Below are positions 1-64,000 of a stretch of 64,000 nucleotides of DNA, piece by piece. Numbering within the stretch: the first letter of the stretch is position 1; each line of letters starts with the position of its first letter. The DNA is taken from positions 212,729 through 276,728 of the forward strand of contig CALCLY010000022.1 in the NCBI GenBank assembly GCA_937966555.1, in the 5' to 3' direction. The notes under the pieces were generated by a model that did no database searches, was not told where the DNA came from, and was given only the letters and a program-made list of their open reading frames with translations. A program made the translations under genes and the position numbers. Origin of the DNA: an uncultured Clostridia bacterium. Its GTDB lineage: Bacteria > Bacillota > Clostridia > UMGS1883 > UMGS1540.

Positions 1-2037
1 ATAAGCCATAATGTTGGTTATCTTTTCCGAATCTCCCCACTGAGTATTCGGTGAAAAAATTCTTATTTCATCTTCGCGGTCTCTCATCGTCTCGCCGCCT
101 TCCAGCTTTGGAAGCAAAATTCCCACCGCTTTTTTCATGGAAATATAGTTACTGAGGATTCCTCCGTTATCCTGTTCATAAACAAGATAACTGTGATCCA
201 CATGTCCGGAATTCTCACGCGGATAATCAAAATCAAGCGTTAAATCTTCTTTGTCTTCCTTAAAGGGTTCGCTTGTATTCTTTTTAGGCGTGCAGATTTC
301 CGATATTAAATCATTTTTATCAAGTTCATATTTAATCACCTGATTTGAAATCACCCCGCCGGGCGAAAGAATTTCTGCGATTTTTTTACCCGTTAAAGTC
401 TCGCCCGAAGCCGTAACTCTTTCCCCGTTAAGTTTTATATTGCCGGCACTGTTATAATTAACTATTTCGCCAAGCGCCACATCAAGCAGTCTGAATGTTG
501 CCCCGTCCTTGCTCGAAATTCCCTTTTTAATCGGACTTGCATCAATAAGATAGGCATAGTTTTTTAAGCCCTCTATTACGCTTGCTCCTGCGATTTTTCC
601 GTTATCGCCCAAAAAGAAAGTATAAACATTTCCGATTTCAATTTCATTTTTTAAACTTTCGGCGCAAAAAGGGTCTGTTTCGTATTCTTTTCCGCCGACA
701 AGTATTTTACTGCCGTTTGTCTCCGAAACTTTGCCTTTCATCTTTTTATCCGACACCCAAACTTTAATAAGTTTTCCGTCCGTACTTTCAATTACCTTTA
801 AAACATTGTTTTTTGATATTGAAGAAAAATCGGTTGCTTCACCGTTTTTGTAAATACAAACTTTAGTGTCATTATTTTCCGACAGGTCAAGCGAGCTTCC
901 GGTGTGTTTATCCGTTACAATTTTAACGTCTGCATAAATGCTGTCGGCAAAATAAATTTTCGGCACCGATGCAAAAATAACGTCAATTTTTCCGTCCCCG
1001 TCTCCATCTGCAAGTCTTAATTCACCGTTGGGGATTAAGATGTCTGCGCGTGAGAATTTTCTTCCGGCGTTGATTCCGTTAAATATATAAACTGCATCTG
1101 CCAGAACGGAAAGTGATTTTTTTGTGCCGTTTTCGTCAAAATACACTATGCGGTTTTCATTTGTATCTTCCGAAACTTCGCTGCAATCCAAATTTATTTC
1201 TTTGACATTTGAATTTACGGAAAAAGTTACGATTTCTCTGTCCGCGCTGTCACTTTCTTTATAATATACCGAAACCTTATAACCCAAGCAGTCATTTATT
1301 GCGCTTTCACTGCTCTTATAAAGTTCATCGTTTATTTTAACAAAACCGTCGTTTACACCGCTTTGCACCGAAAGCGATGTCACGTCATTTGCCTTTACAA
1401 TGCCTGTTTCGGTATCAATGTGTAAATATTTCCGAAGCAGTGTTTCCTCGTAATTTTTTTCATAACTACCGTTAGGATATGAGCAAAACTCCATAGTGTT
1501 TGCGTGCGCCGCATTATAAAGCATTTTTGCCGCCTCAGTCCAGCTTATTTTTTCTCTGCTCTGGTTTACCCCTTTTAAAATTCCCGCTTCGGCAGCGGAA
1601 GTCAAATACCCGACAGGATAACCTCCGTTATACTCCGCATAAGTTTTGTAACCCAGTATACAGCAAAGAATTTTTGCCGCCTGATTAAGCTTTATTGCGG
1701 AATCGGGTTCAAAAGTTTTTTCAGTAACACCTGATACCAAGCCGGCATTATAAGCAAAATTAATTTCCTTGCAATACTTACTTTCTGCCGATACATCTTC
1801 AAACACATTCTCCGCCGGCAAATCCGCCGCTCCCATCAGCTTCACCGCCGCGCTTATAAATGCTCCTCTTGTGACTTCCGAGTTCATATCCATTGATGCG
1901 TCAAGTATTCCTATGTCGTAAAGGACTTTTATCTCATCGGAATAAATATTTGCATCACCGTTTGCCGACACCGCGGCAAATGATACAAATGTCAGCGTTA
2001 ATATTAAAAAAACGGAAAATAATCTTTTAAACATCAT
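1..2037 (-). CDS. Secreted cell-surface protein, C-terminally truncated by the window edge. It has a signal peptide and an SLH-like N-terminal module, and is a paralog of the 41206..43845 product.
   Basis: Minus-strand ORF starting at ATG 2037; the ATGATG start overlaps the TGA stop of the upstream gene. Translation begins MMFKRLFSVFLILTLTFVSFAAVSA. The N-terminal about 150 aa align with the 41206..43845 protein (GYKTYAEYNGGYPVGY versus GYGDYAEYKGGYPSGY). The ORF runs to position 1 without a stop. Confidence 0.6.
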   Translation of the reverse strand, partial: MMFKRLFSVFLILTLTFVSFAAVSANGDANIYSDEIKVLYDIGILDASMDMNSEVTRGAFISAAVKLMGAADLPAENVFEDVSAESKYCKEINFAYNAGLVSGVTEKTFEPDSAIKLNQAAKILCCILGYKTYAEYNGGYPVGYLTSAAEAGILKGVNQSREKISWTEAAKMLYNAAHANTMEFCSYPNGSYEKNYEETLLRKYLHIDTETGIVKANDVTSLSVQSGVNDGFVKINDELYKSSESAINDCLGYKVSVYYKESDSADREIVTFSVNSNVKEINLDCSEVSEDTNENRIVYFDENGTKKSLSVLADAVYIFNGINAGRKFSRADILIPNGELRLADGDGDGKIDVIFASVPKIYFADSIYADVKIVTDKHTGSSLDLSENNDTKVCIYKNGEATDFSSISKNNVLKVIESTDGKLIKVWVSDKKMKGKVSETNGSKILVGGKEYETDPFCAESLKNEIEIGNVYTFFLGDNGKIAGASVIEGLKNYAYLIDASPIKKGISSKDGATFRLLDVALGEIVNYNSAGNIKLNGERVTASGETLTGKKIAEILSPGGVISNQVIKYELDKNDLISEICTPKKNTSEPFKEDKEDLTLDFDYPRENSGHVDHSYLVYEQDNGGILSNYISMKKAVGILLPKLEGGETMRDREDEIRIFSPNTQWGDSEKITNIMAY

Positions 2038-4232
2038 TCACTTACCTCCACTTTTAAATTGTCAAGCAGGAAGCTCACGTCTTTTGCATCCATAAAATTT
2101 CTGAAATCAATTTTGTCTATTGACACAGCCGGTTCTTTTTCGCCTTTTCCGAAGTAATCCGTATTTTTTGCAACAAGTACATCGTCTACATATATTTCAA
2201 TTCTCGGATTACCGGAATTCGGCACATAAACAAATTTTAAATTGTACCAAATGCCTGGCTCTGCTTCGGCAAATTCTTTGCCGAGTCCCACTCCGTTCGT
2301 ACGTTGACTTAATGTCATGGTGCCGCTTTCATTACCGCAAATACACCACTGTATGCCGCTTGAACCGATGGAGTTATAATAAAGCGGTCCCGGAGTTGCC
2401 TTTTTATTCATAAAGTCAAAAGAAACCGTTACCTTTTTCGGCTTTTCTCCCGTATTTACAGGGATAATAAGGCTTGCATCTCCTTTTTGCTTTGTTATCT
2501 CAAAAACATGATTTTCGTTTTCTTCCGAAACTGCGACATAACTTGTAGATGACGCATCTCTTTGCCAGTCGTAAGGATATTTTTTAATTTCATAATCTTC
2601 AAAATCCATGTTGATTCCAATCGGTTTTTGCTTTTTTACGATTTTTGGTGCATCACTTATTTTTTCATATAAATAATCTCTGTATTTGCTCCAAACCTTA
2701 GGTCTGTCATTTATTCCGGCAAGTTTATAAAGATCCGCCCTTAAAAATGCGGTACACAGGTCCGTTCCGTTTAAATCTCCTTCCGGCAAGCCGTACGAAA
2801 CCCACGCAAGCTGCGATGTCGGTGAACTGTTTTCCACCCCCCACGAATATCCTCCGTCAGACTTTTTAAAAGGCTTAATCGCCTCCGTACACACTTTTAT
2901 AAGCTTCGGAACTGCCTCATCAAGCGCCTTTTTTGTCTCTTCTGAAATTTTACCCTTATTTTGATTTATTGCAGAATTAATAGAAGTTACCGCATTCCAC
3001 GGAGTAGCGGCAGTTTGCGCAACATCATGTTCCATAACATAAATTATGCTTTGAACAATTTTATCCACCATAGGAAGAGGACAATCCTCTGAAAAAATGC
3101 TGGAAATTTTCATAACGGCATTAACATTGTCATACGAAAGACCTTCTCCCCAAAGACCGGTTTCCTGATTTTGACGTTCCATTACAAACTTTTGAAGAAG
3201 CGGTCTGAATCCTGACGCTGTAATCATAGACATGGAAGCTGCCATTGTATTACCCGCAATGTATGGATTAGTGTCCCACGGTTCGGCTTCAACCCATTCC
3301 ATAAAAGCCTCTTCGCCTTTAAACTGTGCGGGCAAAGAATCAACCGCTTCATTAGAGTTTTCTTCTTCGCTGTTTTGCGTTTTCTTAATTCTTTCCTCAG
3401 GCGTTAAGTAAAGAGGCTTTCCTCCGAATCTTGCTATAATACTCGTTCCCCACCAAAGATCTCTGCTCTGTCTGCTGGATGTTATTCCTCTACCCCATTG
3501 AGGGTGGTAAAAATAGCCGTCTTCCTCACTTTGAAGAGACTGCGCCCAGTGCAAAGTCCTTTCCTGTACATCAGCAGGATAAATGTTTTTGCTCGGAGGA
3601 TCTGCGTCAAAAAGTCCGGTTTCATCAAAAATATGAAAAGCTTGCTTTGTGCTCTCAACATCGGGCAGAAATTCAAGATTATCACGCGCACTCACAGAAT
3701 AATAATATCCGCCCGTTTCTGGGTCAAAAAGGCTTATTATGTAGTCAAGCAGCTCTTTTGTAAACACATTTTCATCAAATTCATGAAGAGCTTTTAAGAT
3801 TTCGGAACTTACGCTTTTTGTATTTATGCTTACTTGTCTTTTTTCAGCATCCCAGTTTACATCGGCTCCCAGCGACTCGGCAATAAATCTCAGCGGAACA
3901 AGTGTTCGTGATTTTGCTATAACCGGCGGACAATCAATGGCACATTCGACACCGTTTATATTTGCTGTGGTTTTGCCGATGAAAAGTACCGCCGTTGTTT
4001 CGTTGCATGCTATCGAAACACAGGAAGTTTCCACATTCCATGTCACAGTGGCGCCAAGTTTTTCAAAAACCCCTCTGACAGGCACTAAAACTCTTCCGTT
4101 TTCTATAATTGGATTTACATCAAACGAAATCGTCTCGCCGTTTACACTAACTGTCAAAGGCAAAACATTGGCGTATACAGGCAATGCCAGCACTAACGCC
4201 GTCATGACTGTTGCTATGATTTTTTTAAACAT
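2034..4232 (-). CDS. Secreted protein with two copper-amine-oxidase-like N-terminal (stalk) repeats, a large middle domain of unknown function and a C-terminal LamG-like jelly-roll domain.
   Basis: The true start is ATG 4232 (MFKKIIATVMTALVLALPVYA signal peptide, RBS GAGGGAGAGG upstream); the track ORF extends spuriously to 4370. Two repeats match VNG..I.....P.I.NGR.LVP.R...E.LGA.V.W. The C-terminus carries the motif PGIWYNLKFVYV...IEIYVDDVLV. Confidence 0.7.
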   Translation of the reverse strand: MFKKIIATVMTALVLALPVYANVLPLTVSVNGETISFDVNPIIENGRVLVPVRGVFEKLGATVTWNVETSCVSIACNETTAVLFIGKTTANINGVECAIDCPPVIAKSRTLVPLRFIAESLGADVNWDAEKRQVSINTKSVSSEILKALHEFDENVFTKELLDYIISLFDPETGGYYYSVSARDNLEFLPDVESTKQAFHIFDETGLFDADPPSKNIYPADVQERTLHWAQSLQSEEDGYFYHPQWGRGITSSRQSRDLWWGTSIIARFGGKPLYLTPEERIKKTQNSEEENSNEAVDSLPAQFKGEEAFMEWVEAEPWDTNPYIAGNTMAASMSMITASGFRPLLQKFVMERQNQETGLWGEGLSYDNVNAVMKISSIFSEDCPLPMVDKIVQSIIYVMEHDVAQTAATPWNAVTSINSAINQNKGKISEETKKALDEAVPKLIKVCTEAIKPFKKSDGGYSWGVENSSPTSQLAWVSYGLPEGDLNGTDLCTAFLRADLYKLAGINDRPKVWSKYRDYLYEKISDAPKIVKKQKPIGINMDFEDYEIKKYPYDWQRDASSTSYVAVSEENENHVFEITKQKGDASLIIPVNTGEKPKKVTVSFDFMNKKATPGPLYYNSIGSSGIQWCICGNESGTMTLSQRTNGVGLGKEFAEAEPGIWYNLKFVYVPNSGNPRIEIYVDDVLVAKNTDYFGKGEKEPAVSIDKIDFRNFMDAKDVSFLLDNLKVEVSE

Positions 4233-5889
4233 TATTATCCTCTCCCTCAAGTAATTTTTTAAGTTCACCGAAAGGTTCGGCATTCGCAGTCCTCTTTCCG
4301 AATATACTTTTCGCAGCAGTTTTAATCCACTGAGCCGAAACGCCGTATGTGCAGATATAGTTTTTGGCAAACCGAATTTTTTCTATATCAAACGGCGAAT
4401 TCATCGCCACAACAACCAGTGTCTTTCCTGTTTCAAAAAGCTTTTTTGCCAATACACCCTGATTTTCATACAATATTGCATCACACGAACCGAAAACAAT
4501 TATATCCGCATCTTTGCTCATTTGTAATGCTTTTTCTATATCTGCATCATCTGGATTCAATTTTGTGATAAGTGTCGTTACATTTTCGCAATAATCCGAC
4601 AGAGCTTTCGGCAGCATGTCAACAGACTGTTCGTCATCCATAGCCGATGCGATTTTTTGAGGTTCGACCGTTATTGCCAGAATTTTTTCATCCGGTCTGA
4701 TCGGGAGATTTTTTCCGCGGATTACGGAAACACTTTTCTCCGACAAATCGCAAAGCAATTTACGGTGTTTTTCGCATCCAACCGTTTCCAAAGCTTTTTT
4801 TCCGTCAGCATACGGATTTTCAAAAAGATTTGCTTTTTCTTTTAATTTAAAAATTCGTTTTACAGACTCATTTATTCTTTCTTCGCTTATCTCACCGTTT
4901 TCTGCCGCACTTAAGAGCGCGTTATATCCTTCATAAAAATGATCTTTATCTCCTCTCAGCAAAACAAGATCACAACCTGCATGAATTGCCATAACCGTTG
5001 CTTTCCCGGTTCCGTAATTATCCTGTATCGCCCTCATTCTCATAGCATCGGTCATAACCACACCGTCAAATCCGAGCTTCTTTCTCAAGAGTCCGCTCAC
5101 AACCTTTTCGGAAAGTGTTGCAGGTGCACTGCTGTCTATTGCCTCAACGATTACATGTCCTATCATAATCGCCTCAAGCCCTTCATTTATAAGCCTTTTA
5201 AACGGAACCAGATCCTCTTTTTCAAGTTCGTCAAGATTTTTTTCAATACGCGCCGTACCCTTATGAGCATCAGTTGCGATTGACCCATAACCCGGAAAAT
5301 GCTTTGCAATTGAAATAAGCCCTCCGTCATTATATCCTTTATGCATGCAAGACGCCAGCGCCGCAACTTTATCGGGTACCATTCCGAATGAAGCGGATTT
5401 AATCGTTTTTCTCCCTTCGTATTTTAAAACGTCCAAAATCGGTGACTGAACGGTATTTATCCCCATAGATTTAAATTCTTCAGCCATAGACTTTGCAATA
5501 TCATAGGAAAGTTTCAAATCGTCCGCAATGCCAAATGCCATATGTCCGCTGAAAACCATTGCCCCGGCTCTGTCTATATCGCACCTTGTACTGCCTTCCT
5601 GGTCAACCGTGATAAGCAGCGGATTTTTATGTCTGCGGTTCATTGCAAGTTTCTGAAGCGAATTTATAAAATCCGCAGTTTCATCCGGAGTAAAATATTT
5701 ATTGGGCTTTCCTACAACACGGCTTGAATTATCATATTCCGCATCGGGACAATAACGCAGAGCTCCGATATTCAACTCCTCAATCATAATTTTTAAATCA
5801 TCGGATATTTTATCGGACTGCAAAATCGGCACGCATAATTGTCCGATTTTCTCTCTCAAAGTCATTTTCTTAATTATTTCGTCAGTCAT
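4225..5889 (-). CDS. Glycoside hydrolase family 3 (NagZ-like beta-N-acetylhexosaminidase or beta-glucosidase); cytoplasmic, no signal peptide.
   Basis: 554 aa with GH3 motifs KHFPGYG and GFDGVVMTDAMRMRAI. ATG at 5889 is preceded by GGGAAGGGAATG. The stop overlaps the downstream start (ATGTTTAA). Confidence 0.85.
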   Translation of the reverse strand: MTDEIIKKMTLREKIGQLCVPILQSDKISDDLKIMIEELNIGALRYCPDAEYDNSSRVVGKPNKYFTPDETADFINSLQKLAMNRRHKNPLLITVDQEGSTRCDIDRAGAMVFSGHMAFGIADDLKLSYDIAKSMAEEFKSMGINTVQSPILDVLKYEGRKTIKSASFGMVPDKVAALASCMHKGYNDGGLISIAKHFPGYGSIATDAHKGTARIEKNLDELEKEDLVPFKRLINEGLEAIMIGHVIVEAIDSSAPATLSEKVVSGLLRKKLGFDGVVMTDAMRMRAIQDNYGTGKATVMAIHAGCDLVLLRGDKDHFYEGYNALLSAAENGEISEERINESVKRIFKLKEKANLFENPYADGKKALETVGCEKHRKLLCDLSEKSVSVIRGKNLPIRPDEKILAITVEPQKIASAMDDEQSVDMLPKALSDYCENVTTLITKLNPDDADIEKALQMSKDADIIVFGSCDAILYENQGVLAKKLFETGKTLVVVAMNSPFDIEKIRFAKNYICTYGVSAQWIKTAAKSIFGKRTANAEPFGELKKLLEGEDNNV

Positions 5890-5906
5890 AATTCATTCCC
5901 TTCCCG

Positions 5907-5926
5907 TTACTAACGCGCGTTCGAAA
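5907..5926. promoter_or_regulatory. Imperfect 20-bp palindrome TTACTAACGC|GCGTTCGAAA; candidate operator for the adjacent LacI-family regulator.
   Basis: Perfect core AACGCGCGTT, with 8 of 10 positions symmetric. It lies about 20-35 bp upstream of the GH3 start codon and shares the half-site TTTCGAACGC with the site at 12743..12762. Confidence 0.35.
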
Positions 5927-6022
5927 TAGCCGATATAATAAGTTGCAGTTAAAAAACCGCAACTTGAGTACTTACTGTTATTCGAAAACAATCGCTTTAT
6001 TGTACAATCTAAATTTAATTAT

Positions 6023-7063
6023 TTAAACAGTGGTTTTTCTGTATACCGGCTTAGCTTCAAAGATATCTTCCGTGCACTCTTTCCCATTTTTGTTTATTAT
6101 TTCAATTGCCCTTGAAACCGCCTTACCTGCCATTTCGATAATCGGCAATTTACAAGTTGTCAGAGGCGGCAGCGTATATCTTGCAAACGGAGTATCGTCA
6201 AATCCTATTATTGCTATATCCCGCGGAATTTCCAACCCGAAACTGCTTATTCTTTCCATAACCGCAATTGCAACATCATCGTTAATACACGCAAAAACCT
6301 CAGGAAGTCTTTTATTTTCCAGCAATGTATTAATCTTCTCCGCGGCAATCCTCGGCGACATTTTGCAGTCTATCATAAATTTATCTTCTGCTTCAAGAGA
6401 ATTTTCCTTCATTGCATCCATAAAACCTCTGTACTTCTCATCACAGATATATCTCCCGACATCTGCATAAATCATTCCTATTTTTCTGTACCCTCTGTCT
6501 ATAAGAAACTGTGTATTTTTTTTATATGCTGTATAAGAATTGAACGAAACGCAAGCCATCTGTTTTCTCAGAAGCTTCTTCTCTTCAAATTCTTTTTTCT
6601 CATGGCTGATAAAAACCATAGGGTAAGGCAGCGATGCGATACTGAGCATATCGTCACTTACACTCACCAATATTGCCGCATCGATTCTTTTTTCTTCAAA
6701 AGCACTTTTTACAATATCATATCCGTCATCTTTGCTTATCTTGTTCACCGTAACATAATAGCCGCTGCTGTTTGCCCGGTCTATAACGGCATTTAAAAGC
6801 GGAGAGTAATAATTGTTATCAAAAATCAGCTTTTCTTTTGGAAGCGATGAATCTACATTCATAAAAAAACCTATAGTATTTGTTTTTCCTCCCGCAAGAA
6901 CCCTTGCTGAAAAATCAGGTGTATACCTGCACTCCCTTATTACATTCAAAACTCTCTCTCTCGTCTCATCCTTAACGTCGGGATAATTGTTTATAACCTT
7001 TGAAACAGTTGCTCTCGAAACCCCTGCCAGTTTTGCAATATCTTCACTTTTCAAAACAGCCAT
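6023..7063 (-). CDS. LacI-family transcriptional regulator.
   Basis: N-terminal HTH MAVLKSEDIAKLAGVSRATVSKVINNYPDVKDETRERV followed by a periplasmic-binding-protein-like sugar-binding fold. RBS AAAGAGG upstream. Confidence 0.9.
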   Translation of the reverse strand: MAVLKSEDIAKLAGVSRATVSKVINNYPDVKDETRERVLNVIRECRYTPDFSARVLAGGKTNTIGFFMNVDSSLPKEKLIFDNNYYSPLLNAVIDRANSSGYYVTVNKISKDDGYDIVKSAFEEKRIDAAILVSVSDDMLSIASLPYPMVFISHEKKEFEEKKLLRKQMACVSFNSYTAYKKNTQFLIDRGYRKIGMIYADVGRYICDEKYRGFMDAMKENSLEAEDKFMIDCKMSPRIAAEKINTLLENKRLPEVFACINDDVAIAVMERISSFGLEIPRDIAIIGFDDTPFARYTLPPLTTCKLPIIEMAGKAVSRAIEIINKNGKECTEDIFEAKPVYRKTTV

Positions 7064-7079
7064 ATTCTACCTCTTTAAA

Positions 7080-8165
7080 TTACATTTCATTTGTGTGATT
7101 CCACGTTTTAAATATTTCTCTCCACACATCTGTATGTGCTTCGCAATCAAGATAATGCGCAAAAAGCTGAAAACTGTCCATGCAGTCATCTATCTTATGG
7201 TCGCATAAAACACTTTTGTAACGTTCCGCATTCTCCATGCAAAAATCATGCCAGTGTTTTTCCCATTCGCCGCTTTTGATGTACTCATTTCGTGTTTTAA
7301 ATTCATTAAGAATTTTATTTTTTCTTTCCGAACCGGCAAGCTCGATACCCTTTCCGTTTGCCGCAACAGGAATAAACTCAATATCGGATTTATTCTTATC
7401 AACCGTTAATCTGACCATAAGTCCTTCCAAAAAGCTCTCGTCGTGCGTACTTTCTATAAAATGAAAATTACCCTGTCCGTACAGTATATGAGCATTGTTG
7501 AATTTTTCGTAACAGCCTATAATATGACTGTGCTGGCAAAATACAGCGTCGGCACCGCACAAAGCCATTTCTCTGCATGCCTTCATAAGACGCGGCGAAG
7601 GATATCTGCAAAATTCTTTTCCGCCGTGATAAATAACGATAACATAATCGGACAGAGCCTTTGCCTTCCTGATATCTTCCATTGTCTGGAACTCATCAAA
7701 AGGTCTTGTCCCGACCCTGTTGCAAGTGGCATAAGAGTATTCATGTTCACACACATTTATAACAGATACTGAAAAATCTCCATCTTTCAGCATTAAATCA
7801 TTGCGTGATTTTTCATAGTTTTCTCCGACACCCGTGTATCTCATTTTATTCTCATCAAGTATCTTCAGCGTATCGTAAAAACCTTTTTTACCAAAATCAA
7901 AAATATGGTTATTGCTGAGCATGCAAGTATCAACCCCTGCATTTTTCAGTGTTTTAACCGTGCCTTTCGGACCTTTAAGACACGGACCGTATTTTCTTAT
8001 TCCCTGTTTGTGCTCTGTTACAGCACACTCAAGATTCACAATAACTGTATCGCTTTTTTTAAATTCTTCAATTACACTTCCAAACGCTCCGCGTGCATCT
8101 TCGTTTTCAAAACATTCTTTACTTTCATCTGTCGGGCACAAATCGCCGCATATAAGTAAATCCAT
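7080..8165 (-). CDS. CapA/PgsA-like metallophosphoesterase (PGA_cap family) without a membrane anchor.
   Basis: Motifs MLSNNHIFDFG and VIVIYHGGKEF are typical of CapA-family calcineurin-like phosphoesterases. The start was trimmed to ATG 8165 (GGAGAGGTG RBS), because the track ORF would begin inside the -10 box of its own promoter. Confidence 0.7.
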   Translation of the reverse strand: MDLLICGDLCPTDESKECFENEDARGAFGSVIEEFKKSDTVIVNLECAVTEHKQGIRKYGPCLKGPKGTVKTLKNAGVDTCMLSNNHIFDFGKKGFYDTLKILDENKMRYTGVGENYEKSRNDLMLKDGDFSVSVINVCEHEYSYATCNRVGTRPFDEFQTMEDIRKAKALSDYVIVIYHGGKEFCRYPSPRLMKACREMALCGADAVFCQHSHIIGCYEKFNNAHILYGQGNFHFIESTHDESFLEGLMVRLTVDKNKSDIEFIPVAANGKGIELAGSERKNKILNEFKTRNEYIKSGEWEKHWHDFCMENAERYKSVLCDHKIDDCMDSFQLFAHYLDCEAHTDVWREIFKTWNHTNEM

Positions 8166-8261
8166 TACACATTCACCTCTCCGTTTTATGTATAAAGCAA
8201 TATGACTAAAATTCGGTGCCGCCCATAAACAATCGTCAAACCGCTTCTCAAACACGTGTTC

Positions 8262-8290
8262 ATTATAACATGTTTTGTATACTCTGTCAA
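8262..8290 (-). promoter_or_regulatory. Sigma-A type promoter for the CapA-like/LacI/GH3 cluster.
   Basis: On the minus strand: TTGACA, 17-nt spacer, TATAAT. Confidence 0.5.
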
Positions 8291-8318
8291 TATTTTTGCA
8301 AATATTTTTAAAATTGTA

Positions 8319-8348
8319 TTGACATTCAATCCCTTGCCGTTGTATAAT
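8319..8348 (+). promoter_or_regulatory. Sigma-A type promoter for the serine-hydrolase/HAD operon, divergent from the previous promoter.
   Basis: TTGACA, 18-nt spacer, TATAAT. The track ORF start at 8347 lies inside the -10 box, so the real start is 8425. Confidence 0.5.
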
Positions 8349-8424
8349 GAACGCGTGTTCGGAAACTGCGCCCTCTCAATCCGATTTTTCCCGCATATCA
8401 ATTCAATATATAACGGAGGAAATC

Positions 8425-9909
8425 ATGTTAGAAAAAACCACTCCCGAAAAAGTCGGGATATCATCAAAAAACATAAAAAAATTTATTTCGGTACTTGAAA
8501 AAAATCATCTTTCAACTCATGCCGTTTTAATGATGCGGCACGGAAAGGTTTTTTATGAAAATTACCGATACCCTTTTAATGCCGATTATCTTCACAGAGT
8601 TTATTCCGTGTCCAAGAGTTTTGTGTCTCTTGCAATAGGCTTTCTTGCAGATGACGGAATAATTGACATTGATGCACCCATGGTAAATTATTTACCTTCA
8701 TATGCCGCAGAAACCGACAATGAAAACATTAAAAAACAAACGATACGGGATATGCTTATGATGAGCACCGGTGCTCCGCAGGAAAACAGCTATTGGTTTT
8801 CGTATAAACCGCAAGACCGTCTTAAGGAATATTTTAATGCGAGCAGGAAAGAACGCGGCGGAACATCAAAACTGCCCGGAACACTGTTTGACTATGACAG
8901 TCCCGGATCATTCGTGCTATGCTGTATTGCCGAAATTCTCAGCGGCAAAAATATAATCGACTATTTACGCGAAAAATTTCTTGATGCAATCGGATTTTCA
9001 AAAGAAGCATACTGTCTTTCCTGCCCCGGAGGTCATTCGTGGGGAGACTCCGGAATTTTATGCAAAGCTTCGGATCTCGCCCTGGTCGTGCAGTTTCTTC
9101 TCCGGGAAGGAAAGTGGAACGGAAAGCAGCTTTTAAGCAAAAAATATGTGAAAGAAGCAACTTCAAATCTTATAAATTCAAACGAAACCGGCTTTCTCAC
9201 TCCATGTGATTACGGATACGGATTTCAGATCTGGAAAACTGAACGAAACGGATTTTATTTTAACGGTATGGGTTCGCAATTTGCTGTGGGAGTACCCGAT
9301 AAAGATATGGTCTTTGTTATTTTTTCTGACAATCAGGGTCACCCCGCCCCGAGCACAGTTATACTGAACAGATTTTTTGAAGAAATTGTTGAAAAAGCAG
9401 ATGATTTTCCCATTACGGACAATGACGGCTCATTCAGCGAGCTTAAAAAATATTCGGAAACTCTGGAACTTTTTTCGTTAAAAAATGACATTTTGCAAAA
9501 TATTTACGAAAATGAATATATTATGGATCCGAATCCGATGGGAATAACTCGTTTAAAAATTACTGTTTCGGAAAGTGAGGGAATACTTAATTATACCAAC
9601 GCACAGGGCGAAAAGAGTTTAAAATTCGGAATAAACAAAAATATCTTCGGAATTTTTCCCGAGGAAGGTTATTCCGATCTTATCGGCAACAGGTTTGCAC
9701 CCGGTAACTATTACAAATGCGCTTCAAGCGCTTGCTGGACGCATAAAAACTGTCTTTCAATCCTTGTTCAGATTATCGATAAGTACTTTGGCAGACTGTA
9801 TATGCGAATATCATTTACGAAAGAAAACAAAATCAGTCTCATAATGAAAAAAAATGCCGAAGACTTTCTGCAGACATACAACGGGTATGCAGAAGGGAGT
9901 TTAAAATGA
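8425..9909 (+). CDS. Beta-lactamase-family serine hydrolase (class C beta-lactamase/esterase-like).
   Basis: SxxK motif SVSKSF near the N-terminus of the PF00144-like fold. GGAGGAAATC RBS before ATG 8425. Confidence 0.75.
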   Translation: MLEKTTPEKVGISSKNIKKFISVLEKNHLSTHAVLMMRHGKVFYENYRYPFNADYLHRVYSVSKSFVSLAIGFLADDGIIDIDAPMVNYLPSYAAETDNENIKKQTIRDMLMMSTGAPQENSYWFSYKPQDRLKEYFNASRKERGGTSKLPGTLFDYDSPGSFVLCCIAEILSGKNIIDYLREKFLDAIGFSKEAYCLSCPGGHSWGDSGILCKASDLALVVQFLLREGKWNGKQLLSKKYVKEATSNLINSNETGFLTPCDYGYGFQIWKTERNGFYFNGMGSQFAVGVPDKDMVFVIFSDNQGHPAPSTVILNRFFEEIVEKADDFPITDNDGSFSELKKYSETLELFSLKNDILQNIYENEYIMDPNPMGITRLKITVSESEGILNYTNAQGEKSLKFGINKNIFGIFPEEGYSDLIGNRFAPGNYYKCASSACWTHKNCLSILVQIIDKYFGRLYMRISFTKENKISLIMKKNAEDFLQTYNGYAEGSLK

Positions 9910-10715
9910 AAAAAGATTTTTTTATAGGAATAGATTCTGACGGAACAGCATTCAACTCAATGGAAATCAAACATAAAAAGTGTTTTATTCCGGCAATGTT
10001 TGAGATTTGGAGCGACCTTGACGCCGAAGCAGCAGCCGCTGCCGAAAAAATAAATCTGTATTCCTCCACGCGCGGAATAAACAGATTTTCCGGATTATTA
10101 CTGATGTTTAAGTTTATGCAATCCAAAGGGATAGATGTTCCGGATTATTCTTCTTTTGAAATGTTTATGAATTCCGGAACAGAACTCTCAAATGACGGAC
10201 TTGAACAATATCTTAAAAATACAAACGATTCTTTTTTAAAAGAAGTTTTGCTGTGGAGCAAAAATGCCGATGAAAAATTCAAAATCGAAACGCAGCATCT
10301 GAAACCCTTTAAATACGTGGAAAACGCTTTAAAAACAGCCTGCAAATATGCTGACATTGCCGTTATTTCATCTGCTTCATACGATTCTCTGAAAAAAAGC
10401 TGGAGAGAAGGCGGAATAATTCAATATGTTTCCCATATAATGGGACAGGAACAGGGGGCAAAAAAAGAGCAGCTTAAAAAACTTGCACAAAACAGTTATA
10501 ATCCCGACAAAATACTCATGATAGGAGACGCCCCCGGCGATATTAAATCCGCAAAAGCCGTCGGTGCATTATTCTATCCGATACTCACAAATCACGAAGA
10601 AAACTCTTGGAAAATGTTTTGCGATACAGCTTTTGAAAAGTTTATTGCGGGCGCTTATAAAGGGGACTTTGAAAACCGTCTCATATCGGATTTTAACAGC
10701 ACGTTTGCAAACTGA
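9906..10715 (+). CDS. HAD-superfamily hydrolase (phosphatase).
   Basis: Motif I IGIDSDGT and motif IV MIGDAPGD. The ATGA start/stop overlap with the upstream gene indicates translational coupling. Confidence 0.75.
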   Translation: MKKDFFIGIDSDGTAFNSMEIKHKKCFIPAMFEIWSDLDAEAAAAAEKINLYSSTRGINRFSGLLLMFKFMQSKGIDVPDYSSFEMFMNSGTELSNDGLEQYLKNTNDSFLKEVLLWSKNADEKFKIETQHLKPFKYVENALKTACKYADIAVISSASYDSLKKSWREGGIIQYVSHIMGQEQGAKKEQLKKLAQNSYNPDKILMIGDAPGDIKSAKAVGALFYPILTNHEENSWKMFCDTAFEKFIAGAYKGDFENRLISDFNSTFAN

Positions 10716-10718
10716 AAT

Positions 10719-10758
10719 GTGCGGCACAGGAACACACCACAGCTTCTGTGCCGCACAA
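10719..10758. terminator. Bidirectional intrinsic terminator between the convergent HAD hydrolase gene and the 10764..12707 gene.
   Basis: Perfect 12-bp inverted repeat TGTGCGGCACAG ... CTGTGCCGCACA with a 16-nt loop, flanked by A/T runs. Confidence 0.6.
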
Positions 10759-10763
10759 ATCAT

Positions 10764-12707
10764 TTAATTTAATGTAACACGCACTTCTTTATCGGGTTTA
10801 AACATATTTGACGTTGTGTATTGAAACAGATTAACATCAAAATATCTCTGAAATTCCGGTTCTTTTTTATACATATATTTAACCATGTCAAGCCATTTTT
10901 TGTATGCTTCCCCATCTTCTTTTTTAGCTTTAAAATATACGCACTCCGCATATTTTTTCACAAATGTGCAATGCAGATTTATAAGCTGCCACGATACACT
11001 TATGCATCTTAAAACACCTGTGAAATTATCAGAGCATTTCTTTTCAAACTCTTCTGCATCAAGCTGTATTTTTTTCATTTTACCACAAAGAATTTCAATT
11101 TCATCTTCCGTAAGATTCCATTTATTTTGAATCATATATTTAAATTCAAAAGCTTCGCTTACTTTCTTCAGAAAATTATAAACGCTTTTCCAATCTTCAC
11201 CGTATGCGGCAGAAAAATATTCCTCCGCCAGTTCATTAAAATCAGCATTTTTATCAAAAAGTTTTCTTCCGTACACATATTGAGGAAAACCGTTCGGAAA
11301 GAATCCTCTCTGGGTTTGATCTTCAATAATACCGCAGATACCGCATTTATCCAATGCCGCAATATCATCATATACACACTTTGCAACAGACATGTAACCC
11401 GGGTCTCTGTAATGAACCCAGTGGAAATGATATTCGTATGCAATTGTGTCTCCGTCAAACTTTTTCTTCCAAAGGTCAAGATAAGCAAGATTCTCCCCCA
11501 TGCCTTTGGGCAAAGTAACATTGTTTCTTTGATATTTCGATACGCTCCCTATTTTTACAGGCTGTGCATAGCTCTCGTCATAAGTCCTTGTAATCGGCGC
11601 AAAAAGCATTGCAAATCTTTCTGTATTTTTAATTTTTTCATATACGGGCGCCCACAGTAGGTCGCAATACACAATAAATACTATTTTAACGGAATTTTTG
11701 CGTTCTTCAAGTTCTTTATCTATTTCATTGAGCAATATAACGTACCAATCTGCTACATCTTTTTTTGAACATTCCGCACATTCACAGTGATTGTTATGTG
11801 CATCTGCAAGCCATACGTGAAGATAATCCACATGCGAATGTTTTTCCGCGTAATCGGCAATGCAATTAACCACCGCACGGCGCGCCGATGTATTTGACAT
11901 GCATATATTGGTATTAATCGCCGCATTTTCAAAAAGCTCTCTTTTGCCGTCAATTTCGGCAATATACTTTTTTACATTATCCCCTATATTTATTTTTTCT
12001 TTGGTTCTGTCATCCCAGCCGCCGGTTGTATCTATTCCGAACGCATCGGCACACCAGCCGTGACCCATATCGTGAAACAAAAGTCCTCTTTTTGTTATTT
12101 CCGCCTCGCACTGTCTCTTCCACTGTAAAACCGTTTCGTTCAAAACCGCCTGATTCGGCTGATACGGATTACCGCGATGTTCATACCAAAGCCTGTAATA
12201 TGCCTGCGGAATGTCAAATTCAAGCATCATGGTATTTAAACCTATCTTAGGAATAAAATCAATCGTTTCAAGCATGTTTTCCTGTGCCTCGCTGCCCTCG
12301 TTGCACTGTCCCCTAAAGCGTTTTGTGGCGGTGATATGACAGCTGACTTTTTCGAGCGGCTTTACCGGTATTTTTTCTCCGTCAACTCCGGGAAACAGCC
12401 AGATACATCCGTTTTTTCTCAGGTATTCATACACACCGAGCAGTACACTTCTCTCATTGCTTCCGGCAATAATACCGCCGTGTTCATCTGCGTCTATGTA
12501 TATCGAGTCATCAAGATATGTGTTTCCTTTTGCATAGCTTTCAAGCCCGAAATCACGCATCAGGCCTATTTTCAGCCCCTCCCCTTTGTCTGCACCGACG
12601 AATATTTCCGGAGCGTTTTTTCGCGGCTCCATCATCATGATATACTTTTTAAGCTCTTCGGCGGCAAAATCCACAACATGGTTTTGTGAAAACTTGTATA
12701 TATCCAT
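10764..12707 (-). CDS. Putative cytoplasmic glycoside hydrolase (DUF4838-like or hexosaminidase-like fold); function uncertain.
   Basis: 647-aa ORF with a strong RBS AAAGGAGGAAAAA and no signal peptide. Family assignment rests on recollection of a CECAECS-containing DUF4838-type architecture, not on a search. Confidence 0.5.
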   Translation of the reverse strand: MDIYKFSQNHVVDFAAEELKKYIMMMEPRKNAPEIFVGADKGEGLKIGLMRDFGLESYAKGNTYLDDSIYIDADEHGGIIAGSNERSVLLGVYEYLRKNGCIWLFPGVDGEKIPVKPLEKVSCHITATKRFRGQCNEGSEAQENMLETIDFIPKIGLNTMMLEFDIPQAYYRLWYEHRGNPYQPNQAVLNETVLQWKRQCEAEITKRGLLFHDMGHGWCADAFGIDTTGGWDDRTKEKINIGDNVKKYIAEIDGKRELFENAAINTNICMSNTSARRAVVNCIADYAEKHSHVDYLHVWLADAHNNHCECAECSKKDVADWYVILLNEIDKELEERKNSVKIVFIVYCDLLWAPVYEKIKNTERFAMLFAPITRTYDESYAQPVKIGSVSKYQRNNVTLPKGMGENLAYLDLWKKKFDGDTIAYEYHFHWVHYRDPGYMSVAKCVYDDIAALDKCGICGIIEDQTQRGFFPNGFPQYVYGRKLFDKNADFNELAEEYFSAAYGEDWKSVYNFLKKVSEAFEFKYMIQNKWNLTEDEIEILCGKMKKIQLDAEEFEKKCSDNFTGVLRCISVSWQLINLHCTFVKKYAECVYFKAKKEDGEAYKKWLDMVKYMYKKEPEFQRYFDVNLFQYTTSNMFKPDKEVRVTLN

Positions 12708-12742
12708 TTTTTCCTCCTTTTCCGTTCAAAAAATTACACCTT

Positions 12743-12762
12743 TCGAACGCGTGTTCGTGTAA
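12743..12762. promoter_or_regulatory. Candidate operator, TTTCGAACGC|GTGTTCGTGT; second copy of the TTTCGAACGC half-site palindrome.
   Basis: Lies immediately downstream of the -10 box of the 10764..12707 gene promoter, in a repressor-type position. It shares CGCGTTCGAAA with the reverse complement of the site at 5907..5926. Confidence 0.35.
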
Positions 12763-12764
12763 CC

Positions 12765-12793
12765 AGTATAACATATATAAATGATGATGTCAA
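12765..12793 (-). promoter_or_regulatory. Sigma-A type promoter of the 10764..12707 gene.
   Basis: On the minus strand: TTGACA, 17-nt spacer, TATACT. Confidence 0.5.
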
Positions 12794-12794
12794 T

Positions 12795-12864
12795 CTCATT
12801 TTATAATAAAATCCCCTCAAAACAGTTTAGAAACTTTGCAATTTCAAATATCTGTTCTGAGGGG
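12795..12864 (-). terminator. Putative terminator of the DUF11 gene.
   Basis: 13-bp stem CCCCTCAAAACAG / CTGTTCTGAGGGG with one mismatch, a long 26-nt loop and a U-rich tract on the minus strand. Confidence 0.35.
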
Positions 12865-12926
12865 AAAACTCTATTTTCCGAAGACTATATATACAGTGTT
12901 ATTGTCTGTGTCCGTAAAAATATGCT

Positions 12927-13781
12927 TTAAATCTGTCCCGTAAGTTTAAGTGTGCTTATACCCGGCGTCACCGTCCACACGCCTGTCTCGGTGTTTTGCG
13001 TACAGCTTGCCGCAGGAACCGTTATCGTTCCCTGCGTTGTCGCAAATTCACCGGAAACCAGATCGTATGTGTAACCGGTGCCGGCTGTAAGGAGCGTATC
13101 GTTTAAATAAACATTAAGCGATGTCAAAACAGGATTTAACGTATCCGATATAATAACGTTTTCATCAGCCGTTACAGCCGTACCGCCCGTATTCTGAATT
13201 AAAATTGTATACGTTACCTCACTGCACCCCGTCAAAACTTCGGGCGAAACAGACTTGCTTATCGACAGCGCGGAACCCGTCTTTGCATTAACCGTTTCGG
13301 TTGCCGATACAAGATCCGAAATTCCGCACCCCGAAAGGCTTGCCGTGTTTGTTATACTTCCCTGCGCACACGGCGGAGCATAGCTGTTTGCTTCCGCTTC
13401 GTAAATAAGCGTTATATTTCCGTTTGCGGGAACTGCTATTCCCGTAACCGAAAGCGGCGGTCCTGCCGAAACAGTCGGCGCCGCAGTCGGATCACCGTTT
13501 ACGAAATACTTAAGCGAATCCGCCACATATGTCAGCGGCGTCACTTTAAGCTCACCGAGAGTATATTCTCCGAGATTGTCCGAAAACGTCAGATCCGTAT
13601 AGGCGTTTGCACCTGAGTTTACAGCGTTGATGGCATAAACCACTTTATCCCCCGGCGAATATTCGCTTGAAAGCGCGGTTTTTGTCAGCGTAAGCGTCTC
13701 CGTAATCTCAGCCGTTACAATATTTGAATAGACTTCCTTTCCTCCATAGGAAAGCTTTGCCTGGTTGTAAAAAGCTGCCAT
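12927..13781 (-). CDS. DUF11 (conserved repeat domain, TIGR01451-like) protein with two repeats; Thr/Ala/Gly-rich, no signal peptide; possibly a spore-surface or cell-surface structural protein.
   Basis: Two repeats of the form LTLTKTALSSEYSPGDKVVYAINAVNSG...L.F.D.L and LSISKSVSPEVLTGCSEVTYTILIQNTGGTAVTADENVIISDTL. GGAGG RBS. Locally GC-rich, and monocistronic with its own terminator. Confidence 0.65.
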   Translation of the reverse strand: MAAFYNQAKLSYGGKEVYSNIVTAEITETLTLTKTALSSEYSPGDKVVYAINAVNSGANAYTDLTFSDNLGEYTLGELKVTPLTYVADSLKYFVNGDPTAAPTVSAGPPLSVTGIAVPANGNITLIYEAEANSYAPPCAQGSITNTASLSGCGISDLVSATETVNAKTGSALSISKSVSPEVLTGCSEVTYTILIQNTGGTAVTADENVIISDTLNPVLTSLNVYLNDTLLTAGTGYTYDLVSGEFATTQGTITVPAASCTQNTETGVWTVTPGISTLKLTGQI

Positions 13782-13861
13782 AATTTATTCCTCCGTAAAT
13801 TTTTAAAAGAATGACAAAATCACCCTTCATTTTACAGTTTATGACGGCAGCTTTCAAATTG

Positions 13862-14992
13862 CTACATAAGAGGCATTCCGTTTTCTATTTTCCAAAGCAC
13901 CGTGAGCATACGCGGAAGATGGAAAGGGCCTTTAAATATATTTCCTTTAAGAGTATTTGCAACGGTTCCGTCATAATGCAGATAGCCGTACCACTCGCCG
14001 TTTTTGTCATCGGCAAAATGCGTCATAACATAATGGAGAAGCTTTTCAAAATTTTCTTTGTATTTAACATCTCCCGTAACTTCATAGCAAAGTCTGTTTG
14101 CAATTATTGCCTCGCACTGCGGCCACCAAAGCTGCATATCCCACTCGAGAGCGCCGGCAGGTCTGCCTTTAATATCGCAAAATGCTATAATAGCCCCGTT
14201 TTTAAGTCCGAGTTCCATGGAAACATCGGTAAGTCTCTGTGCTTTCTTTATAAGCTCTTTGTCGTTTCTTATTATGCCTTCATTCATCAGGAACCACGCA
14301 CATTCAAGGCTGTGACCGGGATTTACGGTTCTGCCCGTTGGATTATCGACAAACTCTCCGTCCGGTGCAACGTTTTCAAGCATTGCAAAATCTTTAACAT
14401 TGCCGTTTACAGTGAGGCTTTCTATCATCTCCGTTACAATATCGTCAAACTTTTTATCAAGTTTTCTGATCACCTGAGCCGTTGAAAGCATAATCATTGC
14501 AGGTGACGCAGCTTTGTAAGAAGCGGTTTCGGGATTAAACTTCGGCGTTGTCTTTGAAGGGTCTTTGAAAATTCCGTACGCTGTTTCAAAATATTTATAT
14601 GCCTTTTCCTTTGCCTCCTCATCTCCGGTTGCCAGATAATACTCCGCACAGCCTATCGCGGCAAACGTTTCGGAATAATAATATCTTCTTTTCTGAATCT
14701 CTCTTCCGTCACGCGTTACCGTGAAAAACATTCTGCCGTCTTTATCTGTGCACTTGTCAAGAAAACCGTAAATAAGCTTTGCCGCATCGAGATACTCGTC
14801 TCTTTTCTCAACAGAATTATAAACACTGCTGAAAATATAGAGCGCTCTTCCCTGAAACCATACGCTTTTCTCTTCTCCGTAAATCTTTCCTTCTTCGTCA
14901 AGACAGGTGAAGATGCCTCCGTATTCGCGGTCCAATGCATTGTCAAGCCAAAATTTAAGTACATTTTCCGTTAAATAGTTTTTAAAATCCAT
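13862..14992 (-). CDS. AGE-family sugar epimerase/isomerase (N-acylglucosamine 2-epimerase or cellobiose 2-epimerase-like).
   Basis: (alpha/alpha)6 AGE signature through the length (WFQGRALY, GHSLECAWFL, DMQLWWPQCEA). Start trimmed to ATG 14992 (GGAGAT RBS). Confidence 0.8.
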   Translation of the reverse strand: MDFKNYLTENVLKFWLDNALDREYGGIFTCLDEEGKIYGEEKSVWFQGRALYIFSSVYNSVEKRDEYLDAAKLIYGFLDKCTDKDGRMFFTVTRDGREIQKRRYYYSETFAAIGCAEYYLATGDEEAKEKAYKYFETAYGIFKDPSKTTPKFNPETASYKAASPAMIMLSTAQVIRKLDKKFDDIVTEMIESLTVNGNVKDFAMLENVAPDGEFVDNPTGRTVNPGHSLECAWFLMNEGIIRNDKELIKKAQRLTDVSMELGLKNGAIIAFCDIKGRPAGALEWDMQLWWPQCEAIIANRLCYEVTGDVKYKENFEKLLHYVMTHFADDKNGEWYGYLHYDGTVANTLKGNIFKGPFHLPRMLTVLWKIENGMPLM

Positions 14993-15045
14993 AATGATCT
15001 CCATTCTGCCGCACATTGACGGCGTAAATTATATAATTATATTTA

Positions 15046-16395
15046 CTATGCAAAAATTACATCCGGTCTTAAAGCTGTTTCCTCAATCAGCTTATCAAGC
15101 GATCTATCTGCGTCCCACATAAGTTCCGCCATCAAAGCTACCGGGAACGGTATCCCGTTTTCAATGGCTCCGTCCTCGCAAAGTGCGGTTATAACGGAAT
15201 CCTCTTTAAAGTCACTTATAATGCTCTGAGCAAAACGTGCGTTTTTAAGCCAAAATCCCTGAACATATTTCCAAACGCGTCTTTTTTCTTCAAATTTGTT
15301 TTTTATAAACTCCTCATCATTTTCTCCGAGAACAAATACTCCTCTTTGATGCTTGAAAGTTCCCCAGTCAAGGCAAATAAGACCTTTGAGCACTGCGCCG
15401 AAACCGTTTTTGCTCTCCTGAAGCTGTTTTGAAAATCTTTTCGTCTCTTCAAAGTTTCTGACATCAGATGCAAGATATGCATATGGGAACGAACCGCAGT
15501 CTTCCCATATTATATCTATTCTCTCATCAAGTGCGGCAAGTTTGTCAATATCATCTTTTACGCTTGTTGCATGAAGTCCGAACATAAGCTGAAGTTTCGG
15601 ACTGATTTCAAATATTTTTGCCGCGGTCTCGTTAACAAATTCCGTCACGCGTTCGGCAATATTTTTGCCGCCTATATCAGCTTTTGCAGTCTCCGTGAAT
15701 GACTGAAAATAAATTCCGTCCACCGGAAGATGCGCGAAATCTTTTTTGTATGTTTCCACAACGCTTTCCGTAAGCGGCGCCAGATCCGATATATCCGTCA
15801 TAGCAGCATCGGCCGTGTTCCACCCCCACGCGAATCCGAGATAGATGTAAATGCCGTTTTTGTGCGCATAAGAAATAACTTCATCTACATTTTCAGGTAC
15901 AAAATCATTCCATATAATAAGCGTATTAAGCTTTAAATTTACCATTATATCAATATACTTTTTATAATCGTATATAACATATCCCCACGACCAAAAACCG
16001 CGGTGCTTTATTTTCGGAACGGATTTAAAATCATACTCGGGAACTTTACCTTCAAAAGCCGGCTTTAAATAGTATGGCATGCTGTGAGTATTTGCGTATT
16101 CCGCAATCGGAATATACTTGTTTTCAAATTCCGAAACCGCATAAAGAAGCATAATTTCGTCTTCGCCGAGAATCTTTATTATCTGTTTTTCCTTTCCGCG
16201 TGCATTGTCTTTTGCGGAAATCTCTATTCCCTTGTCGCAAAAACCTACATATATGATATTTTCACTCCATATATCATCTCCGGCACTGTCCGCACTGTAA
16301 ACTTCCGGTTTACAGCACAGCTTTTCGGACATTATTTTCACTGTTCTCTCTTTGGCTTCACATTCCTTTTCGTAAACTATAACCCATTTTTCCAT
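15046..16395 (-). CDS. Hypothetical cytoplasmic TIM-barrel-like protein, putative glycosidase or phosphorylase; first gene of an operon with the AGE epimerase.
   Basis: 449 aa starting at ATG 16395 (GGAGGAATGGAG RBS). Segments NTLIIWNDF and NGIYIYLGFAWGWN suggest a glycoside-hydrolase-like barrel. No family could be assigned by eye. Confidence 0.55.
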   Translation of the reverse strand: MEKWVIVYEKECEAKERTVKIMSEKLCCKPEVYSADSAGDDIWSENIIYVGFCDKGIEISAKDNARGKEKQIIKILGEDEIMLLYAVSEFENKYIPIAEYANTHSMPYYLKPAFEGKVPEYDFKSVPKIKHRGFWSWGYVIYDYKKYIDIMVNLKLNTLIIWNDFVPENVDEVISYAHKNGIYIYLGFAWGWNTADAAMTDISDLAPLTESVVETYKKDFAHLPVDGIYFQSFTETAKADIGGKNIAERVTEFVNETAAKIFEISPKLQLMFGLHATSVKDDIDKLAALDERIDIIWEDCGSFPYAYLASDVRNFEETKRFSKQLQESKNGFGAVLKGLICLDWGTFKHQRGVFVLGENDEEFIKNKFEEKRRVWKYVQGFWLKNARFAQSIISDFKEDSVITALCEDGAIENGIPFPVALMAELMWDADRSLDKLIEETALRPDVIFA

Positions 16396-16448
16396 ATGAA
16401 AATCTCCATTCCTCCGCTTTACAGCAGCACAAATCAAATCTTATTTTC

Positions 16449-16477
16449 AGTATAATTCACTTTTTTGACTTTTTCAA
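16449..16477 (-). promoter_or_regulatory. Sigma-A type promoter for the 15046..16395 / AGE operon.
   Basis: On the minus strand: TTGAAA, 17-nt spacer, TATACT. Confidence 0.45.
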
Positions 16478-16507
16478 TAACATTTTTGACTTAAAAATAT
16501 AACACAC

Positions 16508-16536
16508 TTGACTTTTTGAACAAAGTATGCTATAGT
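16508..16536 (+). promoter_or_regulatory. Sigma-A type promoter of the araC-family gene, embedded in three direct repeats TTTTTGACTT with 21-22 bp periodicity (16465, 16486, 16508).
   Basis: TTGACT, 17-nt spacer, TATAGT. Two further TTGACT copies sit upstream at two-turn spacing in the divergent region. Confidence 0.5.
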
Positions 16537-16551
16537 TAATTCGGTGATTGT

Positions 16552-17364
16552 ATGTATGACGCGGACTATTTTATAAAATCAAAGGGCATTCCCTTTGTTT
16601 CATATCGAGCCGAACTCATAAAGCAATGTGAAAAAATAATATTTACACCAATGCATTATCATATGGATTTCGAAATAATTATTATCCAGAAAGGCAGCGC
16701 GGTTTTTGAAATAAATTCCGAAGTATTCCGCGCCGGTGAAGGCAGCATTATTCTTATCAACCCTTATGACACTCATTATGCGTATACGGACAGTGATTTT
16801 TTTTCATACGTATGTCTGGATTTTGATATAAGGCTGCTTTCTCTTCCCGAGGAACACGAACTGCTTGACGAAAAAATCAAATACCGCTCCCATCTCACAC
16901 AGAGAGCCGACCTTATACCCTATCTCTTAAACGCCGTTTCTGCTTTTGAAGAAACACCCCATGGTTGGGAGCTTACGCTGCGGGGCAATTTGCTTTTGTT
17001 TTTTTCCGCTGTTCAGAATACGGTTTATCCATTTAAGCGAAAAAACGATTTTACAAGAAAAACGTTGAGTTATATGGAAAAAAACCTTGCCGAACCTATA
17101 ACATCGGCAGACGCGGCCAGGGCTTTATCCTACAACCCGAGTTATTTTTGCAGATTGTTTAAAAAAAGCTTTGCATATGACTTTTCAACTTTTTTGAATA
17201 TGCGGCGCATTGAAAAAGCGAAAGAACTTCTTTTTTACATGAGTGTGTCCGAAACCGCAATGCGGTGCGGTTTTTGCAGTGCAAGTTATTTTTCCGAAGT
17301 TTTTAAAAAAACAACTTCTTTTACACCCACTCAGTACAAAAAATATTTCAGTGCACCAAATTAG
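16552..17364 (+). CDS. AraC-family transcriptional regulator (cupin sensor domain plus C-terminal double HTH).
   Basis: C-terminal ARALSYNPSYFCRLFKKSFAYDFSTFLNMRRIEKAKELL...FSEVFKK is a canonical AraC HTH pair. Confidence 0.85.
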   Translation: MYDADYFIKSKGIPFVSYRAELIKQCEKIIFTPMHYHMDFEIIIIQKGSAVFEINSEVFRAGEGSIILINPYDTHYAYTDSDFFSYVCLDFDIRLLSLPEEHELLDEKIKYRSHLTQRADLIPYLLNAVSAFEETPHGWELTLRGNLLLFFSAVQNTVYPFKRKNDFTRKTLSYMEKNLAEPITSADAARALSYNPSYFCRLFKKSFAYDFSTFLNMRRIEKAKELLFYMSVSETAMRCGFCSASYFSEVFKKTTSFTPTQYKKYFSAPN

Positions 17365-17407
17365 TGATTAAAAATATTATAAATTTAATTGAAATCCGGA
17401 GAAAATT

Positions 17408-19051
17408 ATGAAAAAGAACATTATTTTCATCACCCTCACATTTTTATTGTTGTCTTCTACTGCCGTACACGCAAACGAATTTAAGATTTTTCACACTGAA
17501 CCTCGCGGCATCAGCGAGATAATACTTGATGAAAACGGGAATGAAATATCAAACTACAAAATCCCCGTACGTCGCGCGGCACGCTCGGCAAATGAGCTGC
17601 CGCAAAAATACGATTCCCGCGATTACGGCATTGTGACACCCGTAAAATCACAGGGAAGTTTCGGTACATGCTGGGCTCACAGCGTTCTTTCATGCGCGGA
17701 GTCAAATATGATTAAAAAAAGCTTCGAAACCCTGTCTGTTGACTATTCGGAACTGCATCTTTCTTATTTTTCGTCAAAAAAAGATCCAAAGTTTATGGAC
17801 GGAAATGACAGAACAAGCGAATCTTACGGATATTTCGGAGGCGGCAACAGCAAACTTGCGGCATTCTGTCTTTCAAACAGTCAGGGCACGGCGCCGGAAA
17901 ATATGTTTCCGTACAGCAAAGCCTCTTCCTCACTTGACTTTTCAATTGATGAGGGCAGCAGATATTTTTCAAATGCTTCTCTTGTTTCCTATGGTAAAAC
18001 CGATGATATTTTTGCGACAAAAAAAGCAATTATGGAATACGGAAGCGTTGCCACGGCGTATTGCGATTTAAGCATGTTTTTAAACAACCGCAAATACTAT
18101 TATTGTCCCACAAGATATACCACAAACCACGCCGTAACCATAGTAGGCTGGGACGACACTGTTTCAAAAGACAGTTTTGCCACATCTCCCGAAGGAGACG
18201 GAGCCTGGATTGTCAAAAACAGCTGGGGTACATGGTGGGGCGAAAACGGCTATTTTTACTTATCATACTACGATAAATCCATAAGCGGGTATGACTTTTT
18301 CGACATGGAAAACACAAAATCGGGCACCAAAGCATATACATACAACGGCACCGCAGCAACATACATGTTAAATGCCGATTTTGCAAATGTTTTTTGTGCC
18401 GAAAAGGACGGTAGTCTTTCCGCAGTGTCTTTTGAAACCTCTTCAGCAAGCGGGCTCACCGCTTCAACATATGAAATAGAGATATATAACCTCGGCAAAA
18501 ATACACCAAATTCCCCCGTAAATTCCACTCCAGCATGCACTATAAACGGTTCGGTTGATTTTGACGGATACCACAGAATTAAACTTGACACAGCTGTTGA
18601 GCTACAAGCAGGCGATTATTTTTCAATAATTGTGCGTCTCAGAACATCAAGCGGTTTAAATGCAATACAGTATCTTGAAGGTTATTCCGAAGGCTCCGAT
18701 GTTACATTTCACAGCAACAAGGGAGAAAGTTTCTTTTACAGCTATGGTACATGGCGAGATTTAAGCACTTTTTCGCAGTCGGGCACAAAGTTTTGCAACA
18801 GTACGATAAAAGGATACGTTGTATCACCGCAATCACGCTTATATGCATCGGGTAATGCAATTTATTTTGAAAACATTCCTATCGGAAGCTGGCTTATAGA
18901 AGCCGAATACAGTGAAAATAAACTTAAAAACATAAGACGAATTAAAACGGAAGCTGAAAACGGCTCATATTCGGTTTCATCGGAAAACACAAAATACATG
19001 ATTTGGAGTGCAGATCTTACACACCCTCTCTGCCCCGCCATACAAAGATAG
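17408..19051 (+). CDS. Secreted papain-like cysteine peptidase (family C1A) with about 250 aa of C-terminal extension.
   Basis: Signal peptide MKKNIIFITLTFLLLSSTAVHA. Catalytic motifs QGSFGTCWAHS (Cys), NHAVTIVGWDD (His) and NSWGTWWGENGYF (Asn/Trp). RBS CCGGAG. Confidence 0.85.
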   Translation: MKKNIIFITLTFLLLSSTAVHANEFKIFHTEPRGISEIILDENGNEISNYKIPVRRAARSANELPQKYDSRDYGIVTPVKSQGSFGTCWAHSVLSCAESNMIKKSFETLSVDYSELHLSYFSSKKDPKFMDGNDRTSESYGYFGGGNSKLAAFCLSNSQGTAPENMFPYSKASSSLDFSIDEGSRYFSNASLVSYGKTDDIFATKKAIMEYGSVATAYCDLSMFLNNRKYYYCPTRYTTNHAVTIVGWDDTVSKDSFATSPEGDGAWIVKNSWGTWWGENGYFYLSYYDKSISGYDFFDMENTKSGTKAYTYNGTAATYMLNADFANVFCAEKDGSLSAVSFETSSASGLTASTYEIEIYNLGKNTPNSPVNSTPACTINGSVDFDGYHRIKLDTAVELQAGDYFSIIVRLRTSSGLNAIQYLEGYSEGSDVTFHSNKGESFFYSYGTWRDLSTFSQSGTKFCNSTIKGYVVSPQSRLYASGNAIYFENIPIGSWLIEAEYSENKLKNIRRIKTEAENGSYSVSSENTKYMIWSADLTHPLCPAIQR

Positions 19052-19066
19052 GGAGAAAATTGTATA

Positions 19067-19702
19067 ATGAAAGACGAAGAATTATTTAGACTGCAAAACA
19101 TGCTTATATACGAAAATGCCGTTCACAGTATGGGCTATAAGGCTATATGCGGTGTGGACGAAGCCGGGCGCGGTCCATTAGCCGGAAATGTTTTTGCGGC
19201 AGCAGTTATTTTGCCCGACGGATATATTCTTGAAGGACTTAACGACTCCAAAAAACTTACTCCGAAAAAAAGAGACGCGCTTTATGAAATAATCGTAAAA
19301 GACGCAGTATCGTATGCCATAGCTTCGGCAAGTGTTGAAGAAATAGAAAAAATTAACATAAGAAACGCGGCATATCTTGCAATGCGGCGCGCAATTGAAA
19401 AACTCTCTCCGCCGGCTGATTTTGCGCTTATTGACGGAGACGCCGTAAAAGAGCTGGACATTGCACACCAATGCGTTATAAAAGGAGACGCAAAATCACT
19501 TTCGATTGCCGCAGCATCTGTTCTTGCCAAAGTCTCGCGTGACAGATACATAACCGAACTTTCAGACAAATATCCGCAGTATAACTTTGCAAAACACAAA
19601 GGATACGGCACAAAAGAACACAGAGAAGCGCTTCTTAAATTCGGTCCGTGCGAAATTCACAGAAAATCTTTTCTTAAAAAAATTCTCGGTGACAAAATAT
19701 GA
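19067..19702 (+). CDS. rnhB: Ribonuclease HII.
   Basis: VDEAGRGPLAGNVFAAAVIL and LIDGDA motifs; 211 aa. Confidence 0.9.
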   Translation: MKDEELFRLQNMLIYENAVHSMGYKAICGVDEAGRGPLAGNVFAAAVILPDGYILEGLNDSKKLTPKKRDALYEIIVKDAVSYAIASASVEEIEKINIRNAAYLAMRRAIEKLSPPADFALIDGDAVKELDIAHQCVIKGDAKSLSIAAASVLAKVSRDRYITELSDKYPQYNFAKHKGYGTKEHREALLKFGPCEIHRKSFLKKILGDKI

Positions 19703-20031
19703 ATAACCTCGGAAAAGCGGCGGAAACACGCGCATGCATATATCTTAAACTTCACGGATATAAAATTCTTGAGAGAAACTATACGGGGCGTTTCGGTGAA
19801 ATAGATATAATCGGCTCCAAAAATAACGAAATCACTTTTTTTGAGGTCAAACAGCGCAAGAATGACTCGTTCGGCGGTGGCGCGGCAGCCGTTACCTATT
19901 CGAAGCAGCAGAAAATCATAAAAACCGCATCGCAGTATCTTATGCAGTTTGATAAAGAGCCGGCTGTTTCTTTTGACGTCATTGAAATAACGGGCGGACG
20001 TTTAAATCATATAAAAAATGCATTTTATTAA
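19699..20031 (+). CDS. yraN: YraN-family (UPF0102) endonuclease-like protein.
   Basis: 110 aa reading HGYKILERNYTGRFGEIDIIG...FFEVKQR. ATGA overlap with rnhB, the conserved rnhB-yraN pairing. Confidence 0.8.
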   Translation: MNNLGKAAETRACIYLKLHGYKILERNYTGRFGEIDIIGSKNNEITFFEVKQRKNDSFGGGAAAVTYSKQQKIIKTASQYLMQFDKEPAVSFDVIEITGGRLNHIKNAFY

Positions 20032-20080
20032 GTTTCGCAACATATAATAATATTCGCAATTCGCGACGGGAGATGACAGT

Positions 20081-21511
20081 ATGAAACGTGAAAGCGGTGT
20101 TCTTATGCATATAAGTTCACTTTACGGAGATTATTCCGTAGGCAGCTTTGGAAAAAACGCAGAAAGTTTTATAGACTTTTTACACGACTGCGGCTTTTCA
20201 TGGTGGCAGGTTTTGCCGCTCTGCCCTATTGACGAATGTAATTCACCCTATCAGTCACATTCGGCTTTTGCCGGAAATCCGTATTTTGTTGATCTTGACA
20301 TTCTTCATGATGAAAAACTTATAACGGATTCCGAGCTTGAGGAAAGCCGCCAGAAAACGCCGTACAGCACAGAATATGCAAGGCTGTATGAAAATCGGAT
20401 CAAGCTTTTGAAAAAAGCTTCGCGGCGCGCGGAAAACCGCGCTGAAATAGAAAATTTCGCAAACAGCGACAAATATATAAAAAAATTTTGCGAATTTATG
20501 GCTTTAAAAGCTGCAAACAACGGTGCAAAATGGCAGGACTGGAGCATTTCAGAGCCTGATTCGGAAACACTGTTTATGTGGAAATTCATTCAGTTCCATT
20601 TTTTCAGACAATGGGAACGCATACATGAATACGCAAACAGCCGCGGCGTGAAAATACTCGGCGATATACCTATTTATGTCGCGCCGGACAGCTCCGATGT
20701 TTGGGGCTTTAAAGAGCAGTTTTTACTTGATGAGCACGGATTTCCCCTCTCGGTTGCCGGAGTCCCTCCCGACTATTTTGCACCCGAAGGGCAGCATTGG
20801 GGAAACCCTCTGTATAATTGGGAAGCAATGGAAAAAGACGGCTTCTCCTGGTGGTGCGACCGACTTACGCATCAGCTTAATATGTTTGACGGAGTGAGAC
20901 TCGACCATTTCAGAGGATTTGAATCTTTTTGGTCAATTCCGGCAAAATCCGTGTCCGCCAAAGACGGTTCATGGCAAAAAGGTCCGGGAATGAAACTTAT
21001 AGCTAAACTGAAAAAATGCGGAGGAGACAAACTTATAGTTGCCGAAGACTTAGGCGACATAACGCCTGAAGTAATCAATCTGCGTGATGAAAGCGGATTT
21101 CCCGGAATGCGCGTTATGCAGTTTGGGTTTCTTGAATACGGAGACAATATTCACAAACCGCATAACTACACAAACGATTGTGTGGCATACACGGGTACGC
21201 ATGACAACAATACACTTTTGGGCTATTTGTGGGAGCTTCCGATGGATATGAAAACACGTATGCTGCGCTATTGCGGATACTGCTCCGACAACTGGGAGCA
21301 GGGATTTGATTCTCTTGTGCGCACTCTCTTTGCCTCAAGCGCAGGACTCGTCATGCTGCCCATACAGGATTTATTAAAATACGGGTCCGACACACGCCTC
21401 AATATTCCGGGCAAGGCAGACGGTAACTGGCAGTACAGAATAACCGAAGAACAACTTATGTCTATAGACAAATCTTATTATAAATCGCTCAATGACCTTT
21501 ACTCAAGATAA
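20081..21511 (+). CDS. malQ: 4-alpha-glucanotransferase (amylomaltase, GH77).
   Basis: N-terminal GVLMHISSLYGDYSVGSFG is typical of MalQ; 476 aa; GGGAGATGACAGT RBS. Confidence 0.9.
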   Translation: MKRESGVLMHISSLYGDYSVGSFGKNAESFIDFLHDCGFSWWQVLPLCPIDECNSPYQSHSAFAGNPYFVDLDILHDEKLITDSELEESRQKTPYSTEYARLYENRIKLLKKASRRAENRAEIENFANSDKYIKKFCEFMALKAANNGAKWQDWSISEPDSETLFMWKFIQFHFFRQWERIHEYANSRGVKILGDIPIYVAPDSSDVWGFKEQFLLDEHGFPLSVAGVPPDYFAPEGQHWGNPLYNWEAMEKDGFSWWCDRLTHQLNMFDGVRLDHFRGFESFWSIPAKSVSAKDGSWQKGPGMKLIAKLKKCGGDKLIVAEDLGDITPEVINLRDESGFPGMRVMQFGFLEYGDNIHKPHNYTNDCVAYTGTHDNNTLLGYLWELPMDMKTRMLRYCGYCSDNWEQGFDSLVRTLFASSAGLVMLPIQDLLKYGSDTRLNIPGKADGNWQYRITEEQLMSIDKSYYKSLNDLYSR

Positions 21512-21637
21512 CAGAATCCGCCTAAAAATAACCTAAAATTTCCTGTACCTCGGAAGCTCTTTTATCACATTAACAGAAAATTACATTTACTATTGCACCA
21601 CAACAAAAAATATGATAAAATAATAGATGTAGTTTTA

Positions 21638-23003
<1,366 letters not shown>

Positions 23004-23022
23004 CAATCGAACCTATTGCAAA

Positions 23023-23070
23023 AAGGATTCGCTGCAAAATGATTTTTTTTGCGGCAAATCCTTTTTTTAA
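23023..23070. terminator. Intrinsic terminator downstream of gdhA.
   Basis: AAAGGATTCGCTGCAAAA ... TTTTGCGGCAAATCCTTT hairpin (two wobble/mismatch positions) followed by a T7 run. Confidence 0.5.
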
Positions 23071-23095
23071 TGCGCTGCGTTTTGTCAATACGGTT

Positions 23096-23431
23096 TAATG
23101 TAAATACTTTCCCTTCTCTGTTTCTTAATCTCTCTATAAAATCATACTCGCTTTGCAGCGGGGATTCAAACTCCATACCTGCAAGTTCTTTCTTTTTGCC
23201 TGCCGTATGATTATCCGATCCCGCAGTGGAAGCGAAGCCGTATTCTTTGGCAAATATTCCTGCCATACGGTTTTCATGTTCCGTTCTGCTCGCATTTATG
23301 ACCTTAACCCCGTCTATGCAATTGGGATACAGCCTTATATGGTCTATATAATCCGCTTCACGAAACGGATGAGCATGAACAACAAATCCGCCGTTATTCC
23401 TAATATATTTAAGCTGAGTGCGCTTATCCAT
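23096..23431 (-). pseudogene. 5'-truncated paralog of the PHP-domain gene at 24402..25511; only the C-terminal half of the PHP fold is present and there is no proper stop.
   Basis: NGGFVVHAHPFREADYIDHIRLYPNCIDGVKVIN...GSDNH aligns with AGGIIVQAHPFRSVCTPKPAELLDGVEVFN...GSDCH of the full-length gene. The N-terminal HxH/TDH part is absent. The reading frame runs through the gdhA terminator hairpin and 70 bp into the gdhA 3' end (track ORF 22931..23431). Confidence 0.5.
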
Positions 23432-23764
23432 ATTTATTATTTGAGGATTATCAATATACCACTGCGGAAGCTGCGGCGCATCGGCTCACGGGAGCTGTAT
23501 GCAAATGTGTTTCATACCTAAACATAATTATCATCTCTTTTTCCATTATTCTAAATACATTATAGCGCTATAAAAAATTTTTTCAAGTTTATTAATGAGT
23601 TTTTTTATAATTGTTTCGGATGCCGGAAATTTGTTTACATAAAACTACTTTTGTGTGCAAATAATAGATTTGCAGAATAATTTCTTATCTTTACGCCAAA
23701 AGCGTCAAGAAATTATCACAAAATATTTGTGCCGCTATACGGCAGAATGGAGAATAAGATAACT

Positions 23765-24304
23765 ATGAAAGCAACAGGAATTGTAAGAAGAATTGACGAT
23801 CTCGGCAGAGTTGTTATTCCGAAAGAAATCAGAAGAACCCACAGAATAAAAGAAGGCGACCCGCTTGAAATATATACCGACAGAGACGGTGAGGTTATAT
23901 TTAAAAAATACTCTCCCATAGGAGAACTTTCGGATTTTGCAACATCTTATGCTGAAACTTTGTCAAAAACATCGGGATGCCCTGTATGCATAACCGACAA
24001 GGACAGCATAATAGCCGTATCTGGTGTTCCGAAGCGCGAACTTCACGATAAACGTGTAAGCCACGAACTTGAAAATGTTATGAACGAAAAAACGCAGTTT
24101 ATTAAAAAGAATTCGGACAGCAAGTCTGTATCCGTTGCAGACGGAAGCGAAAAATACTATGCGGGAGTTGTGGTCCCGATTATCTCCGAAGGAGATTCTA
24201 TAGGCAGCGTTGTTATGTTCAGCGATGAAAACCGCGCAATGGGTGAAATCGAAACAAAACTGGCGGAATCCGCCGCAGGCTTTCTCGGAAAACAAATGGA
24301 ATAG
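23765..24304 (+). CDS. spoVT: Stage V sporulation protein T (AbrB-type N-terminal domain plus GAF domain).
   Basis: MKATGIVRRIDDLGRVVIPKEIRRTHRIKEGDPLEIYTDRDGEVIFKKYSPIGELSDFA is near-identical to B. subtilis SpoVT at the N-terminus. The C-terminal AAGFLGKQME also matches; 179 aa. Confidence 0.9.
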   Translation: MKATGIVRRIDDLGRVVIPKEIRRTHRIKEGDPLEIYTDRDGEVIFKKYSPIGELSDFATSYAETLSKTSGCPVCITDKDSIIAVSGVPKRELHDKRVSHELENVMNEKTQFIKKNSDSKSVSVADGSEKYYAGVVVPIISEGDSIGSVVMFSDENRAMGEIETKLAESAAGFLGKQME

Positions 24305-24335
24305 AATTCCCGATTTTATAAGCGAAAAACAAACG

Positions 24336-24393
24336 GACATATTCTTAAATCAGCTTTGGCAATAACTTTAAGAATATGTCTGCTTTTTATTTG
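24336..24393. terminator. Bidirectional intrinsic terminator between the convergent spoVT and PHP genes.
   Basis: Perfect 14-bp stem GACATATTCTTAAA / TTTAAGAATATGTC with a 17-nt loop, followed by TGCTTTTTATTT. Confidence 0.6.
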
Positions 24394-24401
24394 TACAGAT
24401 T

Positions 24402-25511
24402 TTATTTTGTAAGCTCGCTGATTTCTATATCTTCAGCCATAAACTGGACTCCGAAACCGCAAAAGCCGCGCCGCAGCATATCAAGCCCGATAAATGTTGT
24501 ATCGCCTTCTTTATAAGGTCTTTTATCGTCACTCTTATTTGACACCACAAAAAGTACACCCAACTCCGCTGCTCTTTCCCTGTCATCGTCCGAAAGCTCA
24601 TCGCAAACAAGTATCGAAGGCTCTGTTTCGCACAAATCCGCAAGAGCTTCCATGCCGAAAACAATCTGAAATCTGTTTATTATATGTATTTTACCATATT
24701 CTTTGGGCGCGCACAGTGTCAGACAAGACTCGCATTCCTGTGCTTTTTCGTCCATATTTATCACAACTTGTGCTCCGCGCATGCCTGCTATTCTCTCTAT
24801 ATTTTTGGTCTTTCCGCCTGCAAATACGGCATTGAGCCACTGGGGCTCCGTTCTTATAAGCTCATACGGAATTTCACGAAGCGCTTTTGCAAGGTTATCG
24901 TCTTCAGGTTCTCTCTCAAAGATAATGCCGCCGTTTCCCACGCCGTGATGGTAATGACAGTCTGACCCCGAAAGCATGAGTTTGCCGTATTCTTTTCCGA
25001 GAGCAAAAGCTTTATCGTTATGTGAATTATGACCGAAATGCCCGTTAAACACTTCAACACCGTCCAACAATTCGGCAGGTTTCGGCGTGCACACACTTCT
25101 GAAAGGATGCGCCTGCACAATTATTCCTCCGGCTTCGTTTACAAGTCTTTTAATCTCTGCCAAATCTCTTTCATAAAGATATTCGTTTTTATAGAAAAAC
25201 TCTTTATCGAGTCCGTGCAGCAAATACTCGTTTGAATTCTCGGGAAGTTTAAGTTCCATGCCGCAAAAAATTCGAAATCCGGGAATATTTTCCGCACATT
25301 TCACAGCCGCGTCATAGCCTTTATAATAAAGCGTAACCTTGTCTTCCCACGAATCAGCTCCGATATTGTCGAGAATAAATCTGTTAAAATGATCTGTTAT
25401 AGTGAGACCGTTATATCCCGCTTTGCTGTAAAGCCTCACAAGTTCCTCGGCACTTATGTGGCTGCATGGACTTACTTCCGATGTGTGTGCATGCATTTCT
25501 GTCTTAAACAT
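24402..25511 (-). CDS. PHP-domain (polymerase/histidinol-phosphatase-like) metal-dependent phosphoesterase with an extra C-terminal domain.
   Basis: N-terminal MHAHTSEVSPCS...TITDH and HPFR, GSDCHYHHG His clusters. Start trimmed to ATG 25511 (GAGAGGTAG RBS). Confidence 0.75.
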   Translation of the reverse strand: MFKTEMHAHTSEVSPCSHISAEELVRLYSKAGYNGLTITDHFNRFILDNIGADSWEDKVTLYYKGYDAAVKCAENIPGFRIFCGMELKLPENSNEYLLHGLDKEFFYKNEYLYERDLAEIKRLVNEAGGIIVQAHPFRSVCTPKPAELLDGVEVFNGHFGHNSHNDKAFALGKEYGKLMLSGSDCHYHHGVGNGGIIFEREPEDDNLAKALREIPYELIRTEPQWLNAVFAGGKTKNIERIAGMRGAQVVINMDEKAQECESCLTLCAPKEYGKIHIINRFQIVFGMEALADLCETEPSILVCDELSDDDRERAAELGVLFVVSNKSDDKRPYKEGDTTFIGLDMLRRGFCGFGVQFMAEDIEISELTK

Positions 25512-25518
25512 AAATAAA

Positions 25519-28311
25519 CTACCTCTCTTCCGTCGCTGTCGTATTTTGATCAGCTTCATTGTCTATATTTTCCGCCTGGCTGCTTTCTGCTCTTTTTTCC
25601 TCTATTTCGTCAAAAATCTTTCCGAGTTCATCAAGCGCAGCACCGAATGCTTTATATCCTCCGTTTGCGCTGTAAGACTGCATTTCATTATATTTCTTGC
25701 TTGCTTCATCTATCAGCATTTCAAGAGTCTTTTCCTCATCGTCGCCTGCGCTGGGAGTTTTGTTTGCAAATATCACATCAAGCGCCTCTCCTATTGTGGG
25801 CTCCATTGCAACTTTATCGCCGTATGCCACGGCAATACGTTTAACCTCCGGCAGCGCCGCCGAATTTTTAGCAGTTATATAAATAGGCTCAACATACAAA
25901 AGCGATTCTTTAATTGGTATAACAAGAAGGTTTCCTTTTATAACATTTGAACCGCCCTGATCCCAAAGTGAAATTTCTTTTGAAATATTCGGATCATTGT
26001 CTATCTTGTTTTCAATATGAAGCGTCCCGTAAACAGTCTTTCCCTTGGGGAATCTGTAAACCACGGTTTTTCCGTAATTATCCGCCCCACATCCGACAGC
26101 CATCCATGCCACAAGATTTTCCTTTCCCTGGGGAGTGTACGGCTGCATCAGCACGAGTGATTCACTGTCCTCACCGTCAAGCTTCATGAGATTATAATAA
26201 GGCTCAACATCAACGCTTTCGCCGCCGGCATATTTTTCCTTTGCCGTAACCCATATATCAGAGCGGCTGTAAAGAGCCTCGGGCTCTGTTATATGATACG
26301 ACTTATAAACCTCCGAGCGAAGCTTGAAAAGATATTCCGGATAATGCATCTGCTCACTTATATAAAGCGGCAGCTCATCTTCATGAAATACTCCGGGATA
26401 CATACGGCTTAAAACACGTATTACCGGATCATCCGTATCGGTAATATAAAATTCAACATTGCCGTCATACGCATCAACAACCGCTTTCACGGAATTTCTT
26501 ATATAATTTACGCCGTCATACTTTTGCGCATACGGAAATTTATCCGATGTTGTGTACGCATCAATAACCCATTTGATTCTTCCGTCGTAATCTATAACAA
26601 CATAAGGGTCTTTGTCGTATTTTAAAAACGGTACAGCTTTTTTAACACGGCTTATAACATTTCTGTTGCATAAAATTTTGCTGTTTCCCGTAATATATCC
26701 CGAAAAAAGCAGCATCGGATCACCGCAACGAACAGCAAAAGAAAATCTGTTGAAAAGATTGAGTTTTATTCCCGCTTTTCCGTCATAGGAATACTCAACC
26801 GTTCTGTCACCTTCCATATAGTCAAGCTCGCTGTACTTGGTTTTAACTATTGCATAGTCATTCGAATGCTCTCCGAAATAGATTCTCGGCTGCTCAATTT
26901 TGGGCATACCTGTTTCGGAGTATGTCGGAATATCTTTAATAAGATATTCCGGCTGTCCTTCTTCCGTAACTTTATTTAAAGGACTTGCCACTATTCCGTA
27001 GCCGTGCGTATAACGCAGCTTTTTGTTGATATAGCTCTGCGCCGACTCAGGAAGCTTATCTGTGTCAAGCTCACGCACTGAAACCGCAAAAGCCGTTTTT
27101 GTTCCGTTATAATCAAGCGTTACGATATCATTATCTTTGAATGTATAAAAACTTCTCAGCCCCTGAATTGAGTTTGTGGCGGTAAGCGTCTGGTTCAAAT
27201 CTGTTATTCTGATATTATCGATTGTCTTATACTCGTCTTTAATATCATGTGAAGTAAGACCGTTTTCTGCCAGATATTCGCATTCAGATACATTCTGAAG
27301 GCTGAAACCTCGCCTTGTGGCATCAATATTATAAGTGATATACTGTCTTTCCATGGAAACTTCATAAGGCTTAACAAAAGCAAGCTGCACAATAAATGCG
27401 CACAAAATTACAAGAACATAGGAAGCCGGAATCAGCGCCGCACTTATAACGGCATTTTTTACTTTTCCTCTTTTTATAAATAAGCATGCGGCCACAACCG
27501 AAAGCAAAAGCAATATCGGGAAAAAAGTATAATAATTACGCCAAACGGTTACATCCGTAAAACCTGCTCCGCTTAAATTTCCGAATTCGCCAAACAGTAT
27601 TCCTTCTGCCGTTATATTCATCGAAAAAGCATAAGCGGTAAAGAGAAGAAATGCCAGCACAACAATATGAATGATAATTCTTTTTTGAGTAAATATATTT
27701 TTAAATGACAAAAAATCCGTTCTCAAATAAGCCGCGGCATAAAGTGCCGCCGTATAAATAAGCTGAAAAGAAAAAACTATTTTCACACTGTCAAACACAG
27801 CAGACATAAAAGGCCGCTGAAACATGTAGTAGCCTATATCTCTGCCGAAAATCGGATCTGTCTCCCCGAAAGGAAGGCTGCTGTAATATGAAAGATACAG
27901 CGGAGCCGTTTTTTTTGCCGTAAAAATCGCGAAAACAAATGCGACGGCAAGTGCCCATAAAAACATTTTTTTCTTGGTTCTGAAAAAAACAAAATCGCCG
28001 AAAATTCTCTTTTCGTTAATCCGTGTTACAAAAAGATTTACGGCAAATACAATAAAGATAATCAGAAGGCACACAGCACCTACGATAGTTCCGGTTTCAA
28101 TGTTTTTCAGAAAAATACTGGTATATCCTATTTCTGCCTTTTCTTCATAAAGCGTCGTAACTTCCGCAATAAGAAAAAGAAGTGCCAGCACTGCCGCAGC
28201 AATCGCGGCGGTAATTATAATTTTTTTGTATTTCGTGCCGTTTTTCAAATCAGCATCAACTCCCAAAAATTTATTCTTCAAACAATGCTCTTGCAAATTC
28301 CTCGGCGTCAA
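25519..28311 (-). CDS. UPF0182-family large membrane protein (N-terminal multi-TM region plus large extracytoplasmic domain).
   Basis: About 900 aa with seven predicted N-terminal TM helices, then a soluble domain. The track start is TTG 28311, which overlaps ftsY by 41 bp. A more likely start is TTG 28245 (MKNGTKYKKIIITAA, GGGAG RBS), giving 25519..28245. Confidence 0.7.
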   Translation of the reverse strand: MTPRNLQEHCLKNKFLGVDADLKNGTKYKKIIITAAIAAAVLALLFLIAEVTTLYEEKAEIGYTSIFLKNIETGTIVGAVCLLIIFIVFAVNLFVTRINEKRIFGDFVFFRTKKKMFLWALAVAFVFAIFTAKKTAPLYLSYYSSLPFGETDPIFGRDIGYYMFQRPFMSAVFDSVKIVFSFQLIYTAALYAAAYLRTDFLSFKNIFTQKRIIIHIVVLAFLLFTAYAFSMNITAEGILFGEFGNLSGAGFTDVTVWRNYYTFFPILLLLSVVAACLFIKRGKVKNAVISAALIPASYVLVILCAFIVQLAFVKPYEVSMERQYITYNIDATRRGFSLQNVSECEYLAENGLTSHDIKDEYKTIDNIRITDLNQTLTATNSIQGLRSFYTFKDNDIVTLDYNGTKTAFAVSVRELDTDKLPESAQSYINKKLRYTHGYGIVASPLNKVTEEGQPEYLIKDIPTYSETGMPKIEQPRIYFGEHSNDYAIVKTKYSELDYMEGDRTVEYSYDGKAGIKLNLFNRFSFAVRCGDPMLLFSGYITGNSKILCNRNVISRVKKAVPFLKYDKDPYVVIDYDGRIKWVIDAYTTSDKFPYAQKYDGVNYIRNSVKAVVDAYDGNVEFYITDTDDPVIRVLSRMYPGVFHEDELPLYISEQMHYPEYLFKLRSEVYKSYHITEPEALYSRSDIWVTAKEKYAGGESVDVEPYYNLMKLDGEDSESLVLMQPYTPQGKENLVAWMAVGCGADNYGKTVVYRFPKGKTVYGTLHIENKIDNDPNISKEISLWDQGGSNVIKGNLLVIPIKESLLYVEPIYITAKNSAALPEVKRIAVAYGDKVAMEPTIGEALDVIFANKTPSAGDDEEKTLEMLIDEASKKYNEMQSYSANGGYKAFGAALDELGKIFDEIEEKRAESSQAENIDNEADQNTTATEER

Positions 28312-29194
28312 ACGGTCTTAGGTCGTCCGTCTCCTCGCCTATCCCTATAAATTTCACAGGTATATCCATCTTCTGTGATATCGAGATGACTATTCCGCCT
28401 TTTGCGGTACCGTCAAGTTTTGTCAGAATTATTCCCGTAATATCGGTAGTTTTTGAAAACATCTCTGCCTGCACCGCGGCATTTTGACCCGTTGAAGCAT
28501 CAAGCACAAGAAGCGTTTCTCTTGAGCTTTCGGGAAGTTCTCTGTCTATAATCCTGTTCATTTTGGCAAGTTCATCCATAAGATTTTTCTTATTATGAAG
28601 TCTTCCCGCCGTATCGCATATCAAAACATCACAGTTTCTTTTTTTAGCTGCATTGCATGCGTCGAAAAGAACAGATGACGGGTCTGCCCCTTCCGCGCCG
28701 CGCACAATATCAGCCCCTGCCCTGTCTGCCCAAAGCTCTAGCTGCTCCGCAGCCGCCGCTCTGAATGTATCTGCCGCAGCAAGCAAAACTTTTTTGCCGT
28801 CCGCAACAAAATGTGCGGCAAGCTTTCCGATGCTTGTGGTCTTTCCTACTCCGTTTACACCTATAACCATTATAACCGCGGGTTTGCCGCTTAAATCAAG
28901 TCCGGCATTCTCCGAAGTCATTTTTTCAGTAATGATTTTTTGCAGCAACGCGCGCACCTCGTTGCCATCCGTTACTCTTTCGCTCTTAACTCTGTCTCGC
29001 AGCTCATCCGTAATATCCATTGCAAGTTCAGCCCCGATATCTCCGCCTATAAGAGCCTCGCAAAGTTCGTCAAAAAGATCCTCATCTATCCTGACAAAGG
29101 ATTTAAGCACATTTTCCACACCTTCCGAAAATGCGTTTCTTGTTTTTGACAAACCGTCTTTAAGTCTCTGAAAAAGTCCTTTTTTTTCGCTCAT
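28271..29194 (-). CDS. ftsY: Signal recognition particle receptor FtsY.
   Basis: GTPase motifs GVNGVGKTT and DTAGR, with an NG domain throughout; 307 aa. Confidence 0.95.
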   Translation of the reverse strand: MSEKKGLFQRLKDGLSKTRNAFSEGVENVLKSFVRIDEDLFDELCEALIGGDIGAELAMDITDELRDRVKSERVTDGNEVRALLQKIITEKMTSENAGLDLSGKPAVIMVIGVNGVGKTTSIGKLAAHFVADGKKVLLAAADTFRAAAAEQLELWADRAGADIVRGAEGADPSSVLFDACNAAKKRNCDVLICDTAGRLHNKKNLMDELAKMNRIIDRELPESSRETLLVLDASTGQNAAVQAEMFSKTTDITGIILTKLDGTAKGGIVISISQKMDIPVKFIGIGEETDDLRPFDAEEFARALFEE

Positions 29195-29206
29195 GTCTTT
29201 CCCCTT

Positions 29207-32200
29207 TTAATTAAAACTTACTTCGTCAAGGCGCATTGAAAGAAGCTTTGAAACACCTTTTTCCTGCATTGTCACGCCGTACAGTATATCGGCAGCTTCC
29301 ATGGTTCCGCGCCTGTGTGTTACAACTATAAACTGCGTTTTCTCCGAAAACTTTTTAATATAGCTGCAGAATCTTGCTATATTGTTATCATCAAGAGCCG
29401 CTTCTATTTCATCGAGAATGCAAAACGGAGTCGGCCTTACCCTCAAAATCGCAAAAAGCAGTGCAATTGCAGTAAACGCCATTTCTCCGCCCGACAAAAG
29501 GCTCATTCTCTGCAGCTTTTTCCCGGGAGGACGAACGTCTATTTCAATTCCGCTTGACAGAATATCTGTCGGGTCGGAAAGTAATATTTCCGCGCTGCCG
29601 CCGCCGAAAAGCTCCTTAAAAACTTCTGTGAAATTTTTCGATATAATTTCAAACTGTGTTCCAAACTGTGTTTTCATTGATGATGTAATCTCTTCCACAA
29701 GAATCTGCAGTTCTGTTTTCGCTTTTCTTAAATCCTCTATCTGTTTTGTAAGAAAAACGTATCTTTCGGAAACCTCTTTATATTCATCAACCGCATCGAG
29801 ATTTATGTGTCCGAGTGCTCGAATTTCACTTTTAAGTTCTAAAGCGCGTTTTTCGGCTTCCTTTTCGTCTCCTATTTCGCATATCATGGAGCGTGCATCG
29901 TTTATCGAAAGCTCATAGCTGTCCCAAAGCGATGAAATAACCGCGTCTATATCATCTTCAAGTTTTTCGGCGCGGCTTTCAAACCTCGCTTTTTTTAAAT
30001 TAAGTTCATTTACCCGTTCGTTTTGAGCAACAGTGAGATTTTTAAGTTCGGAAATACTTTTATCCGCACCCGTTTTTTTATCTGCAGCTTTTTGCATTTC
30101 ATCTTCAAACGATTTCATTATGCTTTCGCTTTCCAGAATATCGCGCTCTTTATTTTTTATGTTAAGCAAAGCTTCATTTTTCCTCTGCATATAAAGCTTA
30201 GAGGATTCCGCTATTCTTCCTATTCGCGCCGTTCTGTACGCAGTTTCTTTTTCAAAGCCTTCCGTGCGTATTTTGCACATATCGGCTTCGGTATTCAATT
30301 CCGAATTTTTTTCTTTGTACCTTTCAATGGCTCCATAAACTTTTTCTTTTGCCTCAATAACGGTTTTAAGTTCAGCCTTAATTATCTCGCTCTCATCTGT
30401 TTTGGCATTGAACGTTGATTGATTCTTTTCTATTTCAGAATTTATCAACTCGCGTTCTTTTTCGCTTTCGTTTCCCGCTTTAAGCAAAAGCTTAAGTTCT
30501 TCGTTTTTTTTCAGCGCATTTTGATTTTCACGTTTTATAATATGTTCTCTTAAAATCTTTTCGCCGGATATACGCGCAAGTTCTTCGTTAAATGACGCAA
30601 TGTCAGCTAAAATGCTTTCTTCGCTTTTTCCGATTGAAACTATTTTCTCGCGCACATCATCTATTTTATTTTCGGTATCGTCCATCTCGCGCTCAAGTTT
30701 TTTGCAGTTTTCATTAAGTCTTGCAATTTCACTTTCACGCCCGAAAAGCCCCGCGTTTCTGCCGCCGCTTCCGCCGCTTATGGAACCGCCCGGGAAGAGC
30801 GCTTCGCCCGCAAGCGTCACAATTTTAAATTTATATCTGTATTTTCTTGCACAGCGCACGGCATTATCTATATTATCAAACAAAGCCGTCTGCCCGAGCA
30901 AACTTTCTGCAATTTCTCCGTATGCTTTATCTGTTGTAATTTTGTCGCTGAGCACACCGAGATATCCGGGCTCAGAGTCTATTTCGCCCTCAAACGCTCC
31001 CCTTTTTCCTCGCACCGAAGATATCGGCAAAAATGTAACTCTGCCGAATTTGTTTTTCTTTAAAAACTCTATTGCGGCTTTTGCATCCTCTTCGGAATCA
31101 ACCACAACATTCTGCACTGCTGCGGCAAGCGCCGTTTCAGCGGCAACATAATATTTTTCATCGGTTTTCAGAAGCTTGCTCACAATTCCGTGACAACCTA
31201 TGGTTTTTACAAAATCGGATGACATCAGTTTTTTTACGCCGAATCCGTAGCCCTCCATATTTTTTTCCATTTCGGAAAGAATATTGTATCTTGAGCGCGC
31301 ATGTCCATATTCAACGCTTTTCTTATTATATGCCTCTTTAAGTTCCGAAAGCAATATCTTTTTTTCTTCCGCATCTTGTCTGAGTTTTTCCGACTCGTCT
31401 TTTTTCTCTTTTTTGTTTTTTATGATTTCGGTTTCGCTGCTTTTTAATTTATCAAGCGAATCGGCAGCATCGCGCGCCGCATTCTCTGCCTCCGAAATTT
31501 CTTTTTCGATTGAATCTCGTCTGCCGTCAAAATCGGACTCCAAAGCGTCAATTGTACCGAGCCGCGCCTTTAATAAATCAATATTTCGCATCAGCTCCGA
31601 TTCTTCATTTGCGGCTAAGCGAAGTTTTTCGTTTATAGAATCTGTTTTTTTGGAAAGCTCTCTGTGCTTTTTATTTTCCGATTCAATCCCGTCCGATACG
31701 GCTTTCTTTTCTTTTTCGATTTCTTCCACACATTTTTTCTGATTTTCTTTTTCGCCGTCAAGCCTTAAGAGTTCCTCATTTAAAAGCCGAATTTCCTCAT
31801 CACCATTTTTTATTTCGGTTTCAAACTGTTCAATACTGCTTTTTAAAAGCGAAATTTCACCGTTTATTTTTTCTTTTGAAAGTTCCGCCGCATGGAGCTG
31901 CTCGCTTAAAATTCTGAATTCACCCTCAGACTCCTTTAAAAGTTTAAAAGCCGTTTCTTCATCGGCACGGCACTTTTGAAGCGTCTCTGTTTCTTCTTCA
32001 AGATTTTTTATAAGCACGGAGAAATCATTTTGGAGCTTTTCCCTGTCGCCCGAAAGTCTTGAAAATCTGTTTAAGGCAAGATTTATGTCCAAAACTTTAA
32101 ACTCATCGCGCAAAGCAATGTATTTCAGCGCTTTTTCAGACTGTTTTTTTAAAGGTTCGACTCTTCCTTCAAGTTCCCCGGCAATGTCCGTCACTCTTGA

Positions 32201-32764
32201 AAGATTGTCTTCCGCTGCGGCAAGCTTTTTTTCCGCCTCAGCCTTTTTGTATTTGTATTTTGAAATTCCTGCTGCCTCTTCAAATATGCGTCTTCTGTCT
32301 TCGGGCTTGCCTGAAATAATCTCATCTATTTTGCCCTGACCGATAATCGAATACCCGTCACGGCCAAGACCGGTGTCCATAAAAAGCTCATGAATATCAC
32401 GCAGTCTGCAAATTGCCTTGTTAATAAAATATTCGCTCTCGCCGCTTCTGTATATACGCCTTGTAACCGTTACTTCATTATAATCTATGGGGAAAATGCC
32501 CGTAGAATTATCAAGGCATAGCGAAACCTCTGCAAAACCTGTTGGCTTGCGTTTTTCGGTTCCGGCAAAAATAACATCCTCCATTTTGCTTCCGCGCAAA
32601 GATTTTATGCTTTGCTCGCCCATTACCCAGCGTATAGCATCGGAAATATTGCTTTTTCCGCTGCCGTTGGGCCCCACAATTGCGGTAATGCCATTGCCGA
32701 AATCAAGAGATATTTTATCAACAAACGATTTGAATCCCTGCATTTCAAGCTTTTTTAAGTACAT
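29207..32764 (-). CDS. smc: Chromosome segregation protein SMC.
   Basis: N-terminal Walker A FKSFVDKISLDFGNGITAIVGPNGSGKSNISDAIRWVMGEQS, long coiled coils, a hinge and a C-terminal LSGGE signature; 1185 aa. Conserved smc-ftsY order. Confidence 0.95.
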   Translation of the reverse strand: MYLKKLEMQGFKSFVDKISLDFGNGITAIVGPNGSGKSNISDAIRWVMGEQSIKSLRGSKMEDVIFAGTEKRKPTGFAEVSLCLDNSTGIFPIDYNEVTVTRRIYRSGESEYFINKAICRLRDIHELFMDTGLGRDGYSIIGQGKIDEIISGKPEDRRRIFEEAAGISKYKYKKAEAEKKLAAAEDNLSRVTDIAGELEGRVEPLKKQSEKALKYIALRDEFKVLDINLALNRFSRLSGDREKLQNDFSVLIKNLEEETETLQKCRADEETAFKLLKESEGEFRILSEQLHAAELSKEKINGEISLLKSSIEQFETEIKNGDEEIRLLNEELLRLDGEKENQKKCVEEIEKEKKAVSDGIESENKKHRELSKKTDSINEKLRLAANEESELMRNIDLLKARLGTIDALESDFDGRRDSIEKEISEAENAARDAADSLDKLKSSETEIIKNKKEKKDESEKLRQDAEEKKILLSELKEAYNKKSVEYGHARSRYNILSEMEKNMEGYGFGVKKLMSSDFVKTIGCHGIVSKLLKTDEKYYVAAETALAAAVQNVVVDSEEDAKAAIEFLKKNKFGRVTFLPISSVRGKRGAFEGEIDSEPGYLGVLSDKITTDKAYGEIAESLLGQTALFDNIDNAVRCARKYRYKFKIVTLAGEALFPGGSISGGSGGRNAGLFGRESEIARLNENCKKLEREMDDTENKIDDVREKIVSIGKSEESILADIASFNEELARISGEKILREHIIKRENQNALKKNEELKLLLKAGNESEKERELINSEIEKNQSTFNAKTDESEIIKAELKTVIEAKEKVYGAIERYKEKNSELNTEADMCKIRTEGFEKETAYRTARIGRIAESSKLYMQRKNEALLNIKNKERDILESESIMKSFEDEMQKAADKKTGADKSISELKNLTVAQNERVNELNLKKARFESRAEKLEDDIDAVISSLWDSYELSINDARSMICEIGDEKEAEKRALELKSEIRALGHINLDAVDEYKEVSERYVFLTKQIEDLRKAKTELQILVEEITSSMKTQFGTQFEIISKNFTEVFKELFGGGSAEILLSDPTDILSSGIEIDVRPPGKKLQRMSLLSGGEMAFTAIALLFAILRVRPTPFCILDEIEAALDDNNIARFCSYIKKFSEKTQFIVVTHRRGTMEAADILYGVTMQEKGVSKLLSMRLDEVSFN

Positions 32765-32850
32765 TTCTACACCTCCTTTTTATTTTAACACAAACCGAGT
32801 TCATATTCAACTGCATTTTTCCAAAAAAATAATTTTTTTCAAAAAAACTA

Positions 32851-32880
32851 TTGACATATATTACCATATTCTGTTATAAT
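32851..32880 (+). promoter_or_regulatory. Sigma-A type promoter for the SSB-like gene, divergent from smc.
   Basis: TTGACA, 18-nt spacer, TATAAT. Confidence 0.55.
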
Positions 32881-32934
32881 TAAATCATAGTTACCAGTTA
32901 TTGGAATTTTAAAAAACGAAAGGCGGCAATATTT

Positions 32935-33603
32935 ATGTTAAACGAAACATACAAAAGTGAGGAAACAACAAACATTGAGGCACAGGCTACAAATACCGCA
33001 ACGGTTTACGGGAAGATATCATCGGAGGCTCAATTCAGCCACGAAGTGTACGGAGAAGGGTTTTATTCATTTTCGGTTACCGTACCGAGGCTCAGTGACA
33101 CAAACGATATTATACCCGTCACGGTTTCGGAACGACTTATTGTTCCCGACGACATACACATCGGCGACTGCATTTTAATTAACGGACAGTTCCGTTCTTA
33201 CAACAACTATTCCGACACCGGGAACAAACTTCTCTTGACTCTTTTTGCACGCGAAATAGAGCTTGGAGAGCAGGATATCAAATCACCGAATGAAGTTGCT
33301 TTAACAGGTTTTATATGCAAACCTCCCGTATACAGGCACACGCCTTTTGGAAGAGAAATTGCAGATCTTCTTCTCGCTGTTAACCGCTCTTATAATAAAT
33401 CGGATTACATCCCGTGCATTGCCTGGGGCAGAAACGCAAGATACTGCCAAGGACTTGAGGTCGGAAGCAAAATTAAACTGTGCGGCAGAATACAGTCGCG
33501 CGAATATCGCAAAAAAATAAATGATGAAGAATATATAACAAAAACGGCATATGAAATATCCGTTATAAAGCTTGAGGAAACTTCATTGGCTGCCGAAGCC
33601 TGA
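32935..33603 (+). CDS. SSB-family OB-fold protein (single-stranded DNA-binding protein paralog with a degenerate N-terminal second OB fold).
   Basis: The C-terminal half VALTGFICKPPVYRHTPFGREIADLLLAVNRSYNKSDYIPCIAWGRNA...GRIQSREY aligns with the canonical SSB core (LAVNR, W-R-A, GRLQTR-Y). Confidence 0.6.
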   Translation: MLNETYKSEETTNIEAQATNTATVYGKISSEAQFSHEVYGEGFYSFSVTVPRLSDTNDIIPVTVSERLIVPDDIHIGDCILINGQFRSYNNYSDTGNKLLLTLFAREIELGEQDIKSPNEVALTGFICKPPVYRHTPFGREIADLLLAVNRSYNKSDYIPCIAWGRNARYCQGLEVGSKIKLCGRIQSREYRKKINDEEYITKTAYEISVIKLEETSLAAEA

Positions 33604-33611
33604 ATTTAAAT

Positions 33612-33650
33612 AAATATCCACCCGTGCTTGGCGGGTGGATATTTATTTAT
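33612..33650 (+). terminator. Intrinsic terminator after the SSB-like gene.
   Basis: Perfect stem AAATATCCACCCG / CGGGTGGATATTT with a 7-nt loop, followed by ATTTATTTAT. Confidence 0.65.
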
Positions 33651-33713
33651 ACAAAAAAAGCTCTGCGAAACGCAGAACTTTATCCTCTTATTGAATATAT
33701 TTTACAAAACTAT

Positions 33714-33995
33714 ATGAAAAACATTTCGCTACACGATATGGCAAACATTATGAATATGTCGGAATCAAATCTGTATGCCGTATTTAAAAAGATCACCGAA
33801 ACAACGCCCGTGCAATATCTTAACAACTACAGGCTCTCGACAGCAAGCGAGCGCCTCATTAACAGCAATGACAGTATCGCAAATATTTCCGAAAGCGCAG
33901 GCATTGCGGATCAGTTTTATTTCAGCAAGCTTTTTAAGAAAAAATATTCGCTCTCGCCGCAAATGTACAGACAGTCAACAAAAAATTTCTTTTAA
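33714..33995 (+). pseudogene. AraC-family HTH DNA-binding domain only (MarA/SoxS-sized, about 94 aa), probably a remnant; lacks helix 1 and any sensor domain.
   Basis: The two HTH motifs MANIMNMSESNLYAVFKKITETTPVQY and IANISESAGIADQFYFSKLFKKKYSLSPQMY are intact. The only in-frame start upstream of conserved helix 1 (LIEYILQNY) is a GTG inside the loop of the preceding terminator. ATG 33714 has no RBS. Confidence 0.4.
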
Positions 33996-34018
33996 AAAAA
34001 GGGGCTGTAACCGATATA

Positions 34019-35137
34019 TTATCTCACCCATTTTAAAACCGTTTCCGCAAACACCGCAAAAAGCGTTTTCCTCGGCACATCTTCGCTTGCCGCGAGATCA
34101 CTTTCCCAAACGGTTTCATCTCCGCATTTAAAAGTTATTTTCCCTATTATATCTCCCTTTTTCACGGGAGCCTCCACAAAATCATTAAGCACATATTCGC
34201 TTTTTATATCCTTCTTTTTGTTCTTTTCTATAAGTATTTTGCCGCCCGGCACTATTTCCGCTTTCACACTCTGCGCCATGCCGTGTTTTACGGGTACTTC
34301 ATCGGTGATTTCGGCATTTTCGGAGGGGTCTGCAATCATATAATTTGCAAATCCGTAATCAAGAAGCAACTTTGCCGATGCAAAACGTTTATCCGATGTT
34401 TCAGAACCCATAATAACGCCTATAAGCTGCATTCCGTCTCTTTTTGCCGTTGCCGAAATGCAAAAGCCCGCTTTGCTTGTTGAGCCTGTTTTAAGCCCGT
34501 TTGCACCGCTGTAAAATCTTATAAGTCTGTTTGTGTTGGCAAGACCGAACTTTCCGTCTCTTAAAGAATCCATCCATATACCGGTGTACTTTAAAATATC
34601 TTCATGTTTTAAAAGCTCGCGGCTCATAAGCGCTATATCGTAAGCAGACGTTAAATGACCGTCGGCATCAAGTCCGTTTGTGTTTTTAAAACTTGTGTCG
34701 TTCATGCCGAGTTCAGACGCTCTGTTATTCATCATATCAACAAAGCCCTGTTCGCTGCCCGCAATATGCTCTGCCATGGCAACACATGCATCATTTCCTG
34801 ATGCCACGGCAATTCCTTTAAGCAAGTCATTTACACTCATTTGCTCGTTTGTCTCAAGAAAAATTGTGGAGCCGCCCATGCTTTTTGCGCGTTCGCTCGC
34901 CGTAACAATAGTATCATACGTAAGATTCCCGCCGTCTATGGCTTCCATTGTAAGAAGCATTGTCATCACCTTTGTAACGGACGCCGGCGGAAGCTTTTCG
35001 TGCGCATTCTGTTCAAAAAGCACTCTGCCCGTGGACTGTTCCATAAGCACCGCAGACTTTGCCTCTGTTTCCGGAGCCGCGGCGGCAGTCATATTTAAGC
35101 AAAACAAAAAAGCAATGCAAAGACATATTCTTTTCAT
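34019..35137 (-). CDS. Serine-type D-alanyl-D-alanine carboxypeptidase (PBP5/DacF-like, S11 family).
   Basis: Signal peptide MKRICLCIAFLFCLNMTAAAAP. Motifs SVTK (SxxK), SGN (VASGNDA) and KTG (GLKTGST). Start trimmed to ATG 35137 (GAGAGGTATG RBS). Confidence 0.85.
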   Translation of the reverse strand: MKRICLCIAFLFCLNMTAAAAPETEAKSAVLMEQSTGRVLFEQNAHEKLPPASVTKVMTMLLTMEAIDGGNLTYDTIVTASERAKSMGGSTIFLETNEQMSVNDLLKGIAVASGNDACVAMAEHIAGSEQGFVDMMNNRASELGMNDTSFKNTNGLDADGHLTSAYDIALMSRELLKHEDILKYTGIWMDSLRDGKFGLANTNRLIRFYSGANGLKTGSTSKAGFCISATAKRDGMQLIGVIMGSETSDKRFASAKLLLDYGFANYMIADPSENAEITDEVPVKHGMAQSVKAEIVPGGKILIEKNKKKDIKSEYVLNDFVEAPVKKGDIIGKITFKCGDETVWESDLAASEDVPRKTLFAVFAETVLKWVR

Positions 35138-35245
35138 ATATGCATACCTCTCAAATAAATATTCTGATAATATTATACACATATAAACAATATATTAGAA
35201 CCTTGCAATTGCTTTTTATGATTAATTTTTATAAGTTCTAAAACC

Positions 35246-35698
35246 TCACAGCTCTATTTTTACTATAGCGCGTTTCACTTTTCTTTCTTCACCGCATTTC
35301 ATCGACGGAATATGCGCGTCCTCTGGGAATGCAATGCAGAATTCGCCTGCATGCAAATGAAGCTGTGTAACCTCACCGTCCATAAAAATATAATCTTCTT
35401 CATCGTGATATTCACATATCGGCACAAGCGTTTTTATATCGGCATATCCGAGTATTTCTTCCCCTTCAATAATATAGTGAATATCTATAAATCTTCTGTG
35501 TGCTTCAAATTTTTTCGGCGTGCCGTCCGGCATAAAATCCGTCTTATCGCAATGCGACACGCATCCTCTTATTTTCCCGTCGCTCATTTCTTCTCCGACG
35601 GAATCGGGTGTCAGCGACTTTAAAAATTCAAACGCCTTTTTAAACTCTTTATGTACCGAAAAATACTTTTCACAATCTTTTATATTCCCCGTAATCAT
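35246..35698 (-). CDS. YhcH/YjgK/YiaL-family (DUF386) cupin protein, typically linked to sialic-acid or sugar-acid catabolism.
   Basis: 150 aa reading MITGNIKDCEKYF...HRRFIDIHYIIEGEE...EFCIAFPEDAHIP, matching the YhcH signature. GGGAGGA RBS. Confidence 0.7.
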   Translation of the reverse strand: MITGNIKDCEKYFSVHKEFKKAFEFLKSLTPDSVGEEMSDGKIRGCVSHCDKTDFMPDGTPKKFEAHRRFIDIHYIIEGEEILGYADIKTLVPICEYHDEEDYIFMDGEVTQLHLHAGEFCIAFPEDAHIPSMKCGEERKVKRAIVKIEL

Positions 35699-35715
35699 TT
35701 TAATCCTCCCGTATA

Positions 35716-36591
35716 TTAAAGCTCCCCTATTTCACGCATAATCTTTTCTATCTCAGCCGCGCCCTCCGAAGAACATTTTCCAAAATAATCGGGCGCAAAG
35801 TTTCCTTCCATCCCGAGCAAGTTCATAGAAACGGTAAATCCCTGCATAACTCCGTGTTTTGCATATGTATCACGAAGCAGCAATATATTATTCAGGTATT
35901 TAGCGCATTTGTCCATATCTCCGCTCTGTGCGCTTTTTATAAATTTTTCCGCATTTTTCGGCGTTGATGAGAACATACCGTCCAGAACTTTGTCAAGTCC
36001 GAAAGAAAGCGCTGCGTCAAAGCAGTCTATATTGCTGTAGAGCACTTCAAACTCCGGGATATTTTGTTTTATAAGCCTTCCGAGTGCCATATCTCCGCTT
36101 TTTATGCCTTTAATATTTTCGTGTTTTGCAAGGCGCTTTACCATATCAAATGTGATTTTGCATTTCGTAACGCCGGGCAAATCATATAAAAATATGGGCT
36201 TGTCGGACTTATCGGCTATCATTTCAAAAAAATTGCAGTGCACAGCTTCGCAATTTGCAAAATAAAACGGCGTTGTAACAACCGCTGCCGTAAAAGGACA
36301 ATCTTTAACGCGCTCAATTCTTTCAATAACCCTCTGAGCCGAGTTATCCATTGCCCCGACAAAAAGCGGTACTCTGCCGCCCACTGCCGCACTTGCCACA
36401 TAAACCGCCTCAGCATATGCGTTGTCCGGCACGGAAGCCTCCATTCCCATGCTGCCCATTAAAAGCAGTCCGCTTGCCCCGGCATCTATCTGCATATTTA
36501 TTTCTTTTTCAAGCGATTCCTTGTCGATGCTTCCGTCTTTTAAAAGAGGCGTTCCGAGGGCTGTGTAAAATCCTTTTTTAAGTTTTTCCAT
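35716..36591 (-). CDS. DapA/NanA-family class I aldolase, probable N-acetylneuraminate lyase or a 2-keto-3-deoxy-sugar-acid aldolase.
   Basis: YTALGTP N-terminus, GSMGMEA (GxxGE box) and Schiff-base lysine context NIKGIKSGD; 291 aa; AAGGAGAG RBS. Confidence 0.75.
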   Translation of the reverse strand: MEKLKKGFYTALGTPLLKDGSIDKESLEKEINMQIDAGASGLLLMGSMGMEASVPDNAYAEAVYVASAAVGGRVPLFVGAMDNSAQRVIERIERVKDCPFTAAVVTTPFYFANCEAVHCNFFEMIADKSDKPIFLYDLPGVTKCKITFDMVKRLAKHENIKGIKSGDMALGRLIKQNIPEFEVLYSNIDCFDAALSFGLDKVLDGMFSSTPKNAEKFIKSAQSGDMDKCAKYLNNILLLRDTYAKHGVMQGFTVSMNLLGMEGNFAPDYFGKCSSEGAAEIEKIMREIGEL

Positions 36592-36690
36592 TAATTATCT
36601 CTCCTTATTTTTAATCACTGAAGCCATTATATACTCGTTTATTAATAAAGTCAATGAACTAAAAAGACAACTTTTCAGAAAGATGTCCGT

Positions 36691-38445
36691 TTATATGACT
36701 TTATACGCCTCCAGCTCATCACGTCTTGACTTAAGTTTTCCGACAGAGTTCTCAATACCGTTTTCAAAGTTCTTTAATTTGAAGAGCCGCTTATATTCCT
36801 CTATCACCCCGTCAAAGCGTTCCAAAAGCTCCGCCTTCTTTTCTTTGCTTACACAGCCGTGAGTTTTGATTTTGCAAAGCTCCGCTCCGAGCATGATCAT
36901 TTCGGCGTTGCACAAAACCTCGTCCTTGAGATTTTCGTTTGCTTTTGTTTTTTCTATATCGCGACACACGGCACCGACATAAGAAATAACATTGTCGAAA
37001 TAAAAATCGTCTCCGCATTCTTTTATGTTAAAGGTTTCGCATTCCACCTCATCCATCGGAATTGTGAGTGTAAACGAGCACATTGTCATGCCGTGTACCT
37101 TATGCGGCTCTAAATGGTAGAATTTGCCGAGTCTGTACATAATCTCGCCCATTTTGCCCTCAAACACGAATCTGTCAACAAAATCAAACGCGCCGTAGCG
37201 AAAATCATTTTTAAAATTCTCACAATTTTGTTCTTCGCCGCTATTCCATGCATATTGTCCCGCAAGTGCGCAGGGATAATAACTCTCGGCAATAAACTGC
37301 ATATGCCCGTCCTCGTTCATGCCCCAGTCCGTGAGCAGATATCCTACCGCACCGTATTTTTTCGCAAGCTCTCCGGTTGTTCTTACGTTAAACTCCATAA
37401 CATCAACGCGCGAGGTGAGACTAAGCCATACGGCATTGCTCGGGCAAACGTAAAATCTTACGCCGCTGTCTGCGAGAATACGGCATTTCTCCTCCATCAT
37501 CTGAGTTGAAATAATTCCATATCCCCATTCAACCGCCGTTACATTCTGCGGAAATTTTGAAAAAGAATCCGGGTGACTTATTATCATATCGTCCCAAAAC
37601 TGAATCTTTTTACCGTATTTTTTATTTACAAGATTGTTTATTTTCGTGAGATAATCTATAAATACATTTTCTATTCCGCGTTTTTCACATTCATCTTTTG
37701 TCTGATACTCGCCGAAGCCATATGCTTCATCAAGCCCTACATGAACATATTCCGACTTAAAATGCGGCAGCAGAGAACCATATATTTTGTCCAAAAGCTC
37801 AATTGAACCCGGATCCAGGGGATTCAGAGTCCACGGATTATCCTCACCGTCTCCCAAAGCCAGGTGCGCATTTTCAGGCTTTTCAAGCCACGCCTTCATA
37901 TGTCCGAAGCTGTTCTGGTTGGGAACAAGCGATATAAATCTCTCGCTGCAATAATTATCAAGAAATTCAATGTCATCTGGCGTAAGACACTCAATGTCCT
38001 TTGTATATTCGGGAAATGCGCTGTATTTAAAGCAAAAGCTGTCCATATAAAGCTGAAACTCATTATATTTAAGCAATGCAAGCACATCTACAAAGTGAAG
38101 TATTGTATCAAGACGCGGCATTCTTCCGCGGCTTATATCAAGCATATACCCTCTGTTTTCCATATCGGGCTTATCGTGAACCTTGCATTCGCAAACGCAG
38201 CCGTCATCGCAAAGCTCCCAAAGGCTTGTCATTGCTCTGAAACAGCCTTCATCCGTTGAATATGTAACTTTTATTCTGTCTTTTGATACCTCCAGCTCGT
38301 ATTCTTCTTTTTCAAAGTCTTTTGAAAGTGAAAAAACAATGTCGAACTTATCGCGTTTCTTATAAAAATCCAAAAGCGTACCCGGCTTTTCAAATTTATA
38401 TTTTTCTTTTCCGTATTCAACAGATTTTGGTATTGGGTAAATCAT
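36691..38445 (-). CDS. Glycoside hydrolase family 20 beta-N-acetylhexosaminidase; cytoplasmic, no signal peptide.
   Basis: RGYMLDISRGRMP (GH20 R-x-x-LD-x-SR motif) and HVGLDEA catalytic region; 584 aa. Confidence 0.85.
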   Translation of the reverse strand: MIYPIPKSVEYGKEKYKFEKPGTLLDFYKKRDKFDIVFSLSKDFEKEEYELEVSKDRIKVTYSTDEGCFRAMTSLWELCDDGCVCECKVHDKPDMENRGYMLDISRGRMPRLDTILHFVDVLALLKYNEFQLYMDSFCFKYSAFPEYTKDIECLTPDDIEFLDNYCSERFISLVPNQNSFGHMKAWLEKPENAHLALGDGEDNPWTLNPLDPGSIELLDKIYGSLLPHFKSEYVHVGLDEAYGFGEYQTKDECEKRGIENVFIDYLTKINNLVNKKYGKKIQFWDDMIISHPDSFSKFPQNVTAVEWGYGIISTQMMEEKCRILADSGVRFYVCPSNAVWLSLTSRVDVMEFNVRTTGELAKKYGAVGYLLTDWGMNEDGHMQFIAESYYPCALAGQYAWNSGEEQNCENFKNDFRYGAFDFVDRFVFEGKMGEIMYRLGKFYHLEPHKVHGMTMCSFTLTIPMDEVECETFNIKECGDDFYFDNVISYVGAVCRDIEKTKANENLKDEVLCNAEMIMLGAELCKIKTHGCVSKEKKAELLERFDGVIEEYKRLFKLKNFENGIENSVGKLKSRRDELEAYKVI

Positions 38446-38447
38446 TA

Positions 38448-41180
38448 TTATCTCTCCTCAAATTCTATTTCAATTTTATCTACTCGTGGTGTGCCGCAGC
38501 CGCATCGCGCAAAAAGCGTCATTCTGTATTGCATATACCGTTTGTTTTCCGCAGCGCTTTTACCGCCGTTTGAAATTATTTCTCCCCACGGCGCATTATA
38601 AAGTTCTTCCGCATTGTTTCCGAAACGAACCTGTATATATGTTTTACAGCCTTTTCCCAAAGTTTCATGCCATGAAGCTTTAAAAGTCTTTGAGCCTTTC
38701 GGCATCTCATACGCTTCGGAATAATAGTATTCGTTATCGCTTCTGTCCTTAACATTTCCTATATCAACGGTGTTCATGCCGTGCACACCGATTGTGGGCA
38801 ACTCTGTTTTTCGTGTTTCCGAAAGTCCGTCTTCACCGCCCCAGTAAATGTATGAATTGCACTTATGCATTCCCTCGCTCTTATGGTTTGCAACAGCAAG
38901 ATCGGTATATCCCCTTCCGCGAAAATCTCCGGCAAGACAGCCGCACGATGAACACCCTGCAAGAGGCTTTCTGTCCTCCATACGAAACATGCCGTTTCCG
39001 CTTCCGTAATAGACAAAAGCGTCTATATCGCGCGTCCGCGTGTTTGTGTACGAAGTTGCAAATATATCTAAAATTCCGTCATTGTTAAAGTCCGCTATAG
39101 TAACGGAATTTGCGCAGCTTGCGGGAAGTCTTGTTTTTCTGTTTTCGGAAAATCCGCCGGGTCCGCCCCAGTAAATCGTAACATACGACTCGGAATAGAC
39201 CTTCTTTCCTATTGCCATGTGTCCGCCTATAACAAGATCCAAATATCCGTTTCCGGTAAGATCCGCGGCGTTTGCACATGCAGCGCCGTCCGTTGCAAGA
39301 ATCTGCATATTTTCGGCGGAAAAACCTTCAGGTCCTCCCCAAAGAATCATGCAGTTTTTACCTGTAATCTGTGAAACAAATATATCAAGCCACCCGTCAC
39401 CGTTGAAATCTGCGGCAAAAAGCCAGCGTATTCCGCCATACTCCTTTAAAATTTCCCATTCTTCATCCGAATAGACAGGATCTTTGCCTTCAACCTCCCA
39501 TTTGTCCGGAGTAAATGTTTCGGGATTCGGACCCAAAACAATTTTTTTGACTCTGTCTGTGCTGTAGCCGTCCGCGCCGCCTTCATATACCAAAAGTTCG
39601 CGATTTTTTATACCTCCCGTTATTATGTCAAGATAGCCGCTGTGCCGAAAATCTCCCACAGCCGCGCCATGCGGCAATATTGCAGGTATAACCTCCATAT
39701 GGTCGTTCGAAAGCCCTTCACCGTCATTTTTATAAAGGTAAAGTCCTCGCGATAAGTGCGGTGCATTTTCGGCACAATTTACAACCAGCACATCTGGATA
39801 TCCGTTATCCGAAAAATCAGCAAATTTTACTTCCACCGCGGCAAGACCCGGAAGTTTTATTTTCCTGTCGGCGCAGTAGCCGTCTTCATCGCCGAGATAG
39901 ATATATATATCTTCTTTGCCCAAAACCGTTTCACTTTCATGATTTATTGAAACAACCTGATATTTTTCTTTTCCGCTGTCCGCAACAACAATTCTTGTTG
40001 CGCAAAGGCTTTCAATTTCTTTTACCTTTTTGATTTTTCTGTTTTTAAGACTCAGCACAAGGCTTTTAACATTATGCGTTTCCCTTGTGCTCGTCTGTGC
40101 GACAAAAATATAGTTTTCTCCGTTTTTTTCAAGCGGAGATACGGTAACTGTTCTTGCTCCCCGTGTTTTAAAAGGGACTGCGCTTTCCAAAGAAAATCCG
40201 TCTTTTTCAAAAAGAACCATGCTTTCTTCCGTTTTATCTCTGTCGGTCTGAACCGCCAACACCAAAGCGTTTTCGCCGTCTATGTACGAGGACGCGGCAT
40301 GCACGGCACAGCCGGCTTTAACGCGAAGCTCCTCTTTTTGTTTTCTCTCCGCAAAGCTTTCGAAAACAGCGTCTCCGTCTTCTCCTCTGAACGTACACAC
40401 TTTCCCGTTTAGAGTAACGGCAGCCGTGCACCAGCTGAGTCTTTTTATCGCCATTCTCCCCGCCGATGTAGTACTTACTTCTTCATCTATATATGTTTCA
40501 CCGTCAAAATCCGTAAATCTTTCTGCGTTTAAACCGTCTTCTCCGCCCCAATAAATACGCATTTTTCCGCATTGGCGCAAAACGTACGCATCATCATAGC
40601 CGTCCCCGTCAAAATCGGCGCATGTAACGCTTAATGCATCGGACTCTATATCTTCATACTTACAGCTTTCTATGCCGAGTGCTGTGGGATAGAATATACG
40701 CAGTCTTCCGCCGCCGGCAAATATAACGGCTTTTTTTCCGCTTTTCATAAAATCGCCAACATCAACCGATATTGCCCCGGGAGCAACCATATGAGTTTGA
40801 TATTTTTCACTGTACCCCTCTTCGCTTGCATAATAAATTGAAGACACAACATCGCCCGACACACCGTCATGCTGGCACGCCACAATCAAATCCTCTTTTC
40901 CGCTGCCTGAAACATCCGCGGCAACAGCGTCAAAAGCTCCGTTTGAATACAGCTCTCTGTAATCTCCGTTCAGTACATCATCATAGATATGAAGTTTCGG
41001 TCTCTCTCCCATTGCATGGCTGTTTGCAAAAGGTAAATCGGGGTATCCGTTTCCGGTCACATCAAAATTATATATTCTCTGCAAAACTCCTTTTGCGGAA
41101 ACATACAGATTTTGACCGCCGTTTCCGAGTTTACCCTTCATAAAATCGGAAAAGCTTTCCTTTTTCCATATTTTTGTCAT
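38448..41180 (-). CDS. FG-GAP/VCBS-repeat beta-propeller protein (integrin-alpha-like); no signal peptide; function unknown.
   Basis: Multiple repeats ADFNGDGWLDIFV, ADFNNDGILDIFA, GDFRHSGYLDIITG, ADLTGNGYLDLVIG and CADFDGDGYDDAYV. Start trimmed to ATG 41180 (AAGGGAGAAAAAAC RBS). Confidence 0.7.
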   Translation of the reverse strand: MTKIWKKESFSDFMKGKLGNGGQNLYVSAKGVLQRIYNFDVTGNGYPDLPFANSHAMGERPKLHIYDDVLNGDYRELYSNGAFDAVAADVSGSGKEDLIVACQHDGVSGDVVSSIYYASEEGYSEKYQTHMVAPGAISVDVGDFMKSGKKAVIFAGGGRLRIFYPTALGIESCKYEDIESDALSVTCADFDGDGYDDAYVLRQCGKMRIYWGGEDGLNAERFTDFDGETYIDEEVSTTSAGRMAIKRLSWCTAAVTLNGKVCTFRGEDGDAVFESFAERKQKEELRVKAGCAVHAASSYIDGENALVLAVQTDRDKTEESMVLFEKDGFSLESAVPFKTRGARTVTVSPLEKNGENYIFVAQTSTRETHNVKSLVLSLKNRKIKKVKEIESLCATRIVVADSGKEKYQVVSINHESETVLGKEDIYIYLGDEDGYCADRKIKLPGLAAVEVKFADFSDNGYPDVLVVNCAENAPHLSRGLYLYKNDGEGLSNDHMEVIPAILPHGAAVGDFRHSGYLDIITGGIKNRELLVYEGGADGYSTDRVKKIVLGPNPETFTPDKWEVEGKDPVYSDEEWEILKEYGGIRWLFAADFNGDGWLDIFVSQITGKNCMILWGGPEGFSAENMQILATDGAACANAADLTGNGYLDLVIGGHMAIGKKVYSESYVTIYWGGPGGFSENRKTRLPASCANSVTIADFNNDGILDIFATSYTNTRTRDIDAFVYYGSGNGMFRMEDRKPLAGCSSCGCLAGDFRGRGYTDLAVANHKSEGMHKCNSYIYWGGEDGLSETRKTELPTIGVHGMNTVDIGNVKDRSDNEYYYSEAYEMPKGSKTFKASWHETLGKGCKTYIQVRFGNNAEELYNAPWGEIISNGGKSAAENKRYMQYRMTLFARCGCGTPRVDKIEIEFEER

Positions 41181-41205
41181 GTTTTTTCTCCCTTCGGAAT
41201 GTCCG

Positions 41206-43845
41206 TTATTTGTATACAACAATAACACCGTTTGTTGTATATGAAGTATAAAGAATTATCTTGGAACCTTTTCCTGCCGTTTTATAATCAATTAAATCAG
41301 ACACTTTACCGTTTTTCACTTTATTGTTTCTTTCTGAAGAATCATAAACTATAACCGCAAATCTGTCTGCCGGATAACTTTCGAGCTTATCATAGCCCAA
41401 AACCGTACCGCTTCCGGGAATAGATCCTTTATATACAAGCATATTGCCGCCGTAAATCGAATAAATTTCGTTTAAGCTTATTCTGAGCTGGCTGTTCGGC
41501 GCCTCGGTATTATAGAAAGTATCGGGATATTTAAAGTTATCTCCGGCGCGGTCATATATAAGCTCTACTGTTGTTATCTTCCCGAAATCGTTTGCGGCAA
41601 ATCTTATAACATCACCTTCGGCAAGAGTATGTACTTTTCCCGAGCCGTCAAGCTCAAGAATATTTTGTAAAACTCCGCTGTCTTTTACCACCGCGCTGCT
41701 TGCTCCGCTTTTATCCGTGTAATAAATTTTTTCCTGCAAAGAACCGTCACTGCCCACAATTTTTGCCGTATCCGTTACCACGGCAATACTGTTTGTGATA
41801 GGAATCTGTTCTGCAGTTTCCGAAGACTGCAGCACAACAGCCTCTGCCATATGAGATTCTTCATTAGACTTATACGCCTCAATTGAATATTTGTCATTCG
41901 GCACAAGGAAAGATGTGTTCGATGTAATATAGTATTCATCGTCTGAATTATCTTCTTCGGGCACGCGGAAAATAACAGTTTTTCCGCTCGTTGCAATTTT
42001 TGAGCCGAAAATTCCTGTGGTTCTTCTCCACTCAAGCTTTTCCTCCGATTTCGGAACACCCGAAGAATCCACAAAGCTTGAAAACATGCGTTTTAAAGTA
42101 TTGGCATTTTCGTTTTTTCCTTTTGAAGGAGTATCAATATCAGTCAGTCTGCCCGCCGAATCGGTAAGGTATTTTATTACGCAGCTTTCAAGTTTTCCTC
42201 CTGCCGTCAAATAAGAATATGCGTCATTTTTGCTTAAGTATTCTCCGTCAACAAAAAGTTTGTCGGCAGATTCAAAAACCTTTATTTTGTTATCTGCCGT
42301 AAGGACTTTGTACTCGCATACACCGCTGATTCCTTTTTTCAGCTTAGCATTTATAAGATATCCGAGACCCAAGTCGGCTGATGATATATCTCTGTTCACG
42401 GTTGCAATCTTATTAAGAGTTGTTAAGCCGAAAACCGCCGTATCTCCTATTTTAAGTTCTTCGTTTTCTGCAAAAGCATGTGTAGTGCGGTATCTGACAC
42501 CGCCTATCGTAACATACATATTCCGTCCGCTTTTTTCAATCGCTTCTACACTTCCGCGTGCCTCTCTGTTTGAGAAAACGGCTTTAATAATTTCTCCGTT
42601 CTCACTTCTTCTCACGGAAACCACGTCGTATCTTACAAGCTCGCTTATAAACATAACGTTGCCGTATTCGTCCGTAAAGCTTACGTTTCCCTCACCGTTA
42701 TCCTTAAGGCATACGGATTTTTGGCTTTCGTAAATGTCATATATGGTTTTGCTTGAAGCGTCCGCTATCTTTACGGCAAAATCCTCCGTTATATTCATAA
42801 ATATAACATCGGCTTTTCCATCGGAATTATTATCCGTCAGGCTTATCTCGCCTTGCCTATTTTCAAAAAGAGCGGAATTTACTTTTGAAACCTTAACATC
42901 GTTAAAAAGGATCACAGCGTCCGACGCAATTTTTTCCGTAACCTCTTTTCCGTTTTCGTCATATTTGAGTTCTGTTACGGAAAAAGCGTAAACATCCTCC
43001 GCGTCAATTTTTACGCTTGTGTTCCCGACAGAACAAATTGCCAAAACCTCTACGGAATCCGCATCGTAATAAAAAAGTGTATTCATTCCCACAAAATCCG
43101 AAATATCTTCTATATCTGTGTTGTATTTAATTCCGTTTATCAAAACCGTTCCTTCATCATACGCAACATTGTCATACAAAGATTTGTTTTTAACACCGTT
43201 TACAATTCCTTCGCCGCTTTCGATATCATGTGAAAGCTTTAATATCGTTTCGCCTTCTTTTATCTCATACTCTATTGTTTTTCCGATGGTTTTCGGAACC
43301 ATTACATCTGCTCCTATAGAATTAAAAAGCATTGTCTGCATGTCGCGGAACACAAGATTTGCATTCCCGAACATATTTATTCCGCGAAGAACCTTCTGCT
43401 CATCGGCAAGTACAATATATCCGCTCGGATAGCCGCCTTTGTATTCGGCATAATCACCGTAGCCAAGCATACACATAACCATTTTGCAAGCTTCGTTATA
43501 TGTTATATAATCGTCAGGTCTCGCCGCTCCGCCGTAAATAAGTCCGCGTTTCTGTGCATTGGCCATAATGCCGTATTTGTCATGAAAACCGTTTATGTCC
43601 GAAAACTCAACATCCTTTTCCTCACAAACTGTTGATGCATTCATTATTTTAAGAAGAGCCTCGGTAAAATCCGCTCTTTTCACAGGTTCTGCCGCGTCCG
43701 TATATTCACCGACAGAAAAACCAAGCTGTGTCAAAACGCGCTTTTTACCTTCAAAATCCGTGTTTTTGGAAGCAGCAAGTCCCGTAACGGCACTCATGTT
43801 CAAAACAGCCGCACAAAAAACCACAGACAGTATTTTTTTAATCAT
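41206..43845 (-). CDS. Secreted cell-surface protein with an SLH-like N-terminal module and an 879-aa body of unknown function; paralog of the 1..2037 product.
   Basis: Signal peptide MIKKILSVVFCAAVLNMSAVTGLAA and RBS GGAGGTGA. The N-terminal 150 aa are homologous to the 1..2037 protein. ATGA overlap with the upstream gene. Confidence 0.65.
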   Translation of the reverse strand: MIKKILSVVFCAAVLNMSAVTGLAASKNTDFEGKKRVLTQLGFSVGEYTDAAEPVKRADFTEALLKIMNASTVCEEKDVEFSDINGFHDKYGIMANAQKRGLIYGGAARPDDYITYNEACKMVMCMLGYGDYAEYKGGYPSGYIVLADEQKVLRGINMFGNANLVFRDMQTMLFNSIGADVMVPKTIGKTIEYEIKEGETILKLSHDIESGEGIVNGVKNKSLYDNVAYDEGTVLINGIKYNTDIEDISDFVGMNTLFYYDADSVEVLAICSVGNTSVKIDAEDVYAFSVTELKYDENGKEVTEKIASDAVILFNDVKVSKVNSALFENRQGEISLTDNNSDGKADVIFMNITEDFAVKIADASSKTIYDIYESQKSVCLKDNGEGNVSFTDEYGNVMFISELVRYDVVSVRRSENGEIIKAVFSNREARGSVEAIEKSGRNMYVTIGGVRYRTTHAFAENEELKIGDTAVFGLTTLNKIATVNRDISSADLGLGYLINAKLKKGISGVCEYKVLTADNKIKVFESADKLFVDGEYLSKNDAYSYLTAGGKLESCVIKYLTDSAGRLTDIDTPSKGKNENANTLKRMFSSFVDSSGVPKSEEKLEWRRTTGIFGSKIATSGKTVIFRVPEEDNSDDEYYITSNTSFLVPNDKYSIEAYKSNEESHMAEAVVLQSSETAEQIPITNSIAVVTDTAKIVGSDGSLQEKIYYTDKSGASSAVVKDSGVLQNILELDGSGKVHTLAEGDVIRFAANDFGKITTVELIYDRAGDNFKYPDTFYNTEAPNSQLRISLNEIYSIYGGNMLVYKGSIPGSGTVLGYDKLESYPADRFAVIVYDSSERNNKVKNGKVSDLIDYKTAGKGSKIILYTSYTTNGVIVVYK

Positions 43846-46800
43846 TTTCCGTCACCTCCGATTTTTAATGCTTCGTAAATCATTTTTGCCGCTTCGGCAC
43901 GGGTTGCAAATTTCACAGGTTCAAAATTACCGTTTCCCGTTCCGCTTAAAACTTTTGCCGAATACAAAGCCGAAACAGCTTCTTTTGCATAATCCGATAT
44001 TTTTTCAAAATCCGAAAAATCCGCTGTTTTCTCAGACGCTTTAAGCTGTGCGGCTCTGAAAATTATCACCGCCATATCCTGTCTTGTGACATTGTCTCCT
44101 ATACCGAAAATCTTTGCATTCCTTCCCAAAACAATTCCGTTTTTAAAAGCGGAAGAAACATAACCGTAATACCATGCTTTTTTATTTACATCATCAAAAC
44201 TGCTTTCGGCTTTCTCATCATAATCCGAAAAAGCAAGCAAAGCAAGCTTTGTAAACTCTTCACGCGTTATTTTATCGCCGGGTGCAAATGTTTTGCCGCT
44301 GCGTCCCTTTATAATGTCTTTTTCACATAAAGCATATATGGCTTCACGCGCCCAGTCAAACCCGTCAAGATCGGTAAATTCAGTATTAGTTTTCGATGTA
44401 TCGTTTCCGTTTTTACCCGCAAGCTCTATTTTTGTTGTATTCCCTCCGCCGCTGCCCGAAGATGATGAATTTCCGGAGGAAGTGCCGCTTTCCGCTTTCT
44501 TTTGTTTTTTCACAAGAGCGGAAAATTCATCGTAAAAATCCGAAACAGTTTCAAACATTTTTCCGGAAAGGCTTGAATTTACCGGGACTTTGTTTTTCAG
44601 CTTTTCATAATCTGCCAGATCGAATTTTAAAAATACATTATTATCTTTTATGATCGCTGTAATATTCGTCTGATTTTTTGTTCCTTCAACAGCTCTTAAA
44701 ACCGTTCTTTCGTTAAATAATTTCTGCAGCTCTTCATCTTTTAATTTTTTTGCTATATCGGCATACACATTTTCTTTAACTTTTTCGTTTTGTTCAGCAA
44801 ATGTTTTATACGCCTCAAAATTTTTACAGCCTATTTGATCCGCGTATTTTTCAAATAACTCTTTTATATCCGAGCCGTCTTTTGCAAATTCAAGTTTCGT
44901 ATATGCGCATGCTTTCAAAAATACGGTGTTAAACTCTTCAATGGATTTAAACTTTTCATCTTCAAGTTTTGCACGGCTTGAAACCACATATTCTGTCAGA
45001 AACTTATATTCGTCATCATTCATTAAATTAATCTCGGAAATATCTCCCGCAAAAACGTCTTTGTATTCTTCAGCCGCTGTCTTTATATTAAGTTCGGCAG
45101 CGTTAACACATTCAAGGGCGCTTTTTATTCTCTTGGGAGAAACGTATGAAAAACAATCTGCCTTAAATGTGCTTTTTCCGTCTTTCACAATAAGCATTCC
45201 GTACTTTCCGCCTGTTTCGCCGGGGTAAAACGCAAAAACATCTTTTTCTGCTTTGTCAAACTGTTTGATAAAAACAATATTTTCCGCAAGAGACGCGCCG
45301 TCTTTTATATCCTCGGCTGTTTTTCCGGGTTTCAGTATCAAAGCCGTAGTAGTGCCGCCCGTAATACCTGCACCACTCACCGTAACGATACCTGTATCCA
45401 TATCTTCGTGAAAACTTTCCGTTCTCTTTTCCGTATCCTTCAAAGGTTCTGTTCCGAAAAAAGCTCGGTTTTTCATCGGGTTCATTTCCGGTATACTGTC
45501 CCAAATATAAGACTCACAATAATTACCCTCGGATATCGGAGCTGAAACAGAATATTCAGTCATGCTCCCGTCAAGTACATTTTCCTCTGCCATCAAAAAC
45601 AGAAGTTCGTTTGTTTCGCCGTCAAAAACAGCAAGTGCAATTGTAAATTTTTCCTCGCTGCCGTCATAAACCGCGCCGCTTACGGATGCTTTAACTTTTG
45701 AATCTTCGGACGAAATCGAAATATCGCTGAGGTCATATCTGTTTTTTACAATAACGTTAAACTTTCCGTCATATGTATTTCCCAAAACATCGCGAACACC
45801 GCTGACATTTACCGCATATGTTTTTCCGTATTCAAAATCAGACAGTGAAAGCGCGACTTGTTTCTCATCCGTCAAAACGGCGTTAATTTCTTTTCCGTCG
45901 GACTTATAAGTTCCGCACTCTGCTATTGGGTTCGAGAACGAAACGCAAACTTCACCCGGAACTATTGCAAAAATCTCCGGATCCGGTGTTAACCCGGAGA
46001 TATAAAGTCCTTCGTTTTGGTTTATGCCAAAGGTTTTTACAATTGTTTCTCCTTCGCCGCTGCCTTCGGTATAAATTCCGGCATTTTTCATCGGAATACA
46101 CGATGCCGGCAGCGAAGCTTCCGCAAGCACCGTTTCCCCGTTTAAAACGGAAACGGTTTTTTTCACAGTGTCAGTCTCCGCCTTCAGAGCAAGAATTTCG
46201 CCGTCTTTATAGCTGCCCTTTTCCTCTCCCAAAATATAAATTTTTTCGTCTTTAAGTTCAATTGTTTTTTCACCGTTTAATGCAAAGAAGCTTTCGCTGC
46301 CTTTGGGCAAGACAGAAAAATCAAACCTGTATTTTCCGTAAAAATCATGCGGATATGAATATGTAAATCCGCTTTTCTGCGGCAAATCACCCGGGAGAAC
46401 AATTCCGTTTTCGTTAATATCTGCCGCTCCGTCAACCTTCAGTTCTTCGGGCATTGAATCCAAGCCCTCAAAACCGTAATTTGCACAAGCGTCGGGGTAA
46501 TGAGGAGCAGTTACATTCACAGCCATATCATCATAAATAGTATGCGATGTGTCTTTTCTTCCCGAATAACCGAAAAGCAGTATGTTTATATCACGCAGAT
46601 TCGCCGCTCTCTGAAGATAATATCCGCTGTCCGAAAACTCTCCATCCACGGAAGATATGCTCCATGTATAATAAGCCGTCTCAATATTGTACTTTATCTC
46701 TATATCATACCATATGCCCGTTCTTGTTTTAAAGTCCTGAACTCTTTTTTCAAACATTTGCAAAGATCCGTTTGGCTCAAAATATCCCGCCATATACGCT

Positions 46801-47174
46801 GACGAAGATGCGCTTGAACGAAGAAGAATGGTTCTTCCGCTGTTAAAATCCTCAAGCTGCATCGAAAGATTTATCTTTATTGAATCCGTAACAGGTTTTT
46901 TAAAGTTATATCTCAGCGAAAGATAAGCTTGAGTTTTGTTTATAAGTTCAAGGCTTATTCCTCTGTCCGTCTTAGCCGCACGCGCACCGTCGGTTCCGCT
47001 TTTTCCGTAATTAAAAGTGAAACTGCCCAAAGTATTGCCGGCAGGTAAAACCGCAAGTGTATCGTCATCGCCTTTAAAGTCTTCAAACCTCATTGCGGGC
47101 TGAGTGTCGGCAAAAGCGCCCAGAGGTGATGCGAGCATAAACCCCGCACATACAAGAGAAATAATTTTTTTCAT
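43842..47174 (-). CDS. Large secreted surface protein: N-terminal LamG/ConA-like jelly-roll domain, a central domain of unknown function and three C-terminal S-layer homology (SLH) domains.
   Basis: Signal peptide MKKIISLVCAGFMLASPLGAFA and AAGGAGG RBS. The C-terminus carries three canonical SLH repeats (FTDLDGFDWAREAIYALCEKDIIKGR..., FDDVNKKAWYYGYVSSAFKNGIVLG..., FSDFEKISDYAKEAVSALYSAKVLSG...). The N-terminus contains WYDIEIKYN...SISSVDGE. Confidence 0.75.
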   Translation of the reverse strand: MKKIISLVCAGFMLASPLGAFADTQPAMRFEDFKGDDDTLAVLPAGNTLGSFTFNYGKSGTDGARAAKTDRGISLELINKTQAYLSLRYNFKKPVTDSIKINLSMQLEDFNSGRTILLRSSASSSAYMAGYFEPNGSLQMFEKRVQDFKTRTGIWYDIEIKYNIETAYYTWSISSVDGEFSDSGYYLQRAANLRDINILLFGYSGRKDTSHTIYDDMAVNVTAPHYPDACANYGFEGLDSMPEELKVDGAADINENGIVLPGDLPQKSGFTYSYPHDFYGKYRFDFSVLPKGSESFFALNGEKTIELKDEKIYILGEEKGSYKDGEILALKAETDTVKKTVSVLNGETVLAEASLPASCIPMKNAGIYTEGSGEGETIVKTFGINQNEGLYISGLTPDPEIFAIVPGEVCVSFSNPIAECGTYKSDGKEINAVLTDEKQVALSLSDFEYGKTYAVNVSGVRDVLGNTYDGKFNVIVKNRYDLSDISISSEDSKVKASVSGAVYDGSEEKFTIALAVFDGETNELLFLMAEENVLDGSMTEYSVSAPISEGNYCESYIWDSIPEMNPMKNRAFFGTEPLKDTEKRTESFHEDMDTGIVTVSGAGITGGTTTALILKPGKTAEDIKDGASLAENIVFIKQFDKAEKDVFAFYPGETGGKYGMLIVKDGKSTFKADCFSYVSPKRIKSALECVNAAELNIKTAAEEYKDVFAGDISEINLMNDDEYKFLTEYVVSSRAKLEDEKFKSIEEFNTVFLKACAYTKLEFAKDGSDIKELFEKYADQIGCKNFEAYKTFAEQNEKVKENVYADIAKKLKDEELQKLFNERTVLRAVEGTKNQTNITAIIKDNNVFLKFDLADYEKLKNKVPVNSSLSGKMFETVSDFYDEFSALVKKQKKAESGTSSGNSSSSGSGGGNTTKIELAGKNGNDTSKTNTEFTDLDGFDWAREAIYALCEKDIIKGRSGKTFAPGDKITREEFTKLALLAFSDYDEKAESSFDDVNKKAWYYGYVSSAFKNGIVLGRNAKIFGIGDNVTRQDMAVIIFRAAQLKASEKTADFSDFEKISDYAKEAVSALYSAKVLSGTGNGNFEPVKFATRAEAAKMIYEALKIGGDGK

Positions 47175-47184
47175 GATTGCCTCC

Positions 47185-48597
47185 TTACTTTTCGATATGC
47201 GTTACTACTTTTATTTTTCCGCTTTTCAAGACTTCGGTTTTTTCAAAACCACCTTCCTTTTCACTATAAAAATCAATAAAAGATGTTGTTCCCTTCATCT
47301 TATTAAATTCCTCCTCACTAACTTCTTTCAGAGATATATTATTAAGAAGCATTTTTGCTGTATCTCCGTAAAACGCTTCATAATTTTCAAGTTTAAATTT
47401 TACACTTTCAAGTTTTTCAAAGGGTTTATCCTTAATATGTACCCGAGTAAATTCCTCTCCGCCGCATGAAACCGAAAGAGTATGCTCTCCGCTCTTTGTA
47501 TCGGCAAAAATTTTCAGGTTATAAATCAAATCTGTTCTCGGAGTAAATCCCGTGCTTGCACCGCCGAAAACCAAAGTTCCGCTTAATGCTTTAAACTCCA
47601 GTATTTTTTCATCGTTTAAATATACGCATTTATCACTGTTCAAATCCGGGAATCCTATATCCGTCTCAAACAAAATGAAGTTTTCCGCACTCACGGAAAA
47701 TTTTTTACAAACCTCTGTTCCTGAGTTAAAATTTTCACAAACAGAAAGCATTTTTCCGTTTAAATTGCGTTCCGTAAACATTCCCGAAAATTTATGTTCA
47801 GCGTCATAAAATCCGTATATACCGGAACCCGTAAATCCCTCCGGTGGCAAAGTGCCGTCTTTTGATTCATAATAGTTTTCAAAACTTACCGTTTCATTTT
47901 CTTTATAAAGTGCAGGCGTGTGTTCAATCAGCACATCGTCTATATAAGTTTTACAAACATCGCTTGAAATCTTTCCGGACTCTTCGAACAAAACTTGTTC
48001 AACACTATCAAGCCCTTCAAACGGAGCAAAGCCTGTAAAGTCAAATTCCGTACTGCGCCATGTTATACATATTTTTGCAAAACATGATGTCACATCATAC
48101 TTTATGTCAACGTCATACCACTCATTTGGGACGCCGTAAAGCGTATTGAAACCGTTTTTGAGTTTTTGTCCCATAACCGTTATAAGGTTGCTGTCTTCCC
48201 ACTTTATAATATTATAGGGAACGCTGGAGCCTTTCTTTCTGAACCGGAAAAAGTGAATAGTTTCACCGTCCCCGCCGGTTATTTTAAAAGAATATTTTAC
48301 ATGAATGCCCTCTGCAGCGCAGTTTCCCGAGCCGAAAACATATCTCACGCCCGGATATTGATCCTTTTCATGAACCAGAACAAGACTTGTTCCCTTTCCC
48401 GTCTTTTCCGCCGTCACCCCGTCATTGGTACAATTGTTAAGACTCCATGCACCGTATGAACCTTTTTCGGGAAGCGATTTAAGAGATGAGCCGGGGGAAT
48501 AGCTTTCAAAATCAAAGCTGTCCCCCACACTCCCCTGAGCGGAAACCAAACTACATAAAAGCGTTAATGCCAAAACCGCGCCGATACACTTTTTCAA
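47185..48597 (-). CDS. Secreted protein with two tandem LamG/ConA-like jelly-roll domains; paralog of the neighbouring genes; TTG start.
   Basis: Starts at TTG 48597 (MKKCIGAVLALTLLCSLVSAQG signal peptide, AAAGGAG RBS 10 nt upstream, no in-frame ATG). Carries the domain motif NEWYDVDIKYDV. Confidence 0.6.
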   Translation of the reverse strand: MKKCIGAVLALTLLCSLVSAQGSVGDSFDFESYSPGSSLKSLPEKGSYGAWSLNNCTNDGVTAEKTGKGTSLVLVHEKDQYPGVRYVFGSGNCAAEGIHVKYSFKITGGDGETIHFFRFRKKGSSVPYNIIKWEDSNLITVMGQKLKNGFNTLYGVPNEWYDVDIKYDVTSCFAKICITWRSTEFDFTGFAPFEGLDSVEQVLFEESGKISSDVCKTYIDDVLIEHTPALYKENETVSFENYYESKDGTLPPEGFTGSGIYGFYDAEHKFSGMFTERNLNGKMLSVCENFNSGTEVCKKFSVSAENFILFETDIGFPDLNSDKCVYLNDEKILEFKALSGTLVFGGASTGFTPRTDLIYNLKIFADTKSGEHTLSVSCGGEEFTRVHIKDKPFEKLESVKFKLENYEAFYGDTAKMLLNNISLKEVSEEEFNKMKGTTSFIDFYSEKEGGFEKTEVLKSGKIKVVTHIEK

Positions 48598-48635
48598 TTT
48601 CCGCTCACTCCTTTCATTTTCCTCTTTTTTGCAAG

Positions 48636-51407
48636 TTATTTAACTTCCGCAGCGTAAGCCGTGTATTCACTCGGCGTCATAAACATTGCTCCCTGTGCCT
48701 TGAGCCAAAGCACAAATTCTTTGAATCTTGCCTCAGCGCCGTCGTAATCCTTCCAGCCGTAGGGATGCGACTGAAGCATAACATATTCGCTTCCGTTTGT
48801 CTTTGCCGTTTCCCAGCTTGCCTTAAGATCTTCAACCGCGCGCGTGCAGCCTGTGCCGCCCTCTTCCATTTTCAGAGATTTGTAAAGCGGCGTGAAGTTA
48901 TGCTTACCCTCAAGATACGAGGGCAGCGAGTTTGCTATGAGCATAACTGTTTTAATTTTTTTAAATTCATTGTCAAGAAGCTGCACTGTTGCCTCGTCCA
49001 TGTCATTTGACGGAGGGTTAAAGGCTTTAATGTCAATCCCGTATCTGTCCGAGGTTTCAAAAACCGCCGTAAACTCCGCTCTCTGCGTTTCCGTGGTTGT
49101 CGTTACGGGGTCTTTTGTATCAAGAAGCGTATCTCCGTTTACAACCGTTCCGTTTTTGAATTTTCCGCTTCTCCAGTCATAGCCGTGAGACCAGACCTCA
49201 ATGCGCGGATTGTCGTTTATCGCTTTTATTCTCGCCTTTTCTCCGGGGGTTGCGTTGTTTTCTCCGAGAGTATATCCCATAAGACCGAAGCTTGCTTTGA
49301 GCTCGTTTTCCACCACCCAGTCTTTTACGCTCTCAAATACCGGCAGTCTTGAGCTGTAGCCGAAATCATCAAGCTTTAAAAGTACAATCGGCAAATCCGT
49401 TGTAGGCTTAAGAATTGCCGCAGCACCGAATGGTGCAAGCGTTACGGAATCCCATCTAAGCGATTTTACAACATATGTTTTGCCGTCATCGGGAACCGTC
49501 AGTGAAAGCTCGGACGTGCTCTCACCATTGTTCGCCGAAATCGTCTCCGTTCTCACCTGAGAAAGTCTTCCGTCGCAATACAGCGCAAGAGTATGCATTA
49601 CATTAAGCGTAACTCCGTTGTGCGCCTCGGCTTTAAATGACGCCGTAACCTCACCGGGTGTCAGAAGTGTCAGTATATTGCCGTCTCTGAGGAAGGAAAC
49701 ATTTCCCAGAAGCGTATCCTGCATATGCGTGTCAAACTCGATGTAATCTGTAAGCGTGAGCCCGTTTTCGTCGGTAATTCCATCAAAGCTTACATGGTAA
49801 TGCTTTCCGCTTTGTTTTTCAAAGTTTACCTTTAAAGTATAATCGTCCACCCTTTCGACGGAGTCTATCGTTCCCTTGCCGAAGTTTAACGCAAGCTTTC
49901 CCTTGAGCGCTTCGGGCGTTTCCGCGGCCGCAAGCTTATTGTTGAATTTAATTATTACATCGTCGTCTTTTTTTACGTTTATTTCGGGGCCGGTTGTAGA
50001 TTCGGCGTAATTTACCTTAAACGACTCCGCGTTTTCACGCGCGGGCTCAATAATTTTCAAATTGTCTATCCAGTAATGGCAGCGTTCCAAAGCCTTGGGG
50101 TTATTGGTCATTCTGAACATAAGGCGTCTTACGTTTGAGACAATCGTTTTATCGTGTGTATACGTATCGTGCGCTATAAGACTTCCGGTGTCATCCCAAA
50201 CCCAGTATTCCTCGGTTTTTGTCTCGGAAACATAGATTATGCGGACGTCATACCACTTATTAATCTCATAGGGATATGACTTTCCTCCAACGTCTATTGT
50301 GCCATTCGTTGAAAACTGCATAGCGGTCAGCTGCGGCGCGCTCGTCACCTCATCGGTCTTTACAAGCGACAGATAAATTACTCTGCTGTTTCCGTTAAGC
50401 TCCGGGACTTTCACAGAAAAGCGCGCGTCCATAGCCGGTATCGGAGTTTTCATATCAGCCCCCAATGTCGGATATGTCTGTTTTTCCGCCATTATCTTTG
50501 CACTTGTGCCCTTGCCTGCCGTGTTATCGGATACGACGCCGTCCGTCCCTTGCTGCTGATAATTGAGTGAATAGTTGAAAATCGTATTTCCGGGATTTCT
50601 CGGCAGGGTTGACGGCTCGTCTGAAACATAATCTTCAAAATCATCGGCTATTCCGCGCTTTGGACTGTAGCTGAACGAGGTCTCCGCCTTTACATTGTCC
50701 CAATAGCAATAAGAATCCTCTGTAAGATTCTTACAGTTTATACTGTTAAAAAACTCAATTTTGTTTATATACTCAAACTGTACCGAGTTTTTGGCCTCTC
50801 CGGTTTGGTTAAGCACAAGCTCGCCGTCACAGGTAATTATAACTCTGTATATTTTTTCGTTCATGTTGTACCACATTTTGACGTCGTACCACTTGTTTAA
50901 TTCGTATCTTTTGCCGCCCGTGTCGTTGCCGAACAGCTCGATTGTATTGCTCTTTGTAAAATACAGCGAGGATATCGGGGTGGAGCCCTTGTCACCGTAA
51001 AGCCTTAAAACACGCGGTATTGCGTTTTCCGCATAAAAAGAGCCTTCAAAATAAAACGTGTCATAAAGCTTTTCGTTAAACCAATATGTTACGCCGCCGT
51101 ATACGCCGCTGTCGTCAACATGACCCTGGTAAATTTTAAGAGCCTTGCCGTATTTGCTGCCCGCAGGACCCGCGGCGTAAGCGCCGTTGCCGGCGTTCTG
51201 CGCTTCTCTCTGGGTCATGTAGCCGTTGGGCGTTTCGTGAATATGCTGTCCCCAGCCGTTATAGGTGTCGGGGTCGTCTTTGTTGTAAGTTGTCGTAAAC
51301 GTCTCAAAATCCGTCCCGTCGGAAAAGTCCTGATGTGCAGCCGCCGGCAGAGCCGAAAGGCTCAAAAGCATACACACCGCCAGGAAAATGCCGGTTAGTT
51401 TTTTCAT
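48636..51407 (-). CDS. Secreted multidomain protein: two LamG/ConA-like domains, an Ig-like middle region and a C-terminal domain resembling a polysaccharide deacetylase/esterase (NodB-like, low confidence).
   Basis: Probable start ATG 51407 (MKKLTGIFLAVCMLLSLSALPAAA, AAGGAG RBS); the track begins at GTG 51416. Motifs KWYDVKMWYN...IITCDGE and KWYDVRIIYV...WVWDDTGS. The C-terminus has LKLDDFG...WSHGYDW...SHPYGW. Confidence 0.6.
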   Translation of the reverse strand: MKKLTGIFLAVCMLLSLSALPAAAHQDFSDGTDFETFTTTYNKDDPDTYNGWGQHIHETPNGYMTQREAQNAGNGAYAAGPAGSKYGKALKIYQGHVDDSGVYGGVTYWFNEKLYDTFYFEGSFYAENAIPRVLRLYGDKGSTPISSLYFTKSNTIELFGNDTGGKRYELNKWYDVKMWYNMNEKIYRVIITCDGELVLNQTGEAKNSVQFEYINKIEFFNSINCKNLTEDSYCYWDNVKAETSFSYSPKRGIADDFEDYVSDEPSTLPRNPGNTIFNYSLNYQQQGTDGVVSDNTAGKGTSAKIMAEKQTYPTLGADMKTPIPAMDARFSVKVPELNGNSRVIYLSLVKTDEVTSAPQLTAMQFSTNGTIDVGGKSYPYEINKWYDVRIIYVSETKTEEYWVWDDTGSLIAHDTYTHDKTIVSNVRRLMFRMTNNPKALERCHYWIDNLKIIEPARENAESFKVNYAESTTGPEINVKKDDDVIIKFNNKLAAAETPEALKGKLALNFGKGTIDSVERVDDYTLKVNFEKQSGKHYHVSFDGITDENGLTLTDYIEFDTHMQDTLLGNVSFLRDGNILTLLTPGEVTASFKAEAHNGVTLNVMHTLALYCDGRLSQVRTETISANNGESTSELSLTVPDDGKTYVVKSLRWDSVTLAPFGAAAILKPTTDLPIVLLKLDDFGYSSRLPVFESVKDWVVENELKASFGLMGYTLGENNATPGEKARIKAINDNPRIEVWSHGYDWRSGKFKNGTVVNGDTLLDTKDPVTTTTETQRAEFTAVFETSDRYGIDIKAFNPPSNDMDEATVQLLDNEFKKIKTVMLIANSLPSYLEGKHNFTPLYKSLKMEEGGTGCTRAVEDLKASWETAKTNGSEYVMLQSHPYGWKDYDGAEARFKEFVLWLKAQGAMFMTPSEYTAYAAEVK

Positions 51408-51412
51408 CAAAG

Positions 51413-53824
51413 TCACTCCTTATACTCTAAAAATTTTTTTAATTTCGGTTCATTGCCTTCTTTTGTCCAAATCATTACAACAAGCTTATATCTTTGCGCG
51501 TCACCGGGAACCTCAACCACGCCTTCCTCCGTTCCGGCAACGCTTAAATCAAGTGTTTTTGTTTTTACGCTCACTATTCTTTCGGTTTCCCTGTCTATAA
51601 GCGCCGTGTAAATTACTCCTTCTGTATTTCTCTCCTTTTTGCGGTACCGCAGGGCATATACCGATGAAGCTCCGTTTTTTGTTACGGTCACCTCGACCGT
51701 ACCCGGAAACACTTCGGGCTTTGTGATTTTTATGCTTCCTTCGCCCGACGCGCTCACGCTGTGATATGAATCGGCTTCGATTTCATAAATATGCCTGTCC
51801 GGCGAAAAACCATCAAGCGCCAAGCCGTTTAATTTGATTTGCGAAAGCTTCGGTTTTTCGGTGAAATCCGCGTTTTGTGAAACGCTCCACTCCGACAGAG
51901 GAACATAAACGGGCGCCGCCAACTCATGTAGGTATCTTTCCGGTGTAAACGCAACACATATTTCCGTGTCCTTTACGTTTTCGAGATGCATTGCAAGCTT
52001 TCTGTAGCCGGTATTGGGGTTCTGCCCTTCGCAGACGGGCGATGAAGGCAGCGGTGCGGCGTCCATGACTTCAAACGTGCCGCCGCGCACAATTTCGGCT
52101 TTCAGCCTGTTGTCTCCCATACTCAGAAGCGCGCTTTTCCCGTCCTCCGATATCAGCGCCTGCGCCTCGGTGTGCATAAACCAATAAATTTCATTTTCCT
52201 CCGTGCTTTTTATTTCATCTGTGACCACCACTCTCCTTCTGCCGTCCGTAAGCATTATTCCGCGCTTTGCACTTTGTACGTAATCCTCATACGCACAGGT
52301 TGTATCGGTTATCGCAAACGCCTCGGAATATCCCGATTCGAACCTGTCTATATACGCATGAGCGTTCTCTGCCTGATCATACATTCTGCCGTCGGGATTA
52401 AATACCAGAACGTTGTGTCCCTCCGCTCTGTTTCTGTATTTGTTGAAAAACTTTCCCGGAAGGTTATAGTTTTCGTACCCGAGATCGGCGGCAAACCTGT
52501 CTCCCATAGAGTCTATGACAAATTCGCCTATGTCAAGATGGCCGTGAGCCGCCTTGTTGTTTCCCGCATGAAGTCCGCAAAAAAGCATTTCGTCCGTATT
52601 CCATGAGCTTCTCATTGTGACGGCGTCGGCGTTGTCATACTTTGCGTCCCGCCGCATAAACGCCTCGCCGCCGTTCGGATTTCCTTTGAAATAGAACAGC
52701 TCGCGGTAATTGGGCTCAATATTTTCTTTTTCCATCATATTATATCTGAAGCTTTTCAGATACGGCTGCGAAAACCTTTCCGCAAACCAGAAAAACTCTT
52801 TTGTATCTATTTTTTTCAGGGGCGATTGTCCCGCGTCGGAAAAATTGAACGTGTAAACCCCCGTCATTTCAACCGGATACAGCCCTGCCTTTGAGAAGCC
52901 CTCTATATCGGAAAGACCGTAATCCGTCCCCGCTGCCGTATTAAGGCTTTCAATACACTCAACAGCGGTTTCTGTGGCAAGCTGCCAATAGGCAACACCC
53001 TCATACCACGCCCCGTCGGGTCCGTATTCCTTAACGCCGCGCGCAAAGCTTCTTATTCCTTCGCAAAGCACCCTGTTTGTGTATCCGCTCTCGTCCTCAT
53101 CACATATGGCAAGCGATGCCATAATCGCTCCGCTGCCGCATTCAAGAGTCCAGTTGTCCGCTTTTCCGAACGCCCACGTATAAACGCGCGATTTACCGTC
53201 GTTTCCGACAGCCACGCCGTCATATACATCGCACGTCGGCTTTAAGCCCTTATCGCAGAGCGCCTCGCGCATACTCCTTCTCTGCACGGGAGTAAGATAA
53301 TCGTAAAGCCAGTCATAGCCCAAAGCCATGCCGTTCATAAACTGCCCCGTGTCAAGAAAATGATAAGGATTCCAGCTGCTCCACGATAAAAGCGCTTCAA
53401 TCTCTCTCCATGCTCTGTCGGCAAATGAGGTTTCTCCCGTTATTTTATAAATAAGTGCGTTTTGCGAAACGATTTTTGCAAACTGCCCCGACTGCACTCT
53501 CATTCTTATGCCGTCTGTCGTTCCGTACACAATAGGCTCTCTTTTTGAATATCGTATCGTATCCGCTTTTATTTCTCTGAACCAGTTTCCCTTAATGCCG
53601 CCCGCATCTATTTCGTCACGCAATGCCTCAAAGCCATCCGCGTCTGCAAAAAGCCTCGGATGACCGTTAGCCGGGTGAAGCCGCTTCACATCCGATACAA
53701 CCTGACCGCAGGCAAGCGAATCATATTGCCCCGTATCGGAGGCGCGCGCTGCCGTGCTTATCATAAGCGCAAGCGGCAATATTAAGCTTAAAATTTTTCT
53801 CCGCAACGCGGACACCTCCGTCAC
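51413..53824 (-). CDS. Secreted heparinase II/III-like polysaccharide lyase (N-terminal alginate-lyase-like alpha/alpha toroid plus Hepar_II_III beta-sandwich).
   Basis: HGHLDIGEFVIDSMGDRFAADLGYENYNLPGKFFNKYRNRAEGHNVL is the heparinase II/III signature. WYEGVAYWQLATE sits in the toroid domain. GTG start overlaps the upstream stop (GTGA). Signal-like N-terminus RRKILSLILPLALMISTAARA. Confidence 0.75.
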   Translation of the reverse strand: MTEVSALRRKILSLILPLALMISTAARASDTGQYDSLACGQVVSDVKRLHPANGHPRLFADADGFEALRDEIDAGGIKGNWFREIKADTIRYSKREPIVYGTTDGIRMRVQSGQFAKIVSQNALIYKITGETSFADRAWREIEALLSWSSWNPYHFLDTGQFMNGMALGYDWLYDYLTPVQRRSMREALCDKGLKPTCDVYDGVAVGNDGKSRVYTWAFGKADNWTLECGSGAIMASLAICDEDESGYTNRVLCEGIRSFARGVKEYGPDGAWYEGVAYWQLATETAVECIESLNTAAGTDYGLSDIEGFSKAGLYPVEMTGVYTFNFSDAGQSPLKKIDTKEFFWFAERFSQPYLKSFRYNMMEKENIEPNYRELFYFKGNPNGGEAFMRRDAKYDNADAVTMRSSWNTDEMLFCGLHAGNNKAAHGHLDIGEFVIDSMGDRFAADLGYENYNLPGKFFNKYRNRAEGHNVLVFNPDGRMYDQAENAHAYIDRFESGYSEAFAITDTTCAYEDYVQSAKRGIMLTDGRRRVVVTDEIKSTEENEIYWFMHTEAQALISEDGKSALLSMGDNRLKAEIVRGGTFEVMDAAPLPSSPVCEGQNPNTGYRKLAMHLENVKDTEICVAFTPERYLHELAAPVYVPLSEWSVSQNADFTEKPKLSQIKLNGLALDGFSPDRHIYEIEADSYHSVSASGEGSIKITKPEVFPGTVEVTVTKNGASSVYALRYRKKERNTEGVIYTALIDRETERIVSVKTKTLDLSVAGTEEGVVEVPGDAQRYKLVVMIWTKEGNEPKLKKFLEYKE

Positions 53825-56800
53825 TCTGACGTGTAAGCCTTAAACTCGGTCAGGCTGAACCACCCTGTCTTTTGAATCGTGTCGCTTCCGTTGAGCTGAA
53901 GCCCCGTGCCCGTAATGCGCACGTATCTTGTCTTTGCTCCGCCGATATAGAAGTTTTCAAGCTCTGCGGATTCGCCGCCGCTTACTCCTTCAAATACCTT
54001 TGTCCAGCTGCTGCCGTCATTTGACGTTTCAACGCAGAAATGACATTTTCTCACCGCACCGCCGTAAAAAGCAAGGCTTACGTACTGCAGATCTTTTTCC
54101 TCGCCGAAATCAAATGTAATATCGGCAGGCATCTCACATGAATAGCGTGTATCAAAGTCATTGTCAAGTGTATTGGAAGGAATATTTGCAGCCTGAGGAA
54201 CTCTCGATGCACTTACTTCTTTAACGTCAATTTCTACAAAGCCTTTATCGGCAAGCGATTCGGGAGGTACATTGAATTTTATGCCGTAAACGTTTGTGTA
54301 GTATTCGTTTTTAACCTTTATTTCTATAACACCGGGCCACTGTTCGGGATAATTTACCGTAACCTCGCCGCTTCCTTCAGCTTCAACTTTCGGCATAGGT
54401 GAATCAGCTTTCTTTAATGCGTATGAATAGAAACTCTTATTTTCATCAAAACCTTTAAGCTCATCACCGTCAATTTTTATGTTGTAAAGCTTGGGAAGCT
54501 CTCCGATTTTTACCTTCGAAGGATCGTCAAGCGTCCATTCCGCCAGAGGCTTGACCTCGGGATATTTTATTCCGCCCTCCATTTCATATACAAGAGGTGT
54601 AAAGCATACGCAAATATCCAGATCCTTAGTGCTTTCAAAATGAATTGCAAGTTTTCTGTAGTCTTTATTCTCATTCTGACCCACAACCTGCGGAGAAGTC
54701 TCGAGCGGCACTGCCGGCATAACCGTGAATCTGCCTTCTTTTGAAAGAAGCTTTGCTTCCATTTTATTTCCGTTTATGTTAAGTATCGCCGTTTTACCGT
54801 CTTCGGACAAGGTAACGTCTGCCTTGGTATTCATAAACCAATAGATCTCGTTTTCATTATCGCTTCTTACTTCGTCCTGAACTATTACGGACGTTCTGCC
54901 GTTTGTCATTTTAATTCCGCGTTTTGCACTGTTTACATAATCTTTGTATGCGCACGTCATATCGGTTATCGCAAAAGCGCTGACATCATTGCTCTCAAAT
55001 CTTTCAAAAGTTGCATAAGCATCAAAATTCTGATCATAAAGCCTGTCATCGGGATTCATAAGCAGCGTATTATGCCCTTCCGCCCTGTTCCTGTATTTAT
55101 TGAAGAAAGTGCCCGGAAGGTTATAATCTTCATACCCCAAATCGGCAGCAAATCTGTCTCCGAACGAATCTATAACAAACTGACCTATATCAAGATGTCC
55201 GTGATTTGCGGCATTGTCTCCGGCGTGCATTGCGGCAAAAAGCATGCTGTCGGTATTCCAGTTATTTCTCATTGAAACGGTTTCGGCAATTCTGTAATAA
55301 AAATCGCGTTTCATATCCGTTTCTCCGGCAACAGGTTCGCCCTTGCAATAGAAAAATTCTCTGAAATCGGGTTCTATGTTATCTCTTACCATGCGTTCAT
55401 AACGCAGGTTGGCAAGAGCTCTGTCTCCGAGCTTATCGGAAAAATAGAAAAGTTCTTTTGTATCAAGCTGAGCGCTTGTAAGCTCGCCGGCATCGGAGAA
55501 GTTAAATGTATATACGCCCATCATGGCATAAGGATAGTATCCTGTTTCGGCAACGCCGGGAGAGTTTAAGAATCCATAAGTTTTACCCGTTGATGCTTCA
55601 AGTGACGTAAGCGCCTCAACCAAGGTCTCTGTTGAAAGCTGCCAATATGAAACGCCTTCATACCACGGTCCGTCAGGCGCATAGGCAAGTGCACCCATTT
55701 CCATACTCTTCATGGCATTTGTCATAACGTCAAGCGATACATCCCGTTCCTCATCGCAAATTGCAAGAGAAGCCATCATAGCGCCGCTGCCGCACTCAAG
55801 CGTCCAGTTGTCGGGCGTTTTCCATGCCCACTCATAATCCTTAACGCCTACGCCTCTGTATATGTCAAGTATCGGTGTAAGACCGTTTTCAACAACCTCC
55901 TCACGCAGCTTTTCTCTCTGCTCGGCGGTCAGCCAGTCGTAAAGCCAGTCATAGCCTATCGCAAAGCCGTTCATCATTTGACCTGTATCAAGAAAATGTG
56001 TCGGGTTCCAATCCTTCCAGTCAAACGTAGCTTCCATTTCTGTCCAGGCGCGTTCGGCATAACGTGTTTCACCCGTAAGCTTATACATAAAGCTGCAAAG
56101 CCCGACTATGGTGGCAATCTGAGCGCCCTGCTGTCTCATTCTGATTCCATCCGTAACGCCGTATTTTACCGGGGTTTTCTTCATCTGCGCTTCGGTTTCC
56201 GCTTTAATCTTGTCATACCACTGCTTTTTGACGCCGCCTGCGGCAATTTCGTTCTTTATCCTTATAAAATCGTCCTCAGTGCCGTAAATTCTCGGATGGC
56301 CGTTACCGGGATGCTTTGCCTCAACGGCCGCAAGAATCTGCTCGCCCGTGGGTCTGTCAAAATTCATCAAACCTATTATTGATTTTAAAAGAGCCTCATC
56401 TTCTCCCCACGTGTAATTTACTTCCGTGTTTGAAAAAATTATAAGTCCCGTGCTGTCAGTAAACAGTTTTTTCTCAAAAGCCTTCGCTGCAAACGATGCC
56501 GGAACAAAAAGTCTGCCTCCTCGTATTTGCGGTGCATGTGAAATTTCTTCGGTTTTTCCGTTACACACAACACTTTTGTCTCCCGCGGACAATATGTACT
56601 CGCTTCCCGAGGCAATAAGGCTTGTTTTTGAGGTTTCCGAATTCCATGAAACGGTTCCTCCAAAGTTGTCTGATGTAAATCTCAGCGGTACAAAAAATTC
56701 ACCGTCTTTTTCAAAAGGGGAAACACTTTTATCGGAAGCGTCAATTTCTCCGACTTTTCCTTTTACTATAGCTCTCGGTGCTCCGGCAAAAAAACCGACT

Positions 56801-57564
56801 TTTGAGCCCATTACCATACTGACAATCTCATCACTTACCGAGTTTCCCGAAACGGATATATTCCAGTCGGTTTCGTTCATCTGCACGGGAGACAGCGGCT
56901 CGCTCCCCTCATAAACTTTCATATCGCTTATGTAAAATTCGGTTTTGCAGTTTTTCTGTATTCCCGTTACATGTATGCGAAACTGAGTCATGTCCGTAAG
57001 CATATTCTCCAACGAGATATCCGCGGCTCTCAGTTTGTAATTTACAAAAATCGAATATGTCTTCTTATCAAAATCCATAGCTATTGAAATTGTTGAAAAC
57101 TTTCCCTCCGGAAGCTGATAACCTATAGACGCAGTGTTTATATCAAGAATATTACCTTCAGTATCTATCCTGATAAGACCTTGTGATGTTCCGGCAGAAT
57201 CATACACATAGAAAATTTTGCTTGATCCTGCATTGAAATCCGGTCTTACGGTAGCTTGCCAGACAACTTTTCCGCTCATAGCATTGTCAAACTTTTTGTG
57301 CATTAAACAGTCGTTTGAAGTTTTAATCTGAAACAATACACTCTTGTCAGAAGCCCTCGGCACCTCAACAACACCCATAAAATTACCCTTGTCGTTATAA
57401 CTTGTTATGCTTGACGAGCCGGGCATGAATCCGTTGTCCACCGCATCAAATGTCTCGCCGTAATACCACTTGGGCTGTGATGCGGCAACAATGTTTTTAG
57501 GAAACACCGACAATGCCAGCGAGGCCGCCAATGCAACTGTGAAAAATCTTTTTATAAGTTTCAT
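53821..57564 (-). CDS. Large secreted heparinase II/III-like polysaccharide lyase carrying an N-terminal LamG-like domain, a copper-amine-oxidase-like stalk domain and a C-terminal F5/8 type C (discoidin) domain.
   Basis: Signal peptide MKLIKRFFTVALAASLALSVF. The lyase core is paralogous to 51413..53824 (HGHLDIGQFVIDSFGDRFAADLGYEDYNLPGTFFNKYRNRAEGHNTL). Stalk repeat FVPLRFTSDNFGGTVSWN. The C-terminal discoidin-like block reads DTRYSCE...YVRITGTG. Confidence 0.8.
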   Translation of the reverse strand: MKLIKRFFTVALAASLALSVFPKNIVAASQPKWYYGETFDAVDNGFMPGSSSITSYNDKGNFMGVVEVPRASDKSVLFQIKTSNDCLMHKKFDNAMSGKVVWQATVRPDFNAGSSKIFYVYDSAGTSQGLIRIDTEGNILDINTASIGYQLPEGKFSTISIAMDFDKKTYSIFVNYKLRAADISLENMLTDMTQFRIHVTGIQKNCKTEFYISDMKVYEGSEPLSPVQMNETDWNISVSGNSVSDEIVSMVMGSKVGFFAGAPRAIVKGKVGEIDASDKSVSPFEKDGEFFVPLRFTSDNFGGTVSWNSETSKTSLIASGSEYILSAGDKSVVCNGKTEEISHAPQIRGGRLFVPASFAAKAFEKKLFTDSTGLIIFSNTEVNYTWGEDEALLKSIIGLMNFDRPTGEQILAAVEAKHPGNGHPRIYGTEDDFIRIKNEIAAGGVKKQWYDKIKAETEAQMKKTPVKYGVTDGIRMRQQGAQIATIVGLCSFMYKLTGETRYAERAWTEMEATFDWKDWNPTHFLDTGQMMNGFAIGYDWLYDWLTAEQREKLREEVVENGLTPILDIYRGVGVKDYEWAWKTPDNWTLECGSGAMMASLAICDEERDVSLDVMTNAMKSMEMGALAYAPDGPWYEGVSYWQLSTETLVEALTSLEASTGKTYGFLNSPGVAETGYYPYAMMGVYTFNFSDAGELTSAQLDTKELFYFSDKLGDRALANLRYERMVRDNIEPDFREFFYCKGEPVAGETDMKRDFYYRIAETVSMRNNWNTDSMLFAAMHAGDNAANHGHLDIGQFVIDSFGDRFAADLGYEDYNLPGTFFNKYRNRAEGHNTLLMNPDDRLYDQNFDAYATFERFESNDVSAFAITDMTCAYKDYVNSAKRGIKMTNGRTSVIVQDEVRSDNENEIYWFMNTKADVTLSEDGKTAILNINGNKMEAKLLSKEGRFTVMPAVPLETSPQVVGQNENKDYRKLAIHFESTKDLDICVCFTPLVYEMEGGIKYPEVKPLAEWTLDDPSKVKIGELPKLYNIKIDGDELKGFDENKSFYSYALKKADSPMPKVEAEGSGEVTVNYPEQWPGVIEIKVKNEYYTNVYGIKFNVPPESLADKGFVEIDVKEVSASRVPQAANIPSNTLDNDFDTRYSCEMPADITFDFGEEKDLQYVSLAFYGGAVRKCHFCVETSNDGSSWTKVFEGVSGGESAELENFYIGGAKTRYVRITGTGLQLNGSDTIQKTGWFSLTEFKAYTSE

Positions 57565-57642
57565 ACTCTTTACATATCCTTTCTTTCAGATATTTGACAC
57601 AGTAACTAATTTTTTATCTGTTACATTTATAATCTTGATACA

Positions 57643-57671
57643 ATTTTACAATACTTTTTTTGAAAAATCAA
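57643..57671 (-). promoter_or_regulatory. Candidate sigma-A promoter of the lyase/SLH operon.
   Basis: On the minus strand: TTGATT, 17-nt spacer, TAAAAT, about 75 nt upstream of ATG 57564. Confidence 0.35.
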
Positions 57672-57678
57672 TGAGCTG

Positions 57679-57708
57679 AAGTGACTAAAAAAATTTTTTA
57701 TGTCACTT
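57679..57708. promoter_or_regulatory. 30-bp AT-rich palindrome AAGTGAC-N16-GTCACTT directly upstream of the candidate -35 box; activator-type operator candidate.
   Basis: Perfect 7-bp arms AAGTGAC/GTCACTT flank TAAAAAAATTTTTTAT, which is itself nearly symmetric. Confidence 0.35.
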
Positions 57709-57750
57709 TTGCTCACAAAAATCCATATACCTTATCTAAAATCTTGTTAT

Positions 57751-57796
57751 ATTAAAAAAAAAGATACAAAAACACTAACTGTATTTTTGCATCTTT
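57751..57796 (-). terminator. Strong intrinsic terminator of pyk.
   Basis: On the minus-strand RNA: a 16-bp stem (AAAGAUGCAAAAAUAC / GUGUUUUUGUAUCUUU, all paired including two G-U pairs), loop AGUUA, then U9. Confidence 0.7.
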
Positions 57797-57830
57797 AGTA
57801 ATAATAGTTTTAAGTTATACCCAAATAATG

Positions 57831-59243
57831 TCAGATTTTCTCAACTTTTATAACGTTCGTGGTACCCGACACACCGTTTGTCATACCGCCCGTCATAACA
57901 ATACTATCTCCCGGATTTAAGACAAGTGCTTCCTTTGCAACTCGTGAAGCATGATAGAAGAGAACATCGGTTGAATTAAACTTCTCACTCATAACAGGTA
58001 TCACTCCCCAAGAAAGCGCAAGTTTATACCACACACGCTTATCGGTTGTCATACCTATAATATCAATCGGTGCGCGGAATCTTGACACCATGCGAACCGT
58101 CATTCCCGAAACCGAGCTTACAACTATGGCTTTTGCCCCTATTTCTATTGCCATGCCGCAAGTTGCATGTGACAAGGCGTCAACAGTATTTCTTATTTCA
58201 AAGTCACTGTTTTTAAAACGTTTTTCGTAATGTATATGTTTTTCCGTTTCTTCAACTATTTCCGCCATGGTCTTAACAGTCTCCGCAGGGTATTTTCCGG
58301 CAGCCGATTCGCCGGAAAGCATAACAGCGCTCGTCTCGTCATATACGGCGTTTGCCACATCGGATATTTCGGCTCTTGTCGGGCGCGGATTGTGTATCAT
58401 GGACTCAAGCATCTCTGTTGCCGTTATAACCCTTTTCCCCATGAGTCTGCATTTTGTTATCAAATATTTCTGAACCGCCGGCAGCTCCGTAAAAGGAATT
58501 TCAACGCCCAAATCACCTCTGCCTATCATAATTCCGTCGCACTCGGAACCGATTTCTTCTATATTTTCTATACCGGTGCGGTTTTCTATTTTGGCAATGA
58601 TTCCGATATCTTCTCCGCCGTTTGCTTTTAAAAATGCTTTCAAATCAAGAATATCCTGTTTTCTCGAAACAAACGATGCCGCAATATAGTCAACGTTGTT
58701 TTTTATTCCGAAAAGCAAATCTTCCTTATCCTGCTCGCTCAGATAAACCTGATTCAAAACTTTTCCCGGAAAGCTCATGCTTTTTCTGTCTGACAACTCG
58801 CCGCCGACAATGGTTTTGCAATATATGCGCTTTCCTTCAATTTTCTCCGCTTTAAAAACAACAAGTCCGTTATTTACTAAAATTTCATCACCGGGTTTTA
58901 TATCGTTTACAAGACCCGGATAGCTTACAGAAACCTGAGTTTCGTCTCCCTCAACGTCATCGGTTGTGAATACAAACGGCGCTTCGTCTTCAATTTTCAC
59001 TTTTCCGTTTTTAAATGTGCGTATTCTGTACTCGGGACCTTTTGTATCAAGCATAACAGCCACCGGAAGATTAAGTTTTTCTCTGACATGTTTAATAAGA
59101 TTAAGTTTTTTAAGATGTTCTTCGTGTGAACCGTGCGAAAAATTCAGTCTTGCAACGTTCATTCCGTTTTTACACATCTGCGTCAGAACTTCTTCACTGC
59201 TGCTTGCAGGTCCTATTGTGCAAATTATTTTGGTTTTTCTCAT
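57831..59243 (-). CDS. pyk: Pyruvate kinase.
   Basis: MRKTKIICTIGPASSSEEVLTQMCKNGMNVARLNFSHGSHEEH and the rest of the PK barrel; 470 aa; AAGGAAG RBS. Confidence 0.95.
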   Translation of the reverse strand: MRKTKIICTIGPASSSEEVLTQMCKNGMNVARLNFSHGSHEEHLKKLNLIKHVREKLNLPVAVMLDTKGPEYRIRTFKNGKVKIEDEAPFVFTTDDVEGDETQVSVSYPGLVNDIKPGDEILVNNGLVVFKAEKIEGKRIYCKTIVGGELSDRKSMSFPGKVLNQVYLSEQDKEDLLFGIKNNVDYIAASFVSRKQDILDLKAFLKANGGEDIGIIAKIENRTGIENIEEIGSECDGIMIGRGDLGVEIPFTELPAVQKYLITKCRLMGKRVITATEMLESMIHNPRPTRAEISDVANAVYDETSAVMLSGESAAGKYPAETVKTMAEIVEETEKHIHYEKRFKNSDFEIRNTVDALSHATCGMAIEIGAKAIVVSSVSGMTVRMVSRFRAPIDIIGMTTDKRVWYKLALSWGVIPVMSEKFNSTDVLFYHASRVAKEALVLNPGDSIVMTGGMTNGVSGTTNVIKVEKI

Positions 59244-59279
59244 GCTTTCATCTTCCTTACCATTTTTTTCAACTCTTAT

Positions 59280-59308
59280 ATTTTACCATAAATTTCCCGA
59301 TATATCAA
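59280..59308 (-). promoter_or_regulatory. Sigma-A promoter of pyk.
   Basis: On the minus strand: TTGATA, 17-nt spacer, TGgTAAAAT (extended -10). Confidence 0.55.
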
Positions 59309-59368
59309 TAAAAAAAGTAAATCTTTGCAATTTCTTAACTTTTATTTTCTAAAAATGCATTTAAATTG

Positions 59369-59397
59369 TTGACTTTGCCGTTCAAAAAATGTATAAT
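59369..59397 (+). promoter_or_regulatory. Sigma-A promoter of alaS; short leader, no T-box.
   Basis: TTGACT, 17-nt spacer, TATAAT. Only about 40 nt separate the -10 box from the ATG, too short for a T-box leader. Confidence 0.55.
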
Positions 59398-59439
59398 ATA
59401 TTAAATGTGTACAGAAAGTTATTAAAAGGAGTTTTATAA

Positions 59440-62082
59440 ATGGAGAAATTGGGACTTAATGAAATTCGTGAAAAATTCCTCAGCTTTTTCGAAAGCAAGG
59501 GACATTTGAGGCTGCCAAGCTTTCCGCTTGTTCCGCAGAATGACGCAAGCCTTCTGCTGATAAATGCCGGCATGGCTCCCTTAAAGCCGTATTTCACCGG
59601 AAAAGAAATACCGCCGAGAAGCAGAGTTACAACATGCCAGAAGTGTATACGTACGCCCGATATAGAAAGAGTCGGCAAAACGGCGCGCCACGGCACTTTT
59701 TTTGAAATGCTCGGCAACTTCTCCTTCGGAGATTATTTTAAAAACGAAGCAACAGCCTGGGCGTGGGAGTTTATAACAAAAGTTCTGGAACTTCCCGAGG
59801 ACAAGCTCTGGGTTACAATATATGAAGATGACGATGAAGCTTTCGAAATCTGGACAAAAAAAGTTGGCATTCCGGCAGACAGAATAGTTCGCATGGGCAA
59901 AGACGACAACTTTTGGGAAATCGGTCAGGGTCCGTGCGGCCCCTGCTCCGAAATTTATTTTGACAGAGGTCCCGAGCACGGCTGCGGAAGTCCGGATTGC
60001 GCCGTAGGCTGCGAATGCGACAGATTCGTTGAATTTTGGAACCTTGTGTTCACTCAGTTTGACAAAGACGAAAACGGGAATTACAACCGCCTTGCTCACC
60101 CAAACATAGATACCGGTATGGGTCTTGAAAGAATCGCCGCAATTATGCAGGATGTTGACAATCTTTTTGAGGTTGACACAATCAGAAACATTATGAAACG
60201 CATTATTGAGTTTACAGGCGTTAAATATCACGAGAACGAAAAGACAGACGTTTCTCTCCGCGTTATCACAGACCATATAAGAAGCACAACATTTATGATT
60301 TCGGATAATATTTCCCCTTCAAACGAAGGCAGAGGATATGTTCTGCGCCGCCTCTTGAGACGTGCAGCACGCCACGGCAAGCTTTTGGGTCTTGACAAAC
60401 CGTTCCTCTACAAAATTGCCGATACGGTAATTGATGAATCAAAGGGCGCCTATCCGGAGCTTGAAGCCAAGAGAGAATACATTAAAAAAATCATTAAAAC
60501 AGAGGAAGAACGTTTTGACGAAACAATAGACACGGGACTTTCAATCCTTTCATCGTATATTGATGAACTGCGCGCCGAAAACAAAACAATTTTAGACGGC
60601 GAAAATGCATTCAAGCTTTACGACACTTACGGCTTCCCCATTGACCTTACAATCGAAATCCTCGAAGAAAACGGCATGACAGTTGACAGAGACGGATTTG
60701 ACCATGAAATGACAGAGCAGCGCGAACGTGCAAGAAATGCCCGCAGTGTCGGCGATGAAGCAGGCTGGAGCGAAGACATTTTCTCTACGCTTCCCAAAGA
60801 CAGTGTAACTGAGTTTACAGGATATGACAATCTCGAAACAACTGCACATGTTACCGCTATTGTCTGCAACGGCGAAATAGTGGATTCGGCAAACGATGGT
60901 GCGGACGCTGCAATTATAACCGACAAGACAGTATTTTACGGAGAAAGCGGCGGCGAGGTGGGAGATCACGGCACAATGTTTGCTCCCGGCTTCAGCGGTG
61001 ATGTTTTCGACTGCAAAAAGCTGCACGGAAACAAAACAATTCATTTTACCACAATAAATGAAGGCAGCATATCCGTAGGTGATGAAATAAAGCTTTCGGT
61101 AGACAAAAAAGTACGCCGTGCCGTAGCCCGCAATCACAGCGCAACACATCTTCTTCAGAAAGCGCTGCGTGAAGTTCTGGGTGAACATGTGGCTCAGGCA
61201 GGTTCTTTTGTAAATTCCGAAAGACTGCGCTTTGACTTCTCTCATTTTGAAGCAATGACTCCCGAACAGATAGTGGAAGTTGAACAGCGTGTAAACAATG
61301 CAATTTTCGAAGCAATGCCTGTTACAAAAGAATACATGTCAATGGACGATGCCAAAAAGACAGGGGCAATGGCTCTGTTCGGCGAAAAGTACGGTGACAC
61401 GGTACGCGTTGTAAAAATGGGTGACTACAGCACCGAGCTTTGCGGCGGATGCCATGTAAACAATACAAGCGAAATAGTTCTCTTTAAGATTCTTTCGGAA
61501 AGTTCTGCCGCTGCAGGCGTACGAAGAATCGAAGCAATAACGGGCGAAGCTGTTTTAAACCAGCTTAACGCTTTCGGGAAAGCTCTCTCCCACCTTGCGG
61601 ATATCATGAAGGTAAATCCCCATGAACTTGAGGAAAGAGCAAGAAACTTTATCGAAGAGATGAAGAATAACGAAAAAGCACTTGCTAAGCTTAAATCAAA
61701 AATGGCTCTCATGCAGCTTGACAATATACTTACAAATGTTAAAACTGTGGACGGCGTAAAAATTGTATGCGCTCAGATTGACGGACTTGACAACGATACG
61801 CTTCTTTCAATAAGCGACAGAATAAAAGAAAATCATCCGTGCTCGGTTTCCGTCCTAGCCAGCGTAACCGACGGCAAAATCCTCTTTGTTTCAGCTGCTA
61901 CAAAAGAAGCTGTCGCAAAAGGTGTTCACGCGGGTAAAATCATTAAAGATGTTGCAAAAATTGTCGGAGGCGGCGGTGGCGGAAAGCCTGACAGCGCACG
62001 CGCGGGCGGCAAAGATATTTCAAAAATAGACAATGCTCTTGCAATAGTTGACGAGCTTGTTGCGGAACAGATAAAAAAATAA
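59440..62082 (+). CDS. alaS: Alanine--tRNA ligase.
   Basis: 880 aa with a class II core (FFESKGHLRLPS, GNYNRLAHPNIDTGMGLER), an editing domain with HxxxH/CxxxH and a C-terminal DHHA1 GGGGG. AAAGGAG RBS. Confidence 0.95.
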   Translation: MEKLGLNEIREKFLSFFESKGHLRLPSFPLVPQNDASLLLINAGMAPLKPYFTGKEIPPRSRVTTCQKCIRTPDIERVGKTARHGTFFEMLGNFSFGDYFKNEATAWAWEFITKVLELPEDKLWVTIYEDDDEAFEIWTKKVGIPADRIVRMGKDDNFWEIGQGPCGPCSEIYFDRGPEHGCGSPDCAVGCECDRFVEFWNLVFTQFDKDENGNYNRLAHPNIDTGMGLERIAAIMQDVDNLFEVDTIRNIMKRIIEFTGVKYHENEKTDVSLRVITDHIRSTTFMISDNISPSNEGRGYVLRRLLRRAARHGKLLGLDKPFLYKIADTVIDESKGAYPELEAKREYIKKIIKTEEERFDETIDTGLSILSSYIDELRAENKTILDGENAFKLYDTYGFPIDLTIEILEENGMTVDRDGFDHEMTEQRERARNARSVGDEAGWSEDIFSTLPKDSVTEFTGYDNLETTAHVTAIVCNGEIVDSANDGADAAIITDKTVFYGESGGEVGDHGTMFAPGFSGDVFDCKKLHGNKTIHFTTINEGSISVGDEIKLSVDKKVRRAVARNHSATHLLQKALREVLGEHVAQAGSFVNSERLRFDFSHFEAMTPEQIVEVEQRVNNAIFEAMPVTKEYMSMDDAKKTGAMALFGEKYGDTVRVVKMGDYSTELCGGCHVNNTSEIVLFKILSESSAAAGVRRIEAITGEAVLNQLNAFGKALSHLADIMKVNPHELEERARNFIEEMKNNEKALAKLKSKMALMQLDNILTNVKTVDGVKIVCAQIDGLDNDTLLSISDRIKENHPCSVSVLASVTDGKILFVSAATKEAVAKGVHAGKIIKDVAKIVGGGGGGKPDSARAGGKDISKIDNALAIVDELVAEQIKK

Positions 62083-62094
62083 GGAAGTGATATC

Positions 62095-62442
62095 ATGAAC
62101 AATGATTGCCTTTTCTGCAAAATAATCAAAGGCGAAATACCCTCAAAAAAGGTTTATGAAGACGAATATGTTTATGCGTTTTACGATATTCAGCCTCAGG
62201 CTCCCGTTCATTTTCTCGTAATTCCCAAGAAGCATATTTCGTCGGCAAACGAAATTGATGAAAATAATTCAATTTATGTTTCGAAATCCTTCGAAGCAAT
62301 CCGAAAAATTGCCGCGGAGCTCGGAATTGACAAGGACGGCTACCGCGTTGTAAACAATTGCGGCAAAAACGGCTTGCAAACCGTTCCGCATCTGCATTTT
62401 CATGTCCTTGGCGGAAGAAGCCTTCAGTGGCCTCCGGGATAA
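62095..62442 (+). CDS. HIT-family (histidine triad) nucleotide hydrolase.
   Basis: CLFCKII...HFLVIPKKHI...HLHFHVLGG, with the HxHxHxx motif. Confidence 0.85.
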   Translation: MNNDCLFCKIIKGEIPSKKVYEDEYVYAFYDIQPQAPVHFLVIPKKHISSANEIDENNSIYVSKSFEAIRKIAAELGIDKDGYRVVNNCGKNGLQTVPHLHFHVLGGRSLQWPPG

Positions 62443-62451
62443 GTAAGAATA

Positions 62452-62495
62452 ATAATAATAAAGCTGTGACGTTTTTCCGTCACAGCTTTATTTTA
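62452..62495. terminator. Bidirectional intrinsic terminator between the HIT gene and the convergent kinase gene.
   Basis: Perfect 12-bp stem AAAGCTGTGACG / CGTCACAGCTTT with loop TTTTTC, and T/A-rich runs on both sides. The kinase gene stop codon lies inside the stem. Confidence 0.6.
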
Positions 62496-63034
62496 CACTT
62501 TTCTTTTATTTTACACTCTTCAAAATACATATTTTCAAGCGGAATCCATTTAGTAAAAAACATATCGGCATTTTTAGGATTTCTTTTCAAAATACGTTCT
62601 TTCTGCTCAAGCGGAGATATATCGAGAAAAACGGACAAATCATAAAAGCCGCGCAAGGCTTCATGCATACTGTACGAGCCTTCGACTATATTAAGTCTTT
62701 TTGGCTTAACAAGCACCGGCTTTAAAAGCGTCATGGTTTTACAACAGAACGGTCTGTAAGAAAACGGCTTATTATCACAAATCTTTGACAAAACCTCATC
62801 ATAAAACCTCTCGTAATCCACATTTCCGCCGGGTACTGACAGTCTTTCTTTCGTTCTCTGCTCGGGCCGCAAGAAAAAATCATCCATATGAAAAACATTT
62901 GCGTCAAAAATATCGGAAAGTTTTTTGGCAAGCGTGGTTTTCCCGGAAGCACACGGACCGTCAATTGCCACTATGATTTTTTCCTTATTTTTAAGTATAT
63001 CATTTATTGCTTTTTGAACACGTTCCATTTTCAT
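62480..63034 (-). CDS. Small P-loop nucleoside/nucleotide kinase-like protein (uridine-kinase/AAA-like fold).
   Basis: Walker A IVAIDGPCASGKTTLAKKL; 184 aa. The C-terminus is encoded by a direct repeat and the terminator stem. Confidence 0.55.
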   Translation of the reverse strand: MKMERVQKAINDILKNKEKIIVAIDGPCASGKTTLAKKLSDIFDANVFHMDDFFLRPEQRTKERLSVPGGNVDYERFYDEVLSKICDNKPFSYRPFCCKTMTLLKPVLVKPKRLNIVEGSYSMHEALRGFYDLSVFLDISPLEQKERILKRNPKNADMFFTKWIPLENMYFEECKIKEKCKIKL

Positions 63035-63572
63035 CGCTTCTCTTTTTTGTATACATAATAAATTTTGTTTTTCCGAGTGCGGTCATAATTCCCGGAATCA
63101 TAACAAATTGAAGAATGATACCGGGAATCGCCGTTAAAAATGCGCCGGACACAAACGTCTCCCACGTAAATGCGCCGTGCAGCAGAATAAACATTGCCGT
63201 TCCCCACACGATTCTTCCAGATACCGCAGCAATGCAAAGCGCACGAAGCAGCGAACGCATGCATTTCCATTTGGAGCGCCCGTACAAAAGCCCCGACACG
63301 AAGCCGTATGCGGCAAGTTCAAATGCCATCGCCACAGCCTGCGGAAACATTGGAGGCATTGAAAATAATGCCGATCTCATAAGCGGCAATATAAAACCCG
63401 CAAAAAGCCCGTACTGCCATCCGCATATAAGTCCGCACAGGAAAACCGGGAGATGCATTGGCAAAAGCATATTCCCAACTTTTTGAATTTGCCCTGTGAA
63501 AAAAGGCAGCACAAAACCTATAGCAATAAACATTGCCGTAAGGAAAACTTTTCTGAGAGAATCTTTCTTCAC
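63000..63572 (-). CDS. Small polytopic membrane protein, probably the substrate-specific (S) component of an ECF-type vitamin or nucleoside transporter.
   Basis: Five to six hydrophobic helices. The start is probably GTG 63572 (KKDSLRKVFLTAMFIAIGFVL, AGGGGAAG RBS); the track begins at TTG 63605. The 3' end overlaps the kinase gene by 35 bp. Confidence 0.5.
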   Translation of the reverse strand: MKKDSLRKVFLTAMFIAIGFVLPFFTGQIQKVGNMLLPMHLPVFLCGLICGWQYGLFAGFILPLMRSALFSMPPMFPQAVAMAFELAAYGFVSGLLYGRSKWKCMRSLLRALCIAAVSGRIVWGTAMFILLHGAFTWETFVSGAFLTAIPGIILQFVMIPGIMTALGKTKFIMYTKKRSDENGTCSKSNK

Positions 63573-63585
63573 AAAAACACTTCCC

Positions 63586-64000
63586 CTATCTGAAATTTTT
63601 TTCAAAGCATTTCTTCCATGCCTCGGCTATAAGCATATGTCCCGCCGCCATCGGATGCACCCCGTCAAACGTCCAGTATGAAGGGTCATCATAAAGCTTT
63701 AGAGCATCGTCAAATACCTTCTGAAGCGCTATGTACGGCAAACCGTATTTTTCGGCAATTCCGATTGCCTCCTCCTCGCGCAACTTGACTTCTCTCCTGA
63801 ATTCGTCAAAATGGTCTTTTGTGGCTTCGGCACAAAGCACAAAGGGCGTCAGAATCATAATCTTGATATCGGGCAAAGCCGCTTTAATCTCGGAAATGAG
63901 CAAATCGTATACCATGCCGAATTTTTTTGCGTCCACCCCGTTTTTGGTGTCGATTTCATGCCATACATCGTTTACGCCTATAAGTATGCTCATCACATCG
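63586..64000 (-). CDS. SGNH/GDSL-family hydrolase, N-terminally truncated by the window edge.
   Basis: Block II ILIGVNDV and catalytic DGVHPMAAGHMLIAEAW (DxxH) are present. The GDS(L) block I must lie beyond position 64000. Confidence 0.7.
   Translation of the reverse strand, partial: DVMSILIGVNDVWHEIDTKNGVDAKKFGMVYDLLISEIKAALPDIKIMILTPFVLCAEATKDHFDEFRREVKLREEEAIGIAEKYGLPYIALQKVFDDALKLYDDPSYWTFDGVHPMAAGHMLIAEAWKKCFEKNFR

Follow-up and report, generated by a model that had tools for sequence, protein, structure and literature searches.

A window of 64,000 nt from an uncultured Clostridia bacterium, to which all positions refer, contains palindromic sequences near a LacI-family regulator gene and upstream of genes annotated as glycosidases. 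The locus raises the question of whether this regulator controls the genes as one regulon and, if so, how far the regulon extends. The organism is recurrent in metagenome assemblies (at least 21 contigs).

Putative operators, promoters and genes of the cluster

The initial annotation had described a 20-bp palindrome with two copies. The first is present at 5907-5926 as noted; it reads TTACTAACGCGCGTTCGAAA, with 2 mismatches to the ideal 20-mer, and is located 17 nt from the ATG of the GH3 gene (5889) and 97 nt past the stop of lacI (6023). The second copy, reported at 12743-12762, also exists but is shifted by 2 bp: the 20-mer that matches is 12741-12760 (TTTCGAACGCGTGTTCGTGT, 4 mismatches to the ideal). 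The identical half-site said to be common to both was recovered as the exact 11-mer CGCGTTCGAAA at 5916-5926 on the plus strand and 12741-12751 on the minus strand. The length of 20 bp, in contrast, had to be revised. The conserved unit is a palindrome of only 14 bp with a central CG, nGAAC(G/A)CG(C/T)GTTCn, and the TTT/AAA outer flanks of the proposed 20-mer are inconsistently conserved. Two additional sites that had been missed, at 8249-8262 (CAAACACGTGTTCA) and 8348-8361 (TGAACGCGTGTTCG), are found in the divergent promoter region adjoining the CapA-like/lacI operon, and the core of the latter is identical to that of the second copy at 13/13 positions. The four putative operators are spread over three intergenic regions around lacI and differ from the idealised consensus TGAACGCGCGTTCA at 2-4 of 14 positions, mostly at outer bases and R/Y positions:

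5910..5923, no strand assigned: putative operator O1, CTAACGCGCGTTCG, located after the lacI stop, 21-34 nt before the ATG of the GH3 gene
8249..8262, no strand assigned: putative operator O4, minus strand TGAACACGTGTTTG, starting from the final T of the -10 box in the CapA-like/lacI promoter
8348..8361, no strand assigned: putative operator O3, TGAACGCGTGTTCG, starting from the final T of the -10 box in the serine-hydrolase/HAD operon promoter
12744..12757, no strand assigned: putative operator O2, minus strand CGAACACGCGTTCG, 7 nt past the -10 box in the DUF4838 promoter

By its position, O4 is the predicted autoregulatory site of lacI. A search for promoters and terminators around these sites yielded the following elements:

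5940..5965, minus strand: hairpin after lacI and upstream of O1, 11-bp stem and 4-nt loop, followed by AUUAUAU
8262..8290, minus strand: promoter of the CapA-like/lacI operon, TTGACA-17-TATAAT, 12/12 match with TG extension, conserved in the syntenic locus L002 of another species
8319..8348, plus strand: promoter of the serine-hydrolase/HAD operon, TTGACA-18-TATAAT, 12/12 match, conserved in L002
12765..12793, minus strand: promoter of the DUF4838 gene, TTGACA-17-TATACT, 11/12 match with TG extension, conserved in L002

The three best sigma-70 matches between 5800 and 13000 (12/12, 12/12 and 11/12) are exactly the promoters abutting O3, O4 and O2. For O1, no convincing promoter of its own was found in this interval, and its mode of action is therefore uncertain. 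The hairpin that precedes O1 (-16.7 kcal/mol, z = -3.1), whose stem is preserved in L002 through G-U pairing, is a probable lacI terminator that is possibly leaky. Rfam and tRNA scans of the window gave no matches. The genes of the cluster are:

1..4232, minus strand: further genes of the GH3 operon, with a secreted protein of the copper-amine-oxidase N-terminal-type domain encoded at 2034-4232
From 2034 off the window edge, minus strand: second secreted protein of the GH3 operon, by gene order
4225..5889, minus strand: GH3 beta-N-acetylglucosaminidase-like gene, 554 aa, leading the operon downstream of O1
6023..7063, minus strand: LacI-family repressor gene, 346 aa, with a GlyR3-type DNA-binding domain
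7080..8165, minus strand: CapA-like (PGA_cap) gene, 361 aa, Pfam PF09587, first gene of the lacI-containing operon
8425..9909, plus strand: beta-lactamase-family serine hydrolase gene, 494 aa, Pfam PF00144
9906..10715, plus strand: HAD-family hydrolase gene, overlapping the serine hydrolase gene by 4 nt, same operon
10764..12707, minus strand: DUF4838 gene, 647 aa, Pfam PF16126, predicted glycoside-hydrolase-like fold

The regulator contains a LacI-type helix-turn-helix (PF00356, E 1.2e-17, residues 8-50) and a C-terminal effector domain resembling periplasmic binding proteins (PF13377, Peripla_BP_3, E 1.6e-24; PF00532, Peripla_BP_1, E 3.5e-16), and it aligns over its full length with the structures of PurR, CcpA and RbsR. 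Its hinge ...SARVLAG... aligns with ...VARGLAS... of CcpA, and Leu56 is invariant in the subfamily alignment. When compared with species-representative genomes, the protein matched only a 25%-identical, irrelevant protein from Desulfobacterales. Looping between operators 99 bp apart is not proposed: the protein is about as long as the PurR and CcpA chains, which form dimers, and the C-terminal tetramerisation extension of the E. coli LacI type is presumably absent.

The two target genes first proposed had both been called glycosidase genes, a description that fits the GH3 gene. Its product carries a GH3 N-terminal domain (PF00933, E 2e-68), and the nearest solved relatives are the GH3 N-acetylglucosaminidases 6k5j, 4zm6 and B. 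subtilis YbbD/NagZ. With 161.6 bits against a cut-off of 207, the product does not reach the NagZ equivalog of NCBIfam, so that the substrate specificity remains a prediction. The further genes overlap or abut each other and probably belong to the same operon; the gene order is equally tightly packed in L002 and L009. The product of 10764-12707 is a DUF4838 protein, whose glycosidase nature is suggested by fold similarity only. Pfam gives DUF4838 alone (32.5 bits), and a sequence search of the PDB returned no match. Its AlphaFold model (pLDDT 92) has its best Foldseek matches in GH20, GH67, GH115, GH138 and GH84 (E ~1e-12, TM 0.45-0.55, ~10% identity). DUF4838 homologues number thousands in Clostridia; three of them are encoded in varied sugar loci (GH31, GH20, ABC transporters, AraC regulators), contexts that are consistent with a glycosidase and do not indicate its substrate.

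For the divergently transcribed genes between them, the starts at 8165 (CapA-like) and 8425 (serine hydrolase) agree with ribosome-binding sites and with gene calls on identical contigs. The sole named relative of the CapA-like protein is the peptide epimerase MslH. The PDB relatives of the serine hydrolase are esterases and amidases.

Motif enrichment and conservation

Within the window, the 11-mer alone does not exceed chance expectation (at ≤1 mismatch, 3.2 matches expected and 2 observed), and the 20-mer at ≤3 mismatches matches the first site only. The core GAACRCGYGTTC, in contrast, has 5 matches at ≤1 mismatch vs 0.55 expected, a number reached by 0 of 100 shuffles, and the four putative operators match it with 0-1 mismatch. 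The signal becomes significant with the true core, and the 11-mer and 20-mer were replaced by the 14-bp core. The fifth core-like match, at 3896-3907, was rejected as an operator. It falls within coding sequence, lacks the central CG and has no conserved counterpart in L002.

An independent position weight matrix was trained on 10 foreign sites only, all located beside distant LacI homologues (36-41% identical, all near GH94 phosphorylase genes). Among the ~64,000 positions of the 64-kb window, this matrix placed the four sites at ranks 1-4, with 22.65 bits for O1, 20.62 for O3, 16.01 for O2 and 13.31 for O4. The probability of ≥4 matches at ≥13 bits was 0.006 in 500 Markov-chain simulations, before any location requirement. 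O4 is the weakest site, and its 13.3 bits are inside the range that random sequence reaches. In a literature search with the motif core, only primers and unrelated sequences were matched.

Footprinting within the lineage was based on one other species, with L002 as the syntenic locus and a LacI protein that is 79% identical. All four sites are found there at the same places with 0 mismatches to the motif: the O1 position reads CGAACGCGCGTTCG, O4 is a perfect match, and O3 and O2 are conserved too. The intergenic DNA of L002 contains large indels and is only 69-78% identical; the locus has also lost one of the regulated genes. Among four other strains of the same species, O1 is invariant and the central CG of O4 is lost in 3/4. 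The operators of the divergent promoters (O3 and O4) are more polymorphic than their surroundings, with 4 variable positions in 28 bp; across the 42 operator bp compared, 9.5% of positions vary between these strains vs 1.6% overall.

Relation to GlyR3 and other LacI-family systems

The closest experimentally characterized counterpart is GlyR3 of Clostridium (Acetivibrio) thermocellum, which represses the celC-glyR3-licA operon. In EMSA it binds TGAACGCGCGTACA at the celC promoter, and laminaribiose releases it (PMC5483248). This operator matches the idealised window consensus at 13/14 positions and is located 8 nt after a TATAAT box, as the promoter sites of the window are likewise just downstream of or abutting a -10 box. 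The two proteins share 34% identity (BLASTP, E 1e-55), rising to 36/60 residues (60%) for the DNA-binding domain. Their recognition helices, GVSRATVS(K/R)VINN, differ by K/R alone, and the hinge ...AR.LAG is common to both. In both systems the regulator gene lies inside the controlled cluster and is autoregulated, as a prediction on the side of the window. The sensor domain, however, has diverged, and with 34% overall identity the inducer of the window LacI is therefore probably not laminaribiose. The targets differ as well: GH3 N-acetylglucosaminidase-like, DUF4838, CapA-like, serine hydrolase and HAD genes under four putative operators in four transcription units, compared with celC and licA under one main operator for GlyR3. 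None of celC, licA or GH94 genes is found in the window.

The nearest sequence relatives outside the lineage are uncharacterised LacI homologues encoded next to GH94 genes, which by family are cellobiose-phosphorylase-like. Five such loci with homologues 36-41% identical were compared, from Clostridium thermarum, two Paenibacillus and two metagenome contigs. They carry the same motif, [TC][AT]AACGCG[CT]GTT[CTA][AG], in two copies per locus: the first precedes the regulator, and the second lies between it and the GH94 gene. In alignment with the window LacI, their DNA-binding domain is highly conserved and their effector domain poorly conserved. They have GH94 as a single target, whereas the window holds a larger and different gene set. 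LacI-family regulons are as a rule autoregulated, and their operators are even palindromes with a central CG pair that lie 30-140 nt ahead of start codons (Ravcheev et al. 2014, PMC4052901). The local LacI sugar regulons catalogued there likewise control neighbouring carbohydrate genes; compared with them, the system is the same in kind, and its gene content alone is unusual.

Reading the sites as cre elements of the global regulator CcpA would replace local, sugar-specific control with carbon catabolite repression. The CcpA/cre system of Firmicutes resembles that of the window in protein family, in its 14-bp even palindrome with a central CG and in its DNA-binding domain; that of the window LacI is, among solved structures, nearest to CcpA after one uncharacterised LacI protein. 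The outline TGAA...CG...TTCA is also alike, as the GlyR3 authors remarked for their operator (PMC5483248). Every site, however, departs from the degenerate cre consensus WTGNAANCGNWNNCW at 3-5 positions in either orientation, and positions 5 and 10 are C and G in all sites of the window and all loci compared, as opposed to A and T in cre. At residue 17 of the recognition helix, the window LacI subfamily has Arg and CcpA has Met, the motif follows this one subfamily across genera, and the window LacI reaches 117.9 bits against a cut-off of 442 for the CcpA equivalog TIGR01481. A role as cre elements is thus highly improbable, and the window LacI is assigned as a local regulator in distinction to the global CcpA. 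Somewhat less remote, though still improbable, is that the sites are used mainly by, or shared with, a paralogous GlyR3-type LacI encoded elsewhere in the genome, for instance a GH94-linked one. The motif is common to the whole subfamily with its conserved DNA-binding domain, and genome coverage here is 64 kb. Against such a paralogue, the motif directly adjoins the regulator gene in every locus examined, and the lacI gene of the window is embedded among the four sites, one of them in its own operon promoter; a second LacI-family gene was not found in the 64-kb window. The weakness of the 11-mer and the fifth core-like match in coding sequence could be taken to indicate chance similarity or a non-regulatory repeat. 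This reading is effectively refuted by conservation in L002, the homologue loci, the tenfold enrichment of the refined core and the ranking by an independently trained matrix: each of the four recovered sites is conserved in another species and belongs to a promoter region no more than 7 kb from the regulator, and the fifth match shares neither the central CG nor the conservation.

A predicted local sugar regulon

The gene at 6023-7063 had been named as the regulator of both glycosidase-annotated genes. This assignment is supported by the operator positions at -10/+1, the cross-species conservation of the sites, the motif beside homologous regulators together with its recovery by the matrix, and the near-identity to the GlyR3 operator. 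Very probably, the motif is the operator of this LacI-family repressor, which would be autoregulated, of the GlyR3 type and in control of four units. The proposal of a shared regulon for the two genes is supported, but these are not part of separate loci: they belong to one contiguous cluster of ~12.7 kb. Both are retained as predicted targets, and their number is extended to four sites and four transcription units including lacI itself.

Repressor binding, repression, dimer state, operon boundaries and inducer are predicted as follows. A repressor dimer would bind the 14-bp palindrome via its helix-turn-helix, with Leu56 of the hinge helix inserted at the central CpG by analogy with the PurR and CcpA structures. 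Bound at O2, O3 and O4, it should block binding or escape of RNA polymerase, because these three operators are on or just after -10 boxes. At O1, in the lacI-GH3 leader, it may act against a weak local promoter or against transcription running on from lacI. The units under repression would be (i) the CapA-like gene and lacI, the latter under negative autoregulation, (ii) the beta-lactamase-family serine hydrolase and HAD phosphatase genes, (iii) the DUF4838 glycosidase-like gene and (iv) the GH3 N-acetylglucosaminidase-like gene with the secreted cell-surface proteins. Binding of a sugar inducer, probably an N-acetylhexosamine-containing oligosaccharide, to the C-terminal sensor domain would release the repressor.

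As a regulatory device, the regulon is a routine LacI-family local sugar switch; most of the controlled genes are of unclear role. Tentatively, the GlyR3-type DNA-binding domain with its diverged sensor may point to an undescribed catabolic or salvage pathway for an N-acetylhexosamine glycoconjugate, possibly cell-wall muropeptides. This possibility is suggested by the gene set of a cytoplasmic GH3 N-acetylglucosaminidase, a beta-lactamase-fold amidase/esterase, a HAD phosphatase, a CapA-like enzyme and a DUF4838 glycosidase. Muropeptide rescue by NagZ/AmiE in Bacillus subtilis may offer a parallel. If this is true, the regulon would provide a first functional handle on DUF4838 and soluble CapA-like proteins.

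The practical value of the regulon is in annotation. Five poorly understood kinds of genes would be placed under one switch, namely DUF4838, soluble CapA-like, beta-lactamase-fold hydrolase, HAD phosphatase and surface proteins, and their link to a GH3 N-acetylglucosaminidase-like enzyme suggests a common substrate. For the LacI family, the experimentally defined GlyR3 operator is extended to a wider subfamily, in which the DNA specificity has been kept while the targets, and probably the effector, have changed.

Predicted operators and their promoters

The initial annotation had described a 20-bp palindrome upstream of two glycosidase genes and proposed a LacI regulon. The observation is confirmed and the LacI interpretation is supported, now extended to a locus of four predicted operators and four transcription units with autoregulation. 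The genes of the following map are based on Pfam and NCBIfam scans and on gene calls on identical metagenome contigs.

Genes, promoters and predicted operators of the locus
1-2034, - strand, secreted protein, extending past the window edge
2034-4232, - strand, secreted protein with a copper-amine-oxidase N-terminal-type domain
4225-5889, - strand, GH3 enzyme; nearest solved relatives are beta-N-acetylglucosaminidases
5910-5923, predicted operator, site 1
6023-7063, - strand, LacI-family regulator
7080-8165, - strand, CapA-like (PGA_cap) protein
8249-8262, predicted operator, site 4, CAAACACGTGTTCA
8290-8262, - strand, promoter TTGACA-17-TATAAT (12/12); site 4 begins at the last T of the -10 box
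8319-8348, + strand, promoter TTGACA-18-TATAAT (12/12); site 3 begins at the last T of the -10 box
8348-8361, predicted operator, site 3, TGAACGCGTGTTCG
8425-9909, + strand, beta-lactamase-fold serine hydrolase
9906-10715, + strand, HAD hydrolase
10764-12707, - strand, DUF4838 protein
12744-12757, predicted operator, site 2
12793-12765, - strand, promoter TTGACA-17-TATACT (11/12); site 2 begins 7 nt past the -10 box

Site 1 lies where it was originally placed, at 5907-5926 (TTACTAACGCGCGTTCGAAA). Site 2 is likewise present, but its aligned 20-mer is 12741-12760 (TTTCGAACGCGTGTTCGTGT), a shift of two bases. Both share an exact 11-mer half-site, CGCGTTCGAAA, in opposite orientations (5916-5926, +; 12741-12751, -). 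In this original form the signal of the palindrome is weak. Sites 1 and 2 show 2 and 4 mismatches to the idealised TTTCGAACGCGCGTTCGAAA, respectively, the 11-mer has 2 matches at ≤1 mismatch versus 3.2 expected, and the 20-mer at ≤3 mismatches matches site 1 only.

When all 20-mers and 14-mers were ranked against the palindrome, two further copies were found, sites 3 and 4, both in the divergent intergenic region adjoining the LacI operon. The core of site 3 is identical to that of site 2 (13/13). What is conserved is an even palindrome of 14 bp, nGAAC(G/A)CG(C/T)GTTCn, with CG at its centre. At ≤1 mismatch, GAACRCGYGTTC has 5 matches versus 0.55 expected, a number attained in none of 100 dinucleotide-preserving shuffles. 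The fifth match, the palindrome GAACAAGTGTTC at 3896-3907, carries AG in place of the central CG, is located within a secreted-protein coding region and has no conserved counterpart in the syntenic locus of a related species (L002); it is probably a chance match. Long open reading frames from 8255 and 8347 open upstream of the true starts, which are 8165 and 8425 according to ribosome-binding sites and gene calls, which puts sites 3 and 4 in intergenic DNA.

Of the sigma-70-type matches in 5800-13000, the best three are precisely those adjoining sites 3, 4 and 2, and these sites are placed where a repressor classically acts. Site 1 lacks a good promoter of its own and is found between a conserved hairpin 3' of lacI (5940-5965, z = -3.1) and the GH3 ribosome-binding site, where it may act against a weak promoter or stop transcription that reads through from lacI.

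Conservation across species and strains

The nearest relatives of the regulator are 99%, 96% and 79% identical, followed by none above 41%. The exact protein is also encoded on public assembly contigs of more than 1 Mb. In L002, the locus of the 79% relative, all four sites are found at corresponding places with no mismatches to the core. The intergenic DNA is 69-78% identical to that of the window, with large indels, and the conserved islands within it are the -35, -10, operator and ribosome-binding elements. The L002 genome has lost the serine-hydrolase gene, and its CapA-like gene is truncated to 204 aa (L002 8270-9997). Both divergent promoters are nevertheless intact and both divergent operators perfect; the content of the regulon therefore changes faster than its control elements.

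The DUF4838 leader, from operator to ribosome-binding site (window 12708-12757, L002 6227-6276), is identical at 41/41 positions, while the rest of this intergenic region is much more diverged. This conservation exceeds what the operator alone explains.

Four other strains of the same species (L009-L012), 99.2-99.5% identical over 7 kb, were compared as well. Across the five strains, the divergent-promoter operators are unusually polymorphic, with 4 variable positions in their 28 bp; this makes 9.5% of the 42 operator bp compared, and the overall rate is 1.6% (110 of 7040). In site 3 the variation is at positions 6 and 9 of the motif. Site 4, with the variants CACGTG and CACATG, lacks the central CG in three of the four other strains, and site 1 shows no variation. 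Since all four operator changes are CpG-to-TpG/CpA transitions, the R/Y degeneracy of the motif resembles an ideal GAACGCGCGTTC that has decayed. The polymorphism could stem from CpG hypermutability, possibly through methylation, or from tuning of operator strength. Autoregulation via the predicted site 4 may be weak or strain-variable.

More distant homologues (36-41% identical) were examined at five loci, from Clostridium thermarum, Paenibacillus athensensis, Paenibacillus sp. CAA11 and two metagenome contigs. In each, the regulator gene is followed by a GH94 phosphorylase gene, and two copies of [TC][AT]AACGCG[CT]GTT[CTA][AG] are present, the first 25-35 nt ahead of the regulator and the second between regulator and GH94. 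In the homologue alignment, residues 6-65, which form the DNA-binding domain, are highly conserved, unlike the effector domain. A weight matrix trained solely on these ten sites ranks the four sites of the window first to fourth: site 1 (start 5907, 22.65 bits), site 3 (8345, 20.62 bits), site 2 (12741, 16.01 bits) and site 4 (8246, 13.31 bits). The next best match, at 28870, reaches 11.37 bits. In 500 simulations with a first-order Markov model, four matches of at least 13 bits have a probability of 0.006 with location unconstrained.

Gene products and neighbouring clusters

The second glycosidase of the initial annotation is the DUF4838 protein. As the PDB holds no sequence relative of it, this label is drawn from fold likeness alone: its confident AlphaFold model (pLDDT 92) resembles GH20, GH67, GH84, GH115 and GH138 enzymes (E about 1e-12, TM 0.45-0.55, about 10% identity), which makes a glycosidase plausible. 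The family cluster H-x-W-L-A-D-A-x-N-N-H-C-E-C-x-x-C (residues about 297-313), invariant or near-invariant in 29 diverse homologues, suggests a metal site beside the putative active site. For the soluble CapA-like protein, NCBIfam offers a single named relative, the lasso-peptide C-terminal epimerase MslH, at E 4e-8 and well under the cut-off; the sole PDB sequence match is 8gq9 (E about 1e-3), a chain that bears the name poly-gamma-glutamate synthesis protein.

Upstream of the DUF4838 gene, 12927-17364 encodes a DUF11-repeat protein, an N-acylglucosamine 2-epimerase-family protein, a 463-aa protein without family match and a divergent AraC-type regulator. These genes are syntenic in L002, and a strong hairpin (about 12816-12866) lies between them and the DUF4838 promoter. 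As 12927-17364 has no LacI motif, its genes probably form a neighbouring unit under AraC control. A separate glycan-related cluster, the second in the window, lies at 36691-57564 (-). Its products are a GH20 enzyme, two heparinase II/III-like proteins, one protein with FG-GAP repeats, a surface protein with an SLH domain and several large proteins without Pfam match; the cluster contains no copy of the LacI motif.

The regulator and alternative readings

According to PMC5483248, citing Newcomb et al. 2007, GlyR3, a LacI-family repressor from Clostridium thermocellum, was shown by EMSA to bind TGAACGCGCGTACA close to where celC transcription starts, and laminaribiose releases it. A metagenome locus retrieved via the published glyR3 cloning primer holds celC and glyR3, with the operator AATGAACGCGCGTACATT 8 nt past a TATAAT box. 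The window protein is 34% identical to GlyR3 overall (E 1e-55) and at 36/60 positions of the DNA-binding domain, and both share the recognition helix GVSRATVS(K/R)VINN and the hinge ...AR.LAG. Because recognition helix, hinge and DNA-binding domain are alike, its DNA specificity is very probably GlyR3-like. It is not a GlyR3 orthologue, since sensor domain and target genes differ; by sequence, it is a member of a GlyR3-type subfamily.

Chance repetition of the palindrome is excluded by the core excess over expectation, the cross-species conservation and the recovery with an independent matrix. Assignment of the sites to CcpA, the Firmicutes catabolite regulator, as cre elements fits poorly: they show 3-5 mismatches to the cre consensus, which is itself degenerate; positions 5 and 10, A and T in cre, are always C and G here; and the window protein reaches 118 bits, where the cut-off for CcpA is 442. 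A paralogue with the same DNA-binding domain, encoded elsewhere in the genome, may use these sites; the survey covered 64 kb, and no second LacI-family gene is found within them.

With the LacI-family protein as the regulator, a dimeric repressor would bind the four operators, sterically block three strong promoters and the GH3 leader, and repress its own operon until released by a sugar effector. The N-acetylglucosaminidase-like GH3 enzyme suggests an N-acetylhexosamine-containing oligosaccharide as inducer. This mechanism matches the norm for LacI-family regulons, which have even palindromes with a central CG in 1173 of 1303 regulators, 72% autoregulation and sites that mostly precede the start codon by 30-140 nt (Ravcheev et al. 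2014, PMC4052901). The system is of a well-known kind; what makes it interesting is chiefly the set of genes brought under a single switch, which is unusual and poorly annotated.

Follow-up and report, generated by a model that had tools for sequence, protein, structure and literature searches.

A domain of about 200 residues recurs in five proteins encoded by a 64,000-nucleotide stretch of DNA from an uncultured Clostridia bacterium (GenBank assembly GCA_937966555.1, contig CALCLY010000022.1; hereafter the window), where its eight copies are homologous. The family they form is unnamed and is known to date from uncultured gut Clostridia alone; judged by sequence comparison, it appears to add a new family to a familiar type of domain, the ConA/LamG-like β-sandwich modules. 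We favour, with moderate confidence, a non-catalytic role of lectin or CBM type, in which the module would hold a surface polysaccharide-degrading system on its substrate. Predicted fold and genomic context point to sugar binding and to the kind of ligand, and the similarity of neighbouring enzymes to PL35 lyases suggests what the substrate of the operon may be.

Three of the carriers, A, B and C, are encoded by adjacent, back-to-back open reading frames on the minus strand at 43842-51407 (Table 1), with the lengths given by the metagenome's own gene calls and with a typical Sec signal sequence at each N-terminus, as the original prediction had it. In each, the signal peptide is followed by the common module, present in two copies. 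Protein A, which has no recognisable enzyme domain, ends in three SLH stretches and is the wall-anchored member that had been announced. Its second copy is degenerate: a plain HMM search with the family profile did not pick it up, hhalign aligned it with that profile (97.3 %, E = 2.6e-11, 144 columns), and jackhmmer seeded with the region converged on the module family. B is a module-only secreted protein in which no other domain is recognisable; it had been credited with W-Y-D-V-D-I-K-Y alone, and this motif is present together with a second copy that lacks WYD. The second copy of C gives a faint Pfam match to SO2946-like_C (E = 0.005). The C-terminus of C, described earlier as deacetylase-like, falls short of the DUF2334 gathering threshold when taken alone (E = 4e-5, 23.7 bits against 26), whereas C-like homologues that are 30-37 % identical in this region exceed it (1.9e-12), and two of them also pass Polysacc_deac_1 (2e-9).

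Table 1. Genes, module copies and associated features, with positions in the window.
Feature	Position	Strand	Description
Gene A	43842-47174	minus	1110 aa, signal-peptide protein
A module copy 1	46488..47105	minus	residues 24-229, WYDIEIKY; profile E 1e-43 to 3e-50
A module copy 2	45975..46487	minus	degenerate; ~residues 230-400, aligned core 256-395; no WYD
A SLH repeats (three)	43845..44402	minus	C-terminal cell-wall anchor; Pfam SLH E 6.7e-34
Gene B	47185-48597	minus	470 aa, signal-peptide protein
B module copy 1	47896..48528	minus	residues 24-234, WYDVDIKY; profile E 5e-40 to 1e-45
B module copy 2	47299..47895	minus	residues 235-433, no WYD; profile E 3e-16
Gene C	48636-51407	minus	923 aa, signal-peptide protein
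C module copy 1	50655..51326	minus	residues 28-251, WYDVKMWY; profile E 3e-37 to 1e-42
C module copy 2	50022..50654	minus	residues 252-462, WYDVRIIY; profile E 3e-31 to 1e-38
C DUF2334/polysaccharide-deacetylase-like region	48639..49382	minus	C-terminal, residues ~676-923; Pfam DUF2334
D and E, predicted PL35-like lyases	51413-53824; 53821-57564	minus	same operon, immediately upstream
E module	56884..57465	minus	N-terminal, residues 34-227, no WYD; profile E 9e-10 to 2e-9
F module	2037..2621	minus	C-terminal, residues 538-732, WYNLKFVY; profile E 1e-12 to 8e-13, full length
Downstream operon genes	35716..43845	minus	G (879 aa, no family), FG-GAP protein, GH20 hexosaminidase, DHDPS-family lyase; Pfam

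Homology of the copies was established with a profile built on 89 homologous domains that all belong to other organisms, the window sequences being excluded, which was run against all 477 six-frame ORFs. This profile matched A (E = 1e-43), B (5e-40 and 3e-16), C (3e-37 and 3e-31), the C-terminus of F (1e-12) and the N-terminus of E (9e-10), and the best ORF beyond these five carriers stood at E = 0.45. About 190 profile positions are aligned in all five proteins, so the similarity is extended and colinear rather than a set of chance motifs, and the proposal that one module is common to the five proteins, E and F included, is borne out. For the E and F modules hhalign gave 95.4 % and 96.2 %, respectively; F (2034-4232) lies elsewhere in the window and adjoins a GH3 gene. 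BLASTP linked the module of A with that of B (1e-14) and with the second (6e-10) and first (2e-4) copies of C; among the five proteins it connected neither E nor F to A, B or C, the sole E-F match being the common Cu_amine_oxidN1 domain. Since a profile of the four obvious copies was marginal on F (E = 2.5e-4, C-terminal 75 residues only) and blind to E, a deeper profile was needed. The WYD motif, put forward as the common mark, is found in A, B and C; F has WYN and the E module has no WYD. E's only WYD (residue 449) was rejected as a module motif, since it falls by chance within the lyase domain.

Over 332 instances of the domain the family signature reads F...G...G...W-Y-[DNH]-[VI]...[YLI]-x-D-[ND], its W-Y pair being W155/Y156 in A. 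Conservation is highest (95 %) at the last-strand Asp, D215 in A, which may mark a structural metal site; the motif first described did not list it, and included a D-G turn that is only ~40 % conserved. Strongly conserved positions in these instances are core aromatics, glycines and this one Asp only, and they contain no conserved His, Arg, Lys, Gln or Glu set, as a jelly-roll lyase or hydrolase should have. Pairwise identity among the copies is only 9-24 %. The modules are acidic (pI 4.5-5.4), with a family median of 4.68 and 1 % above 7, and every secreted protein examined in this analysis is likewise acidic.

Structure prediction places the module in the LamG/ConA-like jelly-roll class that had been expected from the motif. 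The AF2 model of A residues 25-232 (pLDDT 94, pTM 0.90) is an all-β jelly roll of 13 strands, and that of full-length B (pLDDT 89, pTM 0.80) has two β-sandwiches, of which copy 2 is the second; both models have the two-sheet, curved antiparallel β-sandwich of ~12-14 strands that characterises the ConA-like lectin/glucanase superfamily. With the A copy, Foldseek returned 243 PDB matches at E <= 0.001, legume lectins on top (probability 1.00, E = 4e-8, TM ~0.5), and the top match for full-length B was the tandem CBM22-1/CBM22-2 (4XUP). Almost all matches are glycan-binding jelly rolls, including also BT_1020 (5MQR), tetanus and botulinum Hc, NTNHA and SGBP-B (7KWB), and the WY[DH]V strand aligns with a conserved strand of neurexin LNS/LamG domains and of 4DQA. 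These matches are moderate (TM ~0.5, 10-12 % identity), so the predicted fold alone would not specify a function. ConA-like domains serve also as enzymes and protein-binding modules.

None of the eight copies has a significant match in Pfam or NCBIfam. None reaches the threshold of Laminin_G_3 (PF13385, 27.6 bits), to which the E module gives a faint match (14.3 bits, E = 0.047) and the others nothing at E <= 10, and none matches Sialidase-like_CBM (PF22585, threshold 27 bits). Ten of 50 homologues show partial PF22585 matches, over approximately profile positions 76-137 of 156 and centred on the WYD strand, and two of ten homologous proteins scanned individually pass the 27-bit threshold; a literature search on PF22585 found no paper. 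Against all PDB sequences, a four-sequence family profile gave no match, and a 44-sequence profile none at E < 0.001, its best being 4DQA (E = 0.0026) over a 35-residue stretch only. A word-indexed homologue search was almost empty (one match with the four-sequence query, three with the 44-sequence query), and an exhaustive HMMER search found 164 clusters among 1.84 billion representatives, which means that the family is rare but not absent. Wherever the source names an organism, the relative comes from the MAG of an uncultured Clostridia bacterium, and loci carry several copies each. Hence the "lineage-specific expansion" of the original prediction stands as regards a small family, confined in its named sources to Clostridia and present in several copies per locus. 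Recent duplication does not: tandem duplication of that kind was rejected, given the divergence of the copies and the separate syntenic orthologues of A, B and C.

The company that the module keeps is carbohydrate-active or wall-anchoring. Partner domains in 50 homologues are Big_5 (10), DUF2334 (8), SLH (5), Hepar_II_III_C (3) and Polysacc_deac_1 (2), with AXE1, GH141_M, Beta_helix, Sialidase and CBM_X2 in addition, so that CE, PL and GH domains are all included; often the module is followed by Ig-like Big_5 domains, with SLH anchors at the end. Within the window it forms a separate domain on E (PL35-like) and on C (DUF2334), which corresponds to the discrete fold in a carbohydrate-active enzyme that a CBM in the CAZy sense must have, along with demonstrated carbohydrate binding by the isolated module. 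It stands directly behind the signal peptide, usually as a tandem pair; in F the copy is C-terminal.

A, B and C sit in a conserved operon. D and E, 51 % identical to each other, precede them; D aligns with GAGase II of PL35 (PDB 8KHV) at E = 9e-52 over ~600 residues (45-647) and with a PL35 chondroitinase (9O3Q) at 2e-39. The catalytic triad of GAGase II is Asn192, Tyr246 and His401 (PMC12088678), and the alignment, with an offset of 22 residues, sets on these the Asn of DNW, the Tyr of AYW and the His of AHGH in D; E carries the same triad motifs. Both proteins are predicted to be active PL35-like lyases with an intact Asn/Tyr/His triad. D lacks the module in family profile searches. The order lyase, module plus DUF2334, module-only and module plus SLH is kept in the loci L007 and L008, where the B orthologue is 51 % identical, and the downstream genes are likewise ordered there and in metagenome gene calls. 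Goat-caecum MAG loci have the same gene order and match at 37-42 % identity. In other genomes, A, B and C are each represented by separate orthologues, and the order of the genes is preserved. A related-locus search with protein B alone found no relative, and one with the B-subfamily alignment found five loci. A promoter/terminator scan inside the A-B-C array gave results at chance level.

Under the glycan-binding reading, Sec export would be followed by fixation of A to the cell wall through its SLH repeats, with the modules facing outward. The modules of A, B, C and E would recognise the same or related features of one polysaccharide, presumably of uronic-acid/N-acetylhexosamine type, either glycosaminoglycan-like or a microbial capsule. 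Held at the cell surface in this way, the polymer would have the lyases and the deacetylase brought onto it, and GH20 and the other downstream enzymes could then process their products. Against this reading, acidic modules are unexpected for direct electrostatic binding of polyanionic glycosaminoglycans, and the second copies of A and B, having lost the hallmark WYD, may be structural only.

The latter points bear on a different role, that of a passive structural unit (spacer, stalk or folding unit) projecting functional parts from the cell surface with no specific ligand, which we regard as unlikely. Conservation limited to core residues, second copies that degenerate freely, an acidic surface, and the frequent succession of module, Big_5 domains and terminal SLH anchors would all suit such a unit. 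However, the N-terminus, at the opposite end of the protein to the SLH anchor, is the place for a ligand-binding tip, not a stalk; the module is also carried by the non-anchored B, C and E and stands C-terminally in F; and module-only proteins such as B, with syntenic orthologues 51 % identical, are hard to explain as spacers. The same lack of conserved polar residues weighs heavily against catalysis by the module itself, which would then be a glycoside hydrolase or polysaccharide lyase of jelly-roll type belonging to a new family. In favour of catalysis, the fold is common to jelly-roll enzymes, with GH16, GH7, PL7 and PL13 among the ConA-like families; B-type proteins have no other recognisable domain, and one homologue has a weak GH131_N match. 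Nevertheless, the last-strand Asp is the only near-invariant polar residue, the top structural matches are lectins and CBMs rather than enzymes, copies diverge extremely, and established catalytic domains already stand beside the module in fusion proteins. A catalytic role was rejected as the leading idea for want of a conserved polar residue set, and we consider it very improbable.

A role in assembling proteins, in which sheets pair homotypically or heterotypically and so gather E, C and B on the SLH-anchored A independently of cohesin and dockerin, would explain why one anchored and several unanchored carriers are co-encoded in conserved order. Restriction of the module to one lineage would also fit, as would the best structural matches, since legume lectins are obligate oligomers. 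Yet two complementary module classes are not seen, lyase D of the same operon has no module, and copies with 9-24 % identity are unlikely to have kept a common interface, which makes the idea quite improbable. Its fuller version, in which the module is a lineage-specific assembly device and not a sugar binder, with E, C and B docking on A's tandem copies to form an acidic-polysaccharide multi-enzyme complex, seems slightly more doubtful still. More likely than this device, if itself only a tentative suggestion, is that the module represents a CBM family of its own, with specificity for polysaccharides of glycosaminoglycan-like or capsule type and paired with Firmicutes PL35 lyases.

Whatever its function, a stretch of ~200 'dark' residues that recurs in at least 164 gut-metagenome protein clusters can now be assigned to a family that merits a name; its carriers are at present annotated by their other domains only ('SLH domain-containing', 'DUF2334 domain-containing'). 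In addition, a conserved gene set emerges that is a Gram-positive equivalent of a polysaccharide utilisation locus; centred on the recently defined PL35 lyases, it also encodes a deacetylase-like protein, proteins made of modules only and a module protein anchored to the wall. Should binding be demonstrated, the module could be proposed as a new CBM family and would help in tracing the substrate of these loci in herbivore and human gut Clostridia. No general concept would be changed; this is a real feature of a familiar kind.

Among known systems, the legume lectins, for example that of Pterocarpus angolensis (2GNB/1Q8Q), are the top match to the single module over ~230 aligned columns, but at 10-12 % identity and an rmsd of 6-7 Å, and the likeness in fold need not extend to the metal- and sugar-binding loops. 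The Sialidase-like_CBM PF22585 of BT_1020 (5MQR, a Foldseek match of both the A and B models) is likewise a jelly roll of ConA/LamG type. A further likeness, to the ConA-like clan in general, is the match of the WY[DH]V strand to that of LamG. The module differs by a signature with D-F-E towards the N-terminus and Y-x-D-N towards the C-terminus and by its N-terminal tandem arrangement, and no window copy attains any Pfam threshold, be it that of PF22585 or of Laminin_G_3. Full-length B finds its best Foldseek match (E = 8e-8) in CBM22-1/CBM22-2 of Paenibacillus barcinonensis Xyn10C (4XUP), with which it shares two consecutive N-terminal jelly rolls, there on a secreted Firmicute polysaccharidase; however, TM is only 0.33-0.43 at 9 % identity with no sequence relationship, and CBM22 binds xylan and occurs on GH10, whereas the partners here are PL35-like lyases and DUF2334. 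E has a parallel in concept in CBM70, which is specific for hyaluronan and lies at the N-terminus of the hyaluronate lyase of Streptococcus pneumoniae (PMC4175358): an N-terminal β-sandwich binding module on a surface-presented glycosaminoglycan lyase of a Gram-positive bacterium, with binding and substrate putative in the case of E. CBM70 is absent from the top 50 structural matches, the module has no sequence match to any solved structure at E < 0.001, and anchoring here is by the SLH repeats of a separate protein. Finally, the surface glycan-binding proteins of Bacteroidota polysaccharide utilisation loci (SusE/F-like; SGBP-B 7KWB, a Foldseek match for B of low similarity, TM ~0.2) belong to another phylum and domain lineage and are lipoproteins rather than SLH-anchored, but they too are enzyme-free tandem β-sandwiches co-encoded with degrading enzymes.

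A, B and C, the three secreted proteins in focus, are encoded back to back and each carries a signal peptide, so that both their coordinates and their Sec signals were borne out; their lengths were identical in the gene calls of a 335-kb contig from JGI metagenome 3300029857 that contains the window. The array lies in a same-strand run in the order E and D (two PL35-like lyases), C, B, A, G (a protein of 879 residues), an FG-GAP protein, GH20 and a DHDPS-family gene, with a DUF386 gene next in the metagenome gene calls. Neighbouring genes are spaced by 10-38 bp or overlap by 4 bp, and the 4-base start/stop overlaps at the A/G (43842-43845) and E/D (53821-53824) junctions are typical of translational coupling. 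The start of D is uncertain (GTG at 53824 here; the metagenome gene call, 797 aa, begins 6 codons further on). A terminator-like hairpin and a promoter-like site upstream of E probably mark the operon start, and a promoter/terminator scan within the A-B-C array gave matches at chance level only.

Features of the operon and of its predicted start
Feature	Coordinates	Strand	Description
Terminator-like hairpin	57796-57760	-	16-bp stem + T-run, directly after pyruvate kinase gene, upstream of E
Promoter-like site	57671-57643	-	TTGATT-17-TAAAAT, ~80 bp upstream of E start, after hairpin
D + E	51413-57564 (D 51413-53824, E 53821-57564)	-	Paralogous PL35-like lyases; Asn/Tyr/His triad of GAGase II (8KHV) kept
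C	48636-51407	-	923 aa, typical Sec signal sequence at start
B	47185-48597	-	470 aa, typical Sec signal sequence at start
A	43842-47174	-	1110 aa, typical Sec signal sequence at start
G	41206-43845	-	879 aa, signal peptide
FG-GAP protein gene	38448-41228	-	
GH20 gene	36691-38445	-	
DHDPS-family gene	35716-36591	-	

The original prediction that one module of about 200 residues recurs in A, B, C, E and F (a protein encoded elsewhere in the window) was upheld. BLASTP linked the N-termini of A and B (1e-14), A and C copy 2 (6e-10), and A and C copy 1 (2e-4), and gave no link from A, B or C to E or F; the sole E-F match was the Cu_amine_oxidN1 domain common to both. A profile from the four obvious copies reached the F C-terminus marginally and missed E. 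Exhaustive HMMER with this profile against 1.84 billion representative proteins returned 164 matches at E <= 1e-3 (35 of these <= 1e-10), most holding 2-4 stretches. An independent profile of 89 foreign domains from these matches, with zero window sequences, was run against 477 six-frame window ORFs. It matched C (3e-37 and 3e-31), B (5e-40 and 3e-16), A (1e-43), F at residues 538-732 over the full profile length (E 1e-12) and E at residues ~49-222 (E 9e-10), and the next ORF stood at E 0.45. Single-sequence hhalign against the family gave 95.4 % for E and 96.2 % for F. The region A 229-440, where no module was detected by HMM, reached 97.3 % (E 2.6e-11, 144 columns) when aligned with three orthologous segments to the family profile, and jackhmmer seeded with it converged on the module family. 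These profile and hhalign matches give eight module copies in the five proteins; the repeated module is thus real, at a copy number above the five or six first proposed. Pairwise identity among the window copies is 9-24 %. A word-indexed homologue search found 1-3 proteins even with a 44-sequence profile, versus 164 by exhaustive HMMER of cluster representatives; a word index all but misses families as divergent as this one (mean column identity 19 %).

Across 332 domain instances (A numbering), the most conserved positions are D215 (95 %), W155 (91 %), Y156 (86 %), F30 (77 %), G72 (74 %) and G136 (68 %), while D157 is kept in about 50 % at a D/N/H position. This conservation makes the WYD motif, put forward as the shared signature, a family hallmark; the E module and copy 2 of both A and B lack it, and F reads WYN. 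The WYD at E residue 449 was rejected as a module motif: it occurs by chance within the lyase domain. The conserved terminal Asp and the N-terminal D-F-E may form a structural metal site, judging from the build of many jelly-roll CBMs.

The proposed LamG/ConA-like fold was recovered by structure prediction. From a family alignment of 44 sequences, AlphaFold2 modelled A 25-232 with 13 beta strands (pLDDT 94, pTM 0.90), and Foldseek against the PDB returned 243 matches at E <= 0.001, led by legume lectins (E 4e-8, probability 1.00, TM ~0.5, identity 10-12 %), with BT_1020 (5MQR) at rank 17. Full-length B was modelled as two sandwiches and a short tail (pLDDT 89, pTM 0.80); its best matches are the tandem CBM22-1/CBM22-2 of Xyn10C (4XUP), tetanus/botulinum Hc, NTNHA, 5MQR, EngBF, SGBP-B (7KWB) and legume lectins. 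These structural matches are moderate. Among PDB sequences, the family profile reached nothing beyond 4DQA (E 0.0026) and the LNS domains of neurexin (E 0.037), both through the WY[DH]V strand.

Among GTDB species-representative genomes, relatives were found solely in uncultured Clostridia MAGs (RGIG1656 and RGIG1828 from goat caecum; SGB_2680), in loci of 4-6 consecutive genes each with two to four module copies. One such locus (L003) opens with a Heparinase II/III-like protein bearing a C-terminal module, followed by proteins with two modules and DUF2334, two modules, two modules, and four modules and SLH. The ~2070-aa SLH proteins of goat-caecum Clostridia MAGs (L003 12094-18297 (+); also L002, L004-L006) hold two separate module pairs (residues ~40-425 and ~950-1310) and look like an A-like protein fused to a B/C-like one. 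In L007, a closer relative, the operon is kept whole and comprises E-like, D-like, a DUF2334 protein of 898 aa, a 926-aa protein, a B orthologue (51 % identical), a 1107-aa SLH protein, G, FG-GAP and GH20. Since A, B and C each have a separate subfamily among homologue matches and the array is conserved in L007 and the MAG loci, recent local duplication is ruled out, and sequence comparison identifies the three as old paralogues kept as a set. The suggested lineage-specific expansion therefore holds as to lineage, with the paralogy ancient rather than recent.

D aligns over 600 residues with GAGase II (8KHV), a PL35 glycosaminoglycan lyase, at E 9e-52, and matches the PL35 chondroitinase 9O3Q at 2e-39. 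With a 22-residue numbering offset applied, its Asn (DNW), Tyr (AYW) and His (AHGH) align on the GAGase II catalytic residues Asn192, Tyr246 and His401 (PMC12088678). E, 51 % identical to D, has the same motifs and adds Cu_amine_oxidN1 and a C-terminal F5/8 type C (CBM32-like) domain. We know of no characterised PL35 enzyme from Firmicutes. G has neither a Pfam nor an NCBIfam match, yet L007 and L008 keep it unchanged in length and position; its N-terminus is weakly similar to the A SLH region (BLASTP E 0.005), which suggests that G may be a second wall-anchored component. Residues ~140-535 of F, between its Cu_amine_oxidN1 domain and its module, have no match in Pfam, NCBIfam or PDB sequences; as the F gene (2034-4232, -) shares 8 bp with a GH3 gene (4225-5889) and has a LacI-family regulator gene nearby, these ~400 central residues may be an unrecognised catalytic domain. 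Elsewhere, the product of 17408-19051 (+) is a secreted protease of the papain family (Peptidase_C1) joined to a Pfam 'Lectin_like' domain (E 9e-22); this further lectin-type domain on a secreted enzyme is unrelated to the module family (four-copy profile E 0.17).

In 50 homologues, the domains that accompany the module mostly belong to carbohydrate-active or wall-anchoring types: DUF2334, Polysacc_deac_1, Hepar_II_III_C, AXE1, GH141_M, Beta_helix, Sialidase, CBM_X2, Big_5 and SLH. Together with the PL35-like lyases, and with conserved residues among which no polar catalytic set was found in the 332 instances (core aromatics, glycines and one Asp), this favours a non-catalytic, putative lectin- or CBM-type module. 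The same residues argue against a cryptic enzyme, which we regard as very improbable. The module is unlikely to be a passive spacer, and a protein-assembly role appears quite doubtful. The degenerate second copies may have a structural role only. As a putative lectin- or CBM-type domain, the module would target the SLH-anchored protein, the module-only proteins, the deacetylase-like enzyme and the lyase to a common uronic-acid/hexosamine polysaccharide. With pI values of 4.5-5.4 (family median 4.68) the modules are acidic, a property that does not point to GAG binding by simple electrostatics. The observation first made is confirmed, and the first interpretation is supported with corrections, the carbohydrate-binding or scaffold role being a putative one; it is plausible that PL35-like lyases are the core of a polysaccharide-utilisation operon of Gram-positive type.

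None of the window copies reached significance in Pfam, where SO2946-like_C (E 0.005, C copy 2) and Laminin_G_3 (E 0.047, E copy) matched faintly, and the module had no NCBIfam match. PF22585 Sialidase-like_CBM partially matched 10/50 homologues (profile positions ~76-137 of 156), above threshold in 2/10 scanned one by one. Public names of relatives, 'S-layer homology domain-containing protein' and 'DUF2334 domain-containing protein' (both [Clostridia bacterium]), derive from other domains only. The module family has value for annotation and could reasonably be proposed as a new CBM family. Unnamed so far, it is a new family within a very well-known superfamily and unsurprising in kind.
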